From positions 1 through 59,154 of the forward strand of contig JAZNNH010000002.1 of assembly GCA_045580105.1 (NCBI GenBank): 59,154 nt of DNA, in the 5' to 3' direction. Origin of the DNA: Eubacteriales bacterium. Its GTDB lineage: Bacteria; Bacillota; Clostridia; Oscillospirales; SIG627. The stretch's first letter is position 1. Each line of letters opens with the position of its first letter. The position numbers and the translations under genes were made by a program. Under the pieces are notes generated by a model. The model was not told where the DNA came from. It ran no database searches and worked only from the letters and a program-made list of their open reading frames with translations. This document shows, piece after piece, positions 1 through 59,154 of this stretch.

Positions 1-823
1 GGGTGTAGAAGAGGGAATAAGCTTTGGGTGTGGGCTGCTCTACGTGTACGTTCTCAAACTGGTGACCGGTGATCTCTAAAGATCCGGGTGTTGCTTGACA
101 AACAGAGGCCTTGGGAACGGAGAAGACGTGGTTGAAAGGAATGTCGTCAGGGAAAGCGAGTGCTGTGGTGGCAAGATAGGTTTCATCCTTGTAGACACCG
201 GCACACATGGGACGGGTGATATCACCGATGGTGATCACACCGGGCAGTTTTGCATGCAAACAAAGCATCACAAGGTCCATGGGGCGAGTATCCAGGGCAT
301 TCGCCACGGCCTGCGACATCGTTTCCTTGGTCACATCGGTTTCTTTCAACTCGTCACCGATCATCATGGCATACAATTCACCAACGTGGAAGCCACAGCC
401 GCTTTTGAGTCTCGGCTTGCTGCTCGGGAAGGTAGAACGAAGATTGACGCCTCTGTCCTCATATTTTTGCATGATTTCATTGGTTTTTTTATAGAGTTCG
501 GGGTGTCTGCTGCAGCCGCGTCCGGTGCCGTTGAAGATGAGAGCGCAAGTGTCATCATCGTTCAAAAAGGGGTGCGCGCTTGACACTCTGCTTGCAACGG
601 GGCGGGAGTGCAAAATGCCACAGGTGCCGGGGAAGTTGAGGGCATCGGTGGTACGAACCAGTTCTTCCACGTCGCCCAAAACCTTTGCGGTGTAAATTTT
701 TCCTTCGTGAATGGTGGCAATACCGGTGCTCAGACCGCCATCCATAAATTCTTGACGGCGCATCATCTCGATTAAGATAGGTGCTGCGCGTTTTGAGCCG
801 GTGTATCCTGCTAAGTTACACAT
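1..823 (-). CDS. Class II (Ntn) glutamine amidotransferase domain protein, GlmS/PurF-like N-terminus; C-terminal part lies outside the window
   Basis: Absent from the ORF track because it runs off the window edge. The reverse strand from ATG (821-823) reads MCNLAGYTGSKRAAPILIEMMRRQEFMDGGLSTGIATIHEGK... with no stop to position 1. A Met-Cys N-terminus is typical of Ntn amidotransferases. SD GGAGGA (complement of 831-836) lies 7 nt upstream. Confidence 0.6.
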   Translation of the reverse strand, partial: MCNLAGYTGSKRAAPILIEMMRRQEFMDGGLSTGIATIHEGKIYTAKVLGDVEELVRTTDALNFPGTCGILHSRPVASRVSSAHPFLNDDDTCALIFNGTGRGCSRHPELYKKTNEIMQKYEDRGVNLRSTFPSSKPRLKSGCGFHVGELYAMMIGDELKETDVTKETMSQAVANALDTRPMDLVMLCLHAKLPGVITIGDITRPMCAGVYKDETYLATTALAFPDDIPFNHVFSVPKASVCQATPGSLEITGHQFENVHVEQPTPKAYSLFYT

Positions 824-939
824 TTTTCGATCCTCCGATTTTGTGTTTAAAAATGTTAATCTGTTATTGAAATTATATTTTATCAGCCGATAAAAATCAA
901 GCATTTCTTTTGACTTTTTTCGATAATTAAGCGATTTTT

Positions 940-971
940 TTTGCAAAAAAACGCCGCATAAAGCGGCGCTT
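940..971 (-). terminator. Rho-independent terminator downstream of fba
   Basis: GC-rich hairpin gcgccgc-ttta-gcggcg (952-970) is followed on the minus strand by a U-run (A-run 944-951 on plus). Confidence 0.75.
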
Positions 972-983
972 TTGTTTTGGTTC

Positions 984-1955
984 TTATTCCGCTTTGCCTG
1001 CGCAGCCCAAAACGTTGATCAGCTTGTGACGAACGATTTCTTTGATGTTGGCTCTTGCGGGCTTGAGATATTCTCTGGGGTCGAACTTGGAGGGCTCATC
1101 GTTCATGAATTTGCGGATGGTACCGGTCATTGCAAGACGCAGGTCGGAGTCGATGTTGATCTTACAAACGGAAAGGGAAGCGGCTTTGCGAAGCTGTTCT
1201 TCGGGAACGCCGATTGCGTTGGGCATCTTACCGCCGTTTTCATTGACCATCTTCACGTATTCCTGAGGAACGGAGGAAGAACCGTGAAGAACGATCGGGA
1301 AGCCCGGAAGTCTCTTGGTTACTTCTTCCAAAACGTCGAAGCGAAGTGCGGGGGGAACGAGAATGCCCTGCTCGTTTACGGTGCACTGTTCGGGAGTGAA
1401 CTTGTATGCGCCGTGAGAAGTGCCGATGGCGATTGCCAAGGAGTCGCATCCGGTTCTGGTAACGAATTCTTCCACTTCTTCGGGCTTGGTGTAGGAAGCG
1501 GCTTCAGCGGCGACCTTTACGTCGTCTTCAATGCCGGAAAGAGAACCGAGCTCTGCTTCGACAACAACACCGTGAGCGTGAGCGTATTCTACGACTTTTT
1601 TGGTAATTTCGATGTTTTCTTCAAAGGGCTTGGAAGAAGCATCGATCATAACAGAGGTAAAGCCACCGTCGATACAGGATTTACAGGTTTCAAAACTATC
1701 GCCGTGGTCCAAGTGAAGTGCAATCGGAATGTTGGGGCATTCCTGAACGGCAGCTTCTACCAGTTTCACCAAGTAAGTGTGGTTGGCGTAAGCTCTGGCG
1801 CCTTTGGATACCTGCAAAATAACAGGAGAATTTTCTTCTGCGCAAGCTTCGGTAATTCCCTGTACGATTTCCATGTTGTTTACGTTGAAAGCGCCGACGG
1901 CATAACCACCGTTATAGGCCTTTTCAAACATTTCTTTTGTTGTTACAAGTGCCAT
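984..1955 (-). CDS. fba: Fructose-1,6-bisphosphate aldolase, class II
   Basis: MALVTTKEMFEKAYNGGYAVGAFNVNNMEIVQGI...LHLDHGDSFE matches class II FBA. Start moved to the ATG at 1953-1955, which has SD AGGGAG 8 nt upstream. The ORF-track start at 2033 lacks an SD. Confidence 0.92.
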   Translation of the reverse strand: MALVTTKEMFEKAYNGGYAVGAFNVNNMEIVQGITEACAEENSPVILQVSKGARAYANHTYLVKLVEAAVQECPNIPIALHLDHGDSFETCKSCIDGGFTSVMIDASSKPFEENIEITKKVVEYAHAHGVVVEAELGSLSGIEDDVKVAAEAASYTKPEEVEEFVTRTGCDSLAIAIGTSHGAYKFTPEQCTVNEQGILVPPALRFDVLEEVTKRLPGFPIVLHGSSSVPQEYVKMVNENGGKMPNAIGVPEEQLRKAASLSVCKINIDSDLRLAMTGTIRKFMNDEPSKFDPREYLKPARANIKEIVRHKLINVLGCAGKAE

Positions 1956-2004
1956 TTTTTCAATCTCCCTATCGTTTAAATTTTGTCGTATCAACAATCG
2001 ATTT

Positions 2005-2033
2005 ATTCTAACACGATGAAAATTGCGTGTCAA
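2005..2033 (-). promoter_or_regulatory. Sigma-70-type promoter for fba
   Basis: On the minus strand: TTGACA (2028-2033), 17-nt spacer, TAGAAT (2005-2010) preceded by TGT (extended -10). Confidence 0.5.
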
Positions 2034-2048
2034 GTAACTAACGGCAAT

Positions 2049-2861
2049 TTATTCTTTTTCCGGAAGGAAATTTTCGAAGATAAAACCGTTGAAATGACGT
2101 TTCTTTTCTTCCAGCGTTTTTGCGCTGCGAAACGTCCAGCCCAAGCTCTCCGCACCCAGCCAAACAACCAATCGGCGCATAAGGGCGTCGCTGTCTTCGA
2201 GCTTGTAAGCAATAAAATCGGGTTTGGCAATGAAATTGAGGAGCATATTACCCAGCAAACGCTTTGCCAATCCCTCGTTTTGAAACTTTGCGGCAAGTAG
2301 ACCGCGGCAAACCGTTCGGTTGTGGAATTTGTACCAGCCCAAAACCTGCGGATAAAAGGACTGCACGAAATAGTCACCCTTGTATTGGGACAGAATCTCG
2401 CTGGCGGCGCGGCAAAGCTGCTTTGCGTTGTTTTTCACCTTGAATTCGATGAGAAGAAACTGTTTTCCGTTTACCAAGTTCAAGGTTTCTTCCAGAGTGG
2501 GGATTTTCTCGTCGCTGTCGAGAAGACGAAGGGTGCGAAGCTCTTCCAGCGTCTTTTCTTCGACGCTGCCTTCCGAGCCGCACATTCTCTCAAGCTTTTC
2601 GTCGTGAAAGACCACTACCTTGTTGTCTTTGGTCAGATGAATGTCAATTTCAATGGGAAAGCCGTGCTTGAGTGCTTGTTCAAAGGCGGAAAGAGAGTTT
2701 TCGGGAATGGATTTGCTCTTGTCGTGAAGACCGCGGTGTGCAATATAGGCGCCGCGCAGCATTCCGATCTTCGGATGCTTGCGATCCGAGGGGGAAATGA
2801 GAATGAGAAAAACAAGAATCAGTCCGACAAGGATGGAGGAAACGGTAAGAAACGTTGTCAT
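2049..2861 (-). CDS. Glycerophosphodiester phosphodiesterase (GDPD family) with N-terminal membrane anchor
   Basis: HRGLHD...ENSLSAFEQALKHGFPIEIDIHLTKDNKVVVFHDEKL is the GDPD catalytic signature. Hydrophobic N-terminus. Lies 9 nt downstream of the MFS gene. Confidence 0.85.
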   Translation of the reverse strand: MTTFLTVSSILVGLILVFLILISPSDRKHPKIGMLRGAYIAHRGLHDKSKSIPENSLSAFEQALKHGFPIEIDIHLTKDNKVVVFHDEKLERMCGSEGSVEEKTLEELRTLRLLDSDEKIPTLEETLNLVNGKQFLLIEFKVKNNAKQLCRAASEILSQYKGDYFVQSFYPQVLGWYKFHNRTVCRGLLAAKFQNEGLAKRLLGNMLLNFIAKPDFIAYKLEDSDALMRRLVVWLGAESLGWTFRSAKTLEEKKRHFNGFIFENFLPEKE

Positions 2862-2870
2862 ATCAGTACC

Positions 2871-4157
2871 TCAATTCTGTTTGGTTGTCTTTTTGCTGTC
2901 ACCGTGACGAACCAGCGTCATGGTTAAAAAGGAGAGTGCGGAAAACAGGACGGCATAGGGGAATAAAATGCGGTAACCGCCGGAAAGATGGTCGATCAAA
3001 AAGCCGGAAAGCAGGGGCGTTGTGATCTGGGCTGCCATGGAAAAGGTATAGTAAAATCCGGTGTATTTTCCGACGTCAGCGCCGCTTGCCATTTCCACCA
3101 CCATCGGGAAGGAATTGACGTTGATGGCCGCCCAGCCGATGCCGACCAGAGCAAACAGAAGATAAATGATCGGGGTCGCGCGCGTCAGGGTGATCGCAAC
3201 GGCGTAGCAGGCAGTCATCAGCGTGATTCCCAGCAGAACCGTCTTTTTTCTTCCCAGCTTATCCGAGATCCAGCCGAGGGGCACAAAGGCGGCAATGGCA
3301 CTGACGGTCGCCGTGAGCAGATACCCGGAACTGGTCCCCAAATCTGCGTCGAGCACCTCGACGCAGTAGCGCGAAAAGGCGGTGGTGACGGCGTTGTATG
3401 CCATAAACCACAAAAAGACGGAAAGCAGGATCAAGATCAAGCTTGCAAAAACGTCTTTTGGAAGTTTTTTGCCTTTGTTTTCCTCGATCTGAGGTTCGGG
3501 CTCCGTGTCCATCAAAGGTTCCACTTCCTTCAAAAGTCGGTTTTCTTTGACGGTGAAAACCAAAATCAGAACGGACAGAAGCATGAACGCGGCAATGATT
3601 GCAAAAACGGGCAGGAAGGACTGACCCGCGGTATAAACGGATTCACCGGCTTCGTTTTTCTCGCTTTTGAGAAGAAACATCATCACAACGGTGGCAAAAA
3701 TACCGCCGATGTAACCCACGAGATTGATGATCGCGTTGGCTTTGGAGCGAAGCGGTTTCGGGGTCACGTCCGGCATATAGGCAACCGCAGGCGTGCGGTA
3801 AGTACTCATCACAAACAAAAGGGAAAAGAGCACGATCATAAACCAGACGGTGTTTTTCGAGGAAGTGAACACGCCCATAAGAACGAGAAGGGAGGTGGAA
3901 AGGAGCGTGCCGATGAGAATGTAGGGCGTTCGTTTTCCCAGACGAGTGCGGGTTCGGTCGGAAAGAGAGCCGAACAGAGGAAGCATGAAAATGGCAAGGA
4001 TGTTATCGACCGACATGATGGCGTTTGCCTGCAGCGTGGAAAACGAGAAAACGTTTTCCAAAACGTAGGGAATGACCTGATCGTACATCTGCCAGAATGC
4101 AAGAATGGACATGAAGGCAAGACCGATGAGCGTGGTGCGTTTGACGTTGAGTTTCAT
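2871..4157 (-). CDS. MFS transporter (GPH/SLC45-like)
   Basis: About 12 hydrophobic segments, with the motif LSDRTRTRLGKRTPYIL after TM2. Start set at ATG 4155-4157 (MKLNVKR), which has SD AGGAGG. Apparent operon with the GDPD gene. Confidence 0.8.
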   Translation of the reverse strand: MKLNVKRTTLIGLAFMSILAFWQMYDQVIPYVLENVFSFSTLQANAIMSVDNILAIFMLPLFGSLSDRTRTRLGKRTPYILIGTLLSTSLLVLMGVFTSSKNTVWFMIVLFSLLFVMSTYRTPAVAYMPDVTPKPLRSKANAIINLVGYIGGIFATVVMMFLLKSEKNEAGESVYTAGQSFLPVFAIIAAFMLLSVLILVFTVKENRLLKEVEPLMDTEPEPQIEENKGKKLPKDVFASLILILLSVFLWFMAYNAVTTAFSRYCVEVLDADLGTSSGYLLTATVSAIAAFVPLGWISDKLGRKKTVLLGITLMTACYAVAITLTRATPIIYLLFALVGIGWAAINVNSFPMVVEMASGADVGKYTGFYYTFSMAAQITTPLLSGFLIDHLSGGYRILFPYAVLFSALSFLTMTLVRHGDSKKTTKQN

Positions 4158-4355
4158 AGGACCTCCTGACAATTGATTTCGAATGAAATATACCATATTT
4201 TTCGGCAAAAATCAAGAAAAACAGAAAGCGGTTCATTTGTGATTAAAATTACCGGATAGAATTGACTTTAGAACCGTTTTGTGGTAAGATATTATGAAAT
4301 ATATAATAATATGCGAAACTTTGTTTTTGCATTGAATTGAGGTCTTAGAAACGAG

Positions 4356-4880
4356 ATGGTAATTTTAGGGATCGATCCGGGTATTGCCACGACCGGCTTC
4401 GGCGTTTGCCGCAAGACGGGAGACCGCTTTGAGTATATCAACTGCGGAGTCATTGAAACGGCAAAGGGACAACGCGTGGAAAAGCGCATTCGACACGTTC
4501 ACGACAGTGTGGTAAAGCTGATCGAAACCTATCAGCCCGATGCCCTTGCCATTGAAGAGCTGTTCTTTGCCAACAACCAAAAGACGGTGATCAACGTTGC
4601 TCAGGCAAGAGGGTGCGTTCTGCTGGCTGCGGAAGAGCGGGGAATTCCTGTTTTCGAATATACTCCGCTGCAGGTCAAGCAGTCCGTGGTCGGATTCGGC
4701 AGAGCAGAAAAACGACAGGTAATGGAAATGGTTCGCATCCTGTTTCATCTTCCCGGCGTGCCGCGTCCGGACGACGCTGCGGATGCCCTAGCTATTGCGC
4801 TGACGCACGGTTACCGCTCTTCGAATAAGATCGCACGGCTTCAGACCTTACAAGACTCCAAGAAAACGGGAGGAAATTAA
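4356..4880 (+). CDS. ruvC: Crossover junction endodeoxyribonuclease RuvC
   Basis: MVILGIDPGIATTGFGV... and C-terminal DAADALAIALTH are RuvC catalytic motifs. Directly followed by ruvA and ruvB. Confidence 0.92.
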   Translation: MVILGIDPGIATTGFGVCRKTGDRFEYINCGVIETAKGQRVEKRIRHVHDSVVKLIETYQPDALAIEELFFANNQKTVINVAQARGCVLLAAEERGIPVFEYTPLQVKQSVVGFGRAEKRQVMEMVRILFHLPGVPRPDDAADALAIALTHGYRSSNKIARLQTLQDSKKTGGN

Positions 4881-5495
4881 ATGTTCGACTATATTTCCGG
4901 CACGCTTCAGGCGCTGTCCGCAGGTTTTTGCGTGGTAGATACCCACGGCATCGGCTTTCACATGATCATTTCCGCCAAGACAGCCGGCCGTCTTTCGTCC
5001 CAAAATCAAAAAGAAGTTCGCCTTTATACTTATCTGAGCATGGGCTCGGGCGATCGAATGGGAATGACCCTCTTCGGCTTTGCGACGGCGCAGGAGAGAG
5101 AAATGTTCCTGCACTTGATCGACGTTTCGGGGGTCGGACCGAAAGTTGCGATTTCCGTTCTGTCCGCGCTGGATCCGGAAGAGCTTTCCATGTGTGTGCT
5201 CGCAGGAGACGCCAAGGCGCTCACCGCTGCACAGGGGCTTGGCATGAAGGGCGCGCAAAAGATCATTTTGGAACTGAAAGATAGAATTGCCAAAAACGTA
5301 ACCGTCACGGGATCTGAGAGCACCGTTTCCAAATCGCAGCCGGCGCCGACGTCGGATTTGTCGGAGGCGGTCAACGCGTTGGTTGTTCTGGGCTATCAGC
5401 CCCAAGTCGCCGCCTCTGCGGTTCGCGGGGTAGCCGACAAGGCAAAGGATCTGCAGGATCTGATTCGCCTTGCTTTAAAATCCATGGGAGAATAA
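4881..5495 (+). CDS. ruvA: Holliday junction branch migration complex subunit RuvA
   Basis: MFDYISGTL... with the helix-hairpin-helix region LIDVSGVGPKVAISVLS. Synteny with ruvC and ruvB. Confidence 0.92.
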   Translation: MFDYISGTLQALSAGFCVVDTHGIGFHMIISAKTAGRLSSQNQKEVRLYTYLSMGSGDRMGMTLFGFATAQEREMFLHLIDVSGVGPKVAISVLSALDPEELSMCVLAGDAKALTAAQGLGMKGAQKIILELKDRIAKNVTVTGSESTVSKSQPAPTSDLSEAVNALVVLGYQPQVAASAVRGVADKAKDLQDLIRLALKSMGE

Positions 5496-5501
5496 AACAG
5501 T

Positions 5502-6578
5502 ATGTCACAAGAGTTTGAAACCGATTTTGAAAATCGAATCGTTTCCGCCAAATTCACCCCCGCCGATGCAACGGAAGAGGTCGGGGAAGAATTGTCCCTG
5601 CGACCGCAAACCCTTTCGGATTACGTGGGACAGGAAAAGATCAAAGAAAACCTGAAGGTGTTCATTCAAGCCGCAAAGCTCCGTGGAGAGCCACTGGATC
5701 ACATTTTGCTTTACGGACCGCCCGGCTTGGGAAAAACCACGCTCTCTCATATCATTGCCAATGAAATGGGCGTTGGCATTAAGATCACGTCCGGCCCTGC
5801 CATTGAAAAGCCCGGTGATCTTGCGGCGATCCTTTCGTCACTTTCTGCGGGAGACGTGCTCTTTATTGACGAGATCCACCGTCTTTCCCGTGCCATTGAA
5901 GAAATTTTATATCCTGCGATGGAGGATTTTGCCTTGGATATTATGATGGGGCAAGGTCCTGCTGCCAGAAGCATTCGCATTCCGCTGGAAAAGTTCACCC
6001 TGATCGGTGCAACGACACGCGCCGGCTCGCTTTCTTCTCCGCTGCGTGACCGTTTCGGTATGCTGATGCGCTTAGAGCTTTACACCAATGAAGAGCTCTC
6101 TTCCATCGTTTCCCGTTCCGCAGGCATTCTCAGTATTCCCATTCAGTCGACCGGCGCACTGGAAATTGCCACGCGCAGCCGCGGCACGCCCCGTATTGCG
6201 AACCGCCTTTTGAAGCGCGTGCGCGACTTTGCGATGGTGAAAGGGGACGGCGTTATTACCGATGCCATTGCCAAAATGGCACTGGATCGACTGGAAGTGG
6301 ATGAATTGGGTCTGGATCAGATTGACAGAAAGCTTCTCAGTGCCATTATCCGCAATTTTTCGGGTGGACCCGTGGGTCTGGAAACGCTTTCTGCCACCAT
6401 CGGCGAGGAAGCCGTTACCATTGAAGACGTATACGAACCGTATCTGATGCAGATCGGCTTTCTTTCCCGCACGCCCCGTGGAAGATGCGTCACGCCTCAC
6501 GCCTATCGGCATTTGGGGCTGGCCGTGCCGACGGAGTCGATGCAGTTGACCATGGACGGTCTTCAGGAGGAAGTGTAA
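5502..6578 (+). CDS. ruvB: Holliday junction DNA helicase RuvB
   Basis: [19 protein letters not shown], Walker [10 protein letters not shown], Walker [10 protein letters not shown]. Confidence 0.95.
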
Positions 6579-7450
6579 TGTGGTATCTGGAAGATTTGGG
6601 AGATTACGAGCTGTTGGATTGCTCGGACGGACAGCGCTTGGAGCGATGGGGTGATTATATCCTCATCCGTCCCGATCCTCAAGTCGTGTGGAAGGGGGTG
6701 GCCCGCCACAGCGCTTGGAAAAGAGCGGATGCGGTTTATTCACGGTCCAAATCCGGCGGCGGTGCGTGGAACGATCACCGATTGCCCGAAACTTGGACGA
6801 TGCACATTGCCGATTTGGATTTTAACGTCAAGCCGATGGGCTTTAAGCATACCGGAGTTTTCCCCGAACAGGCATCCAACTGGCGTTGGATTGAATCCCT
6901 TTGCCAAAAGCGCAAGGCGGAAAAACAAACGGTATCCGTTCTCAATCTCTTCGGCTACACCGGCGGAGCCAGTCTTGCGGCTGCCAAAGGCGGTGCTTCG
7001 GTTTGTCACGTCGATGCCGCCAAGAATATGGTGGCGCTGGCAAAGGAAAACTTCCGTCTTTCCGGCTTGGAGCAGGCACCTTGTCGCTTTTTGGTAGACG
7101 ATGCGTTGAAATTCGTTCAGCGGGAACAGCGCCGCGGCAACCGATACGATGCCATCATTATGGACCCGCCCTCCTACGGAAGAGGACCCAAAGGGGAAAT
7201 GTGGCATCTGGAAGACAGCATCCACGATCTGATTCGCCAAACGGCTGCCATTCTCAGCGACGATCCTTTGTTTTATCTTGTGAATTCTTACACAACCGGT
7301 CTTTCCGGAAGTGCGGTTTCGTATCTTGTAGAAGAAGAGGTGTGCCGCCGCTTCGGCGGGAACGTTACTTCCGATGAACTCGGTATTTTGGTCAAAAGTA
7401 CGGGTCGGTGCTTGCCATGCGGCTTTGCCACCCGTTGGGAAAAGGAGTAA
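6578..7450 (+). CDS. Class I SAM-dependent (rRNA-type, RlmI/YwbD-like) methyltransferase
   Basis: VLNLFGYTGGASLAAAKGGA...DAIIMDPPSYGRG motifs. Start set at ATG 6578, which overlaps the ruvB stop (TAATG) and has SD AGGAGG at 6565-6570. Confidence 0.75.
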   Translation: MWYLEDLGDYELLDCSDGQRLERWGDYILIRPDPQVVWKGVARHSAWKRADAVYSRSKSGGGAWNDHRLPETWTMHIADLDFNVKPMGFKHTGVFPEQASNWRWIESLCQKRKAEKQTVSVLNLFGYTGGASLAAAKGGASVCHVDAAKNMVALAKENFRLSGLEQAPCRFLVDDALKFVQREQRRGNRYDAIIMDPPSYGRGPKGEMWHLEDSIHDLIRQTAAILSDDPLFYLVNSYTTGLSGSAVSYLVEEEVCRRFGGNVTSDELGILVKSTGRCLPCGFATRWEKE

Positions 7451-7453
7451 AAG

Positions 7454-8338
7454 TTGAAACCCGAAACCATCATTTCTTGCGAGAATATTTCGTTTCAGTA
7501 TGAAACCGATCGGCAGGAAATGCAAAAAGCGGTAAAGGATGTTTCCTTTACCATTGAAAAAGGTAGTTTCGTTGCCATTTTGGGACGAAACGGAAGCGGA
7601 AAAAGTACCCTGGCAAAACTGATGAACGGAATTTTGGTTCCTCAGTCCGGAACGGTTTTTGCTTTTGGTATGGATACCGCAAAGGAAGAAAATCTGCTTC
7701 CCATCCGCAAGCGTGTGGGAATGGTGTTTCAGAATCCCGATAACCAGTTGGTGTCCAATCTGGTGGAGGAGGACGTCGCGTTCGGACCGGAGAATCTGGG
7801 GATTCCCCCGAAAACGATCCGCGAACTGGTCGACCGTGCATTGAAAACGGTCGGAATGGAGCAGTTTGCCAAGCATTCTCCTCACAAGCTTTCCGGCGGT
7901 CAGAAACAGAGAATTGCAATTGCCGGCATCTTAGCGATGAATCCGGAGTGCATTCTCTTTGATGAATCCACCGCGATGCTCGATCCCCAAGGACGGCGTG
8001 AGATTATGGAAACCATTCTCCGTCTGAACCGAGAGGAAAATATGACGGTCGTTCTCATCACGCATCATATGGATGAAGCGGTGCAGGCAGACCGTGTGAT
8101 CGTGATGGAAGAGGGAAGAATTGTGCGCGACGGCACGCCGAAAGAAATTTTTTCCGACGTTGCGTTTTTGCACGCATCGGGTCTGGAAGCCCCTCAGGTG
8201 ACGGAACTGATCCACCTTTTGTCGGAGGATCCCGTTTTGTCAGAGCGCTTTGAGTTCCCGAAAGGGATTTTGGAAGAAAAGGAAGCATCTCAATTCATCT
8301 TGAGTTTGTTTGGAAAAGGAACGTATGGCAGAAATTAA
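7454..8338 (+). CDS. ecfA1: Energy-coupling factor transporter ATPase EcfA1
   Basis: Walker A GRNGSGKST, signature LSGGQKQR, Walker B ILFDEST. TTG start with SD AAAGGAG. Followed by ecfA2 and ecfT. Confidence 0.9.
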   Translation: MKPETIISCENISFQYETDRQEMQKAVKDVSFTIEKGSFVAILGRNGSGKSTLAKLMNGILVPQSGTVFAFGMDTAKEENLLPIRKRVGMVFQNPDNQLVSNLVEEDVAFGPENLGIPPKTIRELVDRALKTVGMEQFAKHSPHKLSGGQKQRIAIAGILAMNPECILFDESTAMLDPQGRREIMETILRLNREENMTVVLITHHMDEAVQADRVIVMEEGRIVRDGTPKEIFSDVAFLHASGLEAPQVTELIHLLSEDPVLSERFEFPKGILEEKEASQFILSLFGKGTYGRN

Positions 8339-9188
8339 ACTGGAGCATGTCTTTTACCGATACAGTCCGGATACCCCGTTTGAAAAAACGGCGCTCCGCG
8401 ACGTCGATCTGACCTTTACCCCCGGGGTGATTACCGGAGTGATCGGTCATACCGGTTCGGGAAAAAGCACGTTGGCGCAGCTGTTAAACGGCATCCTTCA
8501 GCCGACCCAAGGCCGTGTGCTTTTGGATGGGGAAGAGATCTTTGCCGATGCAAAATCGCGTCACAATGCTCGTTTTCGAGTGGGGCTTGTGTTTCAGTAC
8601 CCCGAATATCAGCTGTTTGAAGAAACCGTGTATCGCGATATTGCGTTCGGACCTCAGAATATGGGGAAAAGTCCCGAAGAGATCCGAAGCTTGGTGGAAG
8701 ACGCCGCCTATTTTACCGCGCTGGATCAGGATCTGATGGAAAAATCTCCCTTTGAACTGTCGGGCGGTCAAAAACGCAGAGTTGCCATTGCGGGAATCTT
8801 AGCAATGGATCCGGACGTGTTGGTTTTGGACGAACCCGCGGCAGGGCTTGACCCCAGCGGTAGAGCCGAGATTCTCGGACGATTGAAAACCTATCAGAGA
8901 GAAAAGAACAAAACCGTTCTTCTCATCTCCCACAGTATGGAAGACGTTGCCCGCTATGCGGATGAGATTCTGGTGCTCAGAGAGGGAAAGGTCTATCTGC
9001 ACGGTACGGTCGATCACGTGTTCTCCGATCCGCAGAAGCTGACCGAGGCACATCTTTCTTTGCCTCAGATTACAAGACTTGTCCTTGAATTGAGGAAAAA
9101 CGGAATTTCGGTGCCCGATTCGGTGCACACGGTCGAAGACGCGCTCTTCTTCCTCAAGCGCGAGCTGAAAGGGGGAGAAGGATGTTAA
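8325..9188 (+). CDS. ecfA2: Energy-coupling factor transporter ATPase EcfA2
   Basis: GHTGSGKST, LSGGQKRRVAIAG, VLVLDEPAAGLD. Start set at ATG 8325 (MAEIKLEHV). Confidence 0.9.
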   Translation: MAEIKLEHVFYRYSPDTPFEKTALRDVDLTFTPGVITGVIGHTGSGKSTLAQLLNGILQPTQGRVLLDGEEIFADAKSRHNARFRVGLVFQYPEYQLFEETVYRDIAFGPQNMGKSPEEIRSLVEDAAYFTALDQDLMEKSPFELSGGQKRRVAIAGILAMDPDVLVLDEPAAGLDPSGRAEILGRLKTYQREKNKTVLLISHSMEDVARYADEILVLREGKVYLHGTVDHVFSDPQKLTEAHLSLPQITRLVLELRKNGISVPDSVHTVEDALFFLKRELKGGEGC

Positions 9189-10009
9189 AAGACATTACCT
9201 TGGGACAGTATTTCCCCGGCAACAGCATCTTGCACCGCCTCGATCCCCGTATGAAGATTCTTTTGATGCTCTCGTACGTGATCTTGGTCTTTTTTGCAAA
9301 GAATCTGATGTCCTTTGCCTATCTTTCCGTTTTGGTTCTTTTGATGCTGTTTTTTTCCGGCATTTCGACGAAAGTGCTGTTAAAGGGCTTGAAGCCGGTC
9401 GTATTCATTTCGATTTTCACCGCCGTCATTAATTTGTTTTGGACCACGGGCGAAACGCCTTTGGTATCCATTGCCTTCATTCAGATCTATCCGGAGGGAA
9501 TTTGGCGTGCGCTCTTTATGGTCGTTCGTATCATCTCCCTTGTGGCGGGTACCAGCTTACTTTTGACCTATACCACAAGTCCGATGGATTTGACGGATGC
9601 CTTGGAGAGTTTGCTCTCTCCCTTGAAAAAACTTCGCGTTCCGGTCCACGAGTTTGCGATGATGATGTCTTTGGCACTTCGTTTCGTTCCGACCCTCATC
9701 GAAGAAACGGAAAAAATCATCAACGCCCAAAAAGCGCGTGGAGCCGATTTTGAATCGGGCCATCTCTTGCAGCGTGCAAAAGCGTTGGTTCCGATTCTCA
9801 TTCCGCTTTTCATTTCTGCCTTTTCCCGTGCGACGGATTTGGCGGTGGCAATGGAGTGCCGCTGCTACGTGGGCGGGCAGGGAAGAACCCGAATGCGCCA
9901 GATGCATCTTCGTTTGCGTGACGCGATGGTCTTTGCCCTCTTCCTCTTGCTCTTTTTCGGTATTGTGTTTGCGGCAAAAATCCCCCTGTTTTCAGGTGCA
10001 AGCTTATGA
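9182..10009 (+). CDS. ecfT: Energy-coupling factor transporter transmembrane protein EcfT
   Basis: Polytopic membrane protein with the conserved ARG motif region (INAQKARGADF). Position after ecfA1 and ecfA2. Confidence 0.88.
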   Translation: MLKDITLGQYFPGNSILHRLDPRMKILLMLSYVILVFFAKNLMSFAYLSVLVLLMLFFSGISTKVLLKGLKPVVFISIFTAVINLFWTTGETPLVSIAFIQIYPEGIWRALFMVVRIISLVAGTSLLLTYTTSPMDLTDALESLLSPLKKLRVPVHEFAMMMSLALRFVPTLIEETEKIINAQKARGADFESGHLLQRAKALVPILIPLFISAFSRATDLAVAMECRCYVGGQGRTRMRQMHLRLRDAMVFALFLLLFFGIVFAAKIPLFSGASL

Positions 10010-10752
10010 ATCGCGTCATTTTGACCTTGTGCTACGACGGCTCGGATTTTCACGGCTGGCAAATTCAAAATAATGCCGTTACGGTGCAGGGAGAATTAAA
10101 ACAGGCGTTTTTCAAGCTCTTTCAAGCGGACGTTCCGCTTGTCGGTTGCAGTCGAACCGATGCCGGTGTTCACGCCAAGCGCTTTGTTTGTCACGCGGAT
10201 CTTCCGACCTTGTTTCCCTGCGAGCGTTTGCCGCTGGCGCTCAACGCGCTTCTTCCGACAAGCATCGCCGTCTTATCCTGCATCCCCGCACCGGATGGGT
10301 TCCACGCCCGTTTTTCCTGTTTGGGGAAAACCTACCGTTATCGCATCCATAACGCACGCCTGCGCGATCCGTTTCAAGAAAAGAGAGCGTATTTCTTTCC
10401 CAGTCCTTTGAACGCGCAAAGGATGCACGAAGCGGCGCAGAGCTTTGTCGGAGAGCATGATTTTTCTGCTTTTATGGCAAGCGGCTGCGAGGTGAAGGAT
10501 ACCGTTCGCACCATTTCCTCGTGCTGCGTGACTCAAAGCGAAGAGAATATCGATTTTGTGGTTACCGGAAACGGCTTCCTTTATAATATGGTGCGCATTA
10601 TGGTCGGAACGCTCATTTCCCGGGAAATGGGAAAATTAGAACTTGAGATCCCCGAGATTATGGCATCGGGCGATCGAACCCTTGCGGGCATCACGGTGCC
10701 GCCGCAGGGCTTATATTTAGAAAACGTTTTTTATGACGGCTTTGCTGTTTAA
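10006..10752 (+). CDS. truA: tRNA pseudouridine(38-40) synthase TruA
   Basis: YDGSDFHGWQIQ...GCSRTDAGVHA carries the catalytic Asp motif. The ecfAAT-truA order is the canonical Firmicute synteny. Confidence 0.92.
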   Translation: MNRVILTLCYDGSDFHGWQIQNNAVTVQGELKQAFFKLFQADVPLVGCSRTDAGVHAKRFVCHADLPTLFPCERLPLALNALLPTSIAVLSCIPAPDGFHARFSCLGKTYRYRIHNARLRDPFQEKRAYFFPSPLNAQRMHEAAQSFVGEHDFSAFMASGCEVKDTVRTISSCCVTQSEENIDFVVTGNGFLYNMVRIMVGTLISREMGKLELEIPEIMASGDRTLAGITVPPQGLYLENVFYDGFAV

Positions 10753-10790
10753 AGTGTAATTTTCGGATCAAGAATAGATAGGAGATCAGA

Positions 10791-11972
10791 ATGAACCAAA
10801 TGGAAAAGGGTTCGGATACCCGTTCTGAAAAACAGGTCAAAAAGTTTAAACTCTATAAATTGATTTCCATTACCGTTTTGGTACTGTTTTTGCTTTGCGG
10901 TTTGATTCTGTTCAAAAACGACATTACCATTGAAAATCTGCGTTATATGATCAAATATCTGGACTTTTCCACCTCCGGTGCATTTGACGAAGAATTTCAA
11001 GTTCACTATAACGCAAATCCCGACAATCGCTTTTACGTTTTTCGAGGGGACCTTGCCATTGTGAATGAATCGGGGGTTACGCTCTATGACCGTCGCGGCA
11101 GCGCGGTGATGACGGATTCGTTCAGTATGACCTCTCCCGTTGGCGTGTGTGCAGAACGCTATCTTGCCATCTATGACCTCGGCGGTTATCAAGTGAGAAT
11201 TTACAATTCGTTCTCCCTACTGTTCGAAAAAAGCTTTGATTATATGGTGCAATCGGTTTCGGTTAACAAAGACGGTTCGTTTTGCGTTGTGACTTCGGAA
11301 AAGTCTTACCATTCCGCCGTTTTTGTCTACGACCGTGATTTTAGACAGGTTCAGCAATGGTTTTCTGCCGATAAATTTGCCGTTGACGCCCATCTTTCCG
11401 ACGACAATGTTTTGACCGTTTCGACCATCCGTGCACAGGACGGCGATTTGTATGGAGAACTCATCGCGTTCAAAATCGGCAAAAAAGATCCGCTTTATAC
11501 CTATCCCTATCGCGAAAATATGCCGCTTGCCCTCACATCGAAACGAAACCGCGCCGCTCTTATGACCGACGAGAGGATGTATCTTATCAAAGAGGGCGAA
11601 GAAAAAGCCAAGGTGATCTTTCCTAAGGAAAGCTTGGCGCAGATTCGAATGGGGGAAGAACTTCTTTGCGTGGTTCAGAACGAGCTTTCCATCGGCGTAA
11701 ATTTCCGTCTTCGCGTTTTTGATTGGGACGGCACAGAGCTTGCTTCGGAAAAGTTTTCCGTTCAGATTTTGGACGTGCAGATTTGGGAAGATACGGTATA
11801 TGTTCTGACTCACACAGGGCTTTTTGTGATTTCTCCCGGAGAAAAAACAAAAGTATATGAACTGGAAGGAGATTTTTTCCACTTAGGAATCCTTTCCAAG
11901 GACACCGTTGTTCTTTGCTCGGAAACCTCTGCTCAAATTCGATTACTTAATGAAAAAGGAGAAATCAAATGA
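10791..11972 (+). CDS. Membrane-anchored hypothetical protein, repeat/beta-propeller-like ectodomain (possibly DUF5711 family)
   Basis: A single N-terminal TM (LISITVLVLFLLCGLILF) is followed by about 340 aa of beta-rich sequence. SD AGGAG upstream. Its stop overlaps the cvpA start (ATGA). Confidence 0.55.
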   Translation: MNQMEKGSDTRSEKQVKKFKLYKLISITVLVLFLLCGLILFKNDITIENLRYMIKYLDFSTSGAFDEEFQVHYNANPDNRFYVFRGDLAIVNESGVTLYDRRGSAVMTDSFSMTSPVGVCAERYLAIYDLGGYQVRIYNSFSLLFEKSFDYMVQSVSVNKDGSFCVVTSEKSYHSAVFVYDRDFRQVQQWFSADKFAVDAHLSDDNVLTVSTIRAQDGDLYGELIAFKIGKKDPLYTYPYRENMPLALTSKRNRAALMTDERMYLIKEGEEKAKVIFPKESLAQIRMGEELLCVVQNELSIGVNFRLRVFDWDGTELASEKFSVQILDVQIWEDTVYVLTHTGLFVISPGEKTKVYELEGDFFHLGILSKDTVVLCSETSAQIRLLNEKGEIK

Positions 11973-12670
11973 ATATCTTTTGCGACCTTTTGATCCTTGC
12001 CTTTTTTCTTCTTTGTGTTTTTCTCGGTTATAAAAGGGGCTTTATCAAAACCTTCTTCGGCTTTTTCGGTAAGGTGATTGCCTTTGTGCTGACTGCGATC
12101 ACGGCAAAGCCGCTTGCCGGATACGTAAGTGGTCACATTTTCTATCCCTTTCTCAAAGAAAAGTTTCTTGCCGATCTGACCGAAAAGACGGGACAGACGG
12201 TCGCCTCGCTTGATTTTTCCGATTTACCTGAGATTTGTCAGGAGATTTTGGCGCGCTTCGGAACCGATACCGCATCCCTTTCCGAGCATCTTGCAAAGAT
12301 CACGGTTGAGGGCGGCGAAAGCGTTGCGGAAACAGCATCTCTTTGGGTGGTCAAGCCCTTTGCGGACTCCCTTTCCTATTCGGTTTCTTTTTTGGCATTG
12401 TTTTTGCTGTTTTCGATTGCGATTCGTATACTAACCAAGGTTTTGAACTTGGTTTCCAAAGTTCCCGGTTTGAATTTTTCCAATCGCCTTTTGGGCATTG
12501 CGGCAGGTGTTTTGGAAGGTCTGTTGCTATCGGTTTTGATTTCGTTTGTTCTTTCTTTGGCAGAGCCCGCCATTCAAGGAAATGAAAATGAATGGATCCG
12601 CAGTTTTTCTTTGGAACAAACCCATCTTGTGAAATTGTTTGCAAAGTTTAATGTTCTTGGTATTTTGTGA
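11969..12670 (+). CDS. cvpA: CvpA family membrane protein
   Basis: N-terminus DLLILAFFLLCVFLGYKRGFIKTFFGFFGKVIAFVL is typical of CvpA. About 4 TM segments. Confidence 0.8.
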   Translation: MNIFCDLLILAFFLLCVFLGYKRGFIKTFFGFFGKVIAFVLTAITAKPLAGYVSGHIFYPFLKEKFLADLTEKTGQTVASLDFSDLPEICQEILARFGTDTASLSEHLAKITVEGGESVAETASLWVVKPFADSLSYSVSFLALFLLFSIAIRILTKVLNLVSKVPGLNFSNRLLGIAAGVLEGLLLSVLISFVLSLAEPAIQGNENEWIRSFSLEQTHLVKLFAKFNVLGIL

Positions 12671-12681
12671 AAGGAACGCAC

Positions 12682-13290
12682 ATGAAAACGCTTCGTTTTA
12701 GAACCAGCCATATTCCCAATTATATCTCTCTGTTTCGCATCGTTTTGGTGCCGATTTACGGCTTTCTCTTTTTCGGCGCATTCAAAACGCCCGAGGGGGT
12801 AGACAATCTCTCAGCCGCCGGCTTTGTCTTTATTCTCGCAGGCATCAGCGACGCGATTGACGGGTATCTTGCCAGAAAAAACAATTGGATCACCGACGTC
12901 GGTAAACTGTTAGACCCGCTTGCCGACAAGCTCTTGGAAGTGGTGGTAACGGTTTGCCTTGCCATCCGATTCGGCGGACCGTTTCAGATTCTTTCCACCA
13001 TTATCATCACAAAGGAAATCGTGATGATCGTCGGTGCGTATCTGATTATGTCCAAAAGTCACGTGTACGTTTCTTCGGTTTGGTGCGGAAAGCTGGCAAC
13101 CATTGTGTGGTACGTTTTGATTTGCGTGGTTCATTTTTTCCAAGACGTAGCGCGGATTGACGCTCTTTGCAACGGGCTTTGCATCATCTTGATTTTAGTT
13201 ATGATTATGGCATTCGTGATGTACGTGTTCAATTATGCCTCTCAGATTCAGAGCACAAAAGATGCCATTATAAAGGAAAAGAAGAAATAA
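12682..13290 (+). CDS. pgsA: CDP-diacylglycerol--glycerol-3-phosphate 3-phosphatidyltransferase (CDP-alcohol phosphatidyltransferase family)
   Basis: DAIDGYLARKNNWITDVGKLLDPLADKL matches the D-G-x2-A-R-x8-G-x3-D-x3-D motif. ATG 12682 has SD AAAGGAA. An in-frame GTG at 12667 that overlaps the cvpA stop is an alternative start. Confidence 0.85.
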   Translation: MKTLRFRTSHIPNYISLFRIVLVPIYGFLFFGAFKTPEGVDNLSAAGFVFILAGISDAIDGYLARKNNWITDVGKLLDPLADKLLEVVVTVCLAIRFGGPFQILSTIIITKEIVMIVGAYLIMSKSHVYVSSVWCGKLATIVWYVLICVVHFFQDVARIDALCNGLCIILILVMIMAFVMYVFNYASQIQSTKDAIIKEKKK

Positions 13291-13319
13291 TCTGTAACGT
13301 AAGAAAGTCGGGTTAAACC

Positions 13320-15596
13320 ATGAAGTTATGTTCTCGCTGTAAACAGCGTCCTGCTGTGATATACATTAATAAGATCCAAGATAACAAGGTCACCTCAGAG
13401 GGACTTTGTATCCGCTGTGCCAAGGAAATGAAGATTATGCCCCTTGCCGAGCAAATGGAAAAAATGGGCATTCGGGATGAAGACGTTGAACTTTTGGAAC
13501 AGCAAATGGGTCAAATGATGGAAGGGTTGGCAGATTCGGATGCCACCGGCGCACCTGCCATGGACCTTTCCTCTCTGTTCGGTTCGGTGTTGCCACCGGT
13601 TCCTTTAGAAAAAGAAGAACAAAAAGAAGAGAAAAAAGAAAAAGGCGATAAGAAGAGCAAAAAGTACGGGAAAATGCTGGATGGATATTGCCTGAATTTA
13701 ACCGCCAAAGCTTCTCGCGGAGAGCTGGATCGCGTCATCGGCAGAGAAATGGAAATGGACCGCGTGGTTCAGATTCTTTGCCGCCGTCAGAAAAACAACC
13801 CTTGCCTCATCGGTGAGCCGGGCGTTGGCAAAACCGCCATTGCCGAGCTTTTGGCGCAATCCATTGTCGATCGAAAAGTTCCCGTGCGCTTGATGGACAA
13901 GGAAGTCTTTCTCTTGGATTTGACGGCTCTTGTTGCAGGAACGCATTTTCGCGGCCAATTTGAAAGCCGCGTCAAGGCGCTTGTGGAAGAAGTCAAAAAG
14001 CAGGGCAACATCATTCTTGTAATCGATGAGATTCACACCATCGTCGGGGCAGGGGATTCGGAAGGCGGTATGAGCTGCGCCAATATTTTAAAGCCGGCAC
14101 TCTCGCGCGGCGAAATCCAGATCATCGGTGCGACCACCCTTGCCGAATACCGCAAATACATTGAAAAAGATCAGGCACTGGAGCGCCGCTTCCAACCGGT
14201 TATGGTAGAAGAGCCGAGTGTTCAGAAAACCATTCAGATTTTAAAAGGCGTCAAGAATCATTACGAAACCTTCCACGGCTTGCGCGTTCCTGAGTCGATT
14301 TTGCGCACAACCGTGGTTCTTTCCGAACGCTATATTACCGACCGCTTCTTGCCCGACAAAGCAATCGATATTTTGGATGAAGCTTGCGCGAAAAAGGCCA
14401 TTTCCAGCGACGTAATCAACCGAATTGACGCACTGGCAAAGGAACTGAATCAAATGCGCGAGGAGCGCGAATTTTTGGAGGCCGAAAGCAACCCCGATGA
14501 TTCCACCTATGCCCGTCTTGCGGAAATCAAGGTGATGCTGCTTCGCAAGCAGGAAGAGTTTGATGCTCTTTCCCGTCAGCGCGACGGAATTTTTCTCGAT
14601 ATTGAGGATATTGCCAAGGTCATCGAATCTTGGACGGGTATTCCTGCCGCCAGCATCTCGGAAAACGAATTTGACAAAATTGCAGGGCTGAAAGAATCCC
14701 TTTCGCGCCATATTATCGGGCAGGATCAGGCGGTCAATGCCGTTTGCCGCGCCATCAAGCGAAACCGCGCAGGAATCAGCGTCAAGCCCAAGCCCGCCAG
14801 CTTCATTTTTGCCGGACCTACGGGTGTGGGCAAAACGGAACTTGTAAAGCTGCTTGCCTCGCATTTATTCGATTCTCCCGAATCCTTGATTCGCTTGGAT
14901 ATGTCAGAGTTTATGGAAAAACACGCGGTATCGCGCATCATCGGCTCTCCTCCCGGCTACGTCGGATACGACGATGCCGGACAGTTAACGGAAAAGATCC
15001 GACGCAAACCCTATTCCGTGATCTTATTTGACGAGATCGAAAAAGCGCATCCGGACGTTTTGAACATCCTGTTGCAGGTGCTTGACGACGGAAAGATTTG
15101 CGATGCCCACGGAAAAGAAATCAATTTTGAAAATACCGTGATTGTGATGACCACCAATGCCGGAAGTCAGGTTCGCTCCGGCGTTACGGGCTTTGGACAC
15201 AGTCTTGACGAGGCGCAGGATTCTCGCACGGAGAGAGGACTTGAGGCCTTTTTGCGTCCGGAATTTTTAAATCGTGTGGACGAGATCATCACTTTCCGCA
15301 AGCTCTCTCGCGAAGATTTTCTCAAAATTGCCGAATTGCGCCTTGCTGAATTGAAGGCGGCAATGGAAGAAAAGGGACTTGTTCTGACGTATGACCAAGC
15401 GGTTCTGGAAACGGTTGCGAAAGAAAGCTTCAGCGAAAAATACGGAGCCCGTCATATGGCACGCTTTTTGCAAACTCACGTGGAAGATCCCATTGCAGAC
15501 AGGATCGTTTCCGATCGTGACAGAACCATCCGCGCGGTTCGTCTTTTCGTGTCGGATGGAGTCATCAAAACAGAACTTAATAAAGAGGAAGTATGA
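13320..15596 (+). CDS. ClpC-like double-AAA+ Clp ATPase with an N-terminal ClpX-type C4 zinc ribbon replacing the Clp_N domain
   Basis: CxxC-x22-CxxC at aa 4-33. Lys/Glu-rich linker. D1 has GEPGVGKT and ILVIDEIH; D2 has GPTGVGKT and [11 protein letters not shown]. Short middle domain. A GVTGFG loop sits at the position of the ClpP-docking tripeptide. Confidence 0.85.
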
Positions 15597-18235
15597 ATTT
15601 ACTGGAAGTCAGCTTGGATAAACTGCGCTCCATTTTAGGGACTGATTTGGAGCGCGGGCTTACCGCAGAACAGGTGCTACGCAATCGTCGGGAATTCGGC
15701 GAAAACGTTCTCTTTGAAAAAAAGAATACGCTCTTGGATCTGGTTAAGAAGATTTTTGGGGATATGATGATGATCCTCTTTCTTTTGGTGTGCTTTTTTG
15801 ACTTTTTGGGAACCGGTGACTACGCCTCTCTTTTTGCTATGATTGCGGTTGCAATCCTGTATTCCGTGTTTGTTTTGGGGACGCATTTTTACTGCCGCAG
15901 GGTGCAAAAAAAGATCGAAAAATTTTCCAAATGCAAATATCACGTTCGCCGTTCGGGATGCGTGCGTTCGGTTGCCAAAAGCGAATTGGTTCCGGGCGAT
16001 CTTTTGCTTCTTGAAAAAGGCGACGTTATGCCTTGTGACGGCATTATCCTCAAATGCAGCGGGCTGAAAATTTTGGAAGCCAGCGTGACCGGCAGACGTG
16101 TTCCCGTTTTTAAGCGAAGCCATCAGGAAGTCGAAGAGGAAGAAAGCGACTATCCGTATTTTGAGTGCATCCTCTTTGCCGGAAGCGTCATTCTTCACGG
16201 CAGTGCCAAGGTGTTCGTTTGTAACACCGGACTTGATATTTTCGACAATGAAAATTTCACCATTATCCGTCAGAACAGCACCGTTCCCCGCATTTATCAG
16301 ACTGCGATGGAATTGAAAAAGCAGATCTTCTTGGTTTGGGTGATTGCTTGCTTTTTCCTCTTTGCTTGGGGGGTATTTCGCGGTCAGGATATTTTTGATG
16401 CTTTTTATTACGTTGCCGCGATGGTGATTGCCGCGTTTCCGGATTCCATCGAGCATTTGTGCGATCTTGCCATCGCATATATGGCAAAATGTCTCTTTGA
16501 TGAGGGTGTGATTTTGCGCAATGCCGGTTCGGTTGACCGTCTTTGCGATGCCAACTGCGTTTTTGTCAATTCCAGCGATTATCTCTTTTATGCCCAGCCG
16601 ATCCCGTTTTCCTTTTATTTGGGGGATCAGTATTATGAATTCAAAGAATCCCCGAACCTTGCCGCACCGCTTCTGGAAAATCTGATTTTGGCGCAAAACA
16701 GCAATACCTACTTTGCCGGCAAAAGGGAAGAGCGCCAGGCAGAAAAAGCCATCCTCTCCGCCGCTGCCCGCATCGGCATTCAGAAAACAAGATTGGAGCA
16801 TTCTCATCTTTACGTCAATCGCTATGATTTTGACCCGAAATACGGTTTTTCTTGTGCGCTGACCCTGTTCGAGGGCAAATATCGTCTGATCATTCGCGGC
16901 AATCCCAACTCGGTTCTTGCCGCTTGCACCGAATATTGGAAAGACGGCGAAAGCATTCCGATGAACGAAGCACAGCGTGCATCGTTCCGCGCCAATGCCA
17001 GACATTTGGCAGGGTGCAGTGAAAGAATGTACGCGGTTGCGACGCTCGGCCTTTCTTCTCCCTCCACCGGTGACCAACGCGCCTTGTGTCGAGGAATGAC
17101 CTATCTTGGCATCTTCGGTCTTTCTACCCCCATCAGCGCCGCCGCGGCAAACGCTGTGAGCATTTGTCAAAAATCCGGCGTTCAAACCTATCTTCTAACC
17201 GACGACTATCCGGAAACGGTTGCCGCGCTTTCGAAAAGTGTGTCGATCATCGGTCCTGACGATTATCAATACGCACTCTCTTATCAAACTTACGAGAGAA
17301 TGGATCGCGGTGTTTTTGTTGCCGATATCGAAAAATATAAGGCGTATTGCTCGTTCCCTGTTGAGGAAAAGCAAAGCATCGTGAAATATCACAAGGACAA
17401 CGGAGATATCACAGTTTCTCTTACCGGCGGTCTTTACGATACCCTCCCGCAGATGGAATCGGATATTTCCATTGTCAGTGCGGAGGAAAAACAAAACGCG
17501 GTGCGCTTGAATGCCGATCTTTTGGTCACGCAAAAGAAGTATGAAATCATCCCGATGTGCATCAACTGGGCGAGAATTTTTTATCGCAATATCGTACATA
17601 TTATGCAATATGTGCTTTTGGTTCAGGTTGCCTTGGGACTGTGCGTCTTTATGTGCTTGACCGCTCACGGTCAAACCCCGTTTCATGCGCTGCCGCTGCT
17701 CTTGGCAGGGCTTGGCGCCGTCATTCCGGCGGGGATGAACATTTTCCACCGCAAGCCCGGACCTCATTTGGAGGATAACAAAGGGGTCTTGAAAGACGAT
17801 CGTGTGGCTTCTTTGCAGGTTTTGATTATCATTCCTGCCATCACGGGATTGGCACAGGCGATCGCGATGATGCTTTCGTATCAGATCGCCCTGTTTGCTT
17901 CGGGCGGAGTGGAAACGGCAAGAAACGCCGCTCTTCTCACTTTCATTTTTGCTTCCTATTTTTCCTCCCTTTCGGTAAAATTCGACCACCCTTTGCTGTT
18001 CCGAATCAAGCAATTGGGAAAATCGGAATGGATCACTGCCATCCTTTGCCTTTGCGTGTCCCTCATCATTACGCTCTCACCGGCAAAGCTGCTTTGGCAA
18101 ACCCACGCTTTTGGCTCCGGACTCAGCTTTTGGATTTTGCTGTGGGCGTTTGTAAGCTCCTTGATTCCGGCTTTGATATCCGAGTGGATGAAATTTTTAA
18201 AACGTGATGACTCTGCCCAAGGGCGTGAATCATAA
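15593..18235 (+). CDS. P-type (P2-like) ATPase homolog with all catalytic motifs degenerate (predicted pseudo-enzyme membrane protein)
   Basis: Collinear with cation P-type ATPases (N-terminal LERGLTAEQVLRNRREFGEN, about 10 TM). Motif changes: TGES to TGRR (16088-16099), PEGL to PDSI (16439-16450), DKTGT to NSSDY (16568-16582), TGDGVNDAP to TGGLYDTLP (17423-17449). Its start overlaps the clp stop (ATGA). Confidence 0.8.
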   Translation: MNLLEVSLDKLRSILGTDLERGLTAEQVLRNRREFGENVLFEKKNTLLDLVKKIFGDMMMILFLLVCFFDFLGTGDYASLFAMIAVAILYSVFVLGTHFYCRRVQKKIEKFSKCKYHVRRSGCVRSVAKSELVPGDLLLLEKGDVMPCDGIILKCSGLKILEASVTGRRVPVFKRSHQEVEEEESDYPYFECILFAGSVILHGSAKVFVCNTGLDIFDNENFTIIRQNSTVPRIYQTAMELKKQIFLVWVIACFFLFAWGVFRGQDIFDAFYYVAAMVIAAFPDSIEHLCDLAIAYMAKCLFDEGVILRNAGSVDRLCDANCVFVNSSDYLFYAQPIPFSFYLGDQYYEFKESPNLAAPLLENLILAQNSNTYFAGKREERQAEKAILSAAARIGIQKTRLEHSHLYVNRYDFDPKYGFSCALTLFEGKYRLIIRGNPNSVLAACTEYWKDGESIPMNEAQRASFRANARHLAGCSERMYAVATLGLSSPSTGDQRALCRGMTYLGIFGLSTPISAAAANAVSICQKSGVQTYLLTDDYPETVAALSKSVSIIGPDDYQYALSYQTYERMDRGVFVADIEKYKAYCSFPVEEKQSIVKYHKDNGDITVSLTGGLYDTLPQMESDISIVSAEEKQNAVRLNADLLVTQKKYEIIPMCINWARIFYRNIVHIMQYVLLVQVALGLCVFMCLTAHGQTPFHALPLLLAGLGAVIPAGMNIFHRKPGPHLEDNKGVLKDDRVASLQVLIIIPAITGLAQAIAMMLSYQIALFASGGVETARNAALLTFIFASYFSSLSVKFDHPLLFRIKQLGKSEWITAILCLCVSLIITLSPAKLLWQTHAFGSGLSFWILLWAFVSSLIPALISEWMKFLKRDDSAQGRES

Positions 18236-18263
18236 ATTCAGTTTGTAGAAAGGAGTAATTGTT

Positions 18264-18467
18264 ATGACTTCTGTAACCAAAGAAAGCATCATCGGCGACA
18301 TCCTTGATGCAGATCAGGGAACCGCTCAGTTCTTCTTTGAAATCGGTATGCACTGCTTGGGTTGCCCTGCTTCCCGCGGCGAATCCATCGCACAAGCTTG
18401 TGCCGTTCACGGAACCGATGCGGATGCTCTCGTGGAAAAAATCAATGCATATCTGGCAAGCAAATAA
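18264..18467 (+). CDS. DUF1858 domain protein (hybrid-cluster-protein-associated redox disulfide domain)
   Basis: 67 aa. IGDILDADQGTAQFFFEIGMHCLGCPASRGESIAQACAVHG has the typical CxxC-containing DUF1858 core. SD AGGAG upstream. Confidence 0.75.
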   Translation: MTSVTKESIIGDILDADQGTAQFFFEIGMHCLGCPASRGESIAQACAVHGTDADALVEKINAYLASK

Positions 18468-19176
18468 GTCGGATAGGAGGCACCGCAATGACCTTTCGGC
18501 AAGACTTTCCGCGATTGCGGATTGTCTGCCGACAGGTGGTGTTGTGTGTGACGTAGGAGCCGATCACGGTGCGCTTTCCTTGTATTTACTGCAAACAGGG
18601 CAGTGCAGTCGCGTGATCGTTACGGATTTAAATTCACATCCGCTGGCACGTGCAGAACAAAATCTGACGGCAGCGGGTGTTTCTGACCGCGCGCAGTTTC
18701 TCTTAACGGACGGTATTGTCGAGGTGTTGCCGTATCAGCCGGATGGCTTTGTCATTGCGGGGATGGGTGGTGAAACCATCTTAGGCATTTTAGACCGCGC
18801 CAAAGGGAAGATTGCGCCCGGAACCGTTTTTGTTATGCAGCCCATGACCCGCGAGGTTCCTTTGCGCCGCTATTTGTATGAGAATGGCTTTTGTGTCAAA
18901 GAGGAAGAAGTCGTGTTGGAAAACGGCAAGGTCTTTTTGATTTTCAAAGCTGAGTTTGACGGCATACCTCGCTTGAAAGAGGACGATTTTTTCCGGTTCG
19001 GTGAATATCTTCCGAATCAGGATTCAGCCGCAAATCGAGCGTATTTTGAAACCTGTCTTGTGCAATTGGAGTCGATTATTGCCGGAAAACAGAAGGCGGG
19101 ACAGTCTGTGGAAACGGAACGGAAACAACGGGCTCAGTGTTTGGCTCGATTGGAGGTATCAAATGAAGATTCGTGA
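18445..19176 (+). CDS. trmK: tRNA (adenine(22)-N(1))-methyltransferase TrmK; start codon uncertain (see finding)
   Basis: LSARLSAIADCLPTGGVVCDVGADHGALSLYL...VIVTDLN...IAGMGGETI matches the TrmK/YqfN family, and the Nif3 gene follows as in Bacillus. The first in-frame ATG near the domain is 18445. The best SD+ATG (18488) is in another frame. Confidence 0.7.
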   Translation: MHIWQANKSDRRHRNDLSARLSAIADCLPTGGVVCDVGADHGALSLYLLQTGQCSRVIVTDLNSHPLARAEQNLTAAGVSDRAQFLLTDGIVEVLPYQPDGFVIAGMGGETILGILDRAKGKIAPGTVFVMQPMTREVPLRRYLYENGFCVKEEEVVLENGKVFLIFKAEFDGIPRLKEDDFFRFGEYLPNQDSAANRAYFETCLVQLESIIAGKQKAGQSVETERKQRAQCLARLEVSNEDS

Positions 19177-19972
19177 CATTGAAACGTATTTTCAAACGCT
19201 CTATCCCAAGGAGCGTTCTTGCGCTTGGGATAACGATGGTCTTTTGGTTTGTTCCGATCGCGATAGGGAAGTGACAAGTGTTTTGACTTGCCTTGACGTT
19301 ACCTTTTCGGTCATCGAACGTGCCCTTGCCGAAAAATGCGAACTGATCATCAGCCATCATCCGCTGATCTTTTCCCCTCTTTCTGCTATTAATGAAGATT
19401 CGATCGTGGGGCAGAAGGTGTTGCTTCTTCTCCAGTCCAATCTGTCCCTGCTTTCTTTGCATACCCGATTTGACGGCGCCGTCGGCGGTCTGAACGACCG
19501 ATTCGGCGAAAAATTGGGCCTTTCGCCTCTCTATCACACGCCGCTTCTTCCGGAGGAACCGTTCATCGGAAAGATTGGCGTGTTGCCGAAAAAAATGACA
19601 CCGGAGGATCTTGCACGACGGGTTTCGGCGGCACTTTCTTCTCCTGTCAAACTCTATTCTGCTGGACTTGACGTGGAAAAAGTCGGCTTTTGCTGCGGCT
19701 CCGGCAAAGACTTGGTTTTGCCTTGTCTTTTGCAAGGTGCCGATGCCTTTGTCGGCGGGGATATTTCGTATCACTTGGCGCAAGAGGCCGTCGAGCGTGG
19801 AATGAGTGTGATCGATTGCGGTCACCATTCTTCGGAAAAAGACGCGGTCTATTATTTTAGAGATGCACTTCACGCTCTTTCCCCCGATTTGACCGTCCAT
19901 CCTTTCGTGGAGCCCTTAGGTGGCGAAAACATTGATTTTTCTCAGCTTTTTTGTTCAAATAGCACAACTTGA
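19163..19972 (+). CDS. Nif3-like dinuclear metal center protein (YqfO family)
   Basis: MKIRDIETYFQTLYPKERSCAWDNDGLLV...ISHHPLIF...CGHHSSE. Start at ATG 19163 with SD GGAGG (19152-19156). Confidence 0.85.
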   Translation: MKIRDIETYFQTLYPKERSCAWDNDGLLVCSDRDREVTSVLTCLDVTFSVIERALAEKCELIISHHPLIFSPLSAINEDSIVGQKVLLLLQSNLSLLSLHTRFDGAVGGLNDRFGEKLGLSPLYHTPLLPEEPFIGKIGVLPKKMTPEDLARRVSAALSSPVKLYSAGLDVEKVGFCCGSGKDLVLPCLLQGADAFVGGDISYHLAQEAVERGMSVIDCGHHSSEKDAVYYFRDALHALSPDLTVHPFVEPLGGENIDFSQLFCSNSTT

Positions 19973-20024
19973 TTTTTGATTAATTGTGCAAATAAAAAGA
20001 ATTTTTGAATTCTTATTTTTCGAC

Positions 20025-20053
20025 TTGATTATTTTTACATTTGGTGTTATAAT
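20025..20053 (+). promoter_or_regulatory. Sigma-70-type promoter for the substrate-binding lipoprotein gene
   Basis: TTGATT (20025-20030), 17-nt spacer, TATAAT (20048-20053). Confidence 0.45.
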
Positions 20054-20100
20054 TTCCTGTAGTATATTGGTATTTATGTGCCGTTTTAGGAGGTTTATCC

Positions 20101-21843
20101 ATGAAAAAAATCGTTGCATTATTGCTTTTGGCAGCAATGCTGGCCGCAAGTCTTTGCTCTTGTGCGGTTGATATGGAAGATGTGGGATCCATCATTCCGA
20201 TGTATCTTGCCGAGCCCCAGACCGATCTGGACCCCTCGAAAATGATCTATGACAAAGATTTTGTCAAAGTATCCTCTCTCATCTACGAGGGATTGACTCA
20301 GGTCACTTCCTCCGGCGAGATTGAGCCCGCCATTGCCAGCGAGTGGGAACAGAAGTACAACGAAGCCAGAGAAGAGTACTTCCTGCGCATCGACATCAAC
20401 TATTCCAGATGGAACGATGGCCGCATCTTGTCTGCCGACCACTTCGTTTACGCTTGGAAACGCATCCTTTCTCCCGAGGTTTCCAGCCCCGCTGCCGCAC
20501 TTCTTTTTGACATCAAGAATGCCAGAGAAGTAAAAGCCGGCAATATGACCATCGATGATCTGGGCGTTGCCGCAGTGGATCTCGATACGCTGGAAATTCA
20601 GTTCGAAAAGCCCATTGATCCCGAACTCTTCCTCGAAGCCATCTCCAGTCCCGCTTTGGTTCCGCAAAGAGACGACGTTGTTCAGGGCAAAGAAGACGTT
20701 TGGGCAACCAACGTAAACGACCTTGCGACCAACGGCAAATTCACGCTCAAAGCAATGAATCCCGAGGGCGCTTACCGTTTGGATTTCTCCAAATATTATC
20801 GTTTGGATAAAGAAGTAGAAGACGGCTATAACGTATTCGTAAAACCCTATCGTTTGATTACTGATTTTGCAAAATATAAGTCCGCAGAAGAAGCCATTAC
20901 CGCTTTCGATAACGGCGAATTGTTCTACGTTGGTTCTTTCACCGCAGAAACCTTTACGGCGAAAGAAAAACAGATTAAGTCTTCTGACACGCTTTCCTCT
21001 TACACCTACTTTTTCAACTGCAAGAACGACGTGCTCTCCGATGCTAAGGTTCGCAAAGCTCTGAGCATGGCTCTCAGTCGCGATCAGATCGCAACGTTGA
21101 TGGGTCAGAATGCCAAAGCTGCAGAGGGCTTTGTATCGTCCGTCGCAACCGGTTCTACCATGAAAAAGAGTTTCCGCAGCGAAGCAGGTAAGCTTTATAA
21201 CACCGCCGGTGATTTGGAAGGCGCTAAGGCGCTTTTGAAAGAGGCGGGCAAGAAGAGCGGATCTTTTGCCATCACCTATCGCGAAGATCGCGCCTATGAA
21301 AAAGCAGTTGCAGAATATGCAAAAGGCGTTTGGGAATCGCTCGGCTTCAAAGTAGAACTCAGTGCAAAGAAAGCCGATGCCTATGAAAAAGCTCTCATGG
21401 GCGGCACGTTTGACGTGATCGCACTGGACTATCAGTCCCTTTCTACCAACGCGTATGCAGCACTGGCTCCTTTTGCTCCCGCATACAGCGGATCTGAGGT
21501 TTCGGTTTCCGTTGATTCTGTCGGCACCTCTGAGCATGTAACCGGATACACTTCCGACGCTTACACCGCTCTTCTGGATGAAGTTCTGGAATCCACCGAC
21601 AGAAAGACTCGCACCAAAAAGCTCATTGAGATCGAAAAGATGCTCGGCGAGGATTGTCCCGCTATCGCACTTGCATTTTATGCTCACAACTATCTCGCTT
21701 CTTCCGAATTGAAGGGTCTGGAAACCAGCCCCTACGGCTGCACCCTTTTCACCAATGCCGTTCTGAAGAACTATGAAGAAAGAAACGAAGCATACCTTGC
21801 TGCAGAAGAAGCCGCTTTAAAGGCACAAAATGACGAAAAATAA
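20101..21843 (+). CDS. ABC transporter substrate-binding lipoprotein, peptide/nickel (family 5, OppA-like); no cognate permease or ATPase genes adjacent
   Basis: Signal peptide plus lipobox (LAASLCSCA). 580 aa, family-5 SBP-like sequence. Monocistronic: promoter upstream, terminator downstream. Confidence 0.8.
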   Translation: MKKIVALLLLAAMLAASLCSCAVDMEDVGSIIPMYLAEPQTDLDPSKMIYDKDFVKVSSLIYEGLTQVTSSGEIEPAIASEWEQKYNEAREEYFLRIDINYSRWNDGRILSADHFVYAWKRILSPEVSSPAAALLFDIKNAREVKAGNMTIDDLGVAAVDLDTLEIQFEKPIDPELFLEAISSPALVPQRDDVVQGKEDVWATNVNDLATNGKFTLKAMNPEGAYRLDFSKYYRLDKEVEDGYNVFVKPYRLITDFAKYKSAEEAITAFDNGELFYVGSFTAETFTAKEKQIKSSDTLSSYTYFFNCKNDVLSDAKVRKALSMALSRDQIATLMGQNAKAAEGFVSSVATGSTMKKSFRSEAGKLYNTAGDLEGAKALLKEAGKKSGSFAITYREDRAYEKAVAEYAKGVWESLGFKVELSAKKADAYEKALMGGTFDVIALDYQSLSTNAYAALAPFAPAYSGSEVSVSVDSVGTSEHVTGYTSDAYTALLDEVLESTDRKTRTKKLIEIEKMLGEDCPAIALAFYAHNYLASSELKGLETSPYGCTLFTNAVLKNYEERNEAYLAAEEAALKAQNDEK

Positions 21844-21862
21844 TCATTGAATCACGTTTTGA

Positions 21863-21901
21863 GGCAGACGTTCCAAACAGTCTGCCGGGTTTCTTTTTTT
21901 T
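21863..21901 (+). terminator. Rho-independent terminator after the SBP gene
   Basis: Stem ggcagac (21863-21869) / gtctgcc (21880-21886), followed by gggtttcttttttttc. Confidence 0.75.
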
Positions 21902-22034
21902 CGTCGGATCTTCTTTGTTGATTCCGAATTTTTTATTGGATAAAATATTGATTTTTTGAGTGCGAAATGGTATAATATTGGAAATAAAATACCAAAGTTT
22001 TGCCCTTTTGCGAAACTGGAAGGAATGGTGAAAT

Positions 22035-23138
22035 ATGAAACGAAATACAAAGCGTCTTGTTTGCGCTGTGTTGTTGCTCTCCACGCTCTTTTCTTTGTTT
22101 GCCTGCGCGGGAAATGCGCCGCAAACCACCGCAACGCAGGATCTCTTGAATCCAAACGATGCGTTGACCCAAACGCAAACTTCGTCTGACACCACGGACG
22201 CTGTCCCTCCCGTTCCCGAAACTTCGAAATATCTTAATCCCTTGACCGGCCTTGAGTGTGACGTCGATCACGCAGGAAAAAGACCGATTGGCATTATGAT
22301 CGGCAACACCAAGGATGCACTGCCTCAATACGGGCTCTCCAAAATGGATATTATTTACGAAGTGTTGGCGGAAGGCGGAATCCTGCGTCTTGAGGGCTTT
22401 GTCTTAGACTATCAAAGCATCGAAAAGATCGGCAGTATTCGTTCGGCACGCGCTTATTATGCTGAGCTTGCCTCTGCTCACGATGCGATTTTCGTTCACA
22501 GCGGAATTAATATTTACGCAACTCCGCACGTCAAAAAACTCGGCGTCAATAACATCAATGCCACCGGAGATGCGTTTTTCCGCGATCCCGCAAGAGAGGG
22601 CTATTCAAGGGAACATACCCACTTTGTTTGGGGTGCAAAGCTCGATTCTACCATCGCGCAGTTTAAGTATCGCACCGAGCTTTCCGATCCGAACTTCACT
22701 TCCTTCCCGTTTGACTCCAACTTTACGACTCTAGGTACCGGCAAAGCCGCAACCTACGTCAAAGTAAAGCATTCGGGCTATAACGTTTCCGAGTTCCGCT
22801 ATAATGCAACGGATAAGAAATATTACCATTCTCAGTACGGCGCAGACCATATTGACGGTGCAAACAAAGAAAAGGTTGCAACCGAAAACGTATTCGTCTT
22901 GTTTGCCGCACACGGATATTTTGCTGACGGAAAAAGCCGCAACATCACCTTGACCGGTCAGGGAAAGGGGTATTATATGACTTGCGGTGAAATGATCCCG
23001 ATCGTGTGGAAAAGAGCCGGTGAAAACGGTACGTTCTCGTATTTTAAAGAAGATGGAACGCCCCTTTCCGTTCGTCCCGGCAAGAGCTACGTTTCCATCG
23101 CCGATACCAAAATTGCATCGACCATTACCATTTCTTGA
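22035..23138 (+). CDS. DUF3048 (YerB-like) lipoprotein
   Basis: Lipobox LFACAG, low-complexity linker, then PIGIMIGNTKDALPQYGLSKMDIIYEVLAEGGILRLEGF...IGSIRSARAYY, typical of DUF3048. Confidence 0.7.
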   Translation: MKRNTKRLVCAVLLLSTLFSLFACAGNAPQTTATQDLLNPNDALTQTQTSSDTTDAVPPVPETSKYLNPLTGLECDVDHAGKRPIGIMIGNTKDALPQYGLSKMDIIYEVLAEGGILRLEGFVLDYQSIEKIGSIRSARAYYAELASAHDAIFVHSGINIYATPHVKKLGVNNINATGDAFFRDPAREGYSREHTHFVWGAKLDSTIAQFKYRTELSDPNFTSFPFDSNFTTLGTGKAATYVKVKHSGYNVSEFRYNATDKKYYHSQYGADHIDGANKEKVATENVFVLFAAHGYFADGKSRNITLTGQGKGYYMTCGEMIPIVWKRAGENGTFSYFKEDGTPLSVRPGKSYVSIADTKIASTITIS

Positions 23139-23155
23139 GGAGATTCCAAACCAGT

Positions 23156-24856
23156 ATGAACAATTTGAAGACCAGCATTGCAAAAACGCTATCTCAGATT
23201 CTTTCCCATCCGGAATTGGGTGAGAATCAGATCCTTGATTTTTTTGATACGCCCCCCAATCCCCAAATGGGTGACGTTGCTCTTGCTTGCTTTCGGCTTT
23301 CCAAACTGTTGAGAAAAAGCCCGATGGCGATTGCCGAAGAGCTTTCGACCGCTCTGTCGGCAAATTTACCCGAGGGGGTCAGCCGTGTGGAAAACGCAGG
23401 CGGCTATTTGAACTTTTTCCTTGCCGATTCCTACCGCATTTCGCTTCTGCGTGAAATGCTGGAAGCCGGGGAAAATTACGGTAGCAACAAAATCGGAGAA
23501 GGCAAGACCATGGTCATTGACTATTCTTCTCCCAACATCGCCAAGCGCTTTCACATCGGACACTTGGGAACGACCATTATCGGTAATTCCATCAAACTCA
23601 TTCACCGCTTTTCCGGTTACAAGACCGTTGGAATCAATTATTTGGGTGACTGGGGTACGCAGTACGGAAAATTGGTGGTTGCCTTCAAAAAGTGGGGAAA
23701 TGAAGATACGATTCAAAAAATCGGCATTGAAGAATTAAATCGACTTTACGTTTTGTTCGGAACAAAGGTCGAAGAAGATCCTGCGCTCAACGATGAAGCA
23801 AGGCACGAGTTTGCGCTTCTCGAGGCAGGGGATGAAGAGAATCTTCGTCTTTGGCGACTCTTCAAGGAAATCAGCTTAAAAGAATATATGAAAACGTATG
23901 AGCTTTTGGGCGTTTCCTTTGACAGTTTCAACGGCGAGAGCTTTTATAGTGATAAAATGCCCGCTGTTGTGGAAGAATTGAAAGAAAAGAATCTTCTGAA
24001 AATCGATGACGGAGCAAGTCTTGTCGATTTGGAAGAATATCATATGCCTCCGTGTTTGATTCTCAAACGCGACGGTTCTTCTCTTTATCCGACACGCGAT
24101 ATTGCCGCCGCGCTTTGGAGAAAGAAAGAGTACAGCTTCGATAAGTGTATATACGTTACCAGCGCAGGGCAGAGCTTGCATTTTGCGCAGTGGTTCAAAG
24201 TGGTTGGCTTGATGGGATACGATTGGGAAGACCAATTGATCCACGTTCCCTACGGAACCTTCAGTATCAACGGAGAAAAAATTGCTTCGCGCACCGGCAA
24301 CGTTGTTTTGCTCGACGATCTGTTCCAGGAAGCGATCGAAAAAGCCGGGGCGATCATTGAAGAGAAAAATCCCGGCCTTGCCAACAAAGACCAGATCGCT
24401 CGCGACGTCGGTGTCGGTGCGGTTATCTTCAACAGTCTTTCCGCCAACCGCATCAAGGACGTGAACTTCAATTGGTCGGAAGCACTCAATTTCGACGGTA
24501 ACACGGGTCCTTATGCCCAGTACACCTATGCAAGAGCTTGCAGCATCCTGAACCAGTCGGAAGCGGCGCAGTGTCCTGTGATGAAAGAGCTTTGTGCGGA
24601 AGAAAAAGAGCTGATCACAACCCTGTCTTTGTTCCCCGACCGTGTGGTTCGTGCGCTCAATGAATATGAACCGTCTATCATTACAAGATTTGCTCTTGAC
24701 CTGTGTCAGAGCTTTAACCGCTTTTATAATGCTTGTCCCATTCGCAGTGCAACCGGGGACGAGAAGGCACTTCGCCTTTGCCTTTGCCAAGCGGTCAAAA
24801 ACTCTTTGGGCACAGCGTTGCACTTAATCGGGTTGAGAACACCTGAAAAAATCTAA
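23156..24856 (+). CDS. argS: Arginine--tRNA ligase
   Basis: SSPNIAKRFHIGHLGTTIIGN (HIGH motif), a class I anticodon-binding C-terminus, about 566 aa. ATG 23156 chosen; the ORF-track TTG 23135 is an alternative start. Confidence 0.9.
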   Translation: MNNLKTSIAKTLSQILSHPELGENQILDFFDTPPNPQMGDVALACFRLSKLLRKSPMAIAEELSTALSANLPEGVSRVENAGGYLNFFLADSYRISLLREMLEAGENYGSNKIGEGKTMVIDYSSPNIAKRFHIGHLGTTIIGNSIKLIHRFSGYKTVGINYLGDWGTQYGKLVVAFKKWGNEDTIQKIGIEELNRLYVLFGTKVEEDPALNDEARHEFALLEAGDEENLRLWRLFKEISLKEYMKTYELLGVSFDSFNGESFYSDKMPAVVEELKEKNLLKIDDGASLVDLEEYHMPPCLILKRDGSSLYPTRDIAAALWRKKEYSFDKCIYVTSAGQSLHFAQWFKVVGLMGYDWEDQLIHVPYGTFSINGEKIASRTGNVVLLDDLFQEAIEKAGAIIEEKNPGLANKDQIARDVGVGAVIFNSLSANRIKDVNFNWSEALNFDGNTGPYAQYTYARACSILNQSEAAQCPVMKELCAEEKELITTLSLFPDRVVRALNEYEPSIITRFALDLCQSFNRFYNACPIRSATGDEKALRLCLCQAVKNSLGTALHLIGLRTPEKI

Positions 24857-24878
24857 TTCAATTTCGGAGGAAATAGAT

Positions 24879-25601
24879 ATGTCCGGTCATTCTAAGTGGA
24901 GTAATATCAAACATAAAAAAGAAAAAACCGACGCGCAGCGCGCGAAGGTGTTTACCAAAATCGGTAAAGAGATCGCAATGGCGGTGAAAGCCGGCGGTCC
25001 CGACCCGAACGCGAACTCAAAATTGCGTGATCTGATCGCAAAAGCCAAGGGGCTTAACGTTCCCAATGATAACATTGACCGCATCATCAAAAAAGCGGCA
25101 TCGTCCGATTCGGAAAACTACGAATCCATTTACTATGAAGGATACGGTCCCAGCGGAATTGCCGTCATCGTAGAGTGTGCAACAGACAACCGTAACCGCA
25201 CCAGTGCCGACCTTCGTCATTATTTTGATAAATTTGGCGGCAACCTGGGTACCACGGGCTGCGTGTCATATCTGTTCAGCGACAAAGGCATCATTTTGGT
25301 ACAGGCCGAGGGAGTCGATGAAGATTCTCTGATGGAAGTTTCCCTCGAAGCAGGTGCGGAAGACATCGGGCTGGAAGAAGACGCGTTTGAAGTTCTCACC
25401 GCTCCGGCAGATCTGGAAGCTGTGAAAGAGGAAATCGTGAAGGCCGGATACACCGTCCTTTCGACCGAAGAAACAAAGATCCCGTCTACTTACGTGAATG
25501 TTTCCGACGAAGAGTCCGTGATCAAAATGCAAAAGTTGATCGACGCTTTGGATGACAACGAGGACGTTCAAAATTATTGGCATAACTGGGAGAACGAATG
25601 A
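24879..25601 (+). CDS. YebC/PmpR family DNA-binding transcriptional regulator
   Basis: MSGHSKWSNIKHKKEKTDAQRAKVFTKIGKEI is the invariant YebC N-terminus. Confidence 0.92.
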   Translation: MSGHSKWSNIKHKKEKTDAQRAKVFTKIGKEIAMAVKAGGPDPNANSKLRDLIAKAKGLNVPNDNIDRIIKKAASSDSENYESIYYEGYGPSGIAVIVECATDNRNRTSADLRHYFDKFGGNLGTTGCVSYLFSDKGIILVQAEGVDEDSLMEVSLEAGAEDIGLEEDAFEVLTAPADLEAVKEEIVKAGYTVLSTEETKIPSTYVNVSDEESVIKMQKLIDALDDNEDVQNYWHNWENE

Positions 25602-26359
25602 GAAAAGACGTTGAAAAGCATGGGGAATCCGATTTTGCCGAAGGTGCGATCTCGATTCTGTCCATCTTGAAAAACGATTCCCGCCCTGTTTTTCAGATTT
25701 ATCTTCTTCCTCAAGCAAAGAAGGATGAACGCAATATTATGCGCCTTCTTTCCCTTGCCAAAAAGAAGAAAATTCCCGTTACGAGCGCGGACGATGCGTT
25801 TTTCCAATCGGTTACCACAGGCCACACCCACGGCGGCGTGATTGCCCGTGTCGGTCAACGCCGTATGGTAAGCGTGGAAGAAGTGTTCGAAAAAGGAAAC
25901 GGCTTTGTCTTTTTGATTTGCGGCATTGAAGACCCCTTTAATTTCGGGTGCGCCGTTCGTTCCTTTTATGCGGCGGGTGCGGGTGGCATGATCCTCACCC
26001 CCCGAAATTGGCTGTCCTGTGCCGGCGTGACCATTCGTTCCTCGGCAGGAACCACGGAAGCGCTGCCTTGTGCTTGCTATGAATCTCCGACTGCGCTTTG
26101 TACAATAGCAAAGGAAAAAGGGTATCGCGTGGTCTGTGCCTGCGAAAAGGATTCGGTCGATCTGTTTTTCGCCGACCTTGAAAAACCGATTTTTCTGATC
26201 GTCGGTGGGGAAAAGAGGGGAATTTCCCGTGAATTTTTGGATGCGGCAGATGAAAAAATCCGCATTCCGTACGGCAGAGCTTTTAAGGGCTCTTTGACGG
26301 CGTCCGCCGCCTCCGCGATCTGCGCGTTTGAGGTGCTTCGCCGACAGACGAAACAATAG
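25598..26359 (+). CDS. TrmH/SpoU family RNA 2'-O-methyltransferase (RlmB-like)
   Basis: C-terminal SpoU motifs FLIVGGEKRGISREF...IPYGRAFKGSLTASAASAI. Its start overlaps the yebC stop (ATGA). Confidence 0.8.
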   Translation: MRKDVEKHGESDFAEGAISILSILKNDSRPVFQIYLLPQAKKDERNIMRLLSLAKKKKIPVTSADDAFFQSVTTGHTHGGVIARVGQRRMVSVEEVFEKGNGFVFLICGIEDPFNFGCAVRSFYAAGAGGMILTPRNWLSCAGVTIRSSAGTTEALPCACYESPTALCTIAKEKGYRVVCACEKDSVDLFFADLEKPIFLIVGGEKRGISREFLDAADEKIRIPYGRAFKGSLTASAASAICAFEVLRRQTKQ

Positions 26360-26367
26360 GAGAAAAA

Positions 26368-27033
26368 ATGGAACAACTCATACCCCGCATTTTGGATTTT
26401 TTGATTACCTTGCCGCCCATTCTGATTGCGCTTTCCGTTCACGAATTGATGCACGGCTATGCCGCTTATCGCTTGGGTGATCCGACTGCAAAGTATATGG
26501 GGCGACTTTCCCTCAATCCTTTGCGTCACATTGATCCGATCGGCTTTTTGTCCTTGATGATCTTTCACATCGGTTGGGCAAAGCCCGTTTCCGTTGATCC
26601 GCGGTATTTTAAAAAGCCCAAGCGCGATATGGCGCTGACCGCTCTGGCTGGTCCGCTTTCCAATTTCGTTCTCGCGTTTCTCTTTTCTTTTGTCTACGTG
26701 CTGTGTGTTCGAATTGGGTATCAGTTCTCCCTGATGGGAACTGTTTCCGTTACCCCTTACGACGTGTTTTTGATGATGATGTCCTATATGATCACCATCA
26801 ACTTAGGATTGGGAGTTTTCAATTTGATTCCCATTCCGCCGCTGGATGGCTCAAAGATTCTTTATGCCTTTTTGCCGTATCAGATCGTATACAAAATTGC
26901 CCCGTATGAGCGCTATATTCAATTTGCTATGATTTTACTTTTGGCGTTCGGCATTTTATCGGTTCCGATCGGCTCGGCGGTTTCGTTTTTCTCCAACTTG
27001 TTTTTGAATCTTGCAAAAGGAGTACTCCTTTAA
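26368..27033 (+). CDS. Site-2 protease (M50) family membrane metalloprotease
   Basis: HELMHGYAA (HExxH) in a TM helix, plus NLIPIPPLDGSK. Confidence 0.85.
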   Translation: MEQLIPRILDFLITLPPILIALSVHELMHGYAAYRLGDPTAKYMGRLSLNPLRHIDPIGFLSLMIFHIGWAKPVSVDPRYFKKPKRDMALTALAGPLSNFVLAFLFSFVYVLCVRIGYQFSLMGTVSVTPYDVFLMMMSYMITINLGLGVFNLIPIPPLDGSKILYAFLPYQIVYKIAPYERYIQFAMILLLAFGILSVPIGSAVSFFSNLFLNLAKGVLL

Positions 27034-27776
27034 TGGCAACTGAACAGTTGAATTTTAAACTGGAAATATTCGACGGCCCGCTTGATTTGCTCCTGACCTT
27101 GATTACCAAGCAGAAGATCAACATTTACGATATTCCGATCGCTCATATTCTGGATCAGTATCTGGAATATATGGAGCTTTGCCAGATTTACAATGCAGAG
27201 CTTTCCAGTGAATTCATCGTAATGGCGTGTGAACTTCTCTATATCAAATCAAAAATGCTTTTGCCCGACGAACAGGAGGAAGAGGACCCGCGTGACGACT
27301 TGGTTCGTTCCTTGATTGAATATTCTGAGGTAAAAAGGGCAGCATCGTTCTTGTCGGAACGCGAAAAAGAGTATTATCATCGCTATTATCCAACCCCGAA
27401 AGAGCCGGTGGTGAAAGTGGAAACCGCGCTTTCCGATCCTGCGCTTTTATGGGAGGCGTTCAGCCAAATGAGAACGGCTCTGCGAGAAGACAGAGAGCGA
27501 AAAAAGAAAGAAGACGTTCAGAGCATTTTCTCGGCAAAGATCACTCCGGTTGAATCCAAGGTTGTGTTTGTGCTTCGCCGCATGGTCAAGGCCTTTCCTC
27601 GCGGAAACAGCGTTTCCTTTTCTTCCATGATAAAGGAACAAGGCGATCGGAGCGACCGCGTGGCAACGTTCCTTGCTATTTTGGAACTGGTTCAAAGCGG
27701 TAGAATTTCCTTTGAACATAAAGAAAACGATTATATCATCAGTTTGAATCTGGAAAGAGAGGGGGCAAAACAATGA
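27033..27776 (+). CDS. scpA: Segregation and condensation protein A
   Basis: FDGPLDLLLTLITKQKINIYDIPIAHILDQYLEY is the ScpA signature N-terminus. scpB follows. Confidence 0.9.
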   Translation: MATEQLNFKLEIFDGPLDLLLTLITKQKINIYDIPIAHILDQYLEYMELCQIYNAELSSEFIVMACELLYIKSKMLLPDEQEEEDPRDDLVRSLIEYSEVKRAASFLSEREKEYYHRYYPTPKEPVVKVETALSDPALLWEAFSQMRTALREDRERKKKEDVQSIFSAKITPVESKVVFVLRRMVKAFPRGNSVSFSSMIKEQGDRSDRVATFLAILELVQSGRISFEHKENDYIISLNLEREGAKQ

Positions 27777-28354
27777 AATATTCGCTGAAATTTGTCAGCT
27801 ACGAAGACGGCTATTTGATTAACGCACTGGAAGCGGTTTTGTTTGCAGGCGGAGATCCCGTCAGCATTGAGCGCTTGGCGCAGATTTTTGATATCACCAA
27901 AACGGAAGTCGGCGTTGTTGTCGATCAGTTAGAAGCGCGTCTTGCCCAAAACAATTCCTCTTTCCAGCTTTGCAGAGTGGGGGATTCCGTTCAGCTATGC
28001 ACCAAAAAGGAATATTCCGAACCGGTTCAGAAATTGCTTGAAATCAAACGAACCTCTCCCATCTCCAAGGCGGCACTGGAAGCCCTTTCCATTGTGGCGT
28101 ATAAACAGCCCGTCACCAAAACGTATATCGAGCAGGTTCGCGGAGTTGATTGCTCCGGAATCATTTCCACGCTGCTTCAGCGAGAATTAATCGAAGAATG
28201 CGGAAGATTGGATGCTCCCGGTCGTCCCATTCTCTATCAAACAACGTATAATTTCCTGCGTTGCTTCGGTTTGGAAAGCATAGAAGATTTGCCGGGCGAA
28301 GTCTCGGTTCAGCTGAAGATCGACGGCATTGGTGATTCGGAGCCCGAAGCATGA
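27773..28354 (+). CDS. scpB: Segregation and condensation protein B
   Basis: ALEAVLFAGGDPVSIERLAQI...LSKAALEALSIVAYKQPVTKTYIEQVRGV. Confidence 0.9.
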   Translation: MKYSLKFVSYEDGYLINALEAVLFAGGDPVSIERLAQIFDITKTEVGVVVDQLEARLAQNNSSFQLCRVGDSVQLCTKKEYSEPVQKLLEIKRTSPISKAALEALSIVAYKQPVTKTYIEQVRGVDCSGIISTLLQRELIEECGRLDAPGRPILYQTTYNFLRCFGLESIEDLPGEVSVQLKIDGIGDSEPEA

Positions 28355-28983
28355 TCGCCCTTTACGTTGTTCTTGCTTTGTTAGCGCTGATTCTCTTTTT
28401 GCTCTTTGTTAATATCCATATCATTTTTGTGTATCGAGAAAAAGCGCAGGTCATCGTTCGAATCCTCTTTCTTCGGATGGATGGAATGCACCTGTTTTCC
28501 TATTTCACCCGTGAAAAAGAGGGGGGAGAGGAGAAAGAGCAAACTCAGTCGGAAAAGCCGCAAGCACCAAAGAAAAAAAGAAAAGCCGATCCTTTGGGCT
28601 TTGTCGAATTTTTACTTCGTATTACCAGAGTCGTTTCTCTTGCCGTGAAAGAGCATCTTTCCAAAATGCGTATTCATCTGAAAGAGCTTTGTGTTATCAT
28701 CGGAACGGATGACGCGGCAAAAACGGCAATGCTGACCGGCGGTGCGATTCAGGCGGCGAACTTCCTTTGCGTTTTGCTTCAGCGCTTCTCGCATTTTACT
28801 TGTGACAATCGAAATCTTGTCATTTCACCGGATTTTACATCGGAACAAAGCCGTTTCACCGTCCACTTGGATTTAACTGTAAAAGCATATCATTTGATTA
28901 CCATATTTATGAGAGCATATTTTAGGTTATTTGAAGGAAAGGATGAACATCATGCACGAAATTCCGTTAAAACAAGTCATTGA
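28351..28983 (+). CDS. ytfI: DUF2953 (YtfI-like) sporulation-associated membrane protein
   Basis: N-terminal TM, charged linker, and position immediately upstream of ytfJ as in Bacillus and Clostridia. Confidence 0.6.
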   Translation: MIALYVVLALLALILFLLFVNIHIIFVYREKAQVIVRILFLRMDGMHLFSYFTREKEGGEEKEQTQSEKPQAPKKKRKADPLGFVEFLLRITRVVSLAVKEHLSKMRIHLKELCVIIGTDDAAKTAMLTGGAIQAANFLCVLLQRFSHFTCDNRNLVISPDFTSEQSRFTVHLDLTVKAYHLITIFMRAYFRLFEGKDEHHARNSVKTSH

Positions 28984-29437
28984 CGCATCCCTTGAAAACA
29001 TCAAGAAGGTTTTGGATGCAGACGCTGTGGTGGGAACGCCCATCACCCTTCCCGGCGACGTTACCATTATCCCCATTTCCAAGGTCAGCTGCGGCTTCAC
29101 CTCGGGCGGTGTGGATTTTGACAGCAAAACCAATCCGCGCCGTGATATGCCTCATTTCGGAGGCGGCAACGGGGCAGGAATGTCCGTTACTCCACTCACG
29201 TTTCTGGTCATCACCGGAAACGACGTTCGTCTGATGAACGTCAACGGAACGAACGTTTCCTCTGACAGTGCTCTTGTCAACACCATTTCCGATCTTGTAG
29301 ACAAATCCCCCGCTATCTTTGAGAAGATCAAATCCTATTTTAAGAAGGACGACAAAAAAGCGGCAGACAGTGAGGAAAAAAACGAAGCGGAAAGCACGCA
29401 AACTGCCAGCCAAGAGGATAGCACCGTAACAGAATAA
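28952..29437 (+). CDS. ytfJ: Sporulation protein YtfJ (GerW family)
   Basis: LENIKKVLDADAVVGTPITLPGDVTIIPISKVSCGFTSGGVDF...GGGNGAGMSVTPLTFLVI. The start could also be ATG 28943. Confidence 0.8.
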   Translation: MHEIPLKQVIDASLENIKKVLDADAVVGTPITLPGDVTIIPISKVSCGFTSGGVDFDSKTNPRRDMPHFGGGNGAGMSVTPLTFLVITGNDVRLMNVNGTNVSSDSALVNTISDLVDKSPAIFEKIKSYFKKDDKKAADSEEKNEAESTQTASQEDSTVTE

Positions 29438-29493
29438 GCGTATTTTTTTCATGGCTTTTCCATATAATGTGGTAAAAAAAGAGGAGAAGCCAA

Positions 29494-30666
29494 ATGAAAA
29501 AACGTCTATTTTCGTTCTTTTGCTTTTTACTTTCTTTCGCCTTGCTTTCCGGCGCTGTGCTCGCTTCCGGCTATTTTGCCGAATCGGGTTCCGTTCCGGT
29601 AATGGGGTCTGTGTCCGCGCAAAGCTATGCCCTGATGGATGCGGATACAGGGGAAGTATTAAAACAGCTCAATGCCGATTTGCCGCTTCCCATGGCAAGT
29701 ACAACCAAGATTATGACCTGCCTTGTTGCCTTGGAAGAAGGCGATCTTGCCAAAGAGATCAGCGTACCGCAGGAAGCCGTTGGCATTGAGGGCTCGTCGG
29801 TCTATCTTGTGCGCGGAGAAACACTCACGCTCTCGGAGCTTCTTTACGCACTGATGCTGGAAAGCGCCAATGACGCCGCCGTTGCCATTGCGCTTCATAT
29901 TTCCGGCTCCGTTTCCGACTTTGTCGCGAAAATGAACGAAAAAGCCGCTCAGATTGGAATGACAAATACCCATTTTACCAATCCCAACGGCCTGCCGGAT
30001 GATGCGCATCATTCCACCGCCAAGGATCTTTCGATCCTGATGTGCTGTGCAATGAAAAACGAGGCGTTTGCCGAAATTGCATCCACGCAGACCAAAACCA
30101 TCCGTGCCCCGGAGGGAAAGAGCAGGTTTTTGTCTAATCACAATCGACTGCTGAGAAATTATGAGCCGTGTGTTGCCGGAAAAACGGGATTTACCAAAAC
30201 GGCGGGACGCTGTCTTGTCACAGCGGCGCAAAAGGACGGTAAGCTGCTCGTTTGTACCACGCTGGGCGCTCCTGACGATTGGAACGATCACAAAGAGCTT
30301 TATCAATACGGATTTTCTCTTTATTCTGAGAGAACACTGGCGCAGCCCGCATCTTTTTCCTTTTCGCTTCCCGTTGTGGGAGGGATGGAAAATGCTGTGT
30401 CTGTCACCAATTCTGACAGCGTGCTTCTTGCGCTCCGTCAGGAACAGACAGTGGATACGGTTGTGGAATTGCCCCCGTTTTCTTATGCACCGGTGAAAGC
30501 CGGGGATCAAGTAGGTAGGGTTCTCTTTCTTTTAAACGGAAAAGAGGTCGCACAGCTTCCTCTTCTTGCAGGAGAGAGCATCAAACAAAAAGAAATCAAG
30601 CTTTCTTTTTGGCAAAAAATTTGGAATCGAATATGGGAATGGATCACCTTTCATGGAAGAGATTAG
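29494..30666 (+). CDS. Serine-type D-Ala-D-Ala carboxypeptidase (PBP5/DacB-like)
   Basis: Signal peptide. SxxK (ASTTKIM), SxN (ESANDAA) and KTG (GKTGFT) motifs. Confidence 0.88.
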   Translation: MKKRLFSFFCFLLSFALLSGAVLASGYFAESGSVPVMGSVSAQSYALMDADTGEVLKQLNADLPLPMASTTKIMTCLVALEEGDLAKEISVPQEAVGIEGSSVYLVRGETLTLSELLYALMLESANDAAVAIALHISGSVSDFVAKMNEKAAQIGMTNTHFTNPNGLPDDAHHSTAKDLSILMCCAMKNEAFAEIASTQTKTIRAPEGKSRFLSNHNRLLRNYEPCVAGKTGFTKTAGRCLVTAAQKDGKLLVCTTLGAPDDWNDHKELYQYGFSLYSERTLAQPASFSFSLPVVGGMENAVSVTNSDSVLLALRQEQTVDTVVELPPFSYAPVKAGDQVGRVLFLLNGKEVAQLPLLAGESIKQKEIKLSFWQKIWNRIWEWITFHGRD

Positions 30667-31369
30667 AATTCAAAAATACCTTGCCGACTGCGGCACGATG
30701 AGCCGTCGTCGCGCTGAAGTTGAAATTGAAAATGGGAACGTATGTGTCAATGGACGCAAGGCCTTGATCGGGCAGAAAATTTGTCCCGGCAAGGATTACG
30801 TTACCTATTTGGGAAAAACCGTTGTTCCCACCGGCAAAAAAATCTATATTAAACTCAACAAACCCCGTGGATACGTTTCCACGATGTCGGACGAAAAGGG
30901 AAGAAAGTGCGTTGCGGATTTGGTTAAAAAGATTCCGGAGCGCGTGTATCCCATCGGTCGATTGGACCTTGATTCCGAGGGGCTTCTTCTGATGACCAAC
31001 GACGGTGCCCTTGCCAATGCTCTGATGCATCCGAAGAGTGGCATTGAAAAGGTGTACGTCGTAAAGGTGAGATGTGCGCCTGACGAGAGACAGATGAAAG
31101 CGCTGAACGAATCGATGGAGCTCGACGGCTATACGATCAAGCCCTGCCGCGTGAGCTGTCCCGATCCGACCGTTCCTACCAAGCTTCGCTTCATTTTAAA
31201 AGAGGGAAGAAACAGACAAATTCGAAAAATGTGCGAAGCGGTCGGTCTTGAGGTCACACGTTTAAAACGAATCAGCGAGGGCAAAATTCAGCTTGGATCG
31301 CTTCGTTCCGGTACGTGGGCGGAACTTGACGGAAAGGAATTGAGCGCCCTGATGGCGCTTTCTGAATGA
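30653..31369 (+). CDS. rluB: Pseudouridine synthase, RsuA/RluB family
   Basis: S4 domain RIQKYLADCGTMSRRRAEVEI; catalytic VYPIGRLDLDSEGLLLMTNDG. Start set at ATG 30653. Confidence 0.85.
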   Translation: MEEIRIQKYLADCGTMSRRRAEVEIENGNVCVNGRKALIGQKICPGKDYVTYLGKTVVPTGKKIYIKLNKPRGYVSTMSDEKGRKCVADLVKKIPERVYPIGRLDLDSEGLLLMTNDGALANALMHPKSGIEKVYVVKVRCAPDERQMKALNESMELDGYTIKPCRVSCPDPTVPTKLRFILKEGRNRQIRKMCEAVGLEVTRLKRISEGKIQLGSLRSGTWAELDGKELSALMALSE

Positions 31370-31794
31370 TGATGGATCTTGCACCTTTTGAGTCCCCGAT
31401 GGAGCATCAGGCGTATTGTCAAGCGGCCGGCACCCCCTTTGAGGACGGCTCCATTGGCTTTAAAATATTCGAACAAAACGAAAAGTTAGGGCTGTGTCAA
31501 CTCAAATTTGTCGGCGAAGCGGCGTACGTTCTTTCGGTGACAGAAATTGACGAAAAAATATCCAAACAAGCACTGGCAACGTGCTTTTCCCATGTGGTTC
31601 AATTCTTAGCACATCTCGGTGTCGGTTCCGTTGTTTATCCCATTCAAAACAAGACGGATGAAATCGTCGCCGAAAGCTGTGGCTTTGATCGCGTCAGTGA
31701 AACGCTCTTTGTCTTTGATTTTTCGGCGGAAGAAGCCGAGGAACACGAACACTTCTGCGACGGTAACTGCACGCATCACCACCACGGCCATTGA
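31366..31794 (+). CDS. Hypothetical protein, weakly GNAT-like core with a Cys/His-rich C-terminal tail (FCDGNCTHHHHGH)
   Basis: The start overlaps the rluB stop (ATGA). 142 aa with coding-like composition. The acidic stretch and His-rich tail suggest metal binding. Its stop lies 3 nt before ssrA. Confidence 0.5.
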   Translation: MMMDLAPFESPMEHQAYCQAAGTPFEDGSIGFKIFEQNEKLGLCQLKFVGEAAYVLSVTEIDEKISKQALATCFSHVVQFLAHLGVGSVVYPIQNKTDEIVAESCGFDRVSETLFVFDFSAEEAEEHEHFCDGNCTHHHHGH

Positions 31795-31797
31795 TAT

Positions 31798-32145
31798 GGG
31801 GGCGTAAAGGTTTCGACGGGGTTTGGGAAGTAGGATAAGCGGGTAGAGTCGCAGACACTCTTCAAAACTGCAACTTAAAAATTAAACGCTAACGAAAACG
31901 TAGCACTCGCTGCCTAATTTGGCAGCCATCCACCCGAGGATGACCGCGACCTCGGCTTGGGTGTCACACAAGCGGTGAACGTGAACCGGGTCAAGCTTTG
32001 TGCCCGGTCATGATCCGATGAAGCTACCGTCTTTGCTGCCTGTCGGCGGGCGTCAAAGATAGGGAACTCAAAACACCGAATGCACCCGGAGAAAGTCCTA
32101 TGGATCAGATTTCGGACAGGGGTTCGATTCCCCTCGCCTCCACCA
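31798..32145 (+). ncRNA. ssrA: tmRNA (SsrA), tag peptide ANENVALAA
   Basis: 5' GGGGGCGUAAAGGUUUCGACGGGG. Tag frame GCU AAC GAA AAC GUA GCA CUC GCU GCC UAA at 31888-31917. 3' T-arm GGGGUUCGAUUCCCC and acceptor CGCCUCC-ACCA ending at 32145, with a G3:U pair. Confidence 0.93.
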
Positions 32146-32153
32146 TAACAAAC

Positions 32154-32195
32154 ACATCCGAACTCACAAAAGGGTTCGGATGTTGTGCTTTATGT
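32154..32195 (+). terminator. Terminator hairpin after ssrA
   Basis: Stem acatccgaac (32154-32163) / gttcggatgt (32174-32183), then a U-rich tail tgtgctttatgtt. Confidence 0.6.
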
Positions 32196-32224
32196 TCCAC
32201 CACAAAATCAACTGCGGTTGATAC

Positions 32225-32262
32225 AAAAGAGGTCACCTCAAACGAGGTGACCTCTTTTTCTT
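32225..32262. terminator. Second, perfect bidirectional terminator hairpin
   Basis: 12-bp perfect stem agaggtcacctc / gaggtgacctct with loop aaac, flanked by an A-run and a T-run. Confidence 0.65.
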
Positions 32263-32409
32263 TAAAAGCAGATTATTTCGGAAAATGCAATGTCTGCTTG
32301 ACATTATCTTCTTTGGTTTTATGTGTTCATTTTCCATGTTGCAATGGTTTATACTATAAAACTGAATTAATCTATGCTTTAAAAACATAAAACGAATTTC
32401 AAAAAACGC

Positions 32410-32438
32410 TTTACAAAAAAAATGTTTGGTGATATAAT
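32410..32438 (+). promoter_or_regulatory. Sigma-70-type promoter for aspA
   Basis: TTTACA (32410-32415), 17-nt spacer, TATAAT (32433-32438). Confidence 0.5.
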
Positions 32439-32474
32439 GCAAATGTCCTTAAAAATGAAAAGAGAGGCAAGTTT

Positions 32475-33851
32475 ATGGAATATCGCTTAGAGTCCGACTC
32501 CATCGGAACCAAACAAGTACCTGCCAATGCGTACTGGGGCGTACAGTCCCTTCGCGGTGCAGAGAACTTTAGAATCACCGGACAGTCTTTGAGAAAAGAA
32601 TTTATTGAATCTTTGGCTGAAATCAAAAAAGCTTGTGCGATTTGTAACCACAAGGTTGGCGAAATGGATGAAACAATTAAAGATGCCATTTGCCGTGCCT
32701 GTGACGAGATCGTGGAAGGAAAACTGCACGATCAGTTCATTTGTGATCCAATTCAGGGTGGCGCCGGCACGACGGCAAACATGAACGCCAACGAGGTCAT
32801 CGCAAACCGCGCAATCGAAATTTTGGGCGGCGTGAAGGGTGATTATTCGATCGTTCATCCCAACGACCACGTCAACCGTTCTCAGTCCACCAACGACGTC
32901 ATTCCGACTGCGGCAAAAATGACCACGATCAAACTTTTGAAAAAGGTTATGAAGCAGGTCGAAAGACTCGAAGAGGCACTCAAAGACAAAGAAAAGGAAT
33001 TCCATCACATCATCAAAATGGGTCGTACTCAGATGCAGGATGCTGTGCCGATCCGTTTGGGTTCTGAATTCGGTGCTTACAGCCGTGCCATCCATCGTGA
33101 CCTTGTCCGCTTGGAACGCGCAATGTTTGAAATGTACGGCATCAACCTCGGTGGTACTGCCGTTGGTACTGCTTTGAACGCCAAGCCCGAATACGTCGAT
33201 TCTTTGGCTCCCGTTTTGAGCGAAATTTCCGGTCTTCCCCTGGTAAAGGCAGACGACTTGGTTGACGGAACGCAGAACCTTGATTCTTTTGCATACGTTT
33301 CTTCTGCTCTGAAGACCTGCGCCATCTCTTGCTCCAAAATGTCCAACGACTTCCGTTTGATGTCCTCCGGCCCTCGTTGCGGCTTTGAAGAAATCAACCT
33401 TCCTCCCATGCAGAACGGTTCCTCCATCATGCCCGGCAAGGTAAATCCGGTTATCCCCGAAGTGATGAGCCAGGCCGCTTTCTGTATCATCGGTAATGAT
33501 ATGTCTATCACGATGGCAGCCGAAGCAGGTCAGCTCGAGCTCAACTACGCTGAGCCCGTTTTGTATCACAAACTCTTCGAGTCGCTTGTTGCTCTGGAAG
33601 GTGCGATCGATACCTTTGTGGAACGCTGTGTTGTCGGCATCACCGCCAACGAAGACCGTTGCGAAGAACTCGTGGAATCTTCCGTCGGTGTCATCACCGC
33701 AATTTGCCCCAAGGTAGGTTATAAAAAATCTGCTACGGTTGCAAAAGAAGCGATCAAGACCGGCAAAAGCGTCAGAGAAGTGCTTCGCGACTCCGGCATT
33801 CTTTCCGAGCAGGAAATCGAATCCATCCTTGATCCTAAAACAATGGTATGA
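32475..33851 (+). CDS. aspA: Aspartate ammonia-lyase (class II fumarase/aspartase family)
   Basis: YRLESDSIGTKQVPANAYWGVQSLRGAENF and the signature GSSIMPGKVNPVIPE. The VNPV-IPE variant is aspartase-like rather than FumC-like. Confidence 0.8.
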   Translation: MEYRLESDSIGTKQVPANAYWGVQSLRGAENFRITGQSLRKEFIESLAEIKKACAICNHKVGEMDETIKDAICRACDEIVEGKLHDQFICDPIQGGAGTTANMNANEVIANRAIEILGGVKGDYSIVHPNDHVNRSQSTNDVIPTAAKMTTIKLLKKVMKQVERLEEALKDKEKEFHHIIKMGRTQMQDAVPIRLGSEFGAYSRAIHRDLVRLERAMFEMYGINLGGTAVGTALNAKPEYVDSLAPVLSEISGLPLVKADDLVDGTQNLDSFAYVSSALKTCAISCSKMSNDFRLMSSGPRCGFEEINLPPMQNGSSIMPGKVNPVIPEVMSQAAFCIIGNDMSITMAAEAGQLELNYAEPVLYHKLFESLVALEGAIDTFVERCVVGITANEDRCEELVESSVGVITAICPKVGYKKSATVAKEAIKTGKSVREVLRDSGILSEQEIESILDPKTMV

Positions 33852-33853
33852 TC

Positions 33854-33887
33854 AAAAATTCCCCCGAATTTCGGGGGAATTTTTTTA
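33854..33887. terminator. Bidirectional rho-independent terminator between aspA and the convergent decarboxylase gene
   Basis: aaaaattcccccga-att-tcgggggaattttttt. Confidence 0.8.
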
Positions 33888-33915
33888 TAAAAAAAGAAAA
33901 GCAAGTCAATTTGAC

Positions 33916-35259
33916 TTACTTTTCTTTGACGACCAAAACGTCGCGAATTCCGTAATACGAAAACGCATTGATTGCCTCATCGTCAAGCTTTTCCCCACAA
34001 ATGGCAATGGGAACGGCAGGGGGACAGGACACGGCAGGGTCTGCCAAAATGCGGCCTGCGGCACGTTCGATCGGGATACGCTCCGTCGCACAGAGCATAG
34101 CGCGGCGAATGGAAAGCGCGGGAGTTGCTTTTTTGCATTTGGGAGGAAACACAAGAATCGGTTCTCTTTTTTCGAGGAATGCAAAAAAGGTTTTGATGCG
34201 ATGCAAAACCTCGGTTCCGTTTTGCGGGGTGAACATCATCACGAGAAAATCGGGATCGGAAAATTCACATTCCATTCCGTTTTCTCGCAAGATGCGAGCC
34301 AAATCTGTTCCGGTATAGCCGGCGGGCTTTGTCACGATGCAAATTTTCAGCGGCTCGTCGCCGATGGTCTGAAAGCCCATGTTCCGAATCTCATCTCGCA
34401 GGGCTTGCACCTTCTCGGAATAGGAGAGAAGAGCTGCTGGAAAATCGGCGGAAAGATATGCGTTGCAAGCGTCTAAGGATTGCAGGATCAAATACGAGGG
34501 ACTGGTGGATGCAAAGAGGGAAAGGCAAGATTTTGCTTCCGATAAAAAGAACTCGTCCGCATCTTTTCCGATATGCAAATACGCTCCCCCCGTCAAAACG
34601 GGCAGGGTCTTGTGCGCAGAGTCGCAACAAAGATCGGCACCCAGAGCGATCGGATGGCAAGAGCTCGGATAAAAGTTTAAATACGCCCCATGTGCATTGT
34701 CAACCAAAAGGATGGCACCGTTTTCGTGACAAAATCGGGAAAGCGAGGCAATATCGGAAACGTTGCCCAAATAGTCGGGACTGGTAATATAAACTGCGGT
34801 AGGGGCGCATTCTGCATCCCGAAAGAGCGGCCTTAGGTCTTCTTTCGTAACCTTCCCGGAAAGAAGAGAAGCGTTGCCGAAATCAATCCAAATCGGGGAC
34901 AGGTCCAGCAGGGCACAGGTGGTCAGAAAGGACTTGTGTGCCGCACGGCCGGCGGCAATAACGGCTTTCTTATTGTTTTTTTCTGCGTGCTTGACCGCTA
35001 AGGTCAGCATCGCGCGGATCGCAAGTGTGGACCCTTCGGTAGAATAAAGCGTCTGACGAGAGCCGAAAATCTCTGTTGCGTTTTTTTGGCTTTCTGCCAA
35101 AATTCCGTCTTCTTGATAGAGTACGTCCGCACCGCAGATTTCGGTTATGTCAAGCCCCTCGATTCCCAGCGGACCGACTCCCTTGTGACCGGGCATATGC
35201 AACCGCGCGTTTCCGCTTTTTTGATAGCGCGATACGAAATCGCAAATCGGGGTGTTCAT
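33916..35259 (-). CDS. Orn/Lys/Arg decarboxylase family PLP-dependent enzyme (YaaO/SpeA-like)
   Basis: MNTPICDFVSRYQKSGNARLHMPGHKG... with the PLP-lysine motif DSAHKTLPVLTGGA. Start ATG 35257-35259 lies 1 nt after the stop of the upstream maturase gene. Confidence 0.8.
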   Translation of the reverse strand: MNTPICDFVSRYQKSGNARLHMPGHKGVGPLGIEGLDITEICGADVLYQEDGILAESQKNATEIFGSRQTLYSTEGSTLAIRAMLTLAVKHAEKNNKKAVIAAGRAAHKSFLTTCALLDLSPIWIDFGNASLLSGKVTKEDLRPLFRDAECAPTAVYITSPDYLGNVSDIASLSRFCHENGAILLVDNAHGAYLNFYPSSCHPIALGADLCCDSAHKTLPVLTGGAYLHIGKDADEFFLSEAKSCLSLFASTSPSYLILQSLDACNAYLSADFPAALLSYSEKVQALRDEIRNMGFQTIGDEPLKICIVTKPAGYTGTDLARILRENGMECEFSDPDFLVMMFTPQNGTEVLHRIKTFFAFLEKREPILVFPPKCKKATPALSIRRAMLCATERIPIERAAGRILADPAVSCPPAVPIAICGEKLDDEAINAFSYYGIRDVLVVKEK

Positions 35260-35260
35260 A

Positions 35261-36640
35261 TTATGCTTCGAGCGCCTTTGCCGCTTCCAGCATAATGGCG
35301 CATTCCATACGCTTTTTGAACAGCTTACAGCCGTATTCATATACGCCGTTCACGCTGCCCGTTGCGTGGTAGGAATTGGCAGCACAACCGCCGGAGCAGT
35401 AGAGCTTTGCCCAGCAGTCTTGGCATTCGGGCTTGGCATATACGTTGCAAGCCATAAATTGATCGCGAACGGCTTCATTTGTCACACCGTCCCATATGTT
35501 ACCGAGGAGGAATTGCTCGTCTCCGACAAACTGATGACAAGGATACAGATCGCCCCAGGGGGTCACAGCCATATATTCCGTTCCGGAACCACAGCCGGAA
35601 ACGCGCTTATAGATGCAAGGACCGCCCTTTAAATCAATCATATAGTGATAGAAGGTAAATGGCTTTCCGCTCTTTCTTTTCTCAAGCATAAGCTCTGCCA
35701 AGCGTTCGTATTGATCCAGTACGATCGGAAGGTCTTTGTCGGTCAAAGCGCAGGGATCATCGGGAGCACAAACCACGGGCTCCATGCTCAGTTCCGTAAA
35801 GCCCAAACGGAGCATTTCTTTGATATCGTTCAAAAAATCGGGGTTTCGATGGGTGAACGTGCCGCGCATATAGTAATTCTTGTGACCGCGCGCCTCCACC
35901 AATTCTTGAAACTTGGGAACGATTTTCTCCCAGCTTCCCACGTCGTTCATATCCACGCGGAAGTGATCGTGGATTTCTTTTCGACCGTCCAAGCTCAGAA
36001 CCACGTTGCTCATTTCACGATTGGCAAAGTCAATCACGTCTTTATCAATGAGTACACCATTAGTCGTCAGAGTGAAGCGGAAGTTCTTTCCGGTTTCTTT
36101 TTCGCGCGCTCTGGCATAGCCGACAAGCGCGCGGATCATATCAAAGTTCATCAGCGGTTCGCCGCCGAAAAAGTCAACCTCTAAATTGGTTCTTCCTTTG
36201 GAATTCTCAATCAGAAAATCCAGCGCTCGTTTTCCCGTTTCCAAACTCATCAGAGCGCGTTTTCCCTGATAGTTTCCTTGACTTGCAAAGCAGTAAGCGC
36301 AGTTTAAATTGCAGGTGTGGGCAACGTGCAGGCAAAGCGCTTTGACCACGCCGCTTGTCTTCTGTTTCAAATCCTGCGCCATCGGAGAGAACGTGTCCGG
36401 TGTGAACAGCTTTCCGTCTTCCTTGAGCTGTGTGACCTGCTCGTAACACTCCTCCAACTCCGAAAGCGAAACTTCGGGGTCGTTGCCGTATTTTGCAAGA
36501 AGTTTTTTCAATAGCGCATCTTTTTCGGTGGACTCATACTCCGAAATCAAGTCGTATGCTACTTCGTCCACAACGTGAACCGAACCGGAAAAAATATCCA
36601 GTACAATGTTCAGTCCGCCAAGCTGATAGCAATGTATCAT
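35261..36640 (-). CDS. scfB: Radical SAM/SPASM thioether cross-link-forming SCIFF peptide maturase
   Basis: CNLNCAYCF (CxxxCxxC) and a C-terminal SPASM cysteine cluster (PECQDCWAKLYCSGGCAANSY). The N-terminus MIHCYQLGGLNIVLDIFSGSVHVVD is typical of SCIFF maturases. The SCIFF precursor gene lies immediately upstream. Confidence 0.88.
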   Translation of the reverse strand: MIHCYQLGGLNIVLDIFSGSVHVVDEVAYDLISEYESTEKDALLKKLLAKYGNDPEVSLSELEECYEQVTQLKEDGKLFTPDTFSPMAQDLKQKTSGVVKALCLHVAHTCNLNCAYCFASQGNYQGKRALMSLETGKRALDFLIENSKGRTNLEVDFFGGEPLMNFDMIRALVGYARAREKETGKNFRFTLTTNGVLIDKDVIDFANREMSNVVLSLDGRKEIHDHFRVDMNDVGSWEKIVPKFQELVEARGHKNYYMRGTFTHRNPDFLNDIKEMLRLGFTELSMEPVVCAPDDPCALTDKDLPIVLDQYERLAELMLEKRKSGKPFTFYHYMIDLKGGPCIYKRVSGCGSGTEYMAVTPWGDLYPCHQFVGDEQFLLGNIWDGVTNEAVRDQFMACNVYAKPECQDCWAKLYCSGGCAANSYHATGSVNGVYEYGCKLFKKRMECAIMLEAAKALEA

Positions 36641-36658
36641 AAAATCTCCTTTTCACCG

Positions 36659-36688
36659 AAAAAAATGCCGCCATAGGCGGCATTTTTT
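36659..36688 (-). terminator. Intrinsic terminator/attenuator between the SCIFF precursor and its maturase
   Basis: On the minus strand: AAAAAATGCCGCC-TAT-GGCGGCATTTTTTT. Followed by the maturase SD AAGGAG. Confidence 0.75.
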
Positions 36689-36698
36689 AATTGGATTT

Positions 36699-36848
36699 TT
36701 ATTTGCTTTCTTTGTTTTCACACTGCTGATTGGCAATACCGCAACTGGTTTTGCAAGCAGATTGGCAAGAAGTCTGGCATTCGCCGCAGCCGCCTTTTTT
36801 TGCGCTTTCACAAAGATTTTTGGTTTCGAGGGTTAAAATGTGTTTCAT
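36699..36848 (-). CDS. scfA: Six-cysteine ranthipeptide precursor SCIFF (49 aa; below the ORF-track length cut-off)
   Basis: Manual translation: MKHILTLETKNLCESAKKGGCGECQTSCQSACKTSCGIANQQCENKESK. The core GGCGECQTSCQSACKTSC is the SCIFF signature. SD AGGAG lies 7 nt upstream of the ATG (36846-36848). Confidence 0.9.
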   Translation of the reverse strand: MKHILTLETKNLCESAKKGGCGECQTSCQSACKTSCGIANQQCENKESK

Positions 36849-36878
36849 GATTCGACTCCTTCGCAAAATGATTGATTT

Positions 36879-36907
36879 ATTATAGCATGTTTTTTTCCAT
36901 AAGTCAA
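36879..36907 (-). promoter_or_regulatory. Near-consensus sigma-70 promoter for scfA
   Basis: On the minus strand: TTGACT (36902-36907), 17-nt spacer, TATAAT (36879-36884). Confidence 0.6.
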
Positions 36908-37090
36908 TCTAACAAAGAGAATTTTCGCCCATTTTCTCGGATAATCTTCAAAGTGGAGCTTTGTTTTGTGAATTTTTTACGTCGTCGGTTTTATTTTCTT
37001 GAAAAACTGCCCACGGTAAAAGTCCTTTTGAACGATCGAAAAGAGGATGGGATCGCTGCTTGATTTTTCTCTTTCGATTGGGAAAAAGGT

Positions 37091-37119
37091 TTGACAAAAC
37101 AGAGCTTTTCGGGTAAAAT
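37091..37119 (+). promoter_or_regulatory. Sigma-70-type promoter for the MarR gene
   Basis: TTGACA (37091-37096), 17-nt spacer, TAAAAT (37114-37119). Confidence 0.55.
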
Positions 37120-37168
37120 ATCAATGTTGACTGTGCAACGAAAATCCGCGTTTTTCGGAGGTTCTTTT

Positions 37169-37630
37169 ATGCTGTTTCGTTTCTTTCGTTTTTCAATGTG
37201 CTTATCTTCCATTTCTCACTGTATTCAAAAGATTTGCAGTAAAGAAATGAAAAAAATCGGATTGAAAGGTTCTTACGTACCGTATCTTGCCACGTTAGAC
37301 CGCTTTCAGGAAGAGGGGGTAACGGCGGCAAAGCTTTGTGAACTGTGTGACCGCGACAAAGCGGCGGTTTCGCGCGCCCTTTCCGAATTGGAGGAAAAGG
37401 GTCTTTTGGTACGCGAAGAGGAAAACGGAAGAGTTTATCGCATTCGTTTGTTTTTAACCGAAAAGGGAAAAAGGGCGGCGTCTTTCATCAAAGAAAAGGT
37501 GCAGTTTGCGGTCGAGCAAGCGGTAAAGGGGATTCCCGAGGAACAGCGAATCATTTTTGTGGAATCATTTCAGCATATTTCAAAAAATCTTCAGGATCTG
37601 ACGAAAGAGGAGAATCTCGGCGACCTGTAA
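37169..37630 (+). CDS. MarR family transcriptional regulator
   Basis: Winged-helix region VTAAKLCELCDRDKAAVSRALSELEEKGLLVREEE. Start at ATG 37169 with SD GGAGG (37157-37161). Confidence 0.8.
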   Translation: MLFRFFRFSMCLSSISHCIQKICSKEMKKIGLKGSYVPYLATLDRFQEEGVTAAKLCELCDRDKAAVSRALSELEEKGLLVREEENGRVYRIRLFLTEKGKRAASFIKEKVQFAVEQAVKGIPEEQRIIFVESFQHISKNLQDLTKEENLGDL

Positions 37631-37631
37631 T

Positions 37632-38198
37632 TTACGCGTTTTTTTGAATCAGAATTGCCATCGGAGGGCAACCGACACGATTGATAAAGTGGGTTTGCAG
37701 AACGCTGTACTTGCTTTGATCGACGCTCTCTAAAAAGGAAAGAATCCGATCGCGCTCTTCGGTCCCGTTTTCCTTTCCGTAGTAGAGGCAAAGTGTCATC
37801 ACCCCGCCCGGCTTGAGAAGTGTGAGCGCTTTTTGAATGGCAACAAGCGACGTGTCTGCCCGAGAGAATTTGTTGTGATCACCGCCGGGTAACCAGCCGA
37901 AATTAAACATAATGCCCCCAACGCTTTCTTTCGTAGTAAAATCATCGATTTTGCTGTGGCAGGAAAGAATCACGCGGGCATTTTTTATATGGTTTTCCGC
38001 AAGAAGCTGCCTTGTGCTTTCCACCGCCGCCTCTTGAATGTCAAGGGCGATGACCTCGCCCTTTTCTCCGACAAGCTTTGCCAGAAAGAGCGTATCGCGG
38101 CCGCGACCTGCGGTTGCATCGATGCAACGATCTCCGGGCTTGATCTGTTCTGCCATAAATTTGTGGGAAAGCCCGAGTGCGTTAAAAGGATAATTCAT
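37632..38198 (-). CDS. mnmM: YtqB/MnmM family class I SAM-dependent methyltransferase (tRNA mnm5s2U34 methyltransferase in B. subtilis)
   Basis: GDRCIDATAGRGRDTLFLAKLVGEKGEVIALDIQEAAV...FNFGWLPGGDH...CPPMAILIQK aligns along its full length with recalled B. subtilis YtqB. Confidence 0.75.
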   Translation of the reverse strand: MNYPFNALGLSHKFMAEQIKPGDRCIDATAGRGRDTLFLAKLVGEKGEVIALDIQEAAVESTRQLLAENHIKNARVILSCHSKIDDFTTKESVGGIMFNFGWLPGGDHNKFSRADTSLVAIQKALTLLKPGGVMTLCLYYGKENGTEERDRILSFLESVDQSKYSVLQTHFINRVGCPPMAILIQKNA

Positions 38199-38333
38199 AT
38201 TCTCACCTTGTTCATTTTTCTTTATTATACAAAATCAAAGCTTATTTTTCAATAAATAAAACGTGTTCTCTTGACGAAAGATAGGGAAAAGAGTATACTG
38301 GTGCAAATCATCTTAGAATAAGGAGGTGTCTTC

Positions 38334-38882
38334 TTGGAAAAGGAAGTCTACTTGGTTTTATCACAGTCCGGATCTTGGCTTTCCAACATCATCAAGATCG
38401 TAACCCGATATGAATACAACCACATTTCGATTTCTCTTGATGCGAATCTGGATCCGATGTATTCCTTTGGAAGAAGACAGCCCTATAATCCCTTTTGGGG
38501 TGGTTTTGTCAAAGAGTATCTTTGGAAAGGAACGTTTTACCGTTTTCCCCATACCAAATGTCAAATTCTAAAGCTTGGAGTAAGCGAAGAGCAGCACGCC
38601 AAGCTTTCCGAGTTTCTCGAAACGATGTATGCCAGTCGCCGGCATTACGGATATAACTTCGTGGGTCTTTGCCTTGCTGCACTCAACATCCGCCGTCCGG
38701 CGAATAAAAAGTACTATTGCTCCGAGTTTTTAAAAGCTCTTTTCATCAAATTTGAAATCCCCGGTGCAAAGGATCTTCCAAAGATTGCACATCCTTGCCA
38801 TTTTCTCGATTTGCAGGGGGTTGCGTGCGTTTACCACGGTCTGCTTCGTGATTACCCCAACAATGCCCATAAAGAAAAATAA
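38334..38882 (+). CDS. Putative permuted NlpC/P60 (YiiX/YaeF, peptidase C92-like) protein
   Basis: EYNHISISL (His) precedes KKYYCSEFL (Cys), the order expected for the circularly permuted papain-like fold. TTG start with SD AAGGAGG. Promoter TTGACG-17-TATACT upstream. Confidence 0.45.
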   Translation: MEKEVYLVLSQSGSWLSNIIKIVTRYEYNHISISLDANLDPMYSFGRRQPYNPFWGGFVKEYLWKGTFYRFPHTKCQILKLGVSEEQHAKLSEFLETMYASRRHYGYNFVGLCLAALNIRRPANKKYYCSEFLKALFIKFEIPGAKDLPKIAHPCHFLDLQGVACVYHGLLRDYPNNAHKEK

Positions 38883-38928
38883 ATCCCAAGGACTGTGTTC
38901 TTGGGATTTTTGTGAAAAGAGGAACGCT

Positions 38929-39705
38929 TTACGCAATACCGAAAAACTCTAAGAGAACTTTTCCCACCAACAGCACGATCACAAGCAAAATGAAGGGACG
39001 AACGATTTTCGAACCGTTTTTCAAGGCAAGCCCTGCCCCCAGATACTGCCCCGTGCAAGAAAAGACGGCGGCAACCAGGCCCAGCGGAATCAGCACTTTT
39101 CCGGCAACAAGAGAGGTGAAGAGGGCACCGACGTTGGAAGAAAGGTTTACGACCTTTACATTTCCCGATGCCGTACGAACGTCCACTTTTGCAAGATAGC
39201 AGAACGATAGGAGAAGAAAGGTACCCGTTCCGGGGCCGTAGAATCCGTCGTACATACCGAAGATCAGAGAAGAAGTCCAAACAATAGCTTTGCGAAGCGT
39301 TTCGTTGAGGGGTTTTCTTTCTTCCGGCAAATCCTTTTTTCTCAACAGGATCACGGCAATGATGGGCAACACAAAAAGCAGGACGAGCTTTAAGTATTTT
39401 TCATCCGTTGCCAAGTGCAGTTTGGTACCGAAATGCGCCCCCGCCAAGGCAAGTCCGATCGATGGGATTGCCAAAAGCCAATCGACGTATCCGTTTTTGA
39501 TGTAGCGCAGGGTCGATGCCACCGTGCCGATGCAAGAAGAAAGCTTGTTCGTGCCGAGGGCTTGGTGCATCGGAAGTCCGGCAAGAAGATAGGTGGGCAG
39601 GGAAATGATCCCGCCCCCTCCGCCGATGGCATCCATAAAGGATGCGCAGAAAACGCCGAAGCAGATCAAAAAAACCATCCAGATGGGATATCCAAAGAAC
39701 TCCAT
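38929..39705 (-). CDS. TauE/SafE (TSUP) family sulfite/anion exporter
   Basis: FMDAIGGGGGIISLPTYLLAGLPMHQALGTNKLSS and about 8 TM segments with internal duplication. Confidence 0.85.
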   Translation of the reverse strand: MEFFGYPIWMVFLICFGVFCASFMDAIGGGGGIISLPTYLLAGLPMHQALGTNKLSSCIGTVASTLRYIKNGYVDWLLAIPSIGLALAGAHFGTKLHLATDEKYLKLVLLFVLPIIAVILLRKKDLPEERKPLNETLRKAIVWTSSLIFGMYDGFYGPGTGTFLLLSFCYLAKVDVRTASGNVKVVNLSSNVGALFTSLVAGKVLIPLGLVAAVFSCTGQYLGAGLALKNGSKIVRPFILLVIVLLVGKVLLEFFGIA

Positions 39706-39808
39706 GTGTTGCTCCTTATTTGAAATTTACCGGCTCAGAAACGTCGCTCGGATTCTCTACAAAGAAAAAGAACCTCAATTACGCGTTTCGCGTGTCGAGG
39801 TTCTCGAC

Positions 39809-39892
39809 TGGTGCGGGTGACAGGACTTGAACCTGCACGTTGGAAACACCAGATCCTAAATCTGGCGCGTCTGCCAATTCCGCCACACCCGC
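39809..39892 (-). tRNA. tRNA-Leu (anticodon UAG), type II with long variable arm, CCA encoded
   Basis: Minus-strand sequence: GCGGGTGTGGCGGAATTGGCAGACGCGCCAGATTTAGGATCTGGTGTTTCCAACGTGCAGGTTCAAGTCCTGTCACCCGCACCA. Anticodon stem CCAGA/TCTGG with loop TTTAGGA. Confidence 0.92.
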
Positions 39893-39940
39893 GTCCGACT
39901 CAGTGTATACCAAAAAGAAAAATTTGTCAAGGAGGAGAAT

Positions 39941-41533
39941 ATGTTCTATCGCGTTTCCGGCCTTCGTCTGTTGCCGGGGGAAGACACTCGTTTGCTATGG
40001 GAAAAAGCCGCCAAAGAGCTGCGAATTGCAACAAAGGATATCACACACTTAAGTTTGTATCGCTCTTCCCTTGATGCCCGCAAAGGGAACGTTGTTTTCC
40101 TCTATACGGTTGACGTTTTTGTTTTCCCGAAATGCCGTGTTCGAAAAGGAGCACGGTGCACCGTCATCGAGTCGGAATATTGCTATCAGATCCCCCAAAA
40201 TCTGTCTTCCGAAAAAAGACCGATCGTGGTGGGATTCGGTCCTGCGGGAATGTTTGCCGCACTGGTTATGGCGCGAGCAGGACTTTGCCCGATCGTCATC
40301 GAGCGGGGAAAGAAGGTTGAAGAGAGAAGTGCGGACGTATCTGCTTTCTTTGCCGGAAATCGACTGAATCCTCAGTCCAACGTTCCATTCGGAGAGGGAG
40401 GGGCGGGCACGTTTTCCGACGGGAAACTGAATACCTTACTGAAAGATAAGAACGAGCGCGGAAGATTCGTTTTGCAGGAATTTGTCAAAGCCGGTGCACC
40501 GGAAGAGATTTTGCATCGAAATAAGCCCCATATCGGAACCGACCGATTGCGCGTTGCCGTCCGCACGATTCGCGAAGAGATTTTGCGCTTGGGCGGAACC
40601 ATTTATTTTGAAAGTCAGTTTTTAAAACCGATCCTTGAAAACGGGCGGGTTGTCGGAGCAAAAATCCGCTTTTCGGATGGAGAACGATCTCTTTTGACCG
40701 ATGCGCTCTTTCTTGCCATCGGACACAGTGCAAGAGATACCTTTTTATCGCTTCGCGAAGCGGGAATCCCGATGGAAAAGAAGATTTTTTCCGTCGGACT
40801 TCGCATTGAACATTTACAGTCCAAAATCAACGAGGCACAGTACGGCGCGATGGCATCTTGCCCCGATTTGCCGGCTGCGGATTATAAACTTGCCGTTCCG
40901 ACCTCGATCGGAAAAACACTCTATACCTTCTGTATGTGCCCCGGTGGCGTGGTCGTTCCCGCCGCCTCGGAAGAGGGGGGTGTGGTTGTGAACGGAATGA
41001 GTAATTTCAGCCGCAACGAGCGCAATGCCAACAGCGCTCTGCTGCTGAACGTTTTGCCCGAGGAATTACCGCAGGATCTTTTTTCCGGCTTTTCTTTTCA
41101 AAGGAAACTGGAAGAAGAAGCGTTTGTGGCAGGCGGCGGTGACTTTTCCGCACCGGCAGAGCTTCTTGCAGATTTCTTTTCCGGAACGCAAAGCGAGGGC
41201 TTTGGCAGCGTCATTCCCAGCTACGCCCGCGGTGTCAAAAAAGCGAAAATGGATCGCATTCTACCGCCGCAATATGTTGCCGCAATGCGGGAAGGAATTC
41301 AAAAAATGGGACAGATTTTATCGGGATTTGATGATCCCGAAGCCGTTTTGACGGGGGTCGAATCCCGCGCGACCTGTCCTGTCAGAATCGTTCGCGGGGA
41401 AGGGCTTCAAAGCCCTGTCTTGGGACTGTATCCCATCGGGGAAGGCGCCGGTTATGCAGGGGGCATTATGTCCTCGGCAATGGACGGTATGAAAGCGGCG
41501 GAGGCCTATTTTCAAACGTTGGAGAGAACATAA
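39941..41533 (+). CDS. FAD-dependent oxidoreductase (COG2509-type uncharacterized FAD protein)
   Basis: Rossmann motif VVGFGPAGMFAALVMARAG...IERG, 530 aa, and C-terminal ...GEGAGYAGGIMSSAMDG. Confidence 0.75.
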   Translation: MFYRVSGLRLLPGEDTRLLWEKAAKELRIATKDITHLSLYRSSLDARKGNVVFLYTVDVFVFPKCRVRKGARCTVIESEYCYQIPQNLSSEKRPIVVGFGPAGMFAALVMARAGLCPIVIERGKKVEERSADVSAFFAGNRLNPQSNVPFGEGGAGTFSDGKLNTLLKDKNERGRFVLQEFVKAGAPEEILHRNKPHIGTDRLRVAVRTIREEILRLGGTIYFESQFLKPILENGRVVGAKIRFSDGERSLLTDALFLAIGHSARDTFLSLREAGIPMEKKIFSVGLRIEHLQSKINEAQYGAMASCPDLPAADYKLAVPTSIGKTLYTFCMCPGGVVVPAASEEGGVVVNGMSNFSRNERNANSALLLNVLPEELPQDLFSGFSFQRKLEEEAFVAGGGDFSAPAELLADFFSGTQSEGFGSVIPSYARGVKKAKMDRILPPQYVAAMREGIQKMGQILSGFDDPEAVLTGVESRATCPVRIVRGEGLQSPVLGLYPIGEGAGYAGGIMSSAMDGMKAAEAYFQTLERT

Positions 41534-42516
41534 TGGAAGAGAAAAAGATTTCACTGATTATCCCTGTCTATCGCCATCCGGATTGGGTGAAGGACGCACT
41601 GCTTTCCGCGCAAAGCCAAACTTGGCAGAATCTTGAGATCCTTTTAATCGACGACGGATCGCCCGATGGGTGCGGCGCGCTTTGCGACGAGTTTGCCGCA
41701 AAGGATTCGCGTATCACCGTGTTCCACACGGAAAACGCAGGGGTGTCTTCCGCAAGAAACCTTGGCTTGAAGCACGCGACGGGGGATTATATTTCTTTCC
41801 TTGACAGCGACGACGTTCTTGAGCCCGATCATTTAGAACAGCTTGCCCGACTGATCGAGGAAACCGGCGCGGATATCGCATCGCTGTCTATGATTATGGA
41901 AGAAAAATTGGGTGCAAATCAAAGAAAAGAAGATGCAAGCGAGGTTTTGCTTTATTCACAGGAACAGGCAGTCCAATCCATGCATCGGGAAGAAGATTTT
42001 AACGGCTACGTGATGAATAAACTTTATTCTGCCACCTGCCTAGACGGCGTTTTCTTTGACACCGATATTTCCATTCACGAGGATATGCTGTTTTTGTGGG
42101 ATGCGATTTTGCGCTCCAAGAGAATCGTCCATCGAAATATCCAAAGCTACCATTATCTGATTCATCCCGAATCGGCGATGAACCGCGGCTTTTCTCCCCG
42201 TTTTGAAACTAGCATTGATGCCGCCGTCAAAATGAATGAGAAAATGAAACTTCATTTTCCGCAAAGCGCCGATCTATCCGCCAAAACGGTTCTTTTTGCC
42301 GTGCTTTCGGTGGCAAATAAACGAGCACCGGCAGGCGCGCTTGACAAAGAAAGCTACAAGCGTTTGCGAGCGATTCAAAAGCAATATCATTCGGCGGGCG
42401 CATTTTCTTTTATCAAAGGCGTTGAGAACCGAATTTCCTACCGTTTGTTTGCTATCAGCAAAACGCTGTTTTTGCTTTGGAAAAAAATTCTTCTGATTTT
42501 GCGAAAGATCGTTTAA
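41533..42516 (+). CDS. Glycosyltransferase family 2
   Basis: ISLIIPVYRHPDWVKDALLSAQSQTWQNLEILLIDDGSPDG and the DxD motif FLDSDD. Confidence 0.85.
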   Translation: MEEKKISLIIPVYRHPDWVKDALLSAQSQTWQNLEILLIDDGSPDGCGALCDEFAAKDSRITVFHTENAGVSSARNLGLKHATGDYISFLDSDDVLEPDHLEQLARLIEETGADIASLSMIMEEKLGANQRKEDASEVLLYSQEQAVQSMHREEDFNGYVMNKLYSATCLDGVFFDTDISIHEDMLFLWDAILRSKRIVHRNIQSYHYLIHPESAMNRGFSPRFETSIDAAVKMNEKMKLHFPQSADLSAKTVLFAVLSVANKRAPAGALDKESYKRLRAIQKQYHSAGAFSFIKGVENRISYRLFAISKTLFLLWKKILLILRKIV

Positions 42517-42532
42517 AATTTTATAAGATGCC

Positions 42533-42561
42533 TTGCAAAGAACGCAAAATTGTGTTAAAAT
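42533..42561 (+). promoter_or_regulatory. Sigma-70-type promoter (extended -10) for the ECF S-component gene
   Basis: TTGCAA (42533-42538), 17-nt spacer ending in TGT, TAAAAT (42556-42561). Confidence 0.5.
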
Positions 42562-42605
42562 TTCTTTGCATATTTTTGGTAATTTAATGAAATAGGAGTT
42601 TTCTC

Positions 42606-43247
42606 ATGTCAAGGTCCAATCAAAAAGATATTCAAAATCGCATTCAAAAACTTGTCATTTTAGCAGTTTTGTGTGCCATCGTTGCGATTATGCAGTATTT
42701 CGGCGGTGCCATTGCCATTCCGGGTACCGGTCTTTCCATCACGCTCACCCTCGTTCCCATCGTTTTGGGCGCCGTTCTTTACGGCCCGCTGTTCGGTTCG
42801 GTTTTGGGTCTTGTTTTCGGCGCGATGGTTTCTCTTTCCGTCATTCAGGGAACCGCAGGGGTTCTCGCTGCCAATATGTTCAGCCAAAGCCCCGTTTTGA
42901 CGATTTTCCTTTGCCTTTTCAAAGGTCTTGCCTGCGGACTGGTTGCGGGCTTGATCGGAAAGGTTTTAATTCAAAAGAATCTTTACCTCGGCGTCATCTT
43001 AGCTGCTGTTTCCTGTCCTGTGGTTAACACCGGCATTTTCTGCATCGGTTTGGTTTCGTTCTATCGGGAGATCGCGCTCGGCTTTGCCGGCGATTCCTCT
43101 CTTCTGGCTTTTGTCATCCTCGGAATTGTAGGCGTGAACTTTTTGATTGAATTTGCCGTCAACCTCATCTGTGTACCGGTCATCGTTCGCGTGATCGGCG
43201 CTCTGAAAAAAAGCGGCATCCTAAAGCTTTATACTGGAAACGTGTAA
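42606..43247 (+). CDS. ECF transporter S (substrate-capture) component, specificity unknown
   Basis: 213 aa, about 6 TM segments, Gly/Ala-rich helices typical of S components. The ecfA1A2T module is present at 7.4-10 kb. Confidence 0.65.
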   Translation: MSRSNQKDIQNRIQKLVILAVLCAIVAIMQYFGGAIAIPGTGLSITLTLVPIVLGAVLYGPLFGSVLGLVFGAMVSLSVIQGTAGVLAANMFSQSPVLTIFLCLFKGLACGLVAGLIGKVLIQKNLYLGVILAAVSCPVVNTGIFCIGLVSFYREIALGFAGDSSLLAFVILGIVGVNFLIEFAVNLICVPVIVRVIGALKKSGILKLYTGNV

Positions 43248-43263
43248 ACTTTGAATTGTAAAC

Positions 43264-43297
43264 AAAAAAACCGCAAGAGATTTTCTTGCGGTTTTTT
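43264..43297. terminator. Bidirectional terminator between the S-component gene and ddh
   Basis: aaaaaaaccgcaaga-gatt-ttcttgcggtttttt. Confidence 0.8.
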
Positions 43298-43307
43298 GTT
43301 TTTTCTT

Positions 43308-44279
43308 TTACAGATAATGCGCGCGAAGCTCTGCGCTCGATAAGGGGGAGAGGAGAGCAGGAGGCAGATCTAAAATCGTCATCGCGCCGGTTGCGCCTTT
43401 TTCGGCAAGCCGTGTGACCGCGCGTGCCACAGCCAAGAGGACGCTTCCCGTAAATTCCGGATTCGAGTCGAGCTGTAAGCGATATTCCATCATTTGCTTG
43501 GTTCCTGAGGAGCTTTCGCCGCTGCGAATCACAAATCCACCGTGGGGCAGGGTGCTGTGCTCACGCTGAAGTTCTTCCATCGAAATGAAATGTACCGTGG
43601 TGTCATACTCGGCAAAGTAGTTCGGCATTTGCTTGATCTCTTGTTCGATTTTAACAAGATCGGCACCGTCTTGCGCTACCACAAAGCATTCTCTGGTGTG
43701 TTTTTGTCGGGTGGAAAGTTCGGGGTTGACCCCGCTTCTGACCTTTGACAGGGCATCTTCAACGGGAACGGTATATTGTCTGGCATCCAAAACGCCTTTG
43801 ATTCTTCGAATGGCATCCGAATGACCTTGGCTGACACCTTTCCCCCAGAAGGTATAATCCTTTCCGTCGGGGATGATAGCGGTGCCGTAGGTGCGCAGAA
43901 CGGAAAACATACCGGGATCCCATCCGCAGGAAATGACGGCAATTTTTCCGGATTGGCGGGCGATTTGATCCACGCTCGCAAAATGCTCGGGAATCTTCGC
44001 GTGGGTGTCGAAGCTATCCACAACGTGAAAGTGCTTGGCGAGCTCAGGCGTCTGATCCATCAAGTCTGTGGCACTGCCGCCGCACAGGATCATCACGTCA
44101 ATTTTGTCGCAAAAGTCAAGGACCTTAGAGCTGTGATAGACCGGAGCGCCGGAAACGGAAGGAACCGACTTCGGATCTCTGCGGGTAAAGATGCCGACCA
44201 AAGCCGCATCTTCATTTTTTAAGATGGCTTGCTCGACTCCTTTTCCCAAGTTTCCGTAGCCGTAAATGCCGATGTTCAT
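43308..44279 (-). CDS. ddh: meso-Diaminopimelate D-dehydrogenase
   Basis: MNIGIYGYGNLGKGVEQAI..., ISCGWDPGMFS and FWGKGVSQGHSDAIRRI align with recalled Corynebacterium Ddh. Confidence 0.88.
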   Translation of the reverse strand: MNIGIYGYGNLGKGVEQAILKNEDAALVGIFTRRDPKSVPSVSGAPVYHSSKVLDFCDKIDVMILCGGSATDLMDQTPELAKHFHVVDSFDTHAKIPEHFASVDQIARQSGKIAVISCGWDPGMFSVLRTYGTAIIPDGKDYTFWGKGVSQGHSDAIRRIKGVLDARQYTVPVEDALSKVRSGVNPELSTRQKHTRECFVVAQDGADLVKIEQEIKQMPNYFAEYDTTVHFISMEELQREHSTLPHGGFVIRSGESSSGTKQMMEYRLQLDSNPEFTGSVLLAVARAVTRLAEKGATGAMTILDLPPALLSPLSSAELRAHYL

Positions 44280-44471
44280 AGTATAACCTCCAAACCTTCT
44301 CTACAAAAGTAATGTATCATTTTGCGCAGCGTTTGTCAACTCTTGAGCCATTGTGTGGGGAGTGCGGAAGGCGATTCGACGCCTTTTGTGCGTTGCTTGT
44401 CCCGATTCTTGACGGAAAGCGAAACTTGTGGTATGCTAAGGGTGCAAATTACGGATAAAAGGAGTCGTTAT

Positions 44472-45311
44472 ATGGGCATTGTTGTAGGAATTGATATCGG
44501 CGGAAGCACAACCAAGATTTGCGGCTTTCGCAGCCAAGGTGATCTGATCGAACCCTTGTCTGTCAAAGCGGACGATCCGATTTCCTCTGTATACGGCGCG
44601 TTCGGAAAATTCACCTCTCAATACAAAATCTCGCTTTCGGACGTGGAACGAGTGATGGTCACCGGCGCCGGAAGCAGTTATATCGAGGAGGATTTATACG
44701 GAATCCCCACCGAGCATGTGCGTGAATTCGACTGTATCGGTCTGGGCGGTCAATATCTTGCCAATCTGAAAGAGGCGGTTGTCGTCAGTATGGGAACCGG
44801 TACGGCACTGGTTCACGTCAAGGGCGATGATATGGAATACTTGGGTGGAACCGGCGTGGGTGGCGGAACACTCTTCGGACTTTCGGAAACCATGCTCGGG
44901 GTCAGAGATATGGATATTTTGGAATCCCTTGCGGAACAAGGGGACATTTCCAAGATCGATTTGCGCATTTCCGACATTTCGCAAAAAAGCTTGAGTCCGA
45001 CGCTTGATTTGGATACCACCGCTTCCAATTTCGGAAAGCTTTCCGATCTTGCAACCAAAGAGGACCTTTCTTTGGGGATCATCAATTTGGTGTTCGAAAC
45101 CATCGGTATGATCAGCGTCTTTGCCGCGAAGCGCTTTGGCATTCGCGACGTTGTTTTGACCGGCAAACTGTCTTCCATGAAAAAGGCGAGAGAGATTTTC
45201 GGTTCACTCGGAAGAATGTTCGATATGAATTTTATCTTTCCTGTGAACGCGCGGTTCGGAACGGTCATCGGTGCCGCTCTTTTACACTTTCATAAAATGA
45301 GAAACGCCTGA
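44472..45311 (+). CDS. coaW: Type II pantothenate kinase
   Basis: MGIVVGIDIGGSTTKI..., SMGTGTALV..., GGTGVGGGTLFGL... and IDLRISDI resemble the Staphylococcus-type CoaA/CoaW. Start at ATG 44472 with SD AAAGGAG; the upstream ORF extension has no SD. Confidence 0.8.
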   Translation: MGIVVGIDIGGSTTKICGFRSQGDLIEPLSVKADDPISSVYGAFGKFTSQYKISLSDVERVMVTGAGSSYIEEDLYGIPTEHVREFDCIGLGGQYLANLKEAVVVSMGTGTALVHVKGDDMEYLGGTGVGGGTLFGLSETMLGVRDMDILESLAEQGDISKIDLRISDISQKSLSPTLDLDTTASNFGKLSDLATKEDLSLGIINLVFETIGMISVFAAKRFGIRDVVLTGKLSSMKKAREIFGSLGRMFDMNFIFPVNARFGTVIGAALLHFHKMRNA

Positions 45312-45342
45312 TCTTTCGCGTTTGCTTTTTTTGAAAAATACT

Positions 45343-45371
45343 TGACATCTTGCGATAAACTGTTGTATACT
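45343..45371 (+). promoter_or_regulatory. Sigma-70-type promoter for rpmH-rnpA
   Basis: TTGACA (45343-45348), 17-nt spacer, TATACT (45366-45371). Confidence 0.55.
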
Positions 45372-45419
45372 ATAATGTAGTTGAGAATGTAGCGCTATGC
45401 TTTAAGGAGGTGCAAAAAA

Positions 45420-45554
45420 GTGATCAGAACATATCAGCCTAAAAAGCGTCAGAGAAAAATGGAGCACGGCTTTCGTAAAAGAATGAAAACTGCCAACGGC
45501 AGAAAGGTGCTGAAAAGACGCAGAGCAAAAATGAGAGCAAGACTCACCTATTAA
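45420..45554 (+). CDS. rpmH: 50S ribosomal protein L34 (44 aa; below the ORF-track cut-off)
   Basis: Manual translation from GTG 45420: [53 protein letters not shown] at 45404-45410. Confidence 0.9.
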
Positions 45555-45580
45555 TTTATCTTGCCAAAACAGTTTAGTTT

Positions 45581-45627
45581 AAAAACCACCGATATCCGGA
45601 GTTCTCTGCGAACCGGTGGTTTTTTCT
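45581..45627 (+). terminator. Terminator/attenuator hairpin between rpmH and rnpA
   Basis: aaaaaccaccg ... cggtggttttttc. Confidence 0.6.
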
Positions 45628-45661
45628 ATATCTGTTGCGTTGCAGATTAGGAATGGTGAAT

Positions 45662-46027
45662 ATGGCTAAGATCATTGCGATCAAAGAACATTACCTTTTT
45701 TCCAAGGTTTATGCAAAAGGAAAGAAGGATTCCGAAAAAAACATTGCAGTCTATGCATTGAGAAATTATAAAAGCGGGGATACTTGTCTTGGTATCACCA
45801 CGGGCAAAAAAATCGGCAACGCCGTGACCCGTTCCCGCGCTCGTCGCCTCATTCGTGAGGCCTTTCGCCGCATTGCGAAGGAAAAAAAGTGGAAAAAGCC
45901 CTATTGGATCGTCGTCGTTGCCCGTTCTGCCATTGCAAACAAAGGGCGAAAGATGGACGAGGTTTATCGTGATATGGAAAAGGCGTTTACCGCGCTTTCG
46001 CTTTTTTCCGAAGAAACAGAAAATTGA
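45662..46027 (+). CDS. rnpA: Ribonuclease P protein component
   Basis: Basic protein containing [11 protein letters not shown] (RNR motif). Sits between rpmH and yidD. The start could be 45653 or 45662. Confidence 0.85.
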
Positions 46028-46257
46028 AATTCGTTTGTATTTTTTTGATACGGCTGTATCGGACGTACCTTTCTCCTCTGATCGGTCCCCGTTGCCGTTT
46101 TACTCCCACGTGTTCCCAATATGCTCTTGAGGCATATCAGAAGCATGGCTTCTTGAAGGGGACCGTGTTGACTGTTTGGCGTATTTTACGCTGTAACCCT
46201 TTCGGGAAATGCGGATATGATCCTGTTCCCGATCGTTTTCCAAAAAGAAAGGAATAA
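46024..46257 (+). CDS. yidD: Membrane protein insertion efficiency factor YidD
   Basis: [30 protein letters not shown]...[20 protein letters not shown] start overlaps the rnpA stop. Confidence 0.9.
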
Positions 46258-46261
46258 TCAA

Positions 46262-47566
46262 TTGTCTGCACTTTTTGATATCATTCGCATTCCCTTTGGA
46301 TTTATCATCAAATCCCTCTATGGATGGACGAATAGCTATTTTGTTGCCATTCTCCTGTTCTCCATTCTTTTGAAACTGATTATGTTCCCCGTGGGCATCA
46401 AACAGCAAAAGAATTCTCAAAAGCAGGCGGCACTTCGTCCGAAAGAGAATGTCATCCGTAAAAAATATGCGGGACGTACCGATCGTGCGACCCAAATGAA
46501 AATGAATACTGAGATTCAGGAGCTGTATCAGAAGGAGAATTTCAGCCCGTTTGGCGGTTGTCTTCCTATGCTGGTACAGATGCTGGTTCTTTTGGCAGTA
46601 TATGCCGTTGTCCGTACTCCCTTGACTTATACGGCAAATCTTCCCAAGGTGGATAACTTTGACACCGTTGAAGCGGTCAAGCAAAGCGTTACGTATCTGG
46701 TCCACGAAGAAGATTTTGCTCTGCCCGAGGGCGAACCCAGACAAATTCATAATTTTTTGAATATCAACAAATCCAAGGCGCAAACCTATACCGAAAAAGA
46801 CTTTTGGAAAAAATATAACGACGGTGCGTTCTCTCTTTATGCGGAGATCAACTCCATCGGTTATATCCGTGACCACGAGCAAGAATTCATCCGTTATTTT
46901 GACAGCGCAACCCATTATGACAAAGACGGAAACAAAGTTTCGGTCGGAAACGGCATTGACAGCAAGGTCCTGTCCGGTGAAAAGATCGTTGCCGCTTTGC
47001 CGGAAATGGAATTGGTGTCCGGATTCGATCTGGGTATCGTTCCCAGTTTTGATCTGTTCAAGGCAGAAGAGCTTGGAACCAAACTGCTTTTGATTGTTCC
47101 GGTTCTCTCCCTGATCACCTCGTATTTCGGTCAGGCATTGACCAGAAAATTTACTTATCAGCCGAACCAAGCACCCGAAATGCAAAGTCAGATGCGCATG
47201 ATGAATATCTTTATGCCCCTCTTCAGTCTTTACATTGCATTTCAGGTTCCGACAGCTGTGGGTATTTACTGGATGATGTCAAATATTTTAAGTCCGGTAC
47301 AACAGATTGCTTTGTCGAAGATGTTCCCCATCAAGGAAATCACGCCCGAAGAAATGAAGCAGGCAGAGTTGCTCTACAGCGGCAAACAGCAAAAGAAGAA
47401 AAAAACGGCAGAGCCCGGCAAAAAGAAAAAATCGCTCGTTTATGACGATGACGATGAATACGAATCGGTCAGCAGAGCAACGGAAAAGAAAGTGCTCAAG
47501 GAGAAAAAGACCGACGAAAAAACTCTGATTGAAAAACCTTTGTTGAAAGACGAAGAAAAACAATGA
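46262..47566 (+). CDS. yidC: YidC/Oxa1 family membrane protein insertase with an enlarged extracytoplasmic loop and a Lys-rich C-tail
   Basis: LLKLIMFPVGIKQQKNSQK..., NPFGGCLPMLVQMLVLL... and FMPLFSLYIAFQVPTAVGIYWMMSN are YidC core helices. TTG 46262 with SD AAAGGAA is preferred; ATG 46217 is an alternative start. Confidence 0.85.
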   Translation: MSALFDIIRIPFGFIIKSLYGWTNSYFVAILLFSILLKLIMFPVGIKQQKNSQKQAALRPKENVIRKKYAGRTDRATQMKMNTEIQELYQKENFSPFGGCLPMLVQMLVLLAVYAVVRTPLTYTANLPKVDNFDTVEAVKQSVTYLVHEEDFALPEGEPRQIHNFLNINKSKAQTYTEKDFWKKYNDGAFSLYAEINSIGYIRDHEQEFIRYFDSATHYDKDGNKVSVGNGIDSKVLSGEKIVAALPEMELVSGFDLGIVPSFDLFKAEELGTKLLLIVPVLSLITSYFGQALTRKFTYQPNQAPEMQSQMRMMNIFMPLFSLYIAFQVPTAVGIYWMMSNILSPVQQIALSKMFPIKEITPEEMKQAELLYSGKQQKKKKTAEPGKKKKSLVYDDDDEYESVSRATEKKVLKEKKTDEKTLIEKPLLKDEEKQ

Positions 47567-47594
47567 GTATGAATTTTTGGAAGGAAGTGGCATT

Positions 47595-48386
47595 TTGATC
47601 AAAGAGTATACGTTTTCTGCAAAAAGCGTAGAAGAAGCTCTTGCCATTGCTTCACAGGAACTTCAGAAAGAAGAAAAGGATCTGGATTATACGGTCGTCG
47701 AGGAAGCGAAAAAAGGATTTCTCGGAATCGGTTCTTCCGATGCTAAGATCGTGGTAAAAGTCACTCCGAGCGTTCGTGAGGCAACGTATGAATTTCTCAG
47801 CACGTTCCTGCGCAACGCCGGAATCGAAGCACAGATTCACTGTGAAGAAAAAGAGCAGGGTGACCTCGCTTACACCCTTGAGGGGGAAGATTTAGGAATC
47901 CTCATCGGTCACCACGGAGAGGTAATGGATTCTCTTCAGTACCTGTTAAGTCTTGTGACCAACCGTCACGGAGATGATTTCGTCCGTGTTACGGTCGACA
48001 TCGAAAACTATCGTGCAAAACGCGAAAACACCTTGAAGGCACTTGCCAGAAAAACGGCAGCGCGCGTCAAGAAAACGGGAAGAAACGTAACGTTTGAACC
48101 CATGAGTGCGTATGAGAGAAGAATCATTCACTCGCAAGCACAGGAAATCGAGGGTGTCACGACTCACTCGATCGGATCCGGTTCCGAACGCCGCGTTGTG
48201 ATGAGTAGTGTTGGCGGTCCCCGAAAAGATGCCCGTCCCAAAAAACAGCAGTCCGGTCAAACCGATAAGCCGAAAGTGGTATATGAGTACAATCCCGTAA
48301 GAGAACCTCGTACCATCGTCAAGGCAAAGAGCATCGAAGATATCAATCTCGCCGATGTGGAAGATACCGAAATGGTTAATTTATAA
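47595..48386 (+). CDS. jag: Jag/KhpB RNA-binding protein (Jag_N, KH, R3H)
   Basis: N-terminus KEYTFSAKSVEEALAIASQEL. R3H region FEPMSAYERRIIHS. TTG 47595 with SD AAGGAAG. Confidence 0.85.
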   Translation: MIKEYTFSAKSVEEALAIASQELQKEEKDLDYTVVEEAKKGFLGIGSSDAKIVVKVTPSVREATYEFLSTFLRNAGIEAQIHCEEKEQGDLAYTLEGEDLGILIGHHGEVMDSLQYLLSLVTNRHGDDFVRVTVDIENYRAKRENTLKALARKTAARVKKTGRNVTFEPMSAYERRIIHSQAQEIEGVTTHSIGSGSERRVVMSSVGGPRKDARPKKQQSGQTDKPKVVYEYNPVREPRTIVKAKSIEDINLADVEDTEMVNL

Positions 48387-48414
48387 AAAAAGCGGCGGAA
48401 ACGCCGCTTTTTTG
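48385..48414 (+). terminator. Rho-independent terminator after jag
   Basis: aaaaaagcggcg-gaaa-cgccgctttttt. Confidence 0.8.
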
Positions 48415-48443
48415 TTCGTAGAAATTTGTTTTAGGTGAAAATT

Positions 48444-49823
48444 ATGGATTTTTCAACCATTGCAGCTGTTTCAACTCCTGCCGGAAAAGGCGGAGTTGCC
48501 CTGATCCGCATTTCCGGAACGGGTGCTTTTTCGATTGCTGAACAAATCGTTTTGGCCAAGGATGGAAAAGCGCTTTCAGAGCATCCTTCCCGCTATCAGA
48601 TCTATGCCGATTTGATTTCGCCGGAAACAAAAACCGTTTTGGACGACGGTCTTGTGACCCGTTTTCAAGCACCTCATTCCTTCACGGGAGAAGACGTGGT
48701 GGAAATTGCCTGCCACGGTGGGGAAGTCATTACTTCTATGATTCTTTCCGCTGTTTTGGAAAGCGGTGCCGTGTTGGCAAGGCCGGGTGAGTTTTCCCGC
48801 CGATCGTTTATGAACGGAAAAATGTCTTTGACCGCTGCGGAGGGGATTGCTGATCTGCTTGATGCAAAAACGCAGGAAGCCGCACTTCTTTCTTCAAAAG
48901 CGGCAAGAGGAAAACTTTCAAATGAAATTGAAGCCATTGCCGATTCACTTCTTGCCGTCTCGTCTTCCCTTTGGGCGTATCTGGATTATCCGGACGAAGA
49001 TCTTCAGACCCTCGATGACGATCAAATGATAGAAGCATTAGACGCGCTGCTTTGCCGTTGCCGTCGACTTCTTGACAGTTTTCAGATGGGCAGAGCCATC
49101 AATTCCGGAATCTCCGCCGCGATTGTCGGAAAACCCAACGTGGGAAAAAGCACCTTTTTCAACCGTCTTTTGGGAGAAGAGCGCGCCATTGTCACGTCCA
49201 TTCCCGGAACGACGCGTGACGTCATCGAATATCCCTTGCGTGCAGGACGCGTACTGGTCAATCTTTCCGATACGGCCGGGGTTCGCAGGGCGCCCACCGA
49301 CCGTGTGGAAGAAATCGGAATTGAACGCGCCCTTTCCGCCATTGTGGATGCCGAACTGATTTTTGCGCTGTTCGATCTTTCCCGTCCGCTTGAAGAGGAT
49401 GATCGTTTGATTTTAGATCGCATCGCTGAAAAAGATGCCGTTGTCATTCCGGTTCTCACCAAACGGGATCTGCCGGAAAAGCTCGATCGCACCTGCCTTC
49501 CGTTTCCCTCAGAGTCGTTTTTTGTCATAGGGGAAGGGGAATGCGATTTCAAGCCCCTGATTGAAACGATTGAAGCCGCTTTCATCTCGGATGAGGCCGC
49601 TTTGAGAGAAGGAAGAATCCTTGCCAATGCCAGACAAAAATCGTGTCTTATTAGAGGCGTGGAATTGATTTCGGAAGCAAAGCAACAGATCCTCGGTCAA
49701 GAAAAGGACGTTGCTTCTCTGACCTTGGAATCAGCTCTTGCCGCCTTCTTGGAGATTGACGGAAAGAGTGCGGGAGAAAAAATACTCGACGAGGTCTTTT
49801 CTCGCTTTTGTGTCGGTAAATAA
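48444..49823 (+). CDS. mnmE: tRNA modification GTPase MnmE
   Basis: STIAAVSTPAGKGGVALIRISG, G1 GKPNVGKST, and the C-terminal FCVGK motif. Confidence 0.92.
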   Translation: MDFSTIAAVSTPAGKGGVALIRISGTGAFSIAEQIVLAKDGKALSEHPSRYQIYADLISPETKTVLDDGLVTRFQAPHSFTGEDVVEIACHGGEVITSMILSAVLESGAVLARPGEFSRRSFMNGKMSLTAAEGIADLLDAKTQEAALLSSKAARGKLSNEIEAIADSLLAVSSSLWAYLDYPDEDLQTLDDDQMIEALDALLCRCRRLLDSFQMGRAINSGISAAIVGKPNVGKSTFFNRLLGEERAIVTSIPGTTRDVIEYPLRAGRVLVNLSDTAGVRRAPTDRVEEIGIERALSAIVDAELIFALFDLSRPLEEDDRLILDRIAEKDAVVIPVLTKRDLPEKLDRTCLPFPSESFFVIGEGECDFKPLIETIEAAFISDEAALREGRILANARQKSCLIRGVELISEAKQQILGQEKDVASLTLESALAAFLEIDGKSAGEKILDEVFSRFCVGK

Positions 49824-49834
49824 AGGAGATTGTT

Positions 49835-51721
49835 TTGGAAGATACTGAGTTTTATGCCGGTTCGTGTCAGGTTGCCGTAGTCGGCGCAGGACACGCAGGA
49901 CTTGAGGCAGCACTGGCTTCCGCCCGAATGGGCGTGGACACCGTTTTGTTCACCCTTTCTCTCGAAGCGGTGGGAAATATGCCCTGCAACCCCTCGATCG
50001 GTGGCACCGGAAAAGGCCATTTGGTCTATGAAATCGATGCCTTGGGTGGTGAAATGGGAAAAGCGAGCGACGCAACCTTTTTGCAGAGCCGAATGCTCAA
50101 TCTCGGAAAAGGTGCTGCCGTTCATTCTCTGCGCCATCAATCGGACCGCAGAGCGTACCACCACTATATGAAAATCAAATGCGAAAACACAGCCAATCTT
50201 CGCCTCATTCAGGCAGAAATTTGTAAGGTGAAAAAGTATGGCGCCTCGCTTTGTCTTGTCACGCGCTTCGGTGCGCGCTACGATGCCAATCGTATCGTTC
50301 TTTGCGCCGGAACGTATTTGAATTCCAACATCGTGGTCGGCGACGTATCCTATTCCTCCGGTCCCGATCATTTCTATCCGGCTACGTTCTTAACGCAGTC
50401 TCTTGAAGAAATGGGAATCCGATTCCGCCGCTTTAAAACGGGAACACCGCCTCGTATTCACGCTGACTCCATTTGTTTTGAAGAATGCGAAGTGCAGGAA
50501 GGGGATGCCGATCCCGCATCGTTTGCCTTCGGAACCGATCGCGAACGCTTTCGACAAAAGGATCAGATTCCTTGTCACATTGTATATACCAACGAGAAGA
50601 CTCATCAAATCATTCGCGATAACATTCACCGCTCTCCCTTATATTCGGGGAAAATCAAAAGCACGGGACCCCGTTATTGCCCCAGTATTGAGGATAAGGT
50701 GATGCGTTTTCCCGAAAAAGAGCGTCATCAGCTGTTTTTAGAGCCGATGGGGGAGGATACAAAAGAAATCTACGTACAAGGGCTTTCTTCTTCCTTGCCC
50801 GAAGACGTTCAAAATTTGGTCATCCATTCGATCCGCGGTCTGGAACACGCGCAGGTAATGCGAACGGCGTATGCGATCGAATATGACTGCATTGATCCCA
50901 CTCAGCTGAAAGAAACGCTGGAATTCAAAGATCACCCCGGTCTTTACGGTGCGGGACAATTCAACGGTACCAGCGGTTATGAAGAAGCCGCCTGCCAAGG
51001 ACTGGTTGCCGGCGTCAATGCCGCCCTTTCCGTCCAAGGAAAAGAACCTCTTGTCCTGACCCGTCAATCCAGTTATATCGGCACTCTGATTGATGACCTT
51101 GTAACCAAAGGAACGAACGAACCGTACCGTATGATGACAAGTCGCTGTGAGTATCGTCTGATTCTTCGTCAAGACAATGCCGACCGGAGACTACTGGAAG
51201 AGGGAAGACGAATCGGCTTGATTGATGCGCAGTGCTATGAAGCCAAACAGCAGATTTTTGCTTTGATCGACTCGGAAATCAAGCGCGCGGAAAACACTTA
51301 TTTTTCGCCCTCTGCGCAGCTCAATGAGTTGTTGGTCGGGCTCGGATCTCAGCCCGTTTCGGGAGGCGTTTGCCTTGCGGATCTCATTCGCCGTCCGGGA
51401 ATTTCATATGAAAATTTGAAACCCGTGGATACGACCCGTCCGCAGTATCCGGAATCGGTTTTGCCGAGAGCGGAAATTGAAATCAAATATGCGGGCTATA
51501 TCAAGCGTCAATTGGCGCAGGCAGAACAGTTCAAAAAGCTGGAAAGCCGCCTCATTCCCGATGATATTGATTATCAGTCGATCGCAGGGCTTCGCTTGGA
51601 AGCACGGCAAAAGCTTTCCCAAATCCGTCCGGAAAACATCGGTCGCGCCTCGCGCATTTCCGGTGTATCTCCCGCAGATATTACGGTTTTGATGATTTAT
51701 TTGAATCTGAATGAGAGGTAA
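49835..51721 (+). CDS. mnmG: tRNA uridine 5-carboxymethylaminomethyl modification enzyme MnmG
   Basis: VAVVGAGHAGLEAALASARMG, NPSIGGTGKGHLV. 628 aa. TTG start with SD AAGGAG. Confidence 0.92.
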   Translation: MEDTEFYAGSCQVAVVGAGHAGLEAALASARMGVDTVLFTLSLEAVGNMPCNPSIGGTGKGHLVYEIDALGGEMGKASDATFLQSRMLNLGKGAAVHSLRHQSDRRAYHHYMKIKCENTANLRLIQAEICKVKKYGASLCLVTRFGARYDANRIVLCAGTYLNSNIVVGDVSYSSGPDHFYPATFLTQSLEEMGIRFRRFKTGTPPRIHADSICFEECEVQEGDADPASFAFGTDRERFRQKDQIPCHIVYTNEKTHQIIRDNIHRSPLYSGKIKSTGPRYCPSIEDKVMRFPEKERHQLFLEPMGEDTKEIYVQGLSSSLPEDVQNLVIHSIRGLEHAQVMRTAYAIEYDCIDPTQLKETLEFKDHPGLYGAGQFNGTSGYEEAACQGLVAGVNAALSVQGKEPLVLTRQSSYIGTLIDDLVTKGTNEPYRMMTSRCEYRLILRQDNADRRLLEEGRRIGLIDAQCYEAKQQIFALIDSEIKRAENTYFSPSAQLNELLVGLGSQPVSGGVCLADLIRRPGISYENLKPVDTTRPQYPESVLPRAEIEIKYAGYIKRQLAQAEQFKKLESRLIPDDIDYQSIAGLRLEARQKLSQIRPENIGRASRISGVSPADITVLMIYLNLNER

Positions 51722-51723
51722 TT

Positions 51724-52515
51724 ATGCCGCTGGAACAAAAGTATTTGGACTTGATTGCAAACACCATCAAAATGGAGTTGAGCCAAGAGGCGCTCGATCG
51801 ATTTTCCCGTCTTTACGACTGCGTGGTGGAAACCAATCAAAAAATCAATATCACCTCGCTCACGTCTCCCATTGACGTGTCCCTCAAACATATCATCGAT
51901 TCTTTAACTTTGTATTTGCACCCCGAGTTTCTTGCGGCAGTGAAAGAGAAGAAAACGTTTTGTGATATTGGATGCGGCGGAGGATTTCCCGGTTTGCCGC
52001 TTGCTTGCGCCTATCCGAATCTTTCGATCACGATGATCGACAGCACCGAAAAGAAAATTCTGGCACTGAAAGAGAATGCCAAAATTCTCTCCCTTGACGG
52101 TGTGACAGCCATCTCCGGAAGAGGAGAGGTGTTGGCATCTGTGAAAGGAGAAAAGCGCGAACAGTACGACATTTGTGTTTCGCGCGCCGTTGCCGCACTG
52201 CCGGTTCTTTGTGAACTTTGTTTGCCTTTTGTCAAACCCGGTGGACTCTTTTTTGCGATGAAAGGGCAAAAGGCAACGGAAGAGGTTCGTGATGCCCGAA
52301 ACGCCCCTTCTATGCTCGGTGCCGCGCTCGAAGCGGTGTTTGAAATCCCGCTTGCCCTCGATGGAGTGAGTTTAGACGCATTTGATCCCGAAGAAAAAGA
52401 AAAGATTCAAGATTTCTTTGCTTCCTCCCGATATTTGATCGTAATGAAGAAAAAGAAAGCAACCCAGCCGCAATATCCGAGAAAATGGGCACAAATGATA
52501 AAAAAACCGTTATGA
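51724..52515 (+). CDS. rsmG: 16S rRNA (guanine(527)-N(7))-methyltransferase RsmG
   Basis: NITSLTSPIDVSLKHIIDSL...DIGCGGGFPGLPLA. Position after mnmG. Confidence 0.9.
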   Translation: MPLEQKYLDLIANTIKMELSQEALDRFSRLYDCVVETNQKINITSLTSPIDVSLKHIIDSLTLYLHPEFLAAVKEKKTFCDIGCGGGFPGLPLACAYPNLSITMIDSTEKKILALKENAKILSLDGVTAISGRGEVLASVKGEKREQYDICVSRAVAALPVLCELCLPFVKPGGLFFAMKGQKATEEVRDARNAPSMLGAALEAVFEIPLALDGVSLDAFDPEEKEKIQDFFASSRYLIVMKKKKATQPQYPRKWAQMIKKPL

Positions 52516-52521
52516 AATCAT

Positions 52522-52564
52522 AAAAGAAAAAGAAATTGTGGGAAATCCGCAATTTCTTTTTCTT
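52522..52564 (+). terminator. Rho-independent terminator after rsmG
   Basis: Long A/U-rich stem aaaagaaaaagaaattg / caatttctttttctt. Its 3' arm abuts the next promoter's -35. Confidence 0.6.
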
Positions 52565-52591
52565 GACAAAAGAATTAATTTTTGCTAAAAT
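52563..52591 (+). promoter_or_regulatory. Consensus-like sigma-70 promoter for the ATPase leader
   Basis: TTGACA (52563-52568), 17-nt spacer, TAAAAT (52586-52591). Confidence 0.6.
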
Positions 52592-52596
52592 AACTT

Positions 52597-52751
52597 TGTC
52601 TTGAGGGAGTAGTTAGCGCATTTTGCGCGACGTATCAACAAATACAATTCGACTTGTCGGATTTGGTGCGTCTTAATTAACCAGACTCTTGTACAGAATC
52701 ATGCTGTACGGAGTTTTGCTCGGTGCAGTTTGAGTACCGAGTTATTTTTTT
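52597..52751 (+). promoter_or_regulatory. Structured 5' leader ending in an intrinsic terminator; candidate yybP-ykoY (Mn2+) riboswitch
   Basis: About 155-nt leader with GAGGGAGUAG (52603-52612). Hairpins GCGC/GCGC (52616-52628), GACG...CGUC (52629-52672) and GUACAG/CUGUAC (52691-52709). The 3' element AACCAGAC resembles the conserved AGCAAGAC. Terminator CUCGGU/ACCGAG plus U-run at 52719-52751. The downstream gene is a P-type ATPase, a known yybP-ykoY-associated gene class. Confidence 0.45.
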
Positions 52752-52771
52752 AGGAAAGGATCAAACCGCTT

Positions 52772-55429
52772 ATGAAACCCTATTTGCAAGATCAAAAGGA
52801 TGTACTTGAAAGCTTGAGTGTGACTCAAGACGGTTTGAGTACGCAAGAAGCCCAAACAAGAAGAGAAAAGTACGGCAAAAACAAATTGGCAGAAGGAAAG
52901 AAGGAAACCATTTTCCAGCGCTTCATCAAAGAATTGATGAACCCGATGATCTTGGTTCTTTTGGCTGCCGCGGCCATTTCCGCTGTGACGACCATCATTC
53001 ACAATAATCTGCCCGGCTCTGAACCCGAAACCTTTGCCGATGCATTTATCATTTTGTTTGTTGTTGTTTTGAATGCTGTTTTGGGTGTTGTTCAGGAAAG
53101 CAAAGCCGAACAAGCCATCGAAGCATTGAAAACGATGACTGCCGCCACCAGCCGTGTTCTTCGTGACGGTAAGATCGAATTTGTCAAGAGCGAAGATCTG
53201 GTTCCTGGTGACGTTGTTCTCCTCGAAGCAGGCGACTCCGTTCCTGCAGACTGCCGTATCCTCGAATCCGCTTCTCTCAAGATCGAAGAAGCAGCACTGA
53301 CGGGTGAATCCGTCCCCGTTGATAAAATTTCCGAAACCTTGACCGCAAAAGACGATAACGTTCCTTTGGGTGACCGTAAGAATATGTGCTATATGGGTAG
53401 CACGGTTGTTTACGGCAGAGGAAAAGCTGTTGTTGTCGGAATCGGTATGGATACCGAAATGGGTAAAATTGCCGGTGCTTTGACCAGCACTGCCGAAGAA
53501 GAAACTCCCTTGCAGCGCCGCTTGGCTGAGCTTTCTAAGATTTTGACTTGGCTCGTATTGGGCATCAGTGTTATTATTTTCGCAGTTGAAATTATCCGTC
53601 CCTTCTTCAGCGGAATTTCTCCCACCTTTACCGACTATCTGGAAGCATTCATGGTTGCAGTCAGCTTGGCTGTTGCCGCCATTCCCGAAGGACTTGCCGC
53701 CGTGGTTACCATCGTTCTTTCCATCGGCGTGACCAAAATGTCCAAGCGCAAAGCCGTTATCCGTCGTTTGACCGCGGTAGAAACCTTGGGCTGTGCTCAG
53801 GTTATCTGCTCCGATAAAACCGGTACTCTGACCCAGAACAAAATGACTGTGGTTCGTTCCTATTCAGTCGACGAAGACCTACTTGCCAGAGGTATGGCAC
53901 TGGCTTCCGACGCAGAATACGACCACGAAAAGAAAACCGCTATCGGTGAACCCACCGAATGTGCTCTTGTCAACTATGCATTCAAGTCCGGCCAGGATAA
54001 GAATGATCTGAAAAAAGAATATCCTCGCGTAGCTGAGGTTCCGTTCGACTCCGGCAGAAAAATGATGACCACCGTTCACGAAAAAGACGGCTCCTTCCTC
54101 CAGTTTACCAAGGGCGCTCCCGATGAATTGTTGCGCCGCTGCACGAAGTTCCTCTCTGAAGACGGTGTCAAGGAATTGACCGAAGAGAAGAGAGCTGAAA
54201 TTCTCAAAGAAAACAAAGATATGGCGGATCAAGCACTCCGTGTTCTTGCCTGTGCTTATCGCGAACTTTCCGAAAAGCCCGAACAGCAGGATTCCGAAAC
54301 CCTCGAAAAGGATTTGATCTTCCTCGGACTTTGCGGTATGATCGACCCTGTCCGTCCCGAAGTCAAAGCCGCTGTTGACGCTTGCCGTGAGGCCAGCATT
54401 CACGTCGTAATGATCACCGGTGACCACATCGATACCGCCATTGCCATCGGTAAGGAATTGGGTATTCTTACGGACGCATCTCAAGCCATCCGCGGTGCAG
54501 AGCTCGACTCGATGAGCGATGAAGAACTGGATCGTGTCATTGAAAACTACAGTGTTTACGCTCGTGTTCAGCCCGAGCACAAGGTTCGTATCGTAGCCGC
54601 TTGGAAACGCCTTGGCAAAGTTACCGCTATGACCGGTGACGGTGTCAACGATGCTCCCAGTATCAAGACTGCCGATATCGGTGTCGGTATGGGTATCACC
54701 GGTACCGACGTTACCAAAAACGTTGCGGATATGATCCTTGCCGACGACAACTTTGCTACCATCGTAGCAGCTGTCGAAGAGGGAAGAAAGATTTATGCCA
54801 ATATCAGAAAAGCCATTCAGTTCCTGCTTTCCTCCAACTTGAGCGAAGTTATCGCCGTATTCGTTGCATCCATGATGAACTTTATCATTCTCAAACCCGT
54901 TCATCTTCTTTGGATCAACCTCATCACCGATAGTCTGCCGGCATTGGCACTTGGTATGGAACACGGCGAAGCCGATGCGATGAAGCAAAAACCGCGTGAT
55001 TCCAAAGAAGGAATCTTCGCAGGCGGTGTTGGATTTGACATCTTCTATCAAGGTGCAGTGGTTGCCATTTTGACTCTTGTTGCATACTTTATCGGTGTCA
55101 ATCGCTTTAGCAGCGAAGACCACGGTATCACCATGGCATTTTTGACCCTTTCCATGTCAGAGATCTTCCAGTCCTTCAACCTGCGTTCTCGTCGCGGCTC
55201 TATCTTCTCGATGAAAAAGCAAAATAAGATCCTCTGGCTTGCCGGTGCTCTTGCACTCGTGCTCACGACTCTGGTTATCGAAGTGGAACCCATTGCCAAG
55301 CTCTTCAAATTCGAGACCATCACTTGGACCGAATACGGCATTGGTCTTGGCCTTTCCATTCTGGTCATTCCGATTGTTGAAATCGTGAAATTCATCCAGA
55401 GAAAACTGGATAAAAACAAAAACAAATAA
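52772..55429 (+). CDS. Calcium/manganese-type cation-translocating P-type ATPase (P2A, YloB/PMCA-SERCA-like), catalytically intact
   Basis: TGESVPV, AIPEGL, ICSDKTGTLTQNKM (DKTGT at 53813-53827), KGAPD, MITGDH, MTGDGVNDAPSIK. 10 TM segments. Confidence 0.9.
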   Translation: MKPYLQDQKDVLESLSVTQDGLSTQEAQTRREKYGKNKLAEGKKETIFQRFIKELMNPMILVLLAAAAISAVTTIIHNNLPGSEPETFADAFIILFVVVLNAVLGVVQESKAEQAIEALKTMTAATSRVLRDGKIEFVKSEDLVPGDVVLLEAGDSVPADCRILESASLKIEEAALTGESVPVDKISETLTAKDDNVPLGDRKNMCYMGSTVVYGRGKAVVVGIGMDTEMGKIAGALTSTAEEETPLQRRLAELSKILTWLVLGISVIIFAVEIIRPFFSGISPTFTDYLEAFMVAVSLAVAAIPEGLAAVVTIVLSIGVTKMSKRKAVIRRLTAVETLGCAQVICSDKTGTLTQNKMTVVRSYSVDEDLLARGMALASDAEYDHEKKTAIGEPTECALVNYAFKSGQDKNDLKKEYPRVAEVPFDSGRKMMTTVHEKDGSFLQFTKGAPDELLRRCTKFLSEDGVKELTEEKRAEILKENKDMADQALRVLACAYRELSEKPEQQDSETLEKDLIFLGLCGMIDPVRPEVKAAVDACREASIHVVMITGDHIDTAIAIGKELGILTDASQAIRGAELDSMSDEELDRVIENYSVYARVQPEHKVRIVAAWKRLGKVTAMTGDGVNDAPSIKTADIGVGMGITGTDVTKNVADMILADDNFATIVAAVEEGRKIYANIRKAIQFLLSSNLSEVIAVFVASMMNFIILKPVHLLWINLITDSLPALALGMEHGEADAMKQKPRDSKEGIFAGGVGFDIFYQGAVVAILTLVAYFIGVNRFSSEDHGITMAFLTLSMSEIFQSFNLRSRRGSIFSMKKQNKILWLAGALALVLTTLVIEVEPIAKLFKFETITWTEYGIGLGLSILVIPIVEIVKFIQRKLDKNKNK

Positions 55430-55438
55430 GAAAACAAG

Positions 55439-55476
55439 AAAAACCCCGATGAATCTTCTGATCCATCGGGGTTTTG
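55439..55476. terminator. Bidirectional rho-independent terminator
   Basis: aaaaccccgatg-aatcttctgatc-catcggggtttt, with T-runs on both strands. Confidence 0.8.
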
Positions 55477-55608
55477 TTATCGAATTTGAATGACGTCGGC
55501 AAGTTGGTAAACGATCCAAATCACAAGAGTAGATAAAATAGCTGCCAGCACCAATCCGATAAATAATCCGAAAAAGAATTTTTTGATGTAAGTCAAACCG
55601 TTTCCCAT
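55477..55608 (-). CDS. Candidate 43-aa single-TM small membrane protein (unannotated, low confidence)
   Basis: Manual translation: MGNGLTYIKKFFFGLFIGLVLAAILSTLVIWIVYQLADVIQIR. It sits between the DUF4830 gene and the terminator. The SD (GAAGG) is directly adjacent to the ATG, so spacing is poor; a TTG at codon 5 is an alternative start. Confidence 0.3.
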   Translation of the reverse strand: MGNGLTYIKKFFFGLFIGLVLAAILSTLVIWIVYQLADVIQIR

Positions 55609-55655
55609 CCTTCTTTTTGTCTTATTTTAAACGAAAAAGAAAATCTTTATGCGGA

Positions 55656-56144
55656 TTAAATCGTTTTGCTGAGCCCTTGTAAAAAGCCGTCTTTTTTCGC
55701 GGAACAAAGGTCGGCTGCGATGACCGTGTTTTTGTAAATGAGAAGATTGGCATAAACAGAACCGTGGTATTCGAAATTGTTTACAAGATAGGTGTACTTT
55801 TTGACCGGCTTTCCCTTGAATTTTTCCAAATTCATTCCTTCTTCGATTTGGATTTGGTTGTATTCTTGATAAACGGAGTCAAATTCACCGGGGATTACGA
55901 TTTCTTGAATTTCCTTGGGCTCGGGATCGACTTCCCAACCGTAACGGTTTAAAAACTCAATCCTCTCTTCGTTGGTGGAAATGTTTTTGAAATCTGCCTC
56001 GCTCAGTTCCTTGGCTACGGGAACGGCACTGTCTTTTTGTGTATTGATCGGAATGAAAAGTACCACGCCGACGATGACGGCAACCGATGCCAGAATGGAA
56101 CAAATTAACTTTAAATTTTGTGCTTTAACGGAATAAATAAACAT
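55656..56144 (-). CDS. DUF4830 domain membrane-anchored protein
   Basis: N-terminal TM, then ...NEERIEFLNRYGWEVDPEPKEIQEIVIPGEFDSVYQEYNQIQ..., typical of DUF4830. SD AGGAGG. Confidence 0.65.
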   Translation of the reverse strand: MFIYSVKAQNLKLICSILASVAVIVGVVLFIPINTQKDSAVPVAKELSEADFKNISTNEERIEFLNRYGWEVDPEPKEIQEIVIPGEFDSVYQEYNQIQIEEGMNLEKFKGKPVKKYTYLVNNFEYHGSVYANLLIYKNTVIAADLCSAKKDGFLQGLSKTI

Positions 56145-56198
56145 ACCCTGCCTCCTGACGTTGTTTCTATAATTTATGTCAGGGCAGGGTATTTTAGA

Positions 56199-58085
56199 CT
56201 AACCATCTTCTTCCAAAAGGGTCCATTCTTCCAAAAGAGTATCACAGGTCTTTTGCAAGCCCTCGCGCTCGGTGTAAAGAGCTTGCAGCTTTACGTAATC
56301 GGAAGTGTATTGTAAAACCTCTTCATCAATTCTTCGGATTTCATCCTCTGCTTGGCTGATCTCCGTTTCGATTTTGCGAATTCGGGCCTGTTTTTTGCGC
56401 TCATCCTGTTTTTTCTTCTTTTGATTGACCCATACATTCTCTGCCGGTTTCTCTTGCGTCGTTTTTTTCGCCACTTCTTCGGAAAGGTTTGTTTTCTCGA
56501 AGTTTTGGAAGGAAGCAAAATTACCGTTGTAGGAGAACACAGCGCCGTTTCCTTGGAATTTTAAAATTCTGGTTGCGATCTTTTGAATAAAGTATCGATC
56601 GTGAGATACGGCAATCACGGTTCCTTCAAAGGAAAGAATGGCGTTTTCGAGCGCCTCTCTGGATTCGATGTCAAGATGGTTGGTCGGCTCGTCCAAAAGC
56701 AAAACGTTGATCTTTTTCTGCATCAGCTTTGCCAGCACCAGTCGTGCACGCTCGCCGCCGGAAAGCACTCGAATCTCTTTGAACACGTCGTCTCCCTTAA
56801 AAAGGAAGGTTGCCAAAAGATTTCGGATCTGAGTGTGGTTGAGCGTGCTTTCGTTCCAAATCTCTTCCAAAACGGTATTGTTTTCATTGAGATGTTGATA
56901 CTGATCGTAATAGCCGAGACGAACGTTGTAACCGAAATGAAAAGAGCCGCTGTCAGGGAAGAGATTGCCCGCCAAAATCTGCAGAAGCGTTGATTTTCCC
57001 GAGCCGTTTGCCCCGATGATGACAAGGCGATCCTTTTTCTTCACTTCCAGATCAAGATCGGTGAAAAGAACCTTACTGTCATAGCTCTTGGAAAGCTTTT
57101 TGATGCTGAGCACGTCATTACCCGATTCCAAAGTGGAAGAAAATTGGAAAGCGAGACTTTCCGGCAGGGCTTCCACTTTTTCTACCTTTACCATACGATC
57201 CAGCGCCTTTTGACGGGATTCGGCTGCAATGATGTTCTTTTCGCGATTCCACCGTTTTTGCTGGGCGATAAATGCCTCGATGCGCGCAATTTCTTTTTGT
57301 TGGTTTTTGTATTGCCGCTCCTGTATTTCGCGTTCCCGTTCTTTTTCGATTCGATACTGGGAATAGGGGACGGAATAGAGCTTTGCGTGGGTGTTTTCGA
57401 TTTCAAGGGTTTTGGTGGTTACGTGATCTAAAAACAGACGGTCGTGCGAGATCAGAAGAACCATGCTTCGGATCTTTTTGAGCTTTTCCTCCAGCCACTC
57501 CAAGCTTTTAATATCCAGATGGTTGGTCGGCTCGTCTAACAGGAGAATATCGGGCTCTTCCAAAAGAAGCAGAGAAAGCTGAAGAATGGTGCGCTGTCCA
57601 CCGGAAAGAGCGGAAATCTTAAATTGGAGCATTTCTTCCGAAAAGCCCATACTGATCAGAGTGCCTTTTGCACGGCTCTTATATTCATAACCGCCGTCGC
57701 GCTCAAACTTTTGTTGCAATCGGGTGTAGCGAGCAATCAGTTCATCGCTGTGGTTTTGATTGAGCTGCTCGGAAAGCTCTTCCAAGTGCTTTTCATCCGC
57801 CGAAAGCGCAGAAAAAACAGAAAGCGCCGCTTCATAAACGCTCATTTCGGGATCTAAACTGCTTTGCTGCTCCAAGTGTCCGATCGTTTTTCCCTTTGCA
57901 ATGAAAATATTGCCGGTGTAGGGAATATCACGCCGATACAGCAGTCGCATCAAGGTGCTTTTTCCTGCACCGTTGACCCCTACTATGCTAAGCTTTTCGC
58001 CTTGGTTTACAGAAAAAGAAACGTCGCGCAGAAGATCTTTTTCCCCAAAGGAAAGGTTTAAATGGTCCGTTCCGATGATCAACAT
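56199..58085 (-). CDS. ABC-F family ATPase (translation-factor type, YdiF/Uup-like) with C-terminal coiled coil
   Basis: Two NBDs (GVNGAGKST/LSGGQRT; GANGSGKST/LSGGERA), an interdomain linker of about 80 aa, no TM segments, and a Lys/Glu-rich C-terminal extension. Confidence 0.85.
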   Translation of the reverse strand: MLIIGTDHLNLSFGEKDLLRDVSFSVNQGEKLSIVGVNGAGKSTLMRLLYRRDIPYTGNIFIAKGKTIGHLEQQSSLDPEMSVYEAALSVFSALSADEKHLEELSEQLNQNHSDELIARYTRLQQKFERDGGYEYKSRAKGTLISMGFSEEMLQFKISALSGGQRTILQLSLLLLEEPDILLLDEPTNHLDIKSLEWLEEKLKKIRSMVLLISHDRLFLDHVTTKTLEIENTHAKLYSVPYSQYRIEKEREREIQERQYKNQQKEIARIEAFIAQQKRWNREKNIIAAESRQKALDRMVKVEKVEALPESLAFQFSSTLESGNDVLSIKKLSKSYDSKVLFTDLDLEVKKKDRLVIIGANGSGKSTLLQILAGNLFPDSGSFHFGYNVRLGYYDQYQHLNENNTVLEEIWNESTLNHTQIRNLLATFLFKGDDVFKEIRVLSGGERARLVLAKLMQKKINVLLLDEPTNHLDIESREALENAILSFEGTVIAVSHDRYFIQKIATRILKFQGNGAVFSYNGNFASFQNFEKTNLSEEVAKKTTQEKPAENVWVNQKKKKQDERKKQARIRKIETEISQAEDEIRRIDEEVLQYTSDYVKLQALYTEREGLQKTCDTLLEEWTLLEEDG

Positions 58086-58086
58086 A

Positions 58087-58785
58087 TCACTTGATTAAAT
58101 CCTTTATAATTTCTCCAGCCAGTATCATTCCCGCCACACCGGGAACAAAGCTCACGCTTCCCGGCACCGTTTTCTCACCAAGCTTGGGATTGGCCGGCTT
58201 TTGCGGTGTTTCTTCCGAATATACAACCTTTAAGGAATCAATTCCTCTTTTTTTGCATTCCATCCTCATTTTCCTTGCCAGAGGGCAAACCTTTGTTTGG
58301 TATAGGTCACAGACGCGAAAGACGGTCGGATCGAGTTTATTTCCCGTTCCCATACAGGAAATGATGGGGATTTGAAGCTCGTTTGCCCGCTCGATTAAAT
58401 GAAGCTTGGAGGGAACACTGTCAATGGCATCTAAAATATAATCCACTCCGTCAAACAGATTCTCCGGCTCGGTTTGGGCACTGTAAAAGAGGTCAAGTGT
58501 TTTGACGCTGCATTCGGGTGCAATTTCAAACAGGCGTTTTTTTGCGACATCGGTTTTTCTCTGACCCAAGGTTTCTCTCGTGGCAAAGATCTGTCGGTTG
58601 CAGTTTGACAGATCAAAGGATTCACAATCTATCAAAGTCAGCTTTCCGATCCCACCGCGGCAAAGGGCTTCGACCGCGTGACCGCCGACTCCGCCCAAGC
58701 CGAAGACCAAAACGTGTTTTCGGCTTAAGAGTTCAAGTTTATCTTCGCCCAGCAGCATGGCCGTTCGATCGTGCATCAGATTCAT
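58087..58785 (-). CDS. tcdA: tRNA threonylcarbamoyladenosine dehydratase (ThiF/MoeB-like, TcdA/CsdL)
   Basis: RTAMLLGEDKLELLSRKHVLVFGLGGVGGHAVEALCRGGIGKLTLID.D....SNCNRQ. Its stop lies 1 nt before the ABC-F start. Confidence 0.85.
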   Translation of the reverse strand: MNLMHDRTAMLLGEDKLELLSRKHVLVFGLGGVGGHAVEALCRGGIGKLTLIDCESFDLSNCNRQIFATRETLGQRKTDVAKKRLFEIAPECSVKTLDLFYSAQTEPENLFDGVDYILDAIDSVPSKLHLIERANELQIPIISCMGTGNKLDPTVFRVCDLYQTKVCPLARKMRMECKKRGIDSLKVVYSEETPQKPANPKLGEKTVPGSVSFVPGVAGMILAGEIIKDLIK

Positions 58786-58884
58786 ACGCTAACCTACAAT
58801 TCGTAAAAATTCTGAAATTATTATACAGCAAATGAGAAAAAGTATCAAGTAAAACAAAATGATTTTAAAAATGCTTTGGAACGA

Positions 58885-58913
58885 TTGACACGAAGGGTTT
58901 GCGTTGTTATAAT
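58885..58913 (+). promoter_or_regulatory. Consensus sigma-70 promoter for gdhA
   Basis: TTGACA (58885-58890), 17-nt spacer, TATAAT (58908-58913). Confidence 0.6.
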
Positions 58914-58951
58914 AAAAAATGTAATTTTAATATAAAAAGCGAGGGATCACT

Positions 58952-59154
58952 ATGAACCAGTACGTCGAAAGGATCATTGCCGAAACCAAGGCAAAAAATC
59001 CTTATGAACCCGAATTTTGTCAGACGGTTGAGGAAGTTCTCAGCTCGCTTGATAAAGTCATCGAATTGCATCCTGAATATCAAAAACTCGCCCTCTTGGA
59101 ACGCTTGGTTGAGCCCGAAAAGGTGATTTCCTTCCGTGTTCCGTGGGTCGATGA
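58952..59154 (+). CDS. gdhA: NADP-specific glutamate dehydrogenase, N-terminal fragment (continues beyond the window)
   Basis: Manual translation: MNQYVERIIAETKAKNPYEPEFCQTVEEVLSSLDKVIELHPEYQKLALLERLVEPEKVISFRVPWVDD, the conserved GdhA N-terminus. Not in the ORF track because it is open at the window edge. Confidence 0.85.
   Translation, partial: MNQYVERIIAETKAKNPYEPEFCQTVEEVLSSLDKVIELHPEYQKLALLERLVEPEKVISFRVPWVD

Follow-up and report, generated by a model that had tools for sequence, protein, structure and literature searches.

A ClpE-type unfoldase gene overlaps the gene of a degenerate pump

Why should the gene of a Clp unfoldase run into the gene of a cation pump whose catalytic motifs have been replaced? 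The question arises from one locus in the window, by which we mean the whole analysed stretch of 59,154 nucleotides. The genes concerned are these:

12667..13290, + strand: PgsA-like CDP-alcohol phosphatidyltransferase, directly upstream of clp
13320..15596, + strand: ClpE-type double AAA+ unfoldase, 758 aa (ORF, Pfam and PDB matches)
15582..15596, + strand: translational-coupling junction, AAAGAGGAAG, with Shine-Dalgarno 15582-15591 (GAGGA core 15585-15589), ATG 15593 and clp stop TGA 15594-15596
15593..18235, + strand: pseudo-P2A-type ATPase, 880 aa (Pfam, LMCA1 alignment, AF2, Foldseek, dN/dS)
18264..18467, + strand: DUF1858 / TIGR03980 small CxxC protein, 67 aa, directly downstream of the pseudo-pump
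52772..55429, + strand: intact P2A Ca2+-ATPase-type paralog, used as reference pump

The clp stop and the pseudo-pump start share the ATGA at 15593-15596. Both reading frames, this overlap and every motif coordinate of the initial annotation were borne out on re-derivation.

The 758-aa protein consists of a zinc-ribbon N-domain, a disordered K/E-rich linker, AAA1, a coiled-coil M region, AAA2 and D2-small. Pfam recognises AAA, AAA_lid_9, AAA_2 and ClpB_D2-small and finds no Clp_N domain in it, in agreement with the earlier view that ribbon and linker stand in the place of Clp_N. Solved structures matched are ClpC (6em9, 638 bits) and ClpE (29hb, 593 bits). Its features are as follows:

13329..13418, + strand: zinc ribbon CxxC-x22-CxxC (C4, C7, C30, C33), McsA/ClpE type; CSRC 13329-13340, CIRC 13407-13418
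13551..13586, + strand: short conserved hydrophobic motif in the disordered part of the N-domain (alignment of N-termini)
13812..14036, + strand: AAA1 motifs by ClpC alignment; Walker A GEPGVGKT 13812-13835, pore loop HFRG 13944-13955, Walker B ILVIDEIH 14013-14036
14814..15050, + strand: AAA2 motifs by ClpC alignment; Walker A GPTGVGKT 14814-14837, pore loop PGYVGY 14952-14969, Walker B 15018-15050
15180..15197, + strand: P-loop at the ClpP-docking position, GVTGFG, tripeptide TGF (coordinates, alignment)

Both AAA+ modules had been described as intact, and they retain their Walker motifs and pore loops. The ribbon had been called ClpX-type; this label is unsupported, since zf-C4_ClpX (Pfam) does not match it and, among solved structures, the nearest to it is the first zinc finger of McsA (8wtb_B), which a family profile matches without gaps over 35 aa (E=2e-5). 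The cysteine spacing is that of the E. faecalis ClpE zinc centre (C3, C6, C29, C32; PMC13125188). ClpE, known since 1999 and structurally characterised in 2026, combines a CxxC-x22-CxxC zinc domain, two AAA+ modules, an M-domain and a ClpP loop (PMC13125188; PMC8635124). Because the window unfoldase displays the same elements, it is, as judged from its sequence, a protein of known ClpE architecture and not the unusual new fusion it was first taken for. The hydrophobic motif of its N-domain reads AP[AS]x[DN][LIF]xx[LI]F in the clade whose clp genes are paired with a pseudo-pump, whereas unpaired relatives have GGAxTFPFLQxLF; by position, it may be analogous to the F52/F54 patch of E. faecalis ClpE (PMC13125188).

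Loss of pump motifs and retention of the pump fold

Pfam identifies Cation_ATPase_N, E1-E2_ATPase, Cation_ATPase and Cation_ATPase_C in the 880-aa protein; Hydrolase (PF00702), which the intact paralog does match, is not matched. NSSDY aligns exactly on DKTGT of the paralog and of the Listeria Ca2+-ATPase LMCA1 (6zhf), and a regular-expression search over the whole protein found no intact DKTGT elsewhere. The replacements identified by alignment are:

16088..16099, + strand: dephosphorylation motif TGES replaced by TGRR
16439..16450, + strand: TM4 ion-site motif PEGL replaced by PDSI
16568..16582, + strand: phosphorylation motif DKTGT replaced by NSSDY (alignment to paralog and LMCA1)
16895..17449, + strand: N/P-domain motifs replaced, beginning with KGAP to RGNP (16895-16906)
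17195..17206, + strand: N/P-domain motif ITGD replaced by LTDD (TGD to TDD)
17423..17449, + strand: N/P-domain motif TGDGVNDAP replaced by TGGLYDTLP
17570..18200 (approximate; aa 660-870), + strand: TM5-TM10 region, ion ligands lost

All of TGES, PEGL, DKTGT, KGAP, ITGD and TGDGVNDAP are kept in the paralog, as first described. In the pseudo-pump all four HAD motifs, TGES and the ion ligands of TM4, TM5 (N/E to Q/L), TM6 (N/T/D to A/G/A) and TM8 (E to S) are gone. The alignments thus support the original proposal of a protein collinear with P2 pumps that would be unable to form the aspartyl-phosphate or to bind a cation.

The fold has not followed the motifs. An AF2 model (pLDDT 87, pTM 0.81) contains the full A/N/P headpiece and about 10 TM helices, and Foldseek matches it to solved P2 pumps with E of about 1e-42, so that the complete P2-ATPase fold is confidently predicted. 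Decay of the reading frame in relatives, which would have made the gene a plain pseudogene, was also looked for. The frame is intact in 33/33 genome loci whose contig spans the whole gene (36 loci in total) and in dozens of metagenome clusters, and its dN/dS of about 0.04-0.09 is similar to that of housekeeping neighbours. By these measures the pseudo-pump is maintained under strong purifying selection. The losses of motifs, taken alone, would fit a pseudogene or an annotation artefact; against intact frames, low dN/dS and a confident model, this explanation is refuted and we give it practically no credence.

Could the protein still work as a pump or ATPase by non-canonical chemistry? Besides the fully retained fold, clade B reads D-S-S-R-Y, with Asp at the phosphorylation position, and some C-like clusters read C-D-K-x-T-A-F-P, with Asp-Lys kept. 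However, the window protein and clade A carry N/H/Y at this position, no clade keeps TGT, TGD, GDGxND or TGES, and the acidic and polar ion ligands of the membrane segments are gone. Moreover, the replaced residues differ between clades, and the constraint at the old active site therefore appears relaxed. Such activity is very improbable.

Persistence of the gene pair

The pseudo-pump family comprises about 40 clusters at 50% identity in at least six deeply diverged clades, found in an uncultured lineage of Clostridia from gut and rumen. The order pgsA-clp-pseudo-pump was found in 31/31 species-level genome loci holding the clp start (36 loci in total); in the remaining 5/36, cut by a contig end, all that is left upstream of the pseudo-pump belongs to the 3' part of clp. 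Distances at the junction range from -4 to +35 nt over all 36 genome loci, the start of the pseudo-pump overlapping the clp end or nearly so in most of them. The pump is the gene directly downstream of clp in 36/36 genome loci, two of which are cut at a contig end, and in every metagenome locus recovered with a fully degenerate pump, unlike P0256, a partly degenerate pump which keeps DKTGT and is not located beside Clp.

Adjacency of the two genes might nevertheless result from inheritance of neighbours only. The pseudo-pump would then have its own non-transport membrane role, e.g. as scaffold, sensor or factor of lipid/envelope homeostasis together with CvpA and PgsA, and would never touch the unfoldase, staying behind clp because a housekeeping string is rarely rearranged. 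Indeed, the gaps within the co-directional string 8310-19972 are tiny and no terminator in it is convincing; the string includes truA, trmK and nif3, housekeeping genes unrelated in function. The block ecfA-ecfA'-ecfT-truA-DUF5711-cvpA-pgsA-clp is syntenic across the lineage, unpaired relatives included, so adjacency of the pair is in part inherited operon structure; in most loci of Clostridia, with or without a pseudo-pump, pgsA is linked to the zinc-ribbon clp gene. Consistent with independence of the two proteins, one metagenome locus (L131) has 420 nt between the genes, and another locus (L005) has lost the pump and kept Clp.

Conservation of the pair had been set beforehand as the point on which a functional connection could fail. 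The pair was kept across at least six deeply diverged clades, also in loci with other genes on either side: it is present in clades C (L007), D (L090), 'VPKEG' (L129/L130) and 'APKN' (L131), whose pseudo-pumps have diverged to only about 20-26% identity and whose downstream genes all differ (MscL, DUF2975 or ribosomal genes, a ribosomal operon coming next in L131). The 'VPKEG' loci lack pgsA. The DUF1858 / TIGR03980 gene follows the pseudo-pump in clades A, B and C and is missing beside it in L090, L129 and L131, which makes it a facultative neighbour. Together with the overlapping or nearly overlapping starts, these comparisons of loci show a strict and ancient adjacency, and they argue against inherited neighbours as the whole explanation, which we regard as rather unlikely, though deserving serious consideration.

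Altered ClpP-docking loop in paired Clp proteins

GVTGFG had been correctly placed at the ClpP-docking position; its tripeptide, however, departs from the consensus [I/M/L/V]GF, in which VGF has a structural role in ClpE-ClpP (PMC8635124; PMC13125188). This departure is systematic. A neighbour-joining tree computed for 75 Clp proteins without bootstrap groups the paired ones in a single clade, in which the pseudo-pump was lost once (L005), and the tripeptide of this clade is S/T/A/P-GF with the single exception of L090 (MGF), while unpaired zinc-ribbon Clp proteins have hydrophobic L/M/V/F-GF in 36/36. As the hydrophobic first docking residue is lost in the paired clade, coupling of its motors to ClpP is probably weakened or changed. 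That the loop changed in the very clade that holds the pair also speaks against inherited neighbours. The association is imperfect, since L090 is paired and keeps MGF, and the motor can exist without its partner, since L005 retains Clp with an SGF loop. Zinc-ribbon clp genes are widespread in gut Clostridia (at least 569 metagenome loci), and outside the paired clade the genes downstream of them are heterogeneous.

Conserved parts of the pseudo-pump and its possible role

Real pumps conserve their catalytic P-domain best (66%). Conservation in the pseudo family amounts to 40-46% at the N-terminus, 30-45% in the A-domain, 5-37% in P1 and 11-22% in TM5-TM10, its least conserved part. The extreme N-terminus is a feature of its own:

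15593..15607, + strand: MNLLE, invariant among clade A/B-like clusters with identities as low as about 30%

The codons of MNLLE vary synonymously, which places selection at the protein level. MNLLN and MNILN stand in its place in the two most divergent clusters.

Such invariance is not usual in pumps, whereas recognition tags typically show it. It raises the possibility that MNLLE is an engagement tag and the pseudo-pump a dedicated client for unfolding, extraction or degradation by the ClpE-like motor, e.g. as a regulated membrane plug or timer. Translational coupling would give the fixed stoichiometry, and the N-domain and pore of ClpE recognise specific substrates such as CtsR (PMC13125188). 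On the other hand, the N-terminus is another one in clades C, 'VPKEG' and 'APKN', purifying selection over the whole 880-aa fold exceeds what a tag-bearing substrate needs, and a weakened ClpP loop would count against a role centred on degradation. We consider a client of this kind quite unlikely.

The explanation we favour, tentatively, is a two-gene module in which the pseudo-pump may serve as dedicated membrane-embedded partner of a ClpE-type unfoldase with altered ClpP coupling. A P2A calcium pump fold, no longer enzyme or transporter and translationally coupled to the unfoldase, would offer its cytoplasmic headpiece, especially the best-conserved N-terminal segment and the A-domain, as a docking or recognition surface. 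This surface would keep the Clp hexamer at the membrane or bring it there. Every ATP-driven step would fall to the Clp motor, and unfolding, extraction or remodelling close to the membrane may be the main task of the machine, in place of proteolysis with ClpP free in the cytosol. We infer from the comparisons above the physical interaction and its contact surfaces, the membrane tethering, the effect on ClpP binding and the substrates of such a module; the role of anchor, adaptor or client first suggested for the pseudo-pump has the same standing. The ClpE-type motor itself is already known and belongs to a protein type widespread in gut Clostridia; the pattern described here suggests that a Clp machine has a membrane partner not described before.

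The gene pair and its surroundings

Two overlapping open reading frames make up the pair:

13320-15596, + strand, zinc-ribbon Clp unfoldase (clp), 758 aa
15593-18235, + strand, pump-like protein without catalytic motifs (pseudo-pump), 880 aa

The clp stop codon (TGA, 15594-15596) falls within the ATGA at the pseudo-pump start, and a GAGGA Shine-Dalgarno sequence is placed 3 nt 5' of this ATG. All motif coordinates of the initial annotation, for both genes, were re-derived with exact agreement. The clp gene is part of a long string without terminators (8310-19972) in an origin-proximal housekeeping region that comprises ruvCAB, ecf, truA, argS, scpAB and yidC-jag-mnmE-mnmG-rsmG. The last of these blocks occupies, together with an intact Ca2+-ATPase paralog (52772-55429, + strand) directly after rsmG, positions 46217-55429; about 35 kb thus separate a functional pump from the pseudo-pump, both of them on the same strand.

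Genes for DUF5711, CvpA and a PgsA-like CDP-alcohol phosphatidyltransferase are located directly 5' of clp, both in the window (10791-13290) and in the homologous loci L001-L007, L008-L043 and many of L049-L128. At most Clostridia loci this block stands ahead of the zinc-ribbon ClpE-like gene whether a pseudo-pump is present or not. Since paired and unpaired clp genes are preceded by it alike, a general link of this Clp type with membrane or lipid genes is suggested.

Two mechanically called ORFs farther downstream, TrmK (18304-19176) and NIF3-like (19001-19972), each reach more than 150 nt into the gene upstream; to judge from the calls at loci L001-L004, their true starts probably lie farther downstream. 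Between ruvB and the ecf genes, a 381-aa ORF (6740-7885, - strand) gave no Pfam match at E<=1e-5.

A pump fold without pump motifs

The pseudo-pump contains the Pfam domains Cation_ATPase_N, E1-E2_ATPase, Cation_ATPase and Cation_ATPase_C and gave no Pfam match to HAD Hydrolase (PF00702). The paralog, described as intact in the initial annotation, indeed has all of these domains and Hydrolase as well. Alignments of the pseudo-pump to this paralog and to the solved Listeria Ca2+-ATPase LMCA1 bore out the reported motif losses.

Motif replacements in the pseudo-pump, read from alignments to the intact paralog (52772-55429) and to LMCA1
Phosphorylation motif with the catalytic Asp: DKTGT to NSSDY
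A-domain: TGES to TGRR
TM4: PEGL to PDSI
N-domain: KGAP to RGNP
HAD motif: TGD to TDD
HAD motif: GDGVNDAP to GGLYDTLP

The ion ligands are lost too, N/E being changed to Q/L in TM5, N/T/D to A/G/A in TM6 and E to S in TM8. A search for DKTG[TS] through the whole protein found no copy elsewhere. The phosphorylation motif, the TGES, HAD and KGAP motifs and the ion residues of TM4, TM5, TM6 and TM8, by which a functional P-type ATPase is recognized, are all missing. Some residual, non-canonical activity of the pseudo-pump appears to us very improbable.

What is predicted to persist is the overall fold. An AlphaFold2 model, built on an 80-sequence alignment (pLDDT 87, pTM 0.81), has a full A/N/P headpiece and about 10 TM helices. 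Its Foldseek matches are SPCA1, Na,K-ATPase, SERCA and LMCA1 (E ~1e-42), with TM-scores up to 0.72 and identity of just 15-20%. P2A Ca2+-ATPases (LMCA1, SPCA1/PMR1, SERCA) are the best matches in sequence and structure and are collinear with the pseudo-pump in domain order and fold, whereas the pseudo-pump is devoid of their catalytic motifs, ion ligands and HAD hydrolase signature.

The pseudo-pump family and its selection

The first homolog search yielded about 60 clusters without PF00702, falling into clade A (which includes the pseudo-pump of the window; 49-100% identity) and clade B (29-32%), with canonical pumps beginning at 25% identity or below. The substituted motifs are constant inside each clade and differ between clades (TGRR/NSSDY/TDD in A, TGNT/DSSRY/TNE in B). 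Two further clades were identified through gene contexts, C in locus L007 (SRNQA) and D in locus L090. When 1.84 billion representative proteins were searched with a profile, about 40 of the best 150 clusters (at 50% identity) were without any catalytic motif; these fully degenerate clusters group as A/B-like, C-like, 'VPKEG' and 'APKN'.

Other members of the search results are of a different kind. A second class of P2-type pumps (representative clusters P0256, P0266, P0267, P0277, P0284, P0300, P0304, P0305, P0325 and P0326) keeps DKTGT and TGDH and has altered TGES and/or GDGVNDAP (e.g. GESVDDLA); such pumps may be half-degenerate or mechanistically unusual. One protein of 1608 aa (P0311) was considered as a natural Clp-pump fusion and rejected, because it consists of two tandem canonical pumps, a heavy-metal-type one followed by a P2-type one, both complete and each with its own DKTGT and GDGxND.

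The pseudo-pump evolves under constraint. Its dN/dS of 0.04-0.09 is comparable to that of Clp (0.03-0.09) and PgsA (0.05-0.12), and the least saturated pair of loci (L030/L038) gave an omega of 0.056 at a dS of 0.81. Decay into a plain pseudogene, against which the initial annotation had asked for a check, is contradicted by these low values and by the ORF remaining intact across loci; we therefore reject it as next to impossible.

Conservation within the protein has shifted as well. When pseudo-pump clades are compared with one another, identity is highest in the N-terminal 50 residues (40-46%) and the A-domain (30-45%) and lowest in P1 (5-37%) and TM5-10 (11-22%); in canonical pumps it is P1 that is best kept (66%). 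Relative to P2A pumps, the N-terminus and A-domain have thus taken the place of the P-domain as the most conserved parts. The pentapeptide MNLLE opens the protein in every A/B-like cluster as far down as about 30% identity; MNLLN and MNILN stand in its place in the two most divergent clusters. An RNA-level effect of the gene overlap was rejected as the cause, since the MNLLE codons vary synonymously and the constraint hence acts on the protein. The conserved pentapeptide might be read as a tag that makes the pseudo-pump a client of Clp, an explanation we find improbable. Clade-C-like pseudo-pumps (P0249-P0255, P0257, P0278 and P0309) possess a different conserved N-terminus, an extension with (F/I)RIRT(I/V)T or KINTFT followed by F-x-P-x-x-M.

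The unfoldase has the architecture of ClpE

The Clp protein matches the Pfam domains AAA, AAA_lid_9, AAA_2 and ClpB_D2-small. Pfam gave no match to Clp_N, the N-terminal repeat domain with which ClpC binds MecA and phospho-arginine; the protein is devoid of this ClpC hallmark, and its alignment to ClpC begins at residue 111-118. Its N-terminus carries instead four zinc-ribbon cysteines (C4, C7, C30 and C33, spaced CxxC-x22-CxxC), invariant in 21 diverse homologs. As Walker A/B motifs and pore loops are intact in both AAA+ modules, the motor should be active. A candidate coiled-coil middle domain between AAA1 and AAA2 (residues ~365-430) aligns, with gaps, to the M-domain region of ClpC, and AAA_lid_9 is present.

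The defining features of ClpE, an HSP100/Clp ATPase of Firmicutes, are an N-domain that binds zinc, a pair of AAA+ modules and a ClpP loop reading [I/M/L/V]GF (PMC8635124; PMC5506225). In a 2026 structure-function study of ClpE-ClpP, the Enterococcus faecalis protein has its zinc centre at C3/C6/C29/C32, an N-domain whose conserved core (1-46) gives way to a disordered linker bearing a short hydrophobic patch, and VGF as its P-loop; the clpE gene is typically monocistronic (PMC13125188). The window Clp shares with ClpE (of B. subtilis, L. lactis, S. mutans and E. faecalis; ClpE-ClpP structure PDB 29hb) the four-cysteine N-domain with identical spacing, the N-terminal core and disordered linker with its hydrophobic patch, a pair of AAA+ modules in which Walker motifs and pore loops are intact, the absence of Clp_N, a probable ClpC-like middle region and a P-loop at the ClpP-docking position.

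It departs from ClpE in several respects. Its P-loop tripeptide is TGF instead of VGF or another [I/M/L/V]GF. Whereas clpE is typically monocistronic and CtsR-controlled in a heat-shock setting, the window clp follows pgsA within a long housekeeping string free of gaps, and its translation is coupled to that of the pseudo-pump; CtsR control was rejected, as an operator search gave only matches not above chance. In phmmer scores, by which orthology to Bacilli ClpE rather than ClpC was gauged, the AAA+ core stands slightly nearer to S. aureus ClpC (638 bits) than to the solved ClpE 29hb (593 bits).

The initial annotation had called the ribbon ClpX-type and its fusion to a ClpC-like motor unusual, and neither description held. 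No Pfam match to zf-C4_ClpX was found at E<=10, and ClpX chains were missing among the PDB matches of the single ribbon sequence and of the family profile. The best solved match is the first zinc finger of McsA, the protein-arginine kinase activator (PDB 8wtb/8wtc), which was weakly matched by the single sequence (E=0.02) and clearly by a profile of 21 diverse N-termini (E=2e-5), over 35 gapless residues with the four cysteines in register; spacing and the R-P-A and C-A-K-E residues are common to both. McsA itself, the activator of McsB, stands alone as a small protein in which several zinc fingers are combined with a UVR-like region, whereas in the window a single ribbon is fused to an AAA+ motor. 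The same profile did not reach the 29hb (ClpE) chain at E<=10. Nor is the domain fusion unique: a scan with the ribbon profile found the same N-terminus at no fewer than 569 metagenome loci (>=569), 80 of which were retrieved and proved to be mostly from gut samples, usually with a pgsA homolog 5'. Zinc spacing and N-domain layout show the supposed ClpX ribbon fused to ClpC to be the known ClpE architecture. Taken alone, the window unfoldase is a member or close variant of a known family, probably that of ClpE.

Conservation of the gene pair

We surveyed one genome per species and obtained 36 real loci, all of them from MAGs labelled Eubacteriales, Clostridia or Oscillospiraceae and originating from animal guts and rumen. 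Gene order pgsA-clp-pseudo-pump-DUF1858 is kept in 31 out of 31 loci that hold the clp start. The remaining five are cut by a contig end, and anything 5' of the pseudo-pump in them is the 3' part of clp. Distances at the clp/pseudo-pump junction range from -4 to +35 nt.

The pair is kept also in more distant clades: in C, with DUF1858 and then MscL downstream; in D, without DUF1858; in 'VPKEG', as TruA-DUF5711-CvpA-Clp-pseudo-pump without pgsA and with DUF2975 downstream; and in 'APKN', with a 420-nt gap and a ribosomal protein operon following. The survey of related genomes called for by the initial annotation thus came out in favour of the pair. No clp gene was found near P0256, a partly degenerate pump with DKTG kept, in the one context examined for its class (L132).

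The DUF1858/TIGR03980 gene (18264-18467 in the window) encodes a 67-aa 'hybrid-cluster-protein-associated redox disulfide' protein with a CxxC motif. Its identity is 91-100% in typical clade A loci and 72-83% in divergent long-form members, with an omega of 0.00-0.07. Downstream of the pseudo-pump it is present in clades A, B and C, not in the other clades. We rejected it as an obligatory third component, as it is missing in L090 (clade D), L129 ('VPKEG') and L131 ('APKN') and is conserved among Clostridia in general, with 60% identity to 2K53, an NMR structure from C. thermocellum.

Zinc-ribbon clp genes outside the paired group are followed by unrelated genes (aminotransferase, TfoX_N, LRR_5, CDF transporter, citrate synthase, cohesin or RseC), and this heterogeneity rules out the pseudo-pump as their general downstream partner. 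In a neighbour-joining tree of 75 zinc-ribbon Clp proteins, calculated without support values, all paired ones form a single clade. The lone exception within this clade is locus L005, which has lost the pump. In its place stands a gene for a small, 147-aa membrane protein of the RseC/MucC family (9337-9780), whose start overlaps the clp stop; the Clp P-loop still reads SGF.

Pump and unfoldase may have merely inherited their neighbourhood without any interaction, for which speak the synteny of the upstream block in unpaired relatives and the loss of the pump in one lineage (L005); we consider this rather doubtful. Judged on the gene orders compared, conservation of the pair goes beyond simple synteny.

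The ClpP-docking loop changes in the paired clade

The P-loop tripeptide is L/M/V/F-GF in 36 out of 36 unpaired zinc-ribbon Clp proteins. In the paired clades A, B, C, 'VPKEG' and 'APKN', and in L005, it reads S/T/A/P-GF, the sole exception among paired clades being L090 with MGF. In the ClpE-ClpP structure, ClpP takes up the VGF motifs of ClpE in its hydrophobic H-sites, where they act as anchors, and ClpP binding was lost when VGF was mutated to GGR (PMC13125188). A polar or small first residue plausibly weakens ClpP docking.

Discussion

With confidence that stays tentative, a little under even, we propose that the two genes form one functional module: a ClpE-type unfoldase, its coupling to ClpP altered, would have in the pump-fold pseudoenzyme a membrane partner dedicated to it. 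This partner reading is limited by the upstream block being syntenic in unpaired relatives as well, by the loss of the pump in L005, by the paired lineage L090, which keeps MGF, and by the tree having no support values. More speculatively, and on balance unlikely in so specific a form, the pair might be a new membrane-associated AAA+ machine. A ClpE-type unfoldase would here have swapped efficient ClpP docking for a fossilised calcium pump, reused as membrane receptor or platform; MNLLE and the A-domain would provide the contacts, and membrane proteins might possibly be extracted or remodelled.

AAA+ rings working at the membrane or under a dedicated partner (FtsH, archaeal membrane Lon, Msp1/ATAD1; ClpC-MecA/McsB) offer a functional analogy only. 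In these cases the anchoring falls to TM helices of the motor itself or to small adaptors. We know of no case where a full pump-fold pseudoenzyme is the anchor or partner of an AAA+ protein. That another machine can retain a P-type ATPase module for structure or regulation has its nearest precedent in P4GC, the alveolate P4-ATPase-guanylate cyclase, in some lineages of which the DKTGT Asp and A-domain Glu are altered and the fold is predicted to be conserved (PMC13466520). P4GC is eukaryotic, of P4 flippase type and covalently fused to the cyclase, and its loss of activity is partial and lineage-specific; the pseudo-pump, by contrast, is bacterial, of P2A type, a separate protein, fully degenerate and linked to an AAA+ unfoldase. 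Our literature search for a pairing of Clp with a pseudo-P-type ATPase, or for bacterial pseudo-P-type ATPases, returned nothing relevant. The fully degenerate bacterial P-type family, its strict linkage to clp and the accompanying P-loop change did not turn up in the literature searched.

The weight of the finding lies in the pseudo-pump family and its coupling, not in the zinc-ribbon Clp fusion. The hosts are uncultured Oscillospiraceae-type Clostridia of gut and rumen, whose proteins could be expressed heterologously, and the hypothesis is directly testable. Were the reading as a membrane-associated machine true, it would give a bacterial pseudo-P-type ATPase its first assigned role and Clp its first partner of this kind. 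ClpE is the least understood partner of ClpP, and its role as an autonomous quality-control protease was shown just recently; a clade with a degenerate ClpP loop and an obligatory pump-fold neighbour represents a natural experiment on re-targeting of a Clp protein, possibly to the membrane. P-type ATPases are among the best-understood membrane enzymes, and a large bacterial family in which the whole fold is under strong selection while catalytic and ion residues are gone shows a second, non-transport use of this fold.

Follow-up and report, generated by a model that had tools for sequence, protein, structure and literature searches.

The window analyzed here, a stretch of 59,154 nucleotides from an Eubacteriales bacterium, carries a SCIFF ranthipeptide locus on its minus strand, composed of the precursor gene scfA, the maturase gene scfB, and a gene for a PLP enzyme. 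When the sequence was re-read, every feature of the locus described in the earlier note was found at the position given there (Table 1).

Table 1. Coordinates of the SCIFF locus and adjoining features in the window
Feature	Position	Strand	Description and evidence
Promoter of scfA, sigma-70-type	36879..36907	-	TTGACT-17 nt-TGcTATAAT; 11/12 matches, extended -10 TG
Shine-Dalgarno (SD) of scfA	36856..36860	-	AGGAG, 7 nt before ATG at 36848; read directly
scfA, SCIFF ranthipeptide precursor	36699..36848	-	49 aa; TIGR03973 79.4 bits, PF13165 80.9 bits
Intrinsic-terminator-type hairpin	36659..36688	-	13-bp stem, UAU loop, then U7; -19 kcal/mol, z = -2.9 vs shuffles
Shine-Dalgarno (SD) of scfB	36646..36650	-	AGGAG, 5 nt before ATG, 8 nt after U-tract; read directly
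scfB, radical SAM/SPASM thioether-forming SCIFF maturase	35261..36640	-	459 aa, motif CNLNCAYC; TIGR03974 739.7 bits
YaaO-family PLP enzyme (ancestral AAT-fold Orn/Lys/Arg-decarboxylase-like)	33916..35259	-	447 aa; PF01276 OKR_DC_1 104 bits, PF03711 29 bits
Two terminator hairpins ending the operon, common to convergent aspA	33860..33927	both	Hairpins at 33927-33893 and 33879-33860
aspA, convergent	32475-33851	+	NF008909 670 bits

Transcription signals and flanks of the locus

The near-consensus promoter and the Shine-Dalgarno sequence that had been proposed for scfA were both confirmed. In 121 of 137 distinct related loci, scfA is preceded at the same distance by a promoter with at least 10 of 12 matches, compared to 8 of 137 shuffles, and the extended -10 TG was found in 89 of the 121 promoter-bearing loci. 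The scfA gene appears to be driven by a strong constitutive-type promoter.

The end of scfA and the start of scfB are 58 nt apart. The hairpin between them (36688-36660, with U7 at 36665-36659) is a GC-rich stem-loop followed by a U-tract on the transcribed strand, as an intrinsic terminator is defined, and the claim of a strong terminator between precursor and maturase held. A hairpin with a U tail was found at this place in 58 of 68 loci, compared to 3.8 expected, and it is kept as a structure, with stem sequences that vary among loci. Since the whole gap between the U-tract and the scfB ATG is only 18 nt, SD included, a promoter could not fit there, and promoter prediction on the minus strand of 36640-36879 gave no promoter-like site. 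Neither scfB nor the PLP gene appears to have its own promoter, and the small gap and the promoter prediction support the proposal that scfB is reached by read-through. The term "internal attenuator" was overstated: nothing points to regulated antitermination, and an Rfam scan of 33700-37300 gave no family above the gathering score, indicating that no riboswitch or leader lies at the locus. The sub-threshold Rfam hits all fall on terminator hairpins. The scfA-scfB hairpin reads as a leaky terminator or a stability hairpin.

A leaky terminator after a RiPP precursor sets an excess of precursor mRNA. Presumably, the RiPP/bacteriocin operons nisA-nisB and sboA-albA also have a stem-loop or leaky terminator between precursor and modification genes; these operons and the SCIFF locus share the order of precursor first, then hairpin with U-tract, then read-through-dependent enzymes. 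A literature search on leaky terminators in lantibiotic operons gave no usable citable example. At the SCIFF locus, most transcripts would end at the hairpin, which would leave far more precursor mRNA than enzyme mRNA and would also shield the 3' end of the short scfA transcript. The read-through fraction would be translated into ScfB and then, by termination-reinitiation, into the PLP enzyme at a fixed ratio.

Taking ATG 37169 as the likely start of the divergent MarR gene, the quoted spacer of 320 bp was reproduced, but this neighbor is not conserved: it was found at 0 of 77 loci of named relatives and in none of the genus-mates. A search for a MarR operator palindrome detected no inverted repeat in 36840-37175, which includes the 320-bp spacer, and MarR as regulatory context is not supported on these grounds. 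Two other genomes have a MarR gene of 40% identity behind scfB. The flanks of the locus are scrambled, the largest cluster of shared neighbors having 4 members among 74 downstream flanks and 3 among 64 upstream flanks, and in these flanks no conserved gene extends the trio on either side. We infer that MarR and aspA are chance neighbors.

The ScfA precursor and its maturase

The 49-aa SCIFF precursor that the list of open reading frames had missed was confirmed, and its translation matches the peptide quoted in the earlier note. Profile searches with TIGR03973 and TIGR03974, which that note had proposed as a check, placed ScfA and ScfB above the curated cut-offs (50 bits for TIGR03973, 425 bits for TIGR03974; 27 bits for PF13165). 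Alignment with 68 relatives showed that the cysteines of ScfA are at positions 13, 21, 24, 28, 32, 36, and 43, with Thr34 present and Gly at position 37. The six-cysteine core C-x2-C-x3-C-x3-C-x3-C-x6-C, expected in a peptide of about 45 aa coded directly upstream of ScfB, is formed by Cys21, 24, 28, 32, 36, and 43. The description as a six-cysteine peptide was right for the family core, but ScfA has seven cysteines in all, Cys13 in the leader being additional.

ScfB would bind the ScfA leader and form Cys-to-carbon thioether links. From a review, Thr37 is the acceptor of a Cys32-Thr37 bond in vitro in both model peptides, and co-expression of the model peptides in E. coli gave a Cys32-Thr34 link; the Thr34 and Thr37 acceptors are a property of the model peptides, not part of the SCIFF family definition (PMC8326336). 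We found the KTSC motif with Thr34 in every ScfA sequence examined, whereas position 37 is Gly throughout the linked clade (Ser37 in a basal group) and Thr in other SCIFFs. In a Gly37 ScfA, the Cys32-Thr34 link would remain feasible, and the Cys32-Thr37 link would not. The constancy of Thr34 and the change from Thr37 to Gly across the clade bear on the published discrepancy about the partner of Cys32.

The assignment of scfB as a radical SAM/SPASM SCIFF maturase was also confirmed. The TIGR03974 match spans model positions 1-450 of 451, and the score against the exception model NF040492 ("not_ScfB") was 551.9 bits, under its cut-off of 855. The radical SAM domain PF04055 scored 58 bits, and the SPASM domain PF13186 scored 20.4 bits, just below the cut-off of 21.5; with the full-length TIGR03974 match included, ScfB was judged to have the radical SAM CxxxCxxC motif and a C-terminal SPASM region. 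In the tree, the PLP-linked ScfB proteins, that of the window included, fall into a single clade (support 100, stem length 1.16).

Compared with CteA/CteB (thermocellin, Acetivibrio thermocellus) and Tte1186a/Tte1186 (Caldanaerobacter subterraneus), the window's pair belongs to the same precursor family, with the core GGCGECQTSCQSACKTSC...NQxCE, and to the same maturase family TIGR03974, with the radical SAM CxxxCxxC motif and a SPASM region, and the precursor is directly upstream of the maturase in all of them. Unlike these systems, the window's ScfA has Gly37 in place of Thr37 and the additional Cys13 in the leader, and its maturase lies in a separate long-stem clade and is coupled to a YaaO-type PLP gene.

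A YaaO-type gene behind scfB

The PLP gene starts 1 nt past the scfB stop (TAA-T-ATG). Its longest ORF begins at 35340, and homologues favor the ATG at 35259. In 98 of 102 loci, the PLP start lies within -4 to +4 nt of the scfB stop, which supports the earlier view that the PLP gene is co-transcribed with scfB and probably translationally coupled to it. The comparison of synteny in relatives suggested in the earlier note was run, and the PLP gene follows scfB in 77 of 80 named species representatives. In the sample of the order, it lies directly after scfB in 87 of 401 genomes. In a class sample of 200 genomes, it is downstream of scfB in 21 and upstream of scfA in 11 more; about a quarter of this sample shows SCIFF-PLP linkage, and among 125 genomes for which both genes were listed, 92 carry the PLP gene at another place. 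The scfA-scfB-PLP trio is together in about 100 species, and every flank differs. Since the coupling is kept in the relatives while both flanks are scrambled, the claim that it reflects functional context rather than chance is supported. A literature search on SCIFF and decarboxylase gave no relevant paper.

Both genes co-occur in 271 genomes of the order sample, with scfB only in 16, the PLP gene only in 12, and neither in 102, a pattern that is mostly due to physical linkage (one deletion takes both genes) in related genomes that are non-independent samples. In B. subtilis, YnbB is a required gene of EF-P modification. Of 41 relatives, 40 have YnbB, also those with neither scfB nor the PLP gene, indicating that the PLP gene co-varies with scfB and not with ynbB.

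YaaO is a widespread PLP enzyme of Firmicutes. The PLP enzyme of the window matches PDB 2x3l, the S. aureus YaaO homologue, over its full length (E 2e-29), which fixes its fold, and keeps the PLP-binding motifs. The motifs HxPGHK, DxAHG (Asp187-x-Ala-His-Gly), and SxHK (Ser214-x-His216-Lys217) show 93% or higher conservation across 71 sequences, and the PLP-binding residues are conserved in every group. The gene is the single OKR_DC_1 copy in the 81%-complete genome, and the NCBIfam search of its product reached no decarboxylase equivalog. The earlier name, an Orn/Lys/Arg-type PLP decarboxylase, stands at the level of the Pfam family, but the tree places the enzyme in the YaaO clade and not with SpeA. 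It shares with B. subtilis YaaO and the tmk-upstream Firmicutes orthologues a common clade of ancestral AAT-fold decarboxylase-like PLP enzymes, and is nested within the holB-linked YaaO genes of its own order (supports 100, 99, and 96). A branch with support 100 excludes the SpeA-like paralogues (L064, L067). The Firmicutes arginine decarboxylase SpeA, an AAT-fold enzyme of the ancestral form, has the same Pfam domains PF01276/PF03711, similar length, and the same fold type, whereas the window's enzyme is in a different paralogue clade.

A published study identifies YaaO by its place directly before tmk (PMC8503589). The unlinked homologues are in the YaaO clade in 18 of 20 cases, and most are directly beside tmk, darA, holB, and ricT genes. 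The window's gene, unlike that of B. subtilis, is not beside this cluster and follows scfB instead; in its genome, tmk is on contig C45 and darA-holB-ricT on contig C19, where the cluster has no PLP gene. The PLP gene is probably a relocated YaaO-family member, identified by phylogeny and not by synteny, which in this lineage appears to have left the tmk-darA-holB cluster to follow scfB.

Two different YaaO lineages adjoin SCIFF genes. The downstream PLP genes form one clade (support 98) within those YaaO genes of the order that are linked to holB, and the upstream ones, before scfA, form a separate clade (support 97). A single origin of the SCIFF-linked PLP enzymes was rejected by an AU test (p = 2e-10, cost 176.8 lnL units), the grouping for which was named after both arrangements had already been seen. 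No residues common to both linked clades set them apart from unlinked YaaO genes, except for one Lys/Arg position. Insertion of SCIFF into the yaaO-tmk cluster was considered as the source of the upstream arrangement and rejected, as none of tmk, darA, holB, and ricT was found within 5 kb. In three Gly37-clade genomes with an unlinked PLP gene that were checked, the gene is at a third place, beside neither SCIFF nor holB.

Possible roles of the PLP enzyme in the operon

Nearly all Clostridia have SCIFF; part of its enzymology has been worked out, and as to its role it has been an orphan since 2011. The SCIFF gene and the radical SAM maturase are themselves ordinary, and the distinctive feature of this gut Clostridia lineage appears to be the YaaO relative built into the operon. 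We favor, with a probability of about 0.55, a three-gene operon (promoter, scfA, leaky hairpin, scfB, yaaO-like gene) in which a non-polyamine YaaO-type enzyme shares a physiological process with the Gly37-type SCIFF subtype. The enzyme would most likely transform a free amino acid or a small amine-bearing compound and not the peptide backbone, since PLP chemistry needs a free alpha-amino group. In numerous uncultured species of gut and rumen, the operon joins two orphan systems, SCIFF and YaaO, through what is probably tight coupling in translation, and their adjacency is a testable lead to the roles of both.

Operon membership can mirror shared regulation only. B. subtilis has YaaO without SCIFF, so YaaO is not SCIFF-dependent in general.

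It is possible, though we lean against it, that the PLP enzyme keeps an ancestral YaaO role, a precursor supply that raises the EF-P Lys 5-aminopentanol modification, and borrows the SCIFF read-through with no biochemical link to the peptide. YaaO affects EF-P modification in B. subtilis, where its deletion lowers this modification (PMC5885033). The window genome has an EF-P with the KPGKG lysine and a YnbB homologue, so an EF-P pathway may exist, and both the SCIFF-free YaaO of Bacilli and the large class-level share of unlinked PLP genes fit such a role. Against it, two separate YaaO lineages came to adjoin SCIFF, the trio was kept while all flanks were scrambled, the stop/start junction is tight in nearly all loci, and the PLP gene was lost along with scfB where ynbB was kept.

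A closer link, which we regard as rather unlikely, is that the PLP enzyme is a dedicated partner of the Gly37-type SCIFF subfamily, with a substrate that would be the peptide after its modification by ScfB, a piece released from that peptide with its alpha-amino group free, or a compound attached to the peptide. If true, such a step would be new among RiPP tailoring reactions and would show what YaaO catalyzes; in Bacillus, YaaO influences a different post-translational modification, namely of EF-P.

The earlier note also offered polyamine or amine metabolism as context, and a basic-amino-acid decarboxylase making a polyamine or biogenic amine at a MarR-regulated locus would agree with the Pfam assignment, the sole OKR_DC_1 copy, the MarR gene 320 bp away, and the related MarR after scfB in two other genomes. 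This is improbable, as the protein falls within the YaaO clade, apart from the SpeA-like paralogues, reached no decarboxylase equivalog, and lies beside a MarR gene that the relatives lack and whose spacer has no palindrome. Moreover, deletion of YaaO in B. subtilis left polyamines unchanged, SpeA but not YaaO is required for spermidine, and S. aureus, a polyamine auxotroph, retains yaaO (PMC8503589). A place for the PLP enzyme in a polyamine pathway is thus unlikely, and annotation should avoid the names lysine, arginine, or ornithine decarboxylase for the gene and should not infer polyamine synthesis in these genomes from it. Because B. subtilis YaaO itself has no assigned reaction (PMC8503589), no activity can be transferred from it.

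It is highly improbable that the hairpin, strong as its -19 kcal/mol and U7 are, is a complete terminator that leaves scfA as a unit by itself, with scfB and the PLP gene transcribed from their own promoter, given the 18-nt gap, the lack of a predicted minus-strand site in 36640-36879, the same layout in 58 of 68 loci, and the fact that any promoter within scfA would still be upstream of the hairpin. In the arrangement with the PLP gene upstream, scfA retains its own strong promoter, and the PLP gene there may be a separate transcription unit.

Layout and regulatory anatomy of the SCIFF operon

Profile searches assigned the precursor ScfA to TIGR03973 (79.4 bits, cut-off 50) and PF13165 (80.9 bits), and the radical SAM/SPASM maturase ScfB to TIGR03974 (739.7 bits, cut-off 425), the latter failing to reach the threshold set for the 'not_ScfB' exception model. 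The identities proposed in the earlier note were thus confirmed, and the layout it described (scfA, promoter, hairpin and the one-nucleotide junction between scfB and the PLP gene) was found in every element when the minus strand was read over 33700-37600. ScfA has seven cysteines, namely the six of the family core and Cys13 in the leader.

Features of the SCIFF operon and its neighbours in the window
Feature	Position	Strand	Remarks
scfA promoter TTGACT-17-TGcTATAAT	36907-36879	minus	read from sequence; consensus scan
Shine-Dalgarno AGGAG of scfA	36860-36856	minus	read from sequence
scfA, 49 codons	ATG 36848, end 36699	minus	read from sequence
13-bp hairpin AAAAAAUGCCGCC / GGCGGCAUUUUUU	36688-36660	minus	between scfA and scfB
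U7 after the scfA hairpin	36665-36659	minus	read from sequence
Shine-Dalgarno AGGAG of scfB	36650-36646	minus	read from sequence
scfB	ATG 36640, stop TAA 35263-35261	minus	read from sequence
PLP gene, 447 codons	ATG 35259, end 33916	minus	single T between scfB TAA and ATG
Two adjacent terminator hairpins, A- and T-tracts on both sides	33927-33860	both	operon end
aspA, aspartate ammonia-lyase	32475-33851		convergent to SCIFF operon
MarR gene, divergent	37091-37630, likely ATG 37169	plus	own promoter-like site
MarR promoter-like site TTGACA-17-TAAAAT	37091-37119
tRNA methyltransferase MnmM gene	37632-38198	minus	convergent to MarR; NF053511, 204 bits

In the consensus scan, the scfA promoter was the top-ranked site of the region (11 of 12 matches plus TG), and no other minus-strand promoter was predicted there. 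The hairpin between scfA and scfB folds with -19 kcal/mol (z = -2.9), and only 18 nt, Shine-Dalgarno sequence included, lie between its U-tract and the scfB start codon. Because of this short gap and with no other minus-strand promoter predicted, read-through must account for the expression of both scfB and the PLP gene. Transcription would end partly after scfA, and ScfB would be translated in a coupled manner with the PLP enzyme. The hairpin pair at the operon end acts as bidirectional terminators, common to the SCIFF operon and aspA.

At an equal distance before scfA, 121 of 137 distinct loci carried a promoter that matched the consensus at 10 or more of 12 positions, versus 8 of 137 shuffles, and the TG of the extended -10 was present in 89 of these 121. 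In the scfA-scfB gap, 58 of 68 loci had a hairpin (-7 kcal/mol or better) and a U-rich tail after it, where 3.8 would be expected; stems varied in sequence by lineage, and most of the negatives also have a GC hairpin by eye. The spacing from the scfB stop to the PLP gene start was -4 to +4 in 98 of 102 distinct loci (-4, as ATGA, in 27; -1 in 30; 0 to +4 in 41). These comparisons indicate that the regulatory anatomy of the operon is conserved, not accidental. Our interpretation is that the hairpin works as a leaky terminator or a 3' stabiliser and would set the precursor-to-enzyme ratio, an arrangement familiar from other RiPP operons. The earlier note had called it an internal attenuator; an Rfam scan of the locus found no leader or riboswitch, and nothing points to regulated attenuation.

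Linkage of YaaO-type genes to SCIFF

The SCIFF precursor/maturase pair is already catalogued, and our literature search found no report of SCIFF linked with YaaO or a decarboxylase. We sampled 401 genomes of the order and 200 of the class; the genomes within these samples are not phylogenetically independent. In the order sample, 287 genomes had scfB and 283 had a PLP homologue. Both genes were present together in 271, while 16 had scfB without the PLP gene, 12 the PLP gene without scfB, and 102 had neither. The genomes with neither include two genus-mates that are 88-94% complete (G006 and G012); the module as a whole is therefore dispensable, being lost as a unit.

The PLP gene directly followed scfB on the same strand in at least 87 of the 401 order-sample genomes, being 42-61% identical to that of the window. 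Among 80 named species representatives with the PLP protein, scfB was directly upstream in 77; two of the other three contigs were too short to tell, and one carried an inserted gene. In one species representative, about 920 nt (L152:2077-3001), probably one gene, separate scfB from the PLP gene. Another arrangement appeared among 20 sampled genomes whose scfB is 58-69% identical to that of the window: in 13 of them a distant PLP homologue (28-31% identical) immediately preceded scfA, in the same orientation, and in one it lay downstream. Among the matches listed for the class sample, at least 21 were downstream, at least 11 upstream, at least 1 within 5 kb and 92 unlinked. Among the named representatives, the flanks of the trio were almost never alike, the largest shared-neighbour cluster being 4 of 74 on the downstream side and 3 of 64 on the upstream side. 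The carriers seen were MAGs in every case; the closest relatives' records are gut and rumen MAGs, with labels including Oscillospiraceae, Acutalibacteraceae, Ruminococcus sp., Faecousia, Vescimonas, Pilosibacter and Christensenellaceae. In genome G254, a tandem scfA pair (L047:4668-4925) lies between an upstream PLP gene and scfB.

The PLP protein matched PF01276 (104 bits) and PF03711 (29 bits) in the profile search and reached none of the NCBIfam decarboxylase equivalogs. Its best solved relative was 2x3l, a 446-aa S. aureus 'Orn/Lys/Arg decarboxylase family protein' (full-length match, E 2e-29). The PLP-binding motifs HxPGHK, DxAHG and SxHK (Lys217) were at least 93% conserved in 71 homologues, so the enzyme looks active. 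For comparison we used 20 PLP homologues not near scfB. The YaaO clade takes in 18 of them, most directly adjoining one gene set, identified by Pfam as thymidylate kinase, the cyclic-di-AMP receptor DarA, DNA polymerase III delta' (HolB) and PSP1/RicT; this neighbourhood is yaaO-tmk-darA-holB. YaaO and the arginine decarboxylase SpeA are paralogues, and yaaO stands immediately upstream of tmk throughout Firmicutes (PMC8503589). The window's genome, an 81%-complete MAG (1.38 Mb, 89 contigs), has one copy of this type of PLP gene. Its darA-holB-(450-aa gene)-ricT cluster (contig C19:7810-14991), in which a 991-aa ABC-transporter gene precedes darA, has neither yaaO nor tmk, and tmk stands alone on another contig (C45:14740-15393). 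The YaaO-type gene has thus left its usual place.

In a quick-search tree of the PLP enzyme (72 rows, LG+C20, SpeA-like paralogue as root), the downstream genes formed one clade (support 98), nested among YaaO genes that are linked to holB in the same order (supports 100, 99 and 96). The upstream genes fell into a clade of their own (support 97), which grouped with genes linked to holB/tmk in other families, and unlinked YaaO genes of other Clostridia stood between the two. Constraining all SCIFF-linked PLP genes to a single clade cost 176.8 log-likelihood units (AU p = 2e-10). In the quick-search ScfB tree, all the PLP-linked maturases, upstream and downstream, grouped as a single clade (support 100) on a stem of 1.16 substitutions per site, with the upstream type basal and the downstream type nested inside. 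The simplest history suggested by these trees is that a YaaO first joined this SCIFF subtype, and that the host order's own YaaO later took its place on the operon's other side. Whichever history holds, the trees indicate that two YaaO lineages have come to adjoin SCIFF.

Possible roles of the PLP enzyme and the flanking genes

ScfB and the PLP enzyme would share one physiological role. PLP chemistry requires a free alpha-amino group, so the substrate would be expected to be a small molecule or a released fragment, not the peptide backbone. The main rival is hitch-hiking, in which the PLP enzyme keeps an ancestral role related to EF-P. B. subtilis yaaO mutants carry less 5-aminopentanol on EF-P Lys32, and yaaO is not strictly required for this modification, probably serving in substrate supply (PMC5885033); the window's genome encodes an EF-P with the KPGKG lysine and a YnbB homologue. 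However, YnbB was found in 40 of 41 relatives, even those lacking scfB and the PLP gene, and presence of the PLP gene tracks scfB, not ynbB. Polyamine or amine metabolism, which the earlier note proposed for an Orn/Lys/Arg-type decarboxylase, is unlikely, since the enzyme belongs to the YaaO clade and yaaO deletion leaves polyamines unchanged; S. aureus, a polyamine auxotroph, retains yaaO (PMC8503589).

The divergent MarR gene, also put forward as functional context, is an improbable partner, as it was beside the locus in 0 of 77 named relatives and in no genus-mate; relatives conserve neither MarR nor MnmM beside SCIFF. At L046:6681-7100 (G169) and in L051 (G387), both from one genus other than the window's, the place right after scfB that the PLP gene takes in other genomes is filled by a MarR gene 40% identical to that of the window. 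MarR-SCIFF adjacency was rare (3 of about 170 loci).

Clade-specific change at position 37 of the precursor

Unlinked ScfA sequences read CKTSC-T-V(A/G)NQ in 11 of 11 cases in the order sample and in 15 of 20 class-sample cases; the residue after CKTSC is position 37 when numbered as in the model peptides. In the linked-maturase clade, every ScfA read CKTSC-G-(V/I)ANQ, or had Ser37 in a basal group, and the 80 named loci yielded 70 ScfA peptides, all with Gly37. Five class-level genomes combined Gly37 with an unlinked PLP gene, so Gly37 marks the maturase clade, not strict adjacency; in the three of them checked, the PLP gene was neither at SCIFF nor at holB. A single Cys32-Thr37 bond was reported in vitro for Tte1186a and CteA, and, discrepant with this, E. 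coli co-expression gave a Cys32 to Thr34 (C-gamma) link (review PMC8326336). The KTSC motif with Thr34 occurred in all ScfA sequences examined. The alignments indicate that Thr37 is dispensable across a whole clade. Four loci that branch together at the base of the linked SCIFF group (L037, L041, L044 and L045, from G178, G206, G277 and G339) have Ser37 and Ser32 instead of Cys32, the reported thioether donor; two of the four have an extra near-C-terminal cysteine (CEQCK), giving six cysteines in total.
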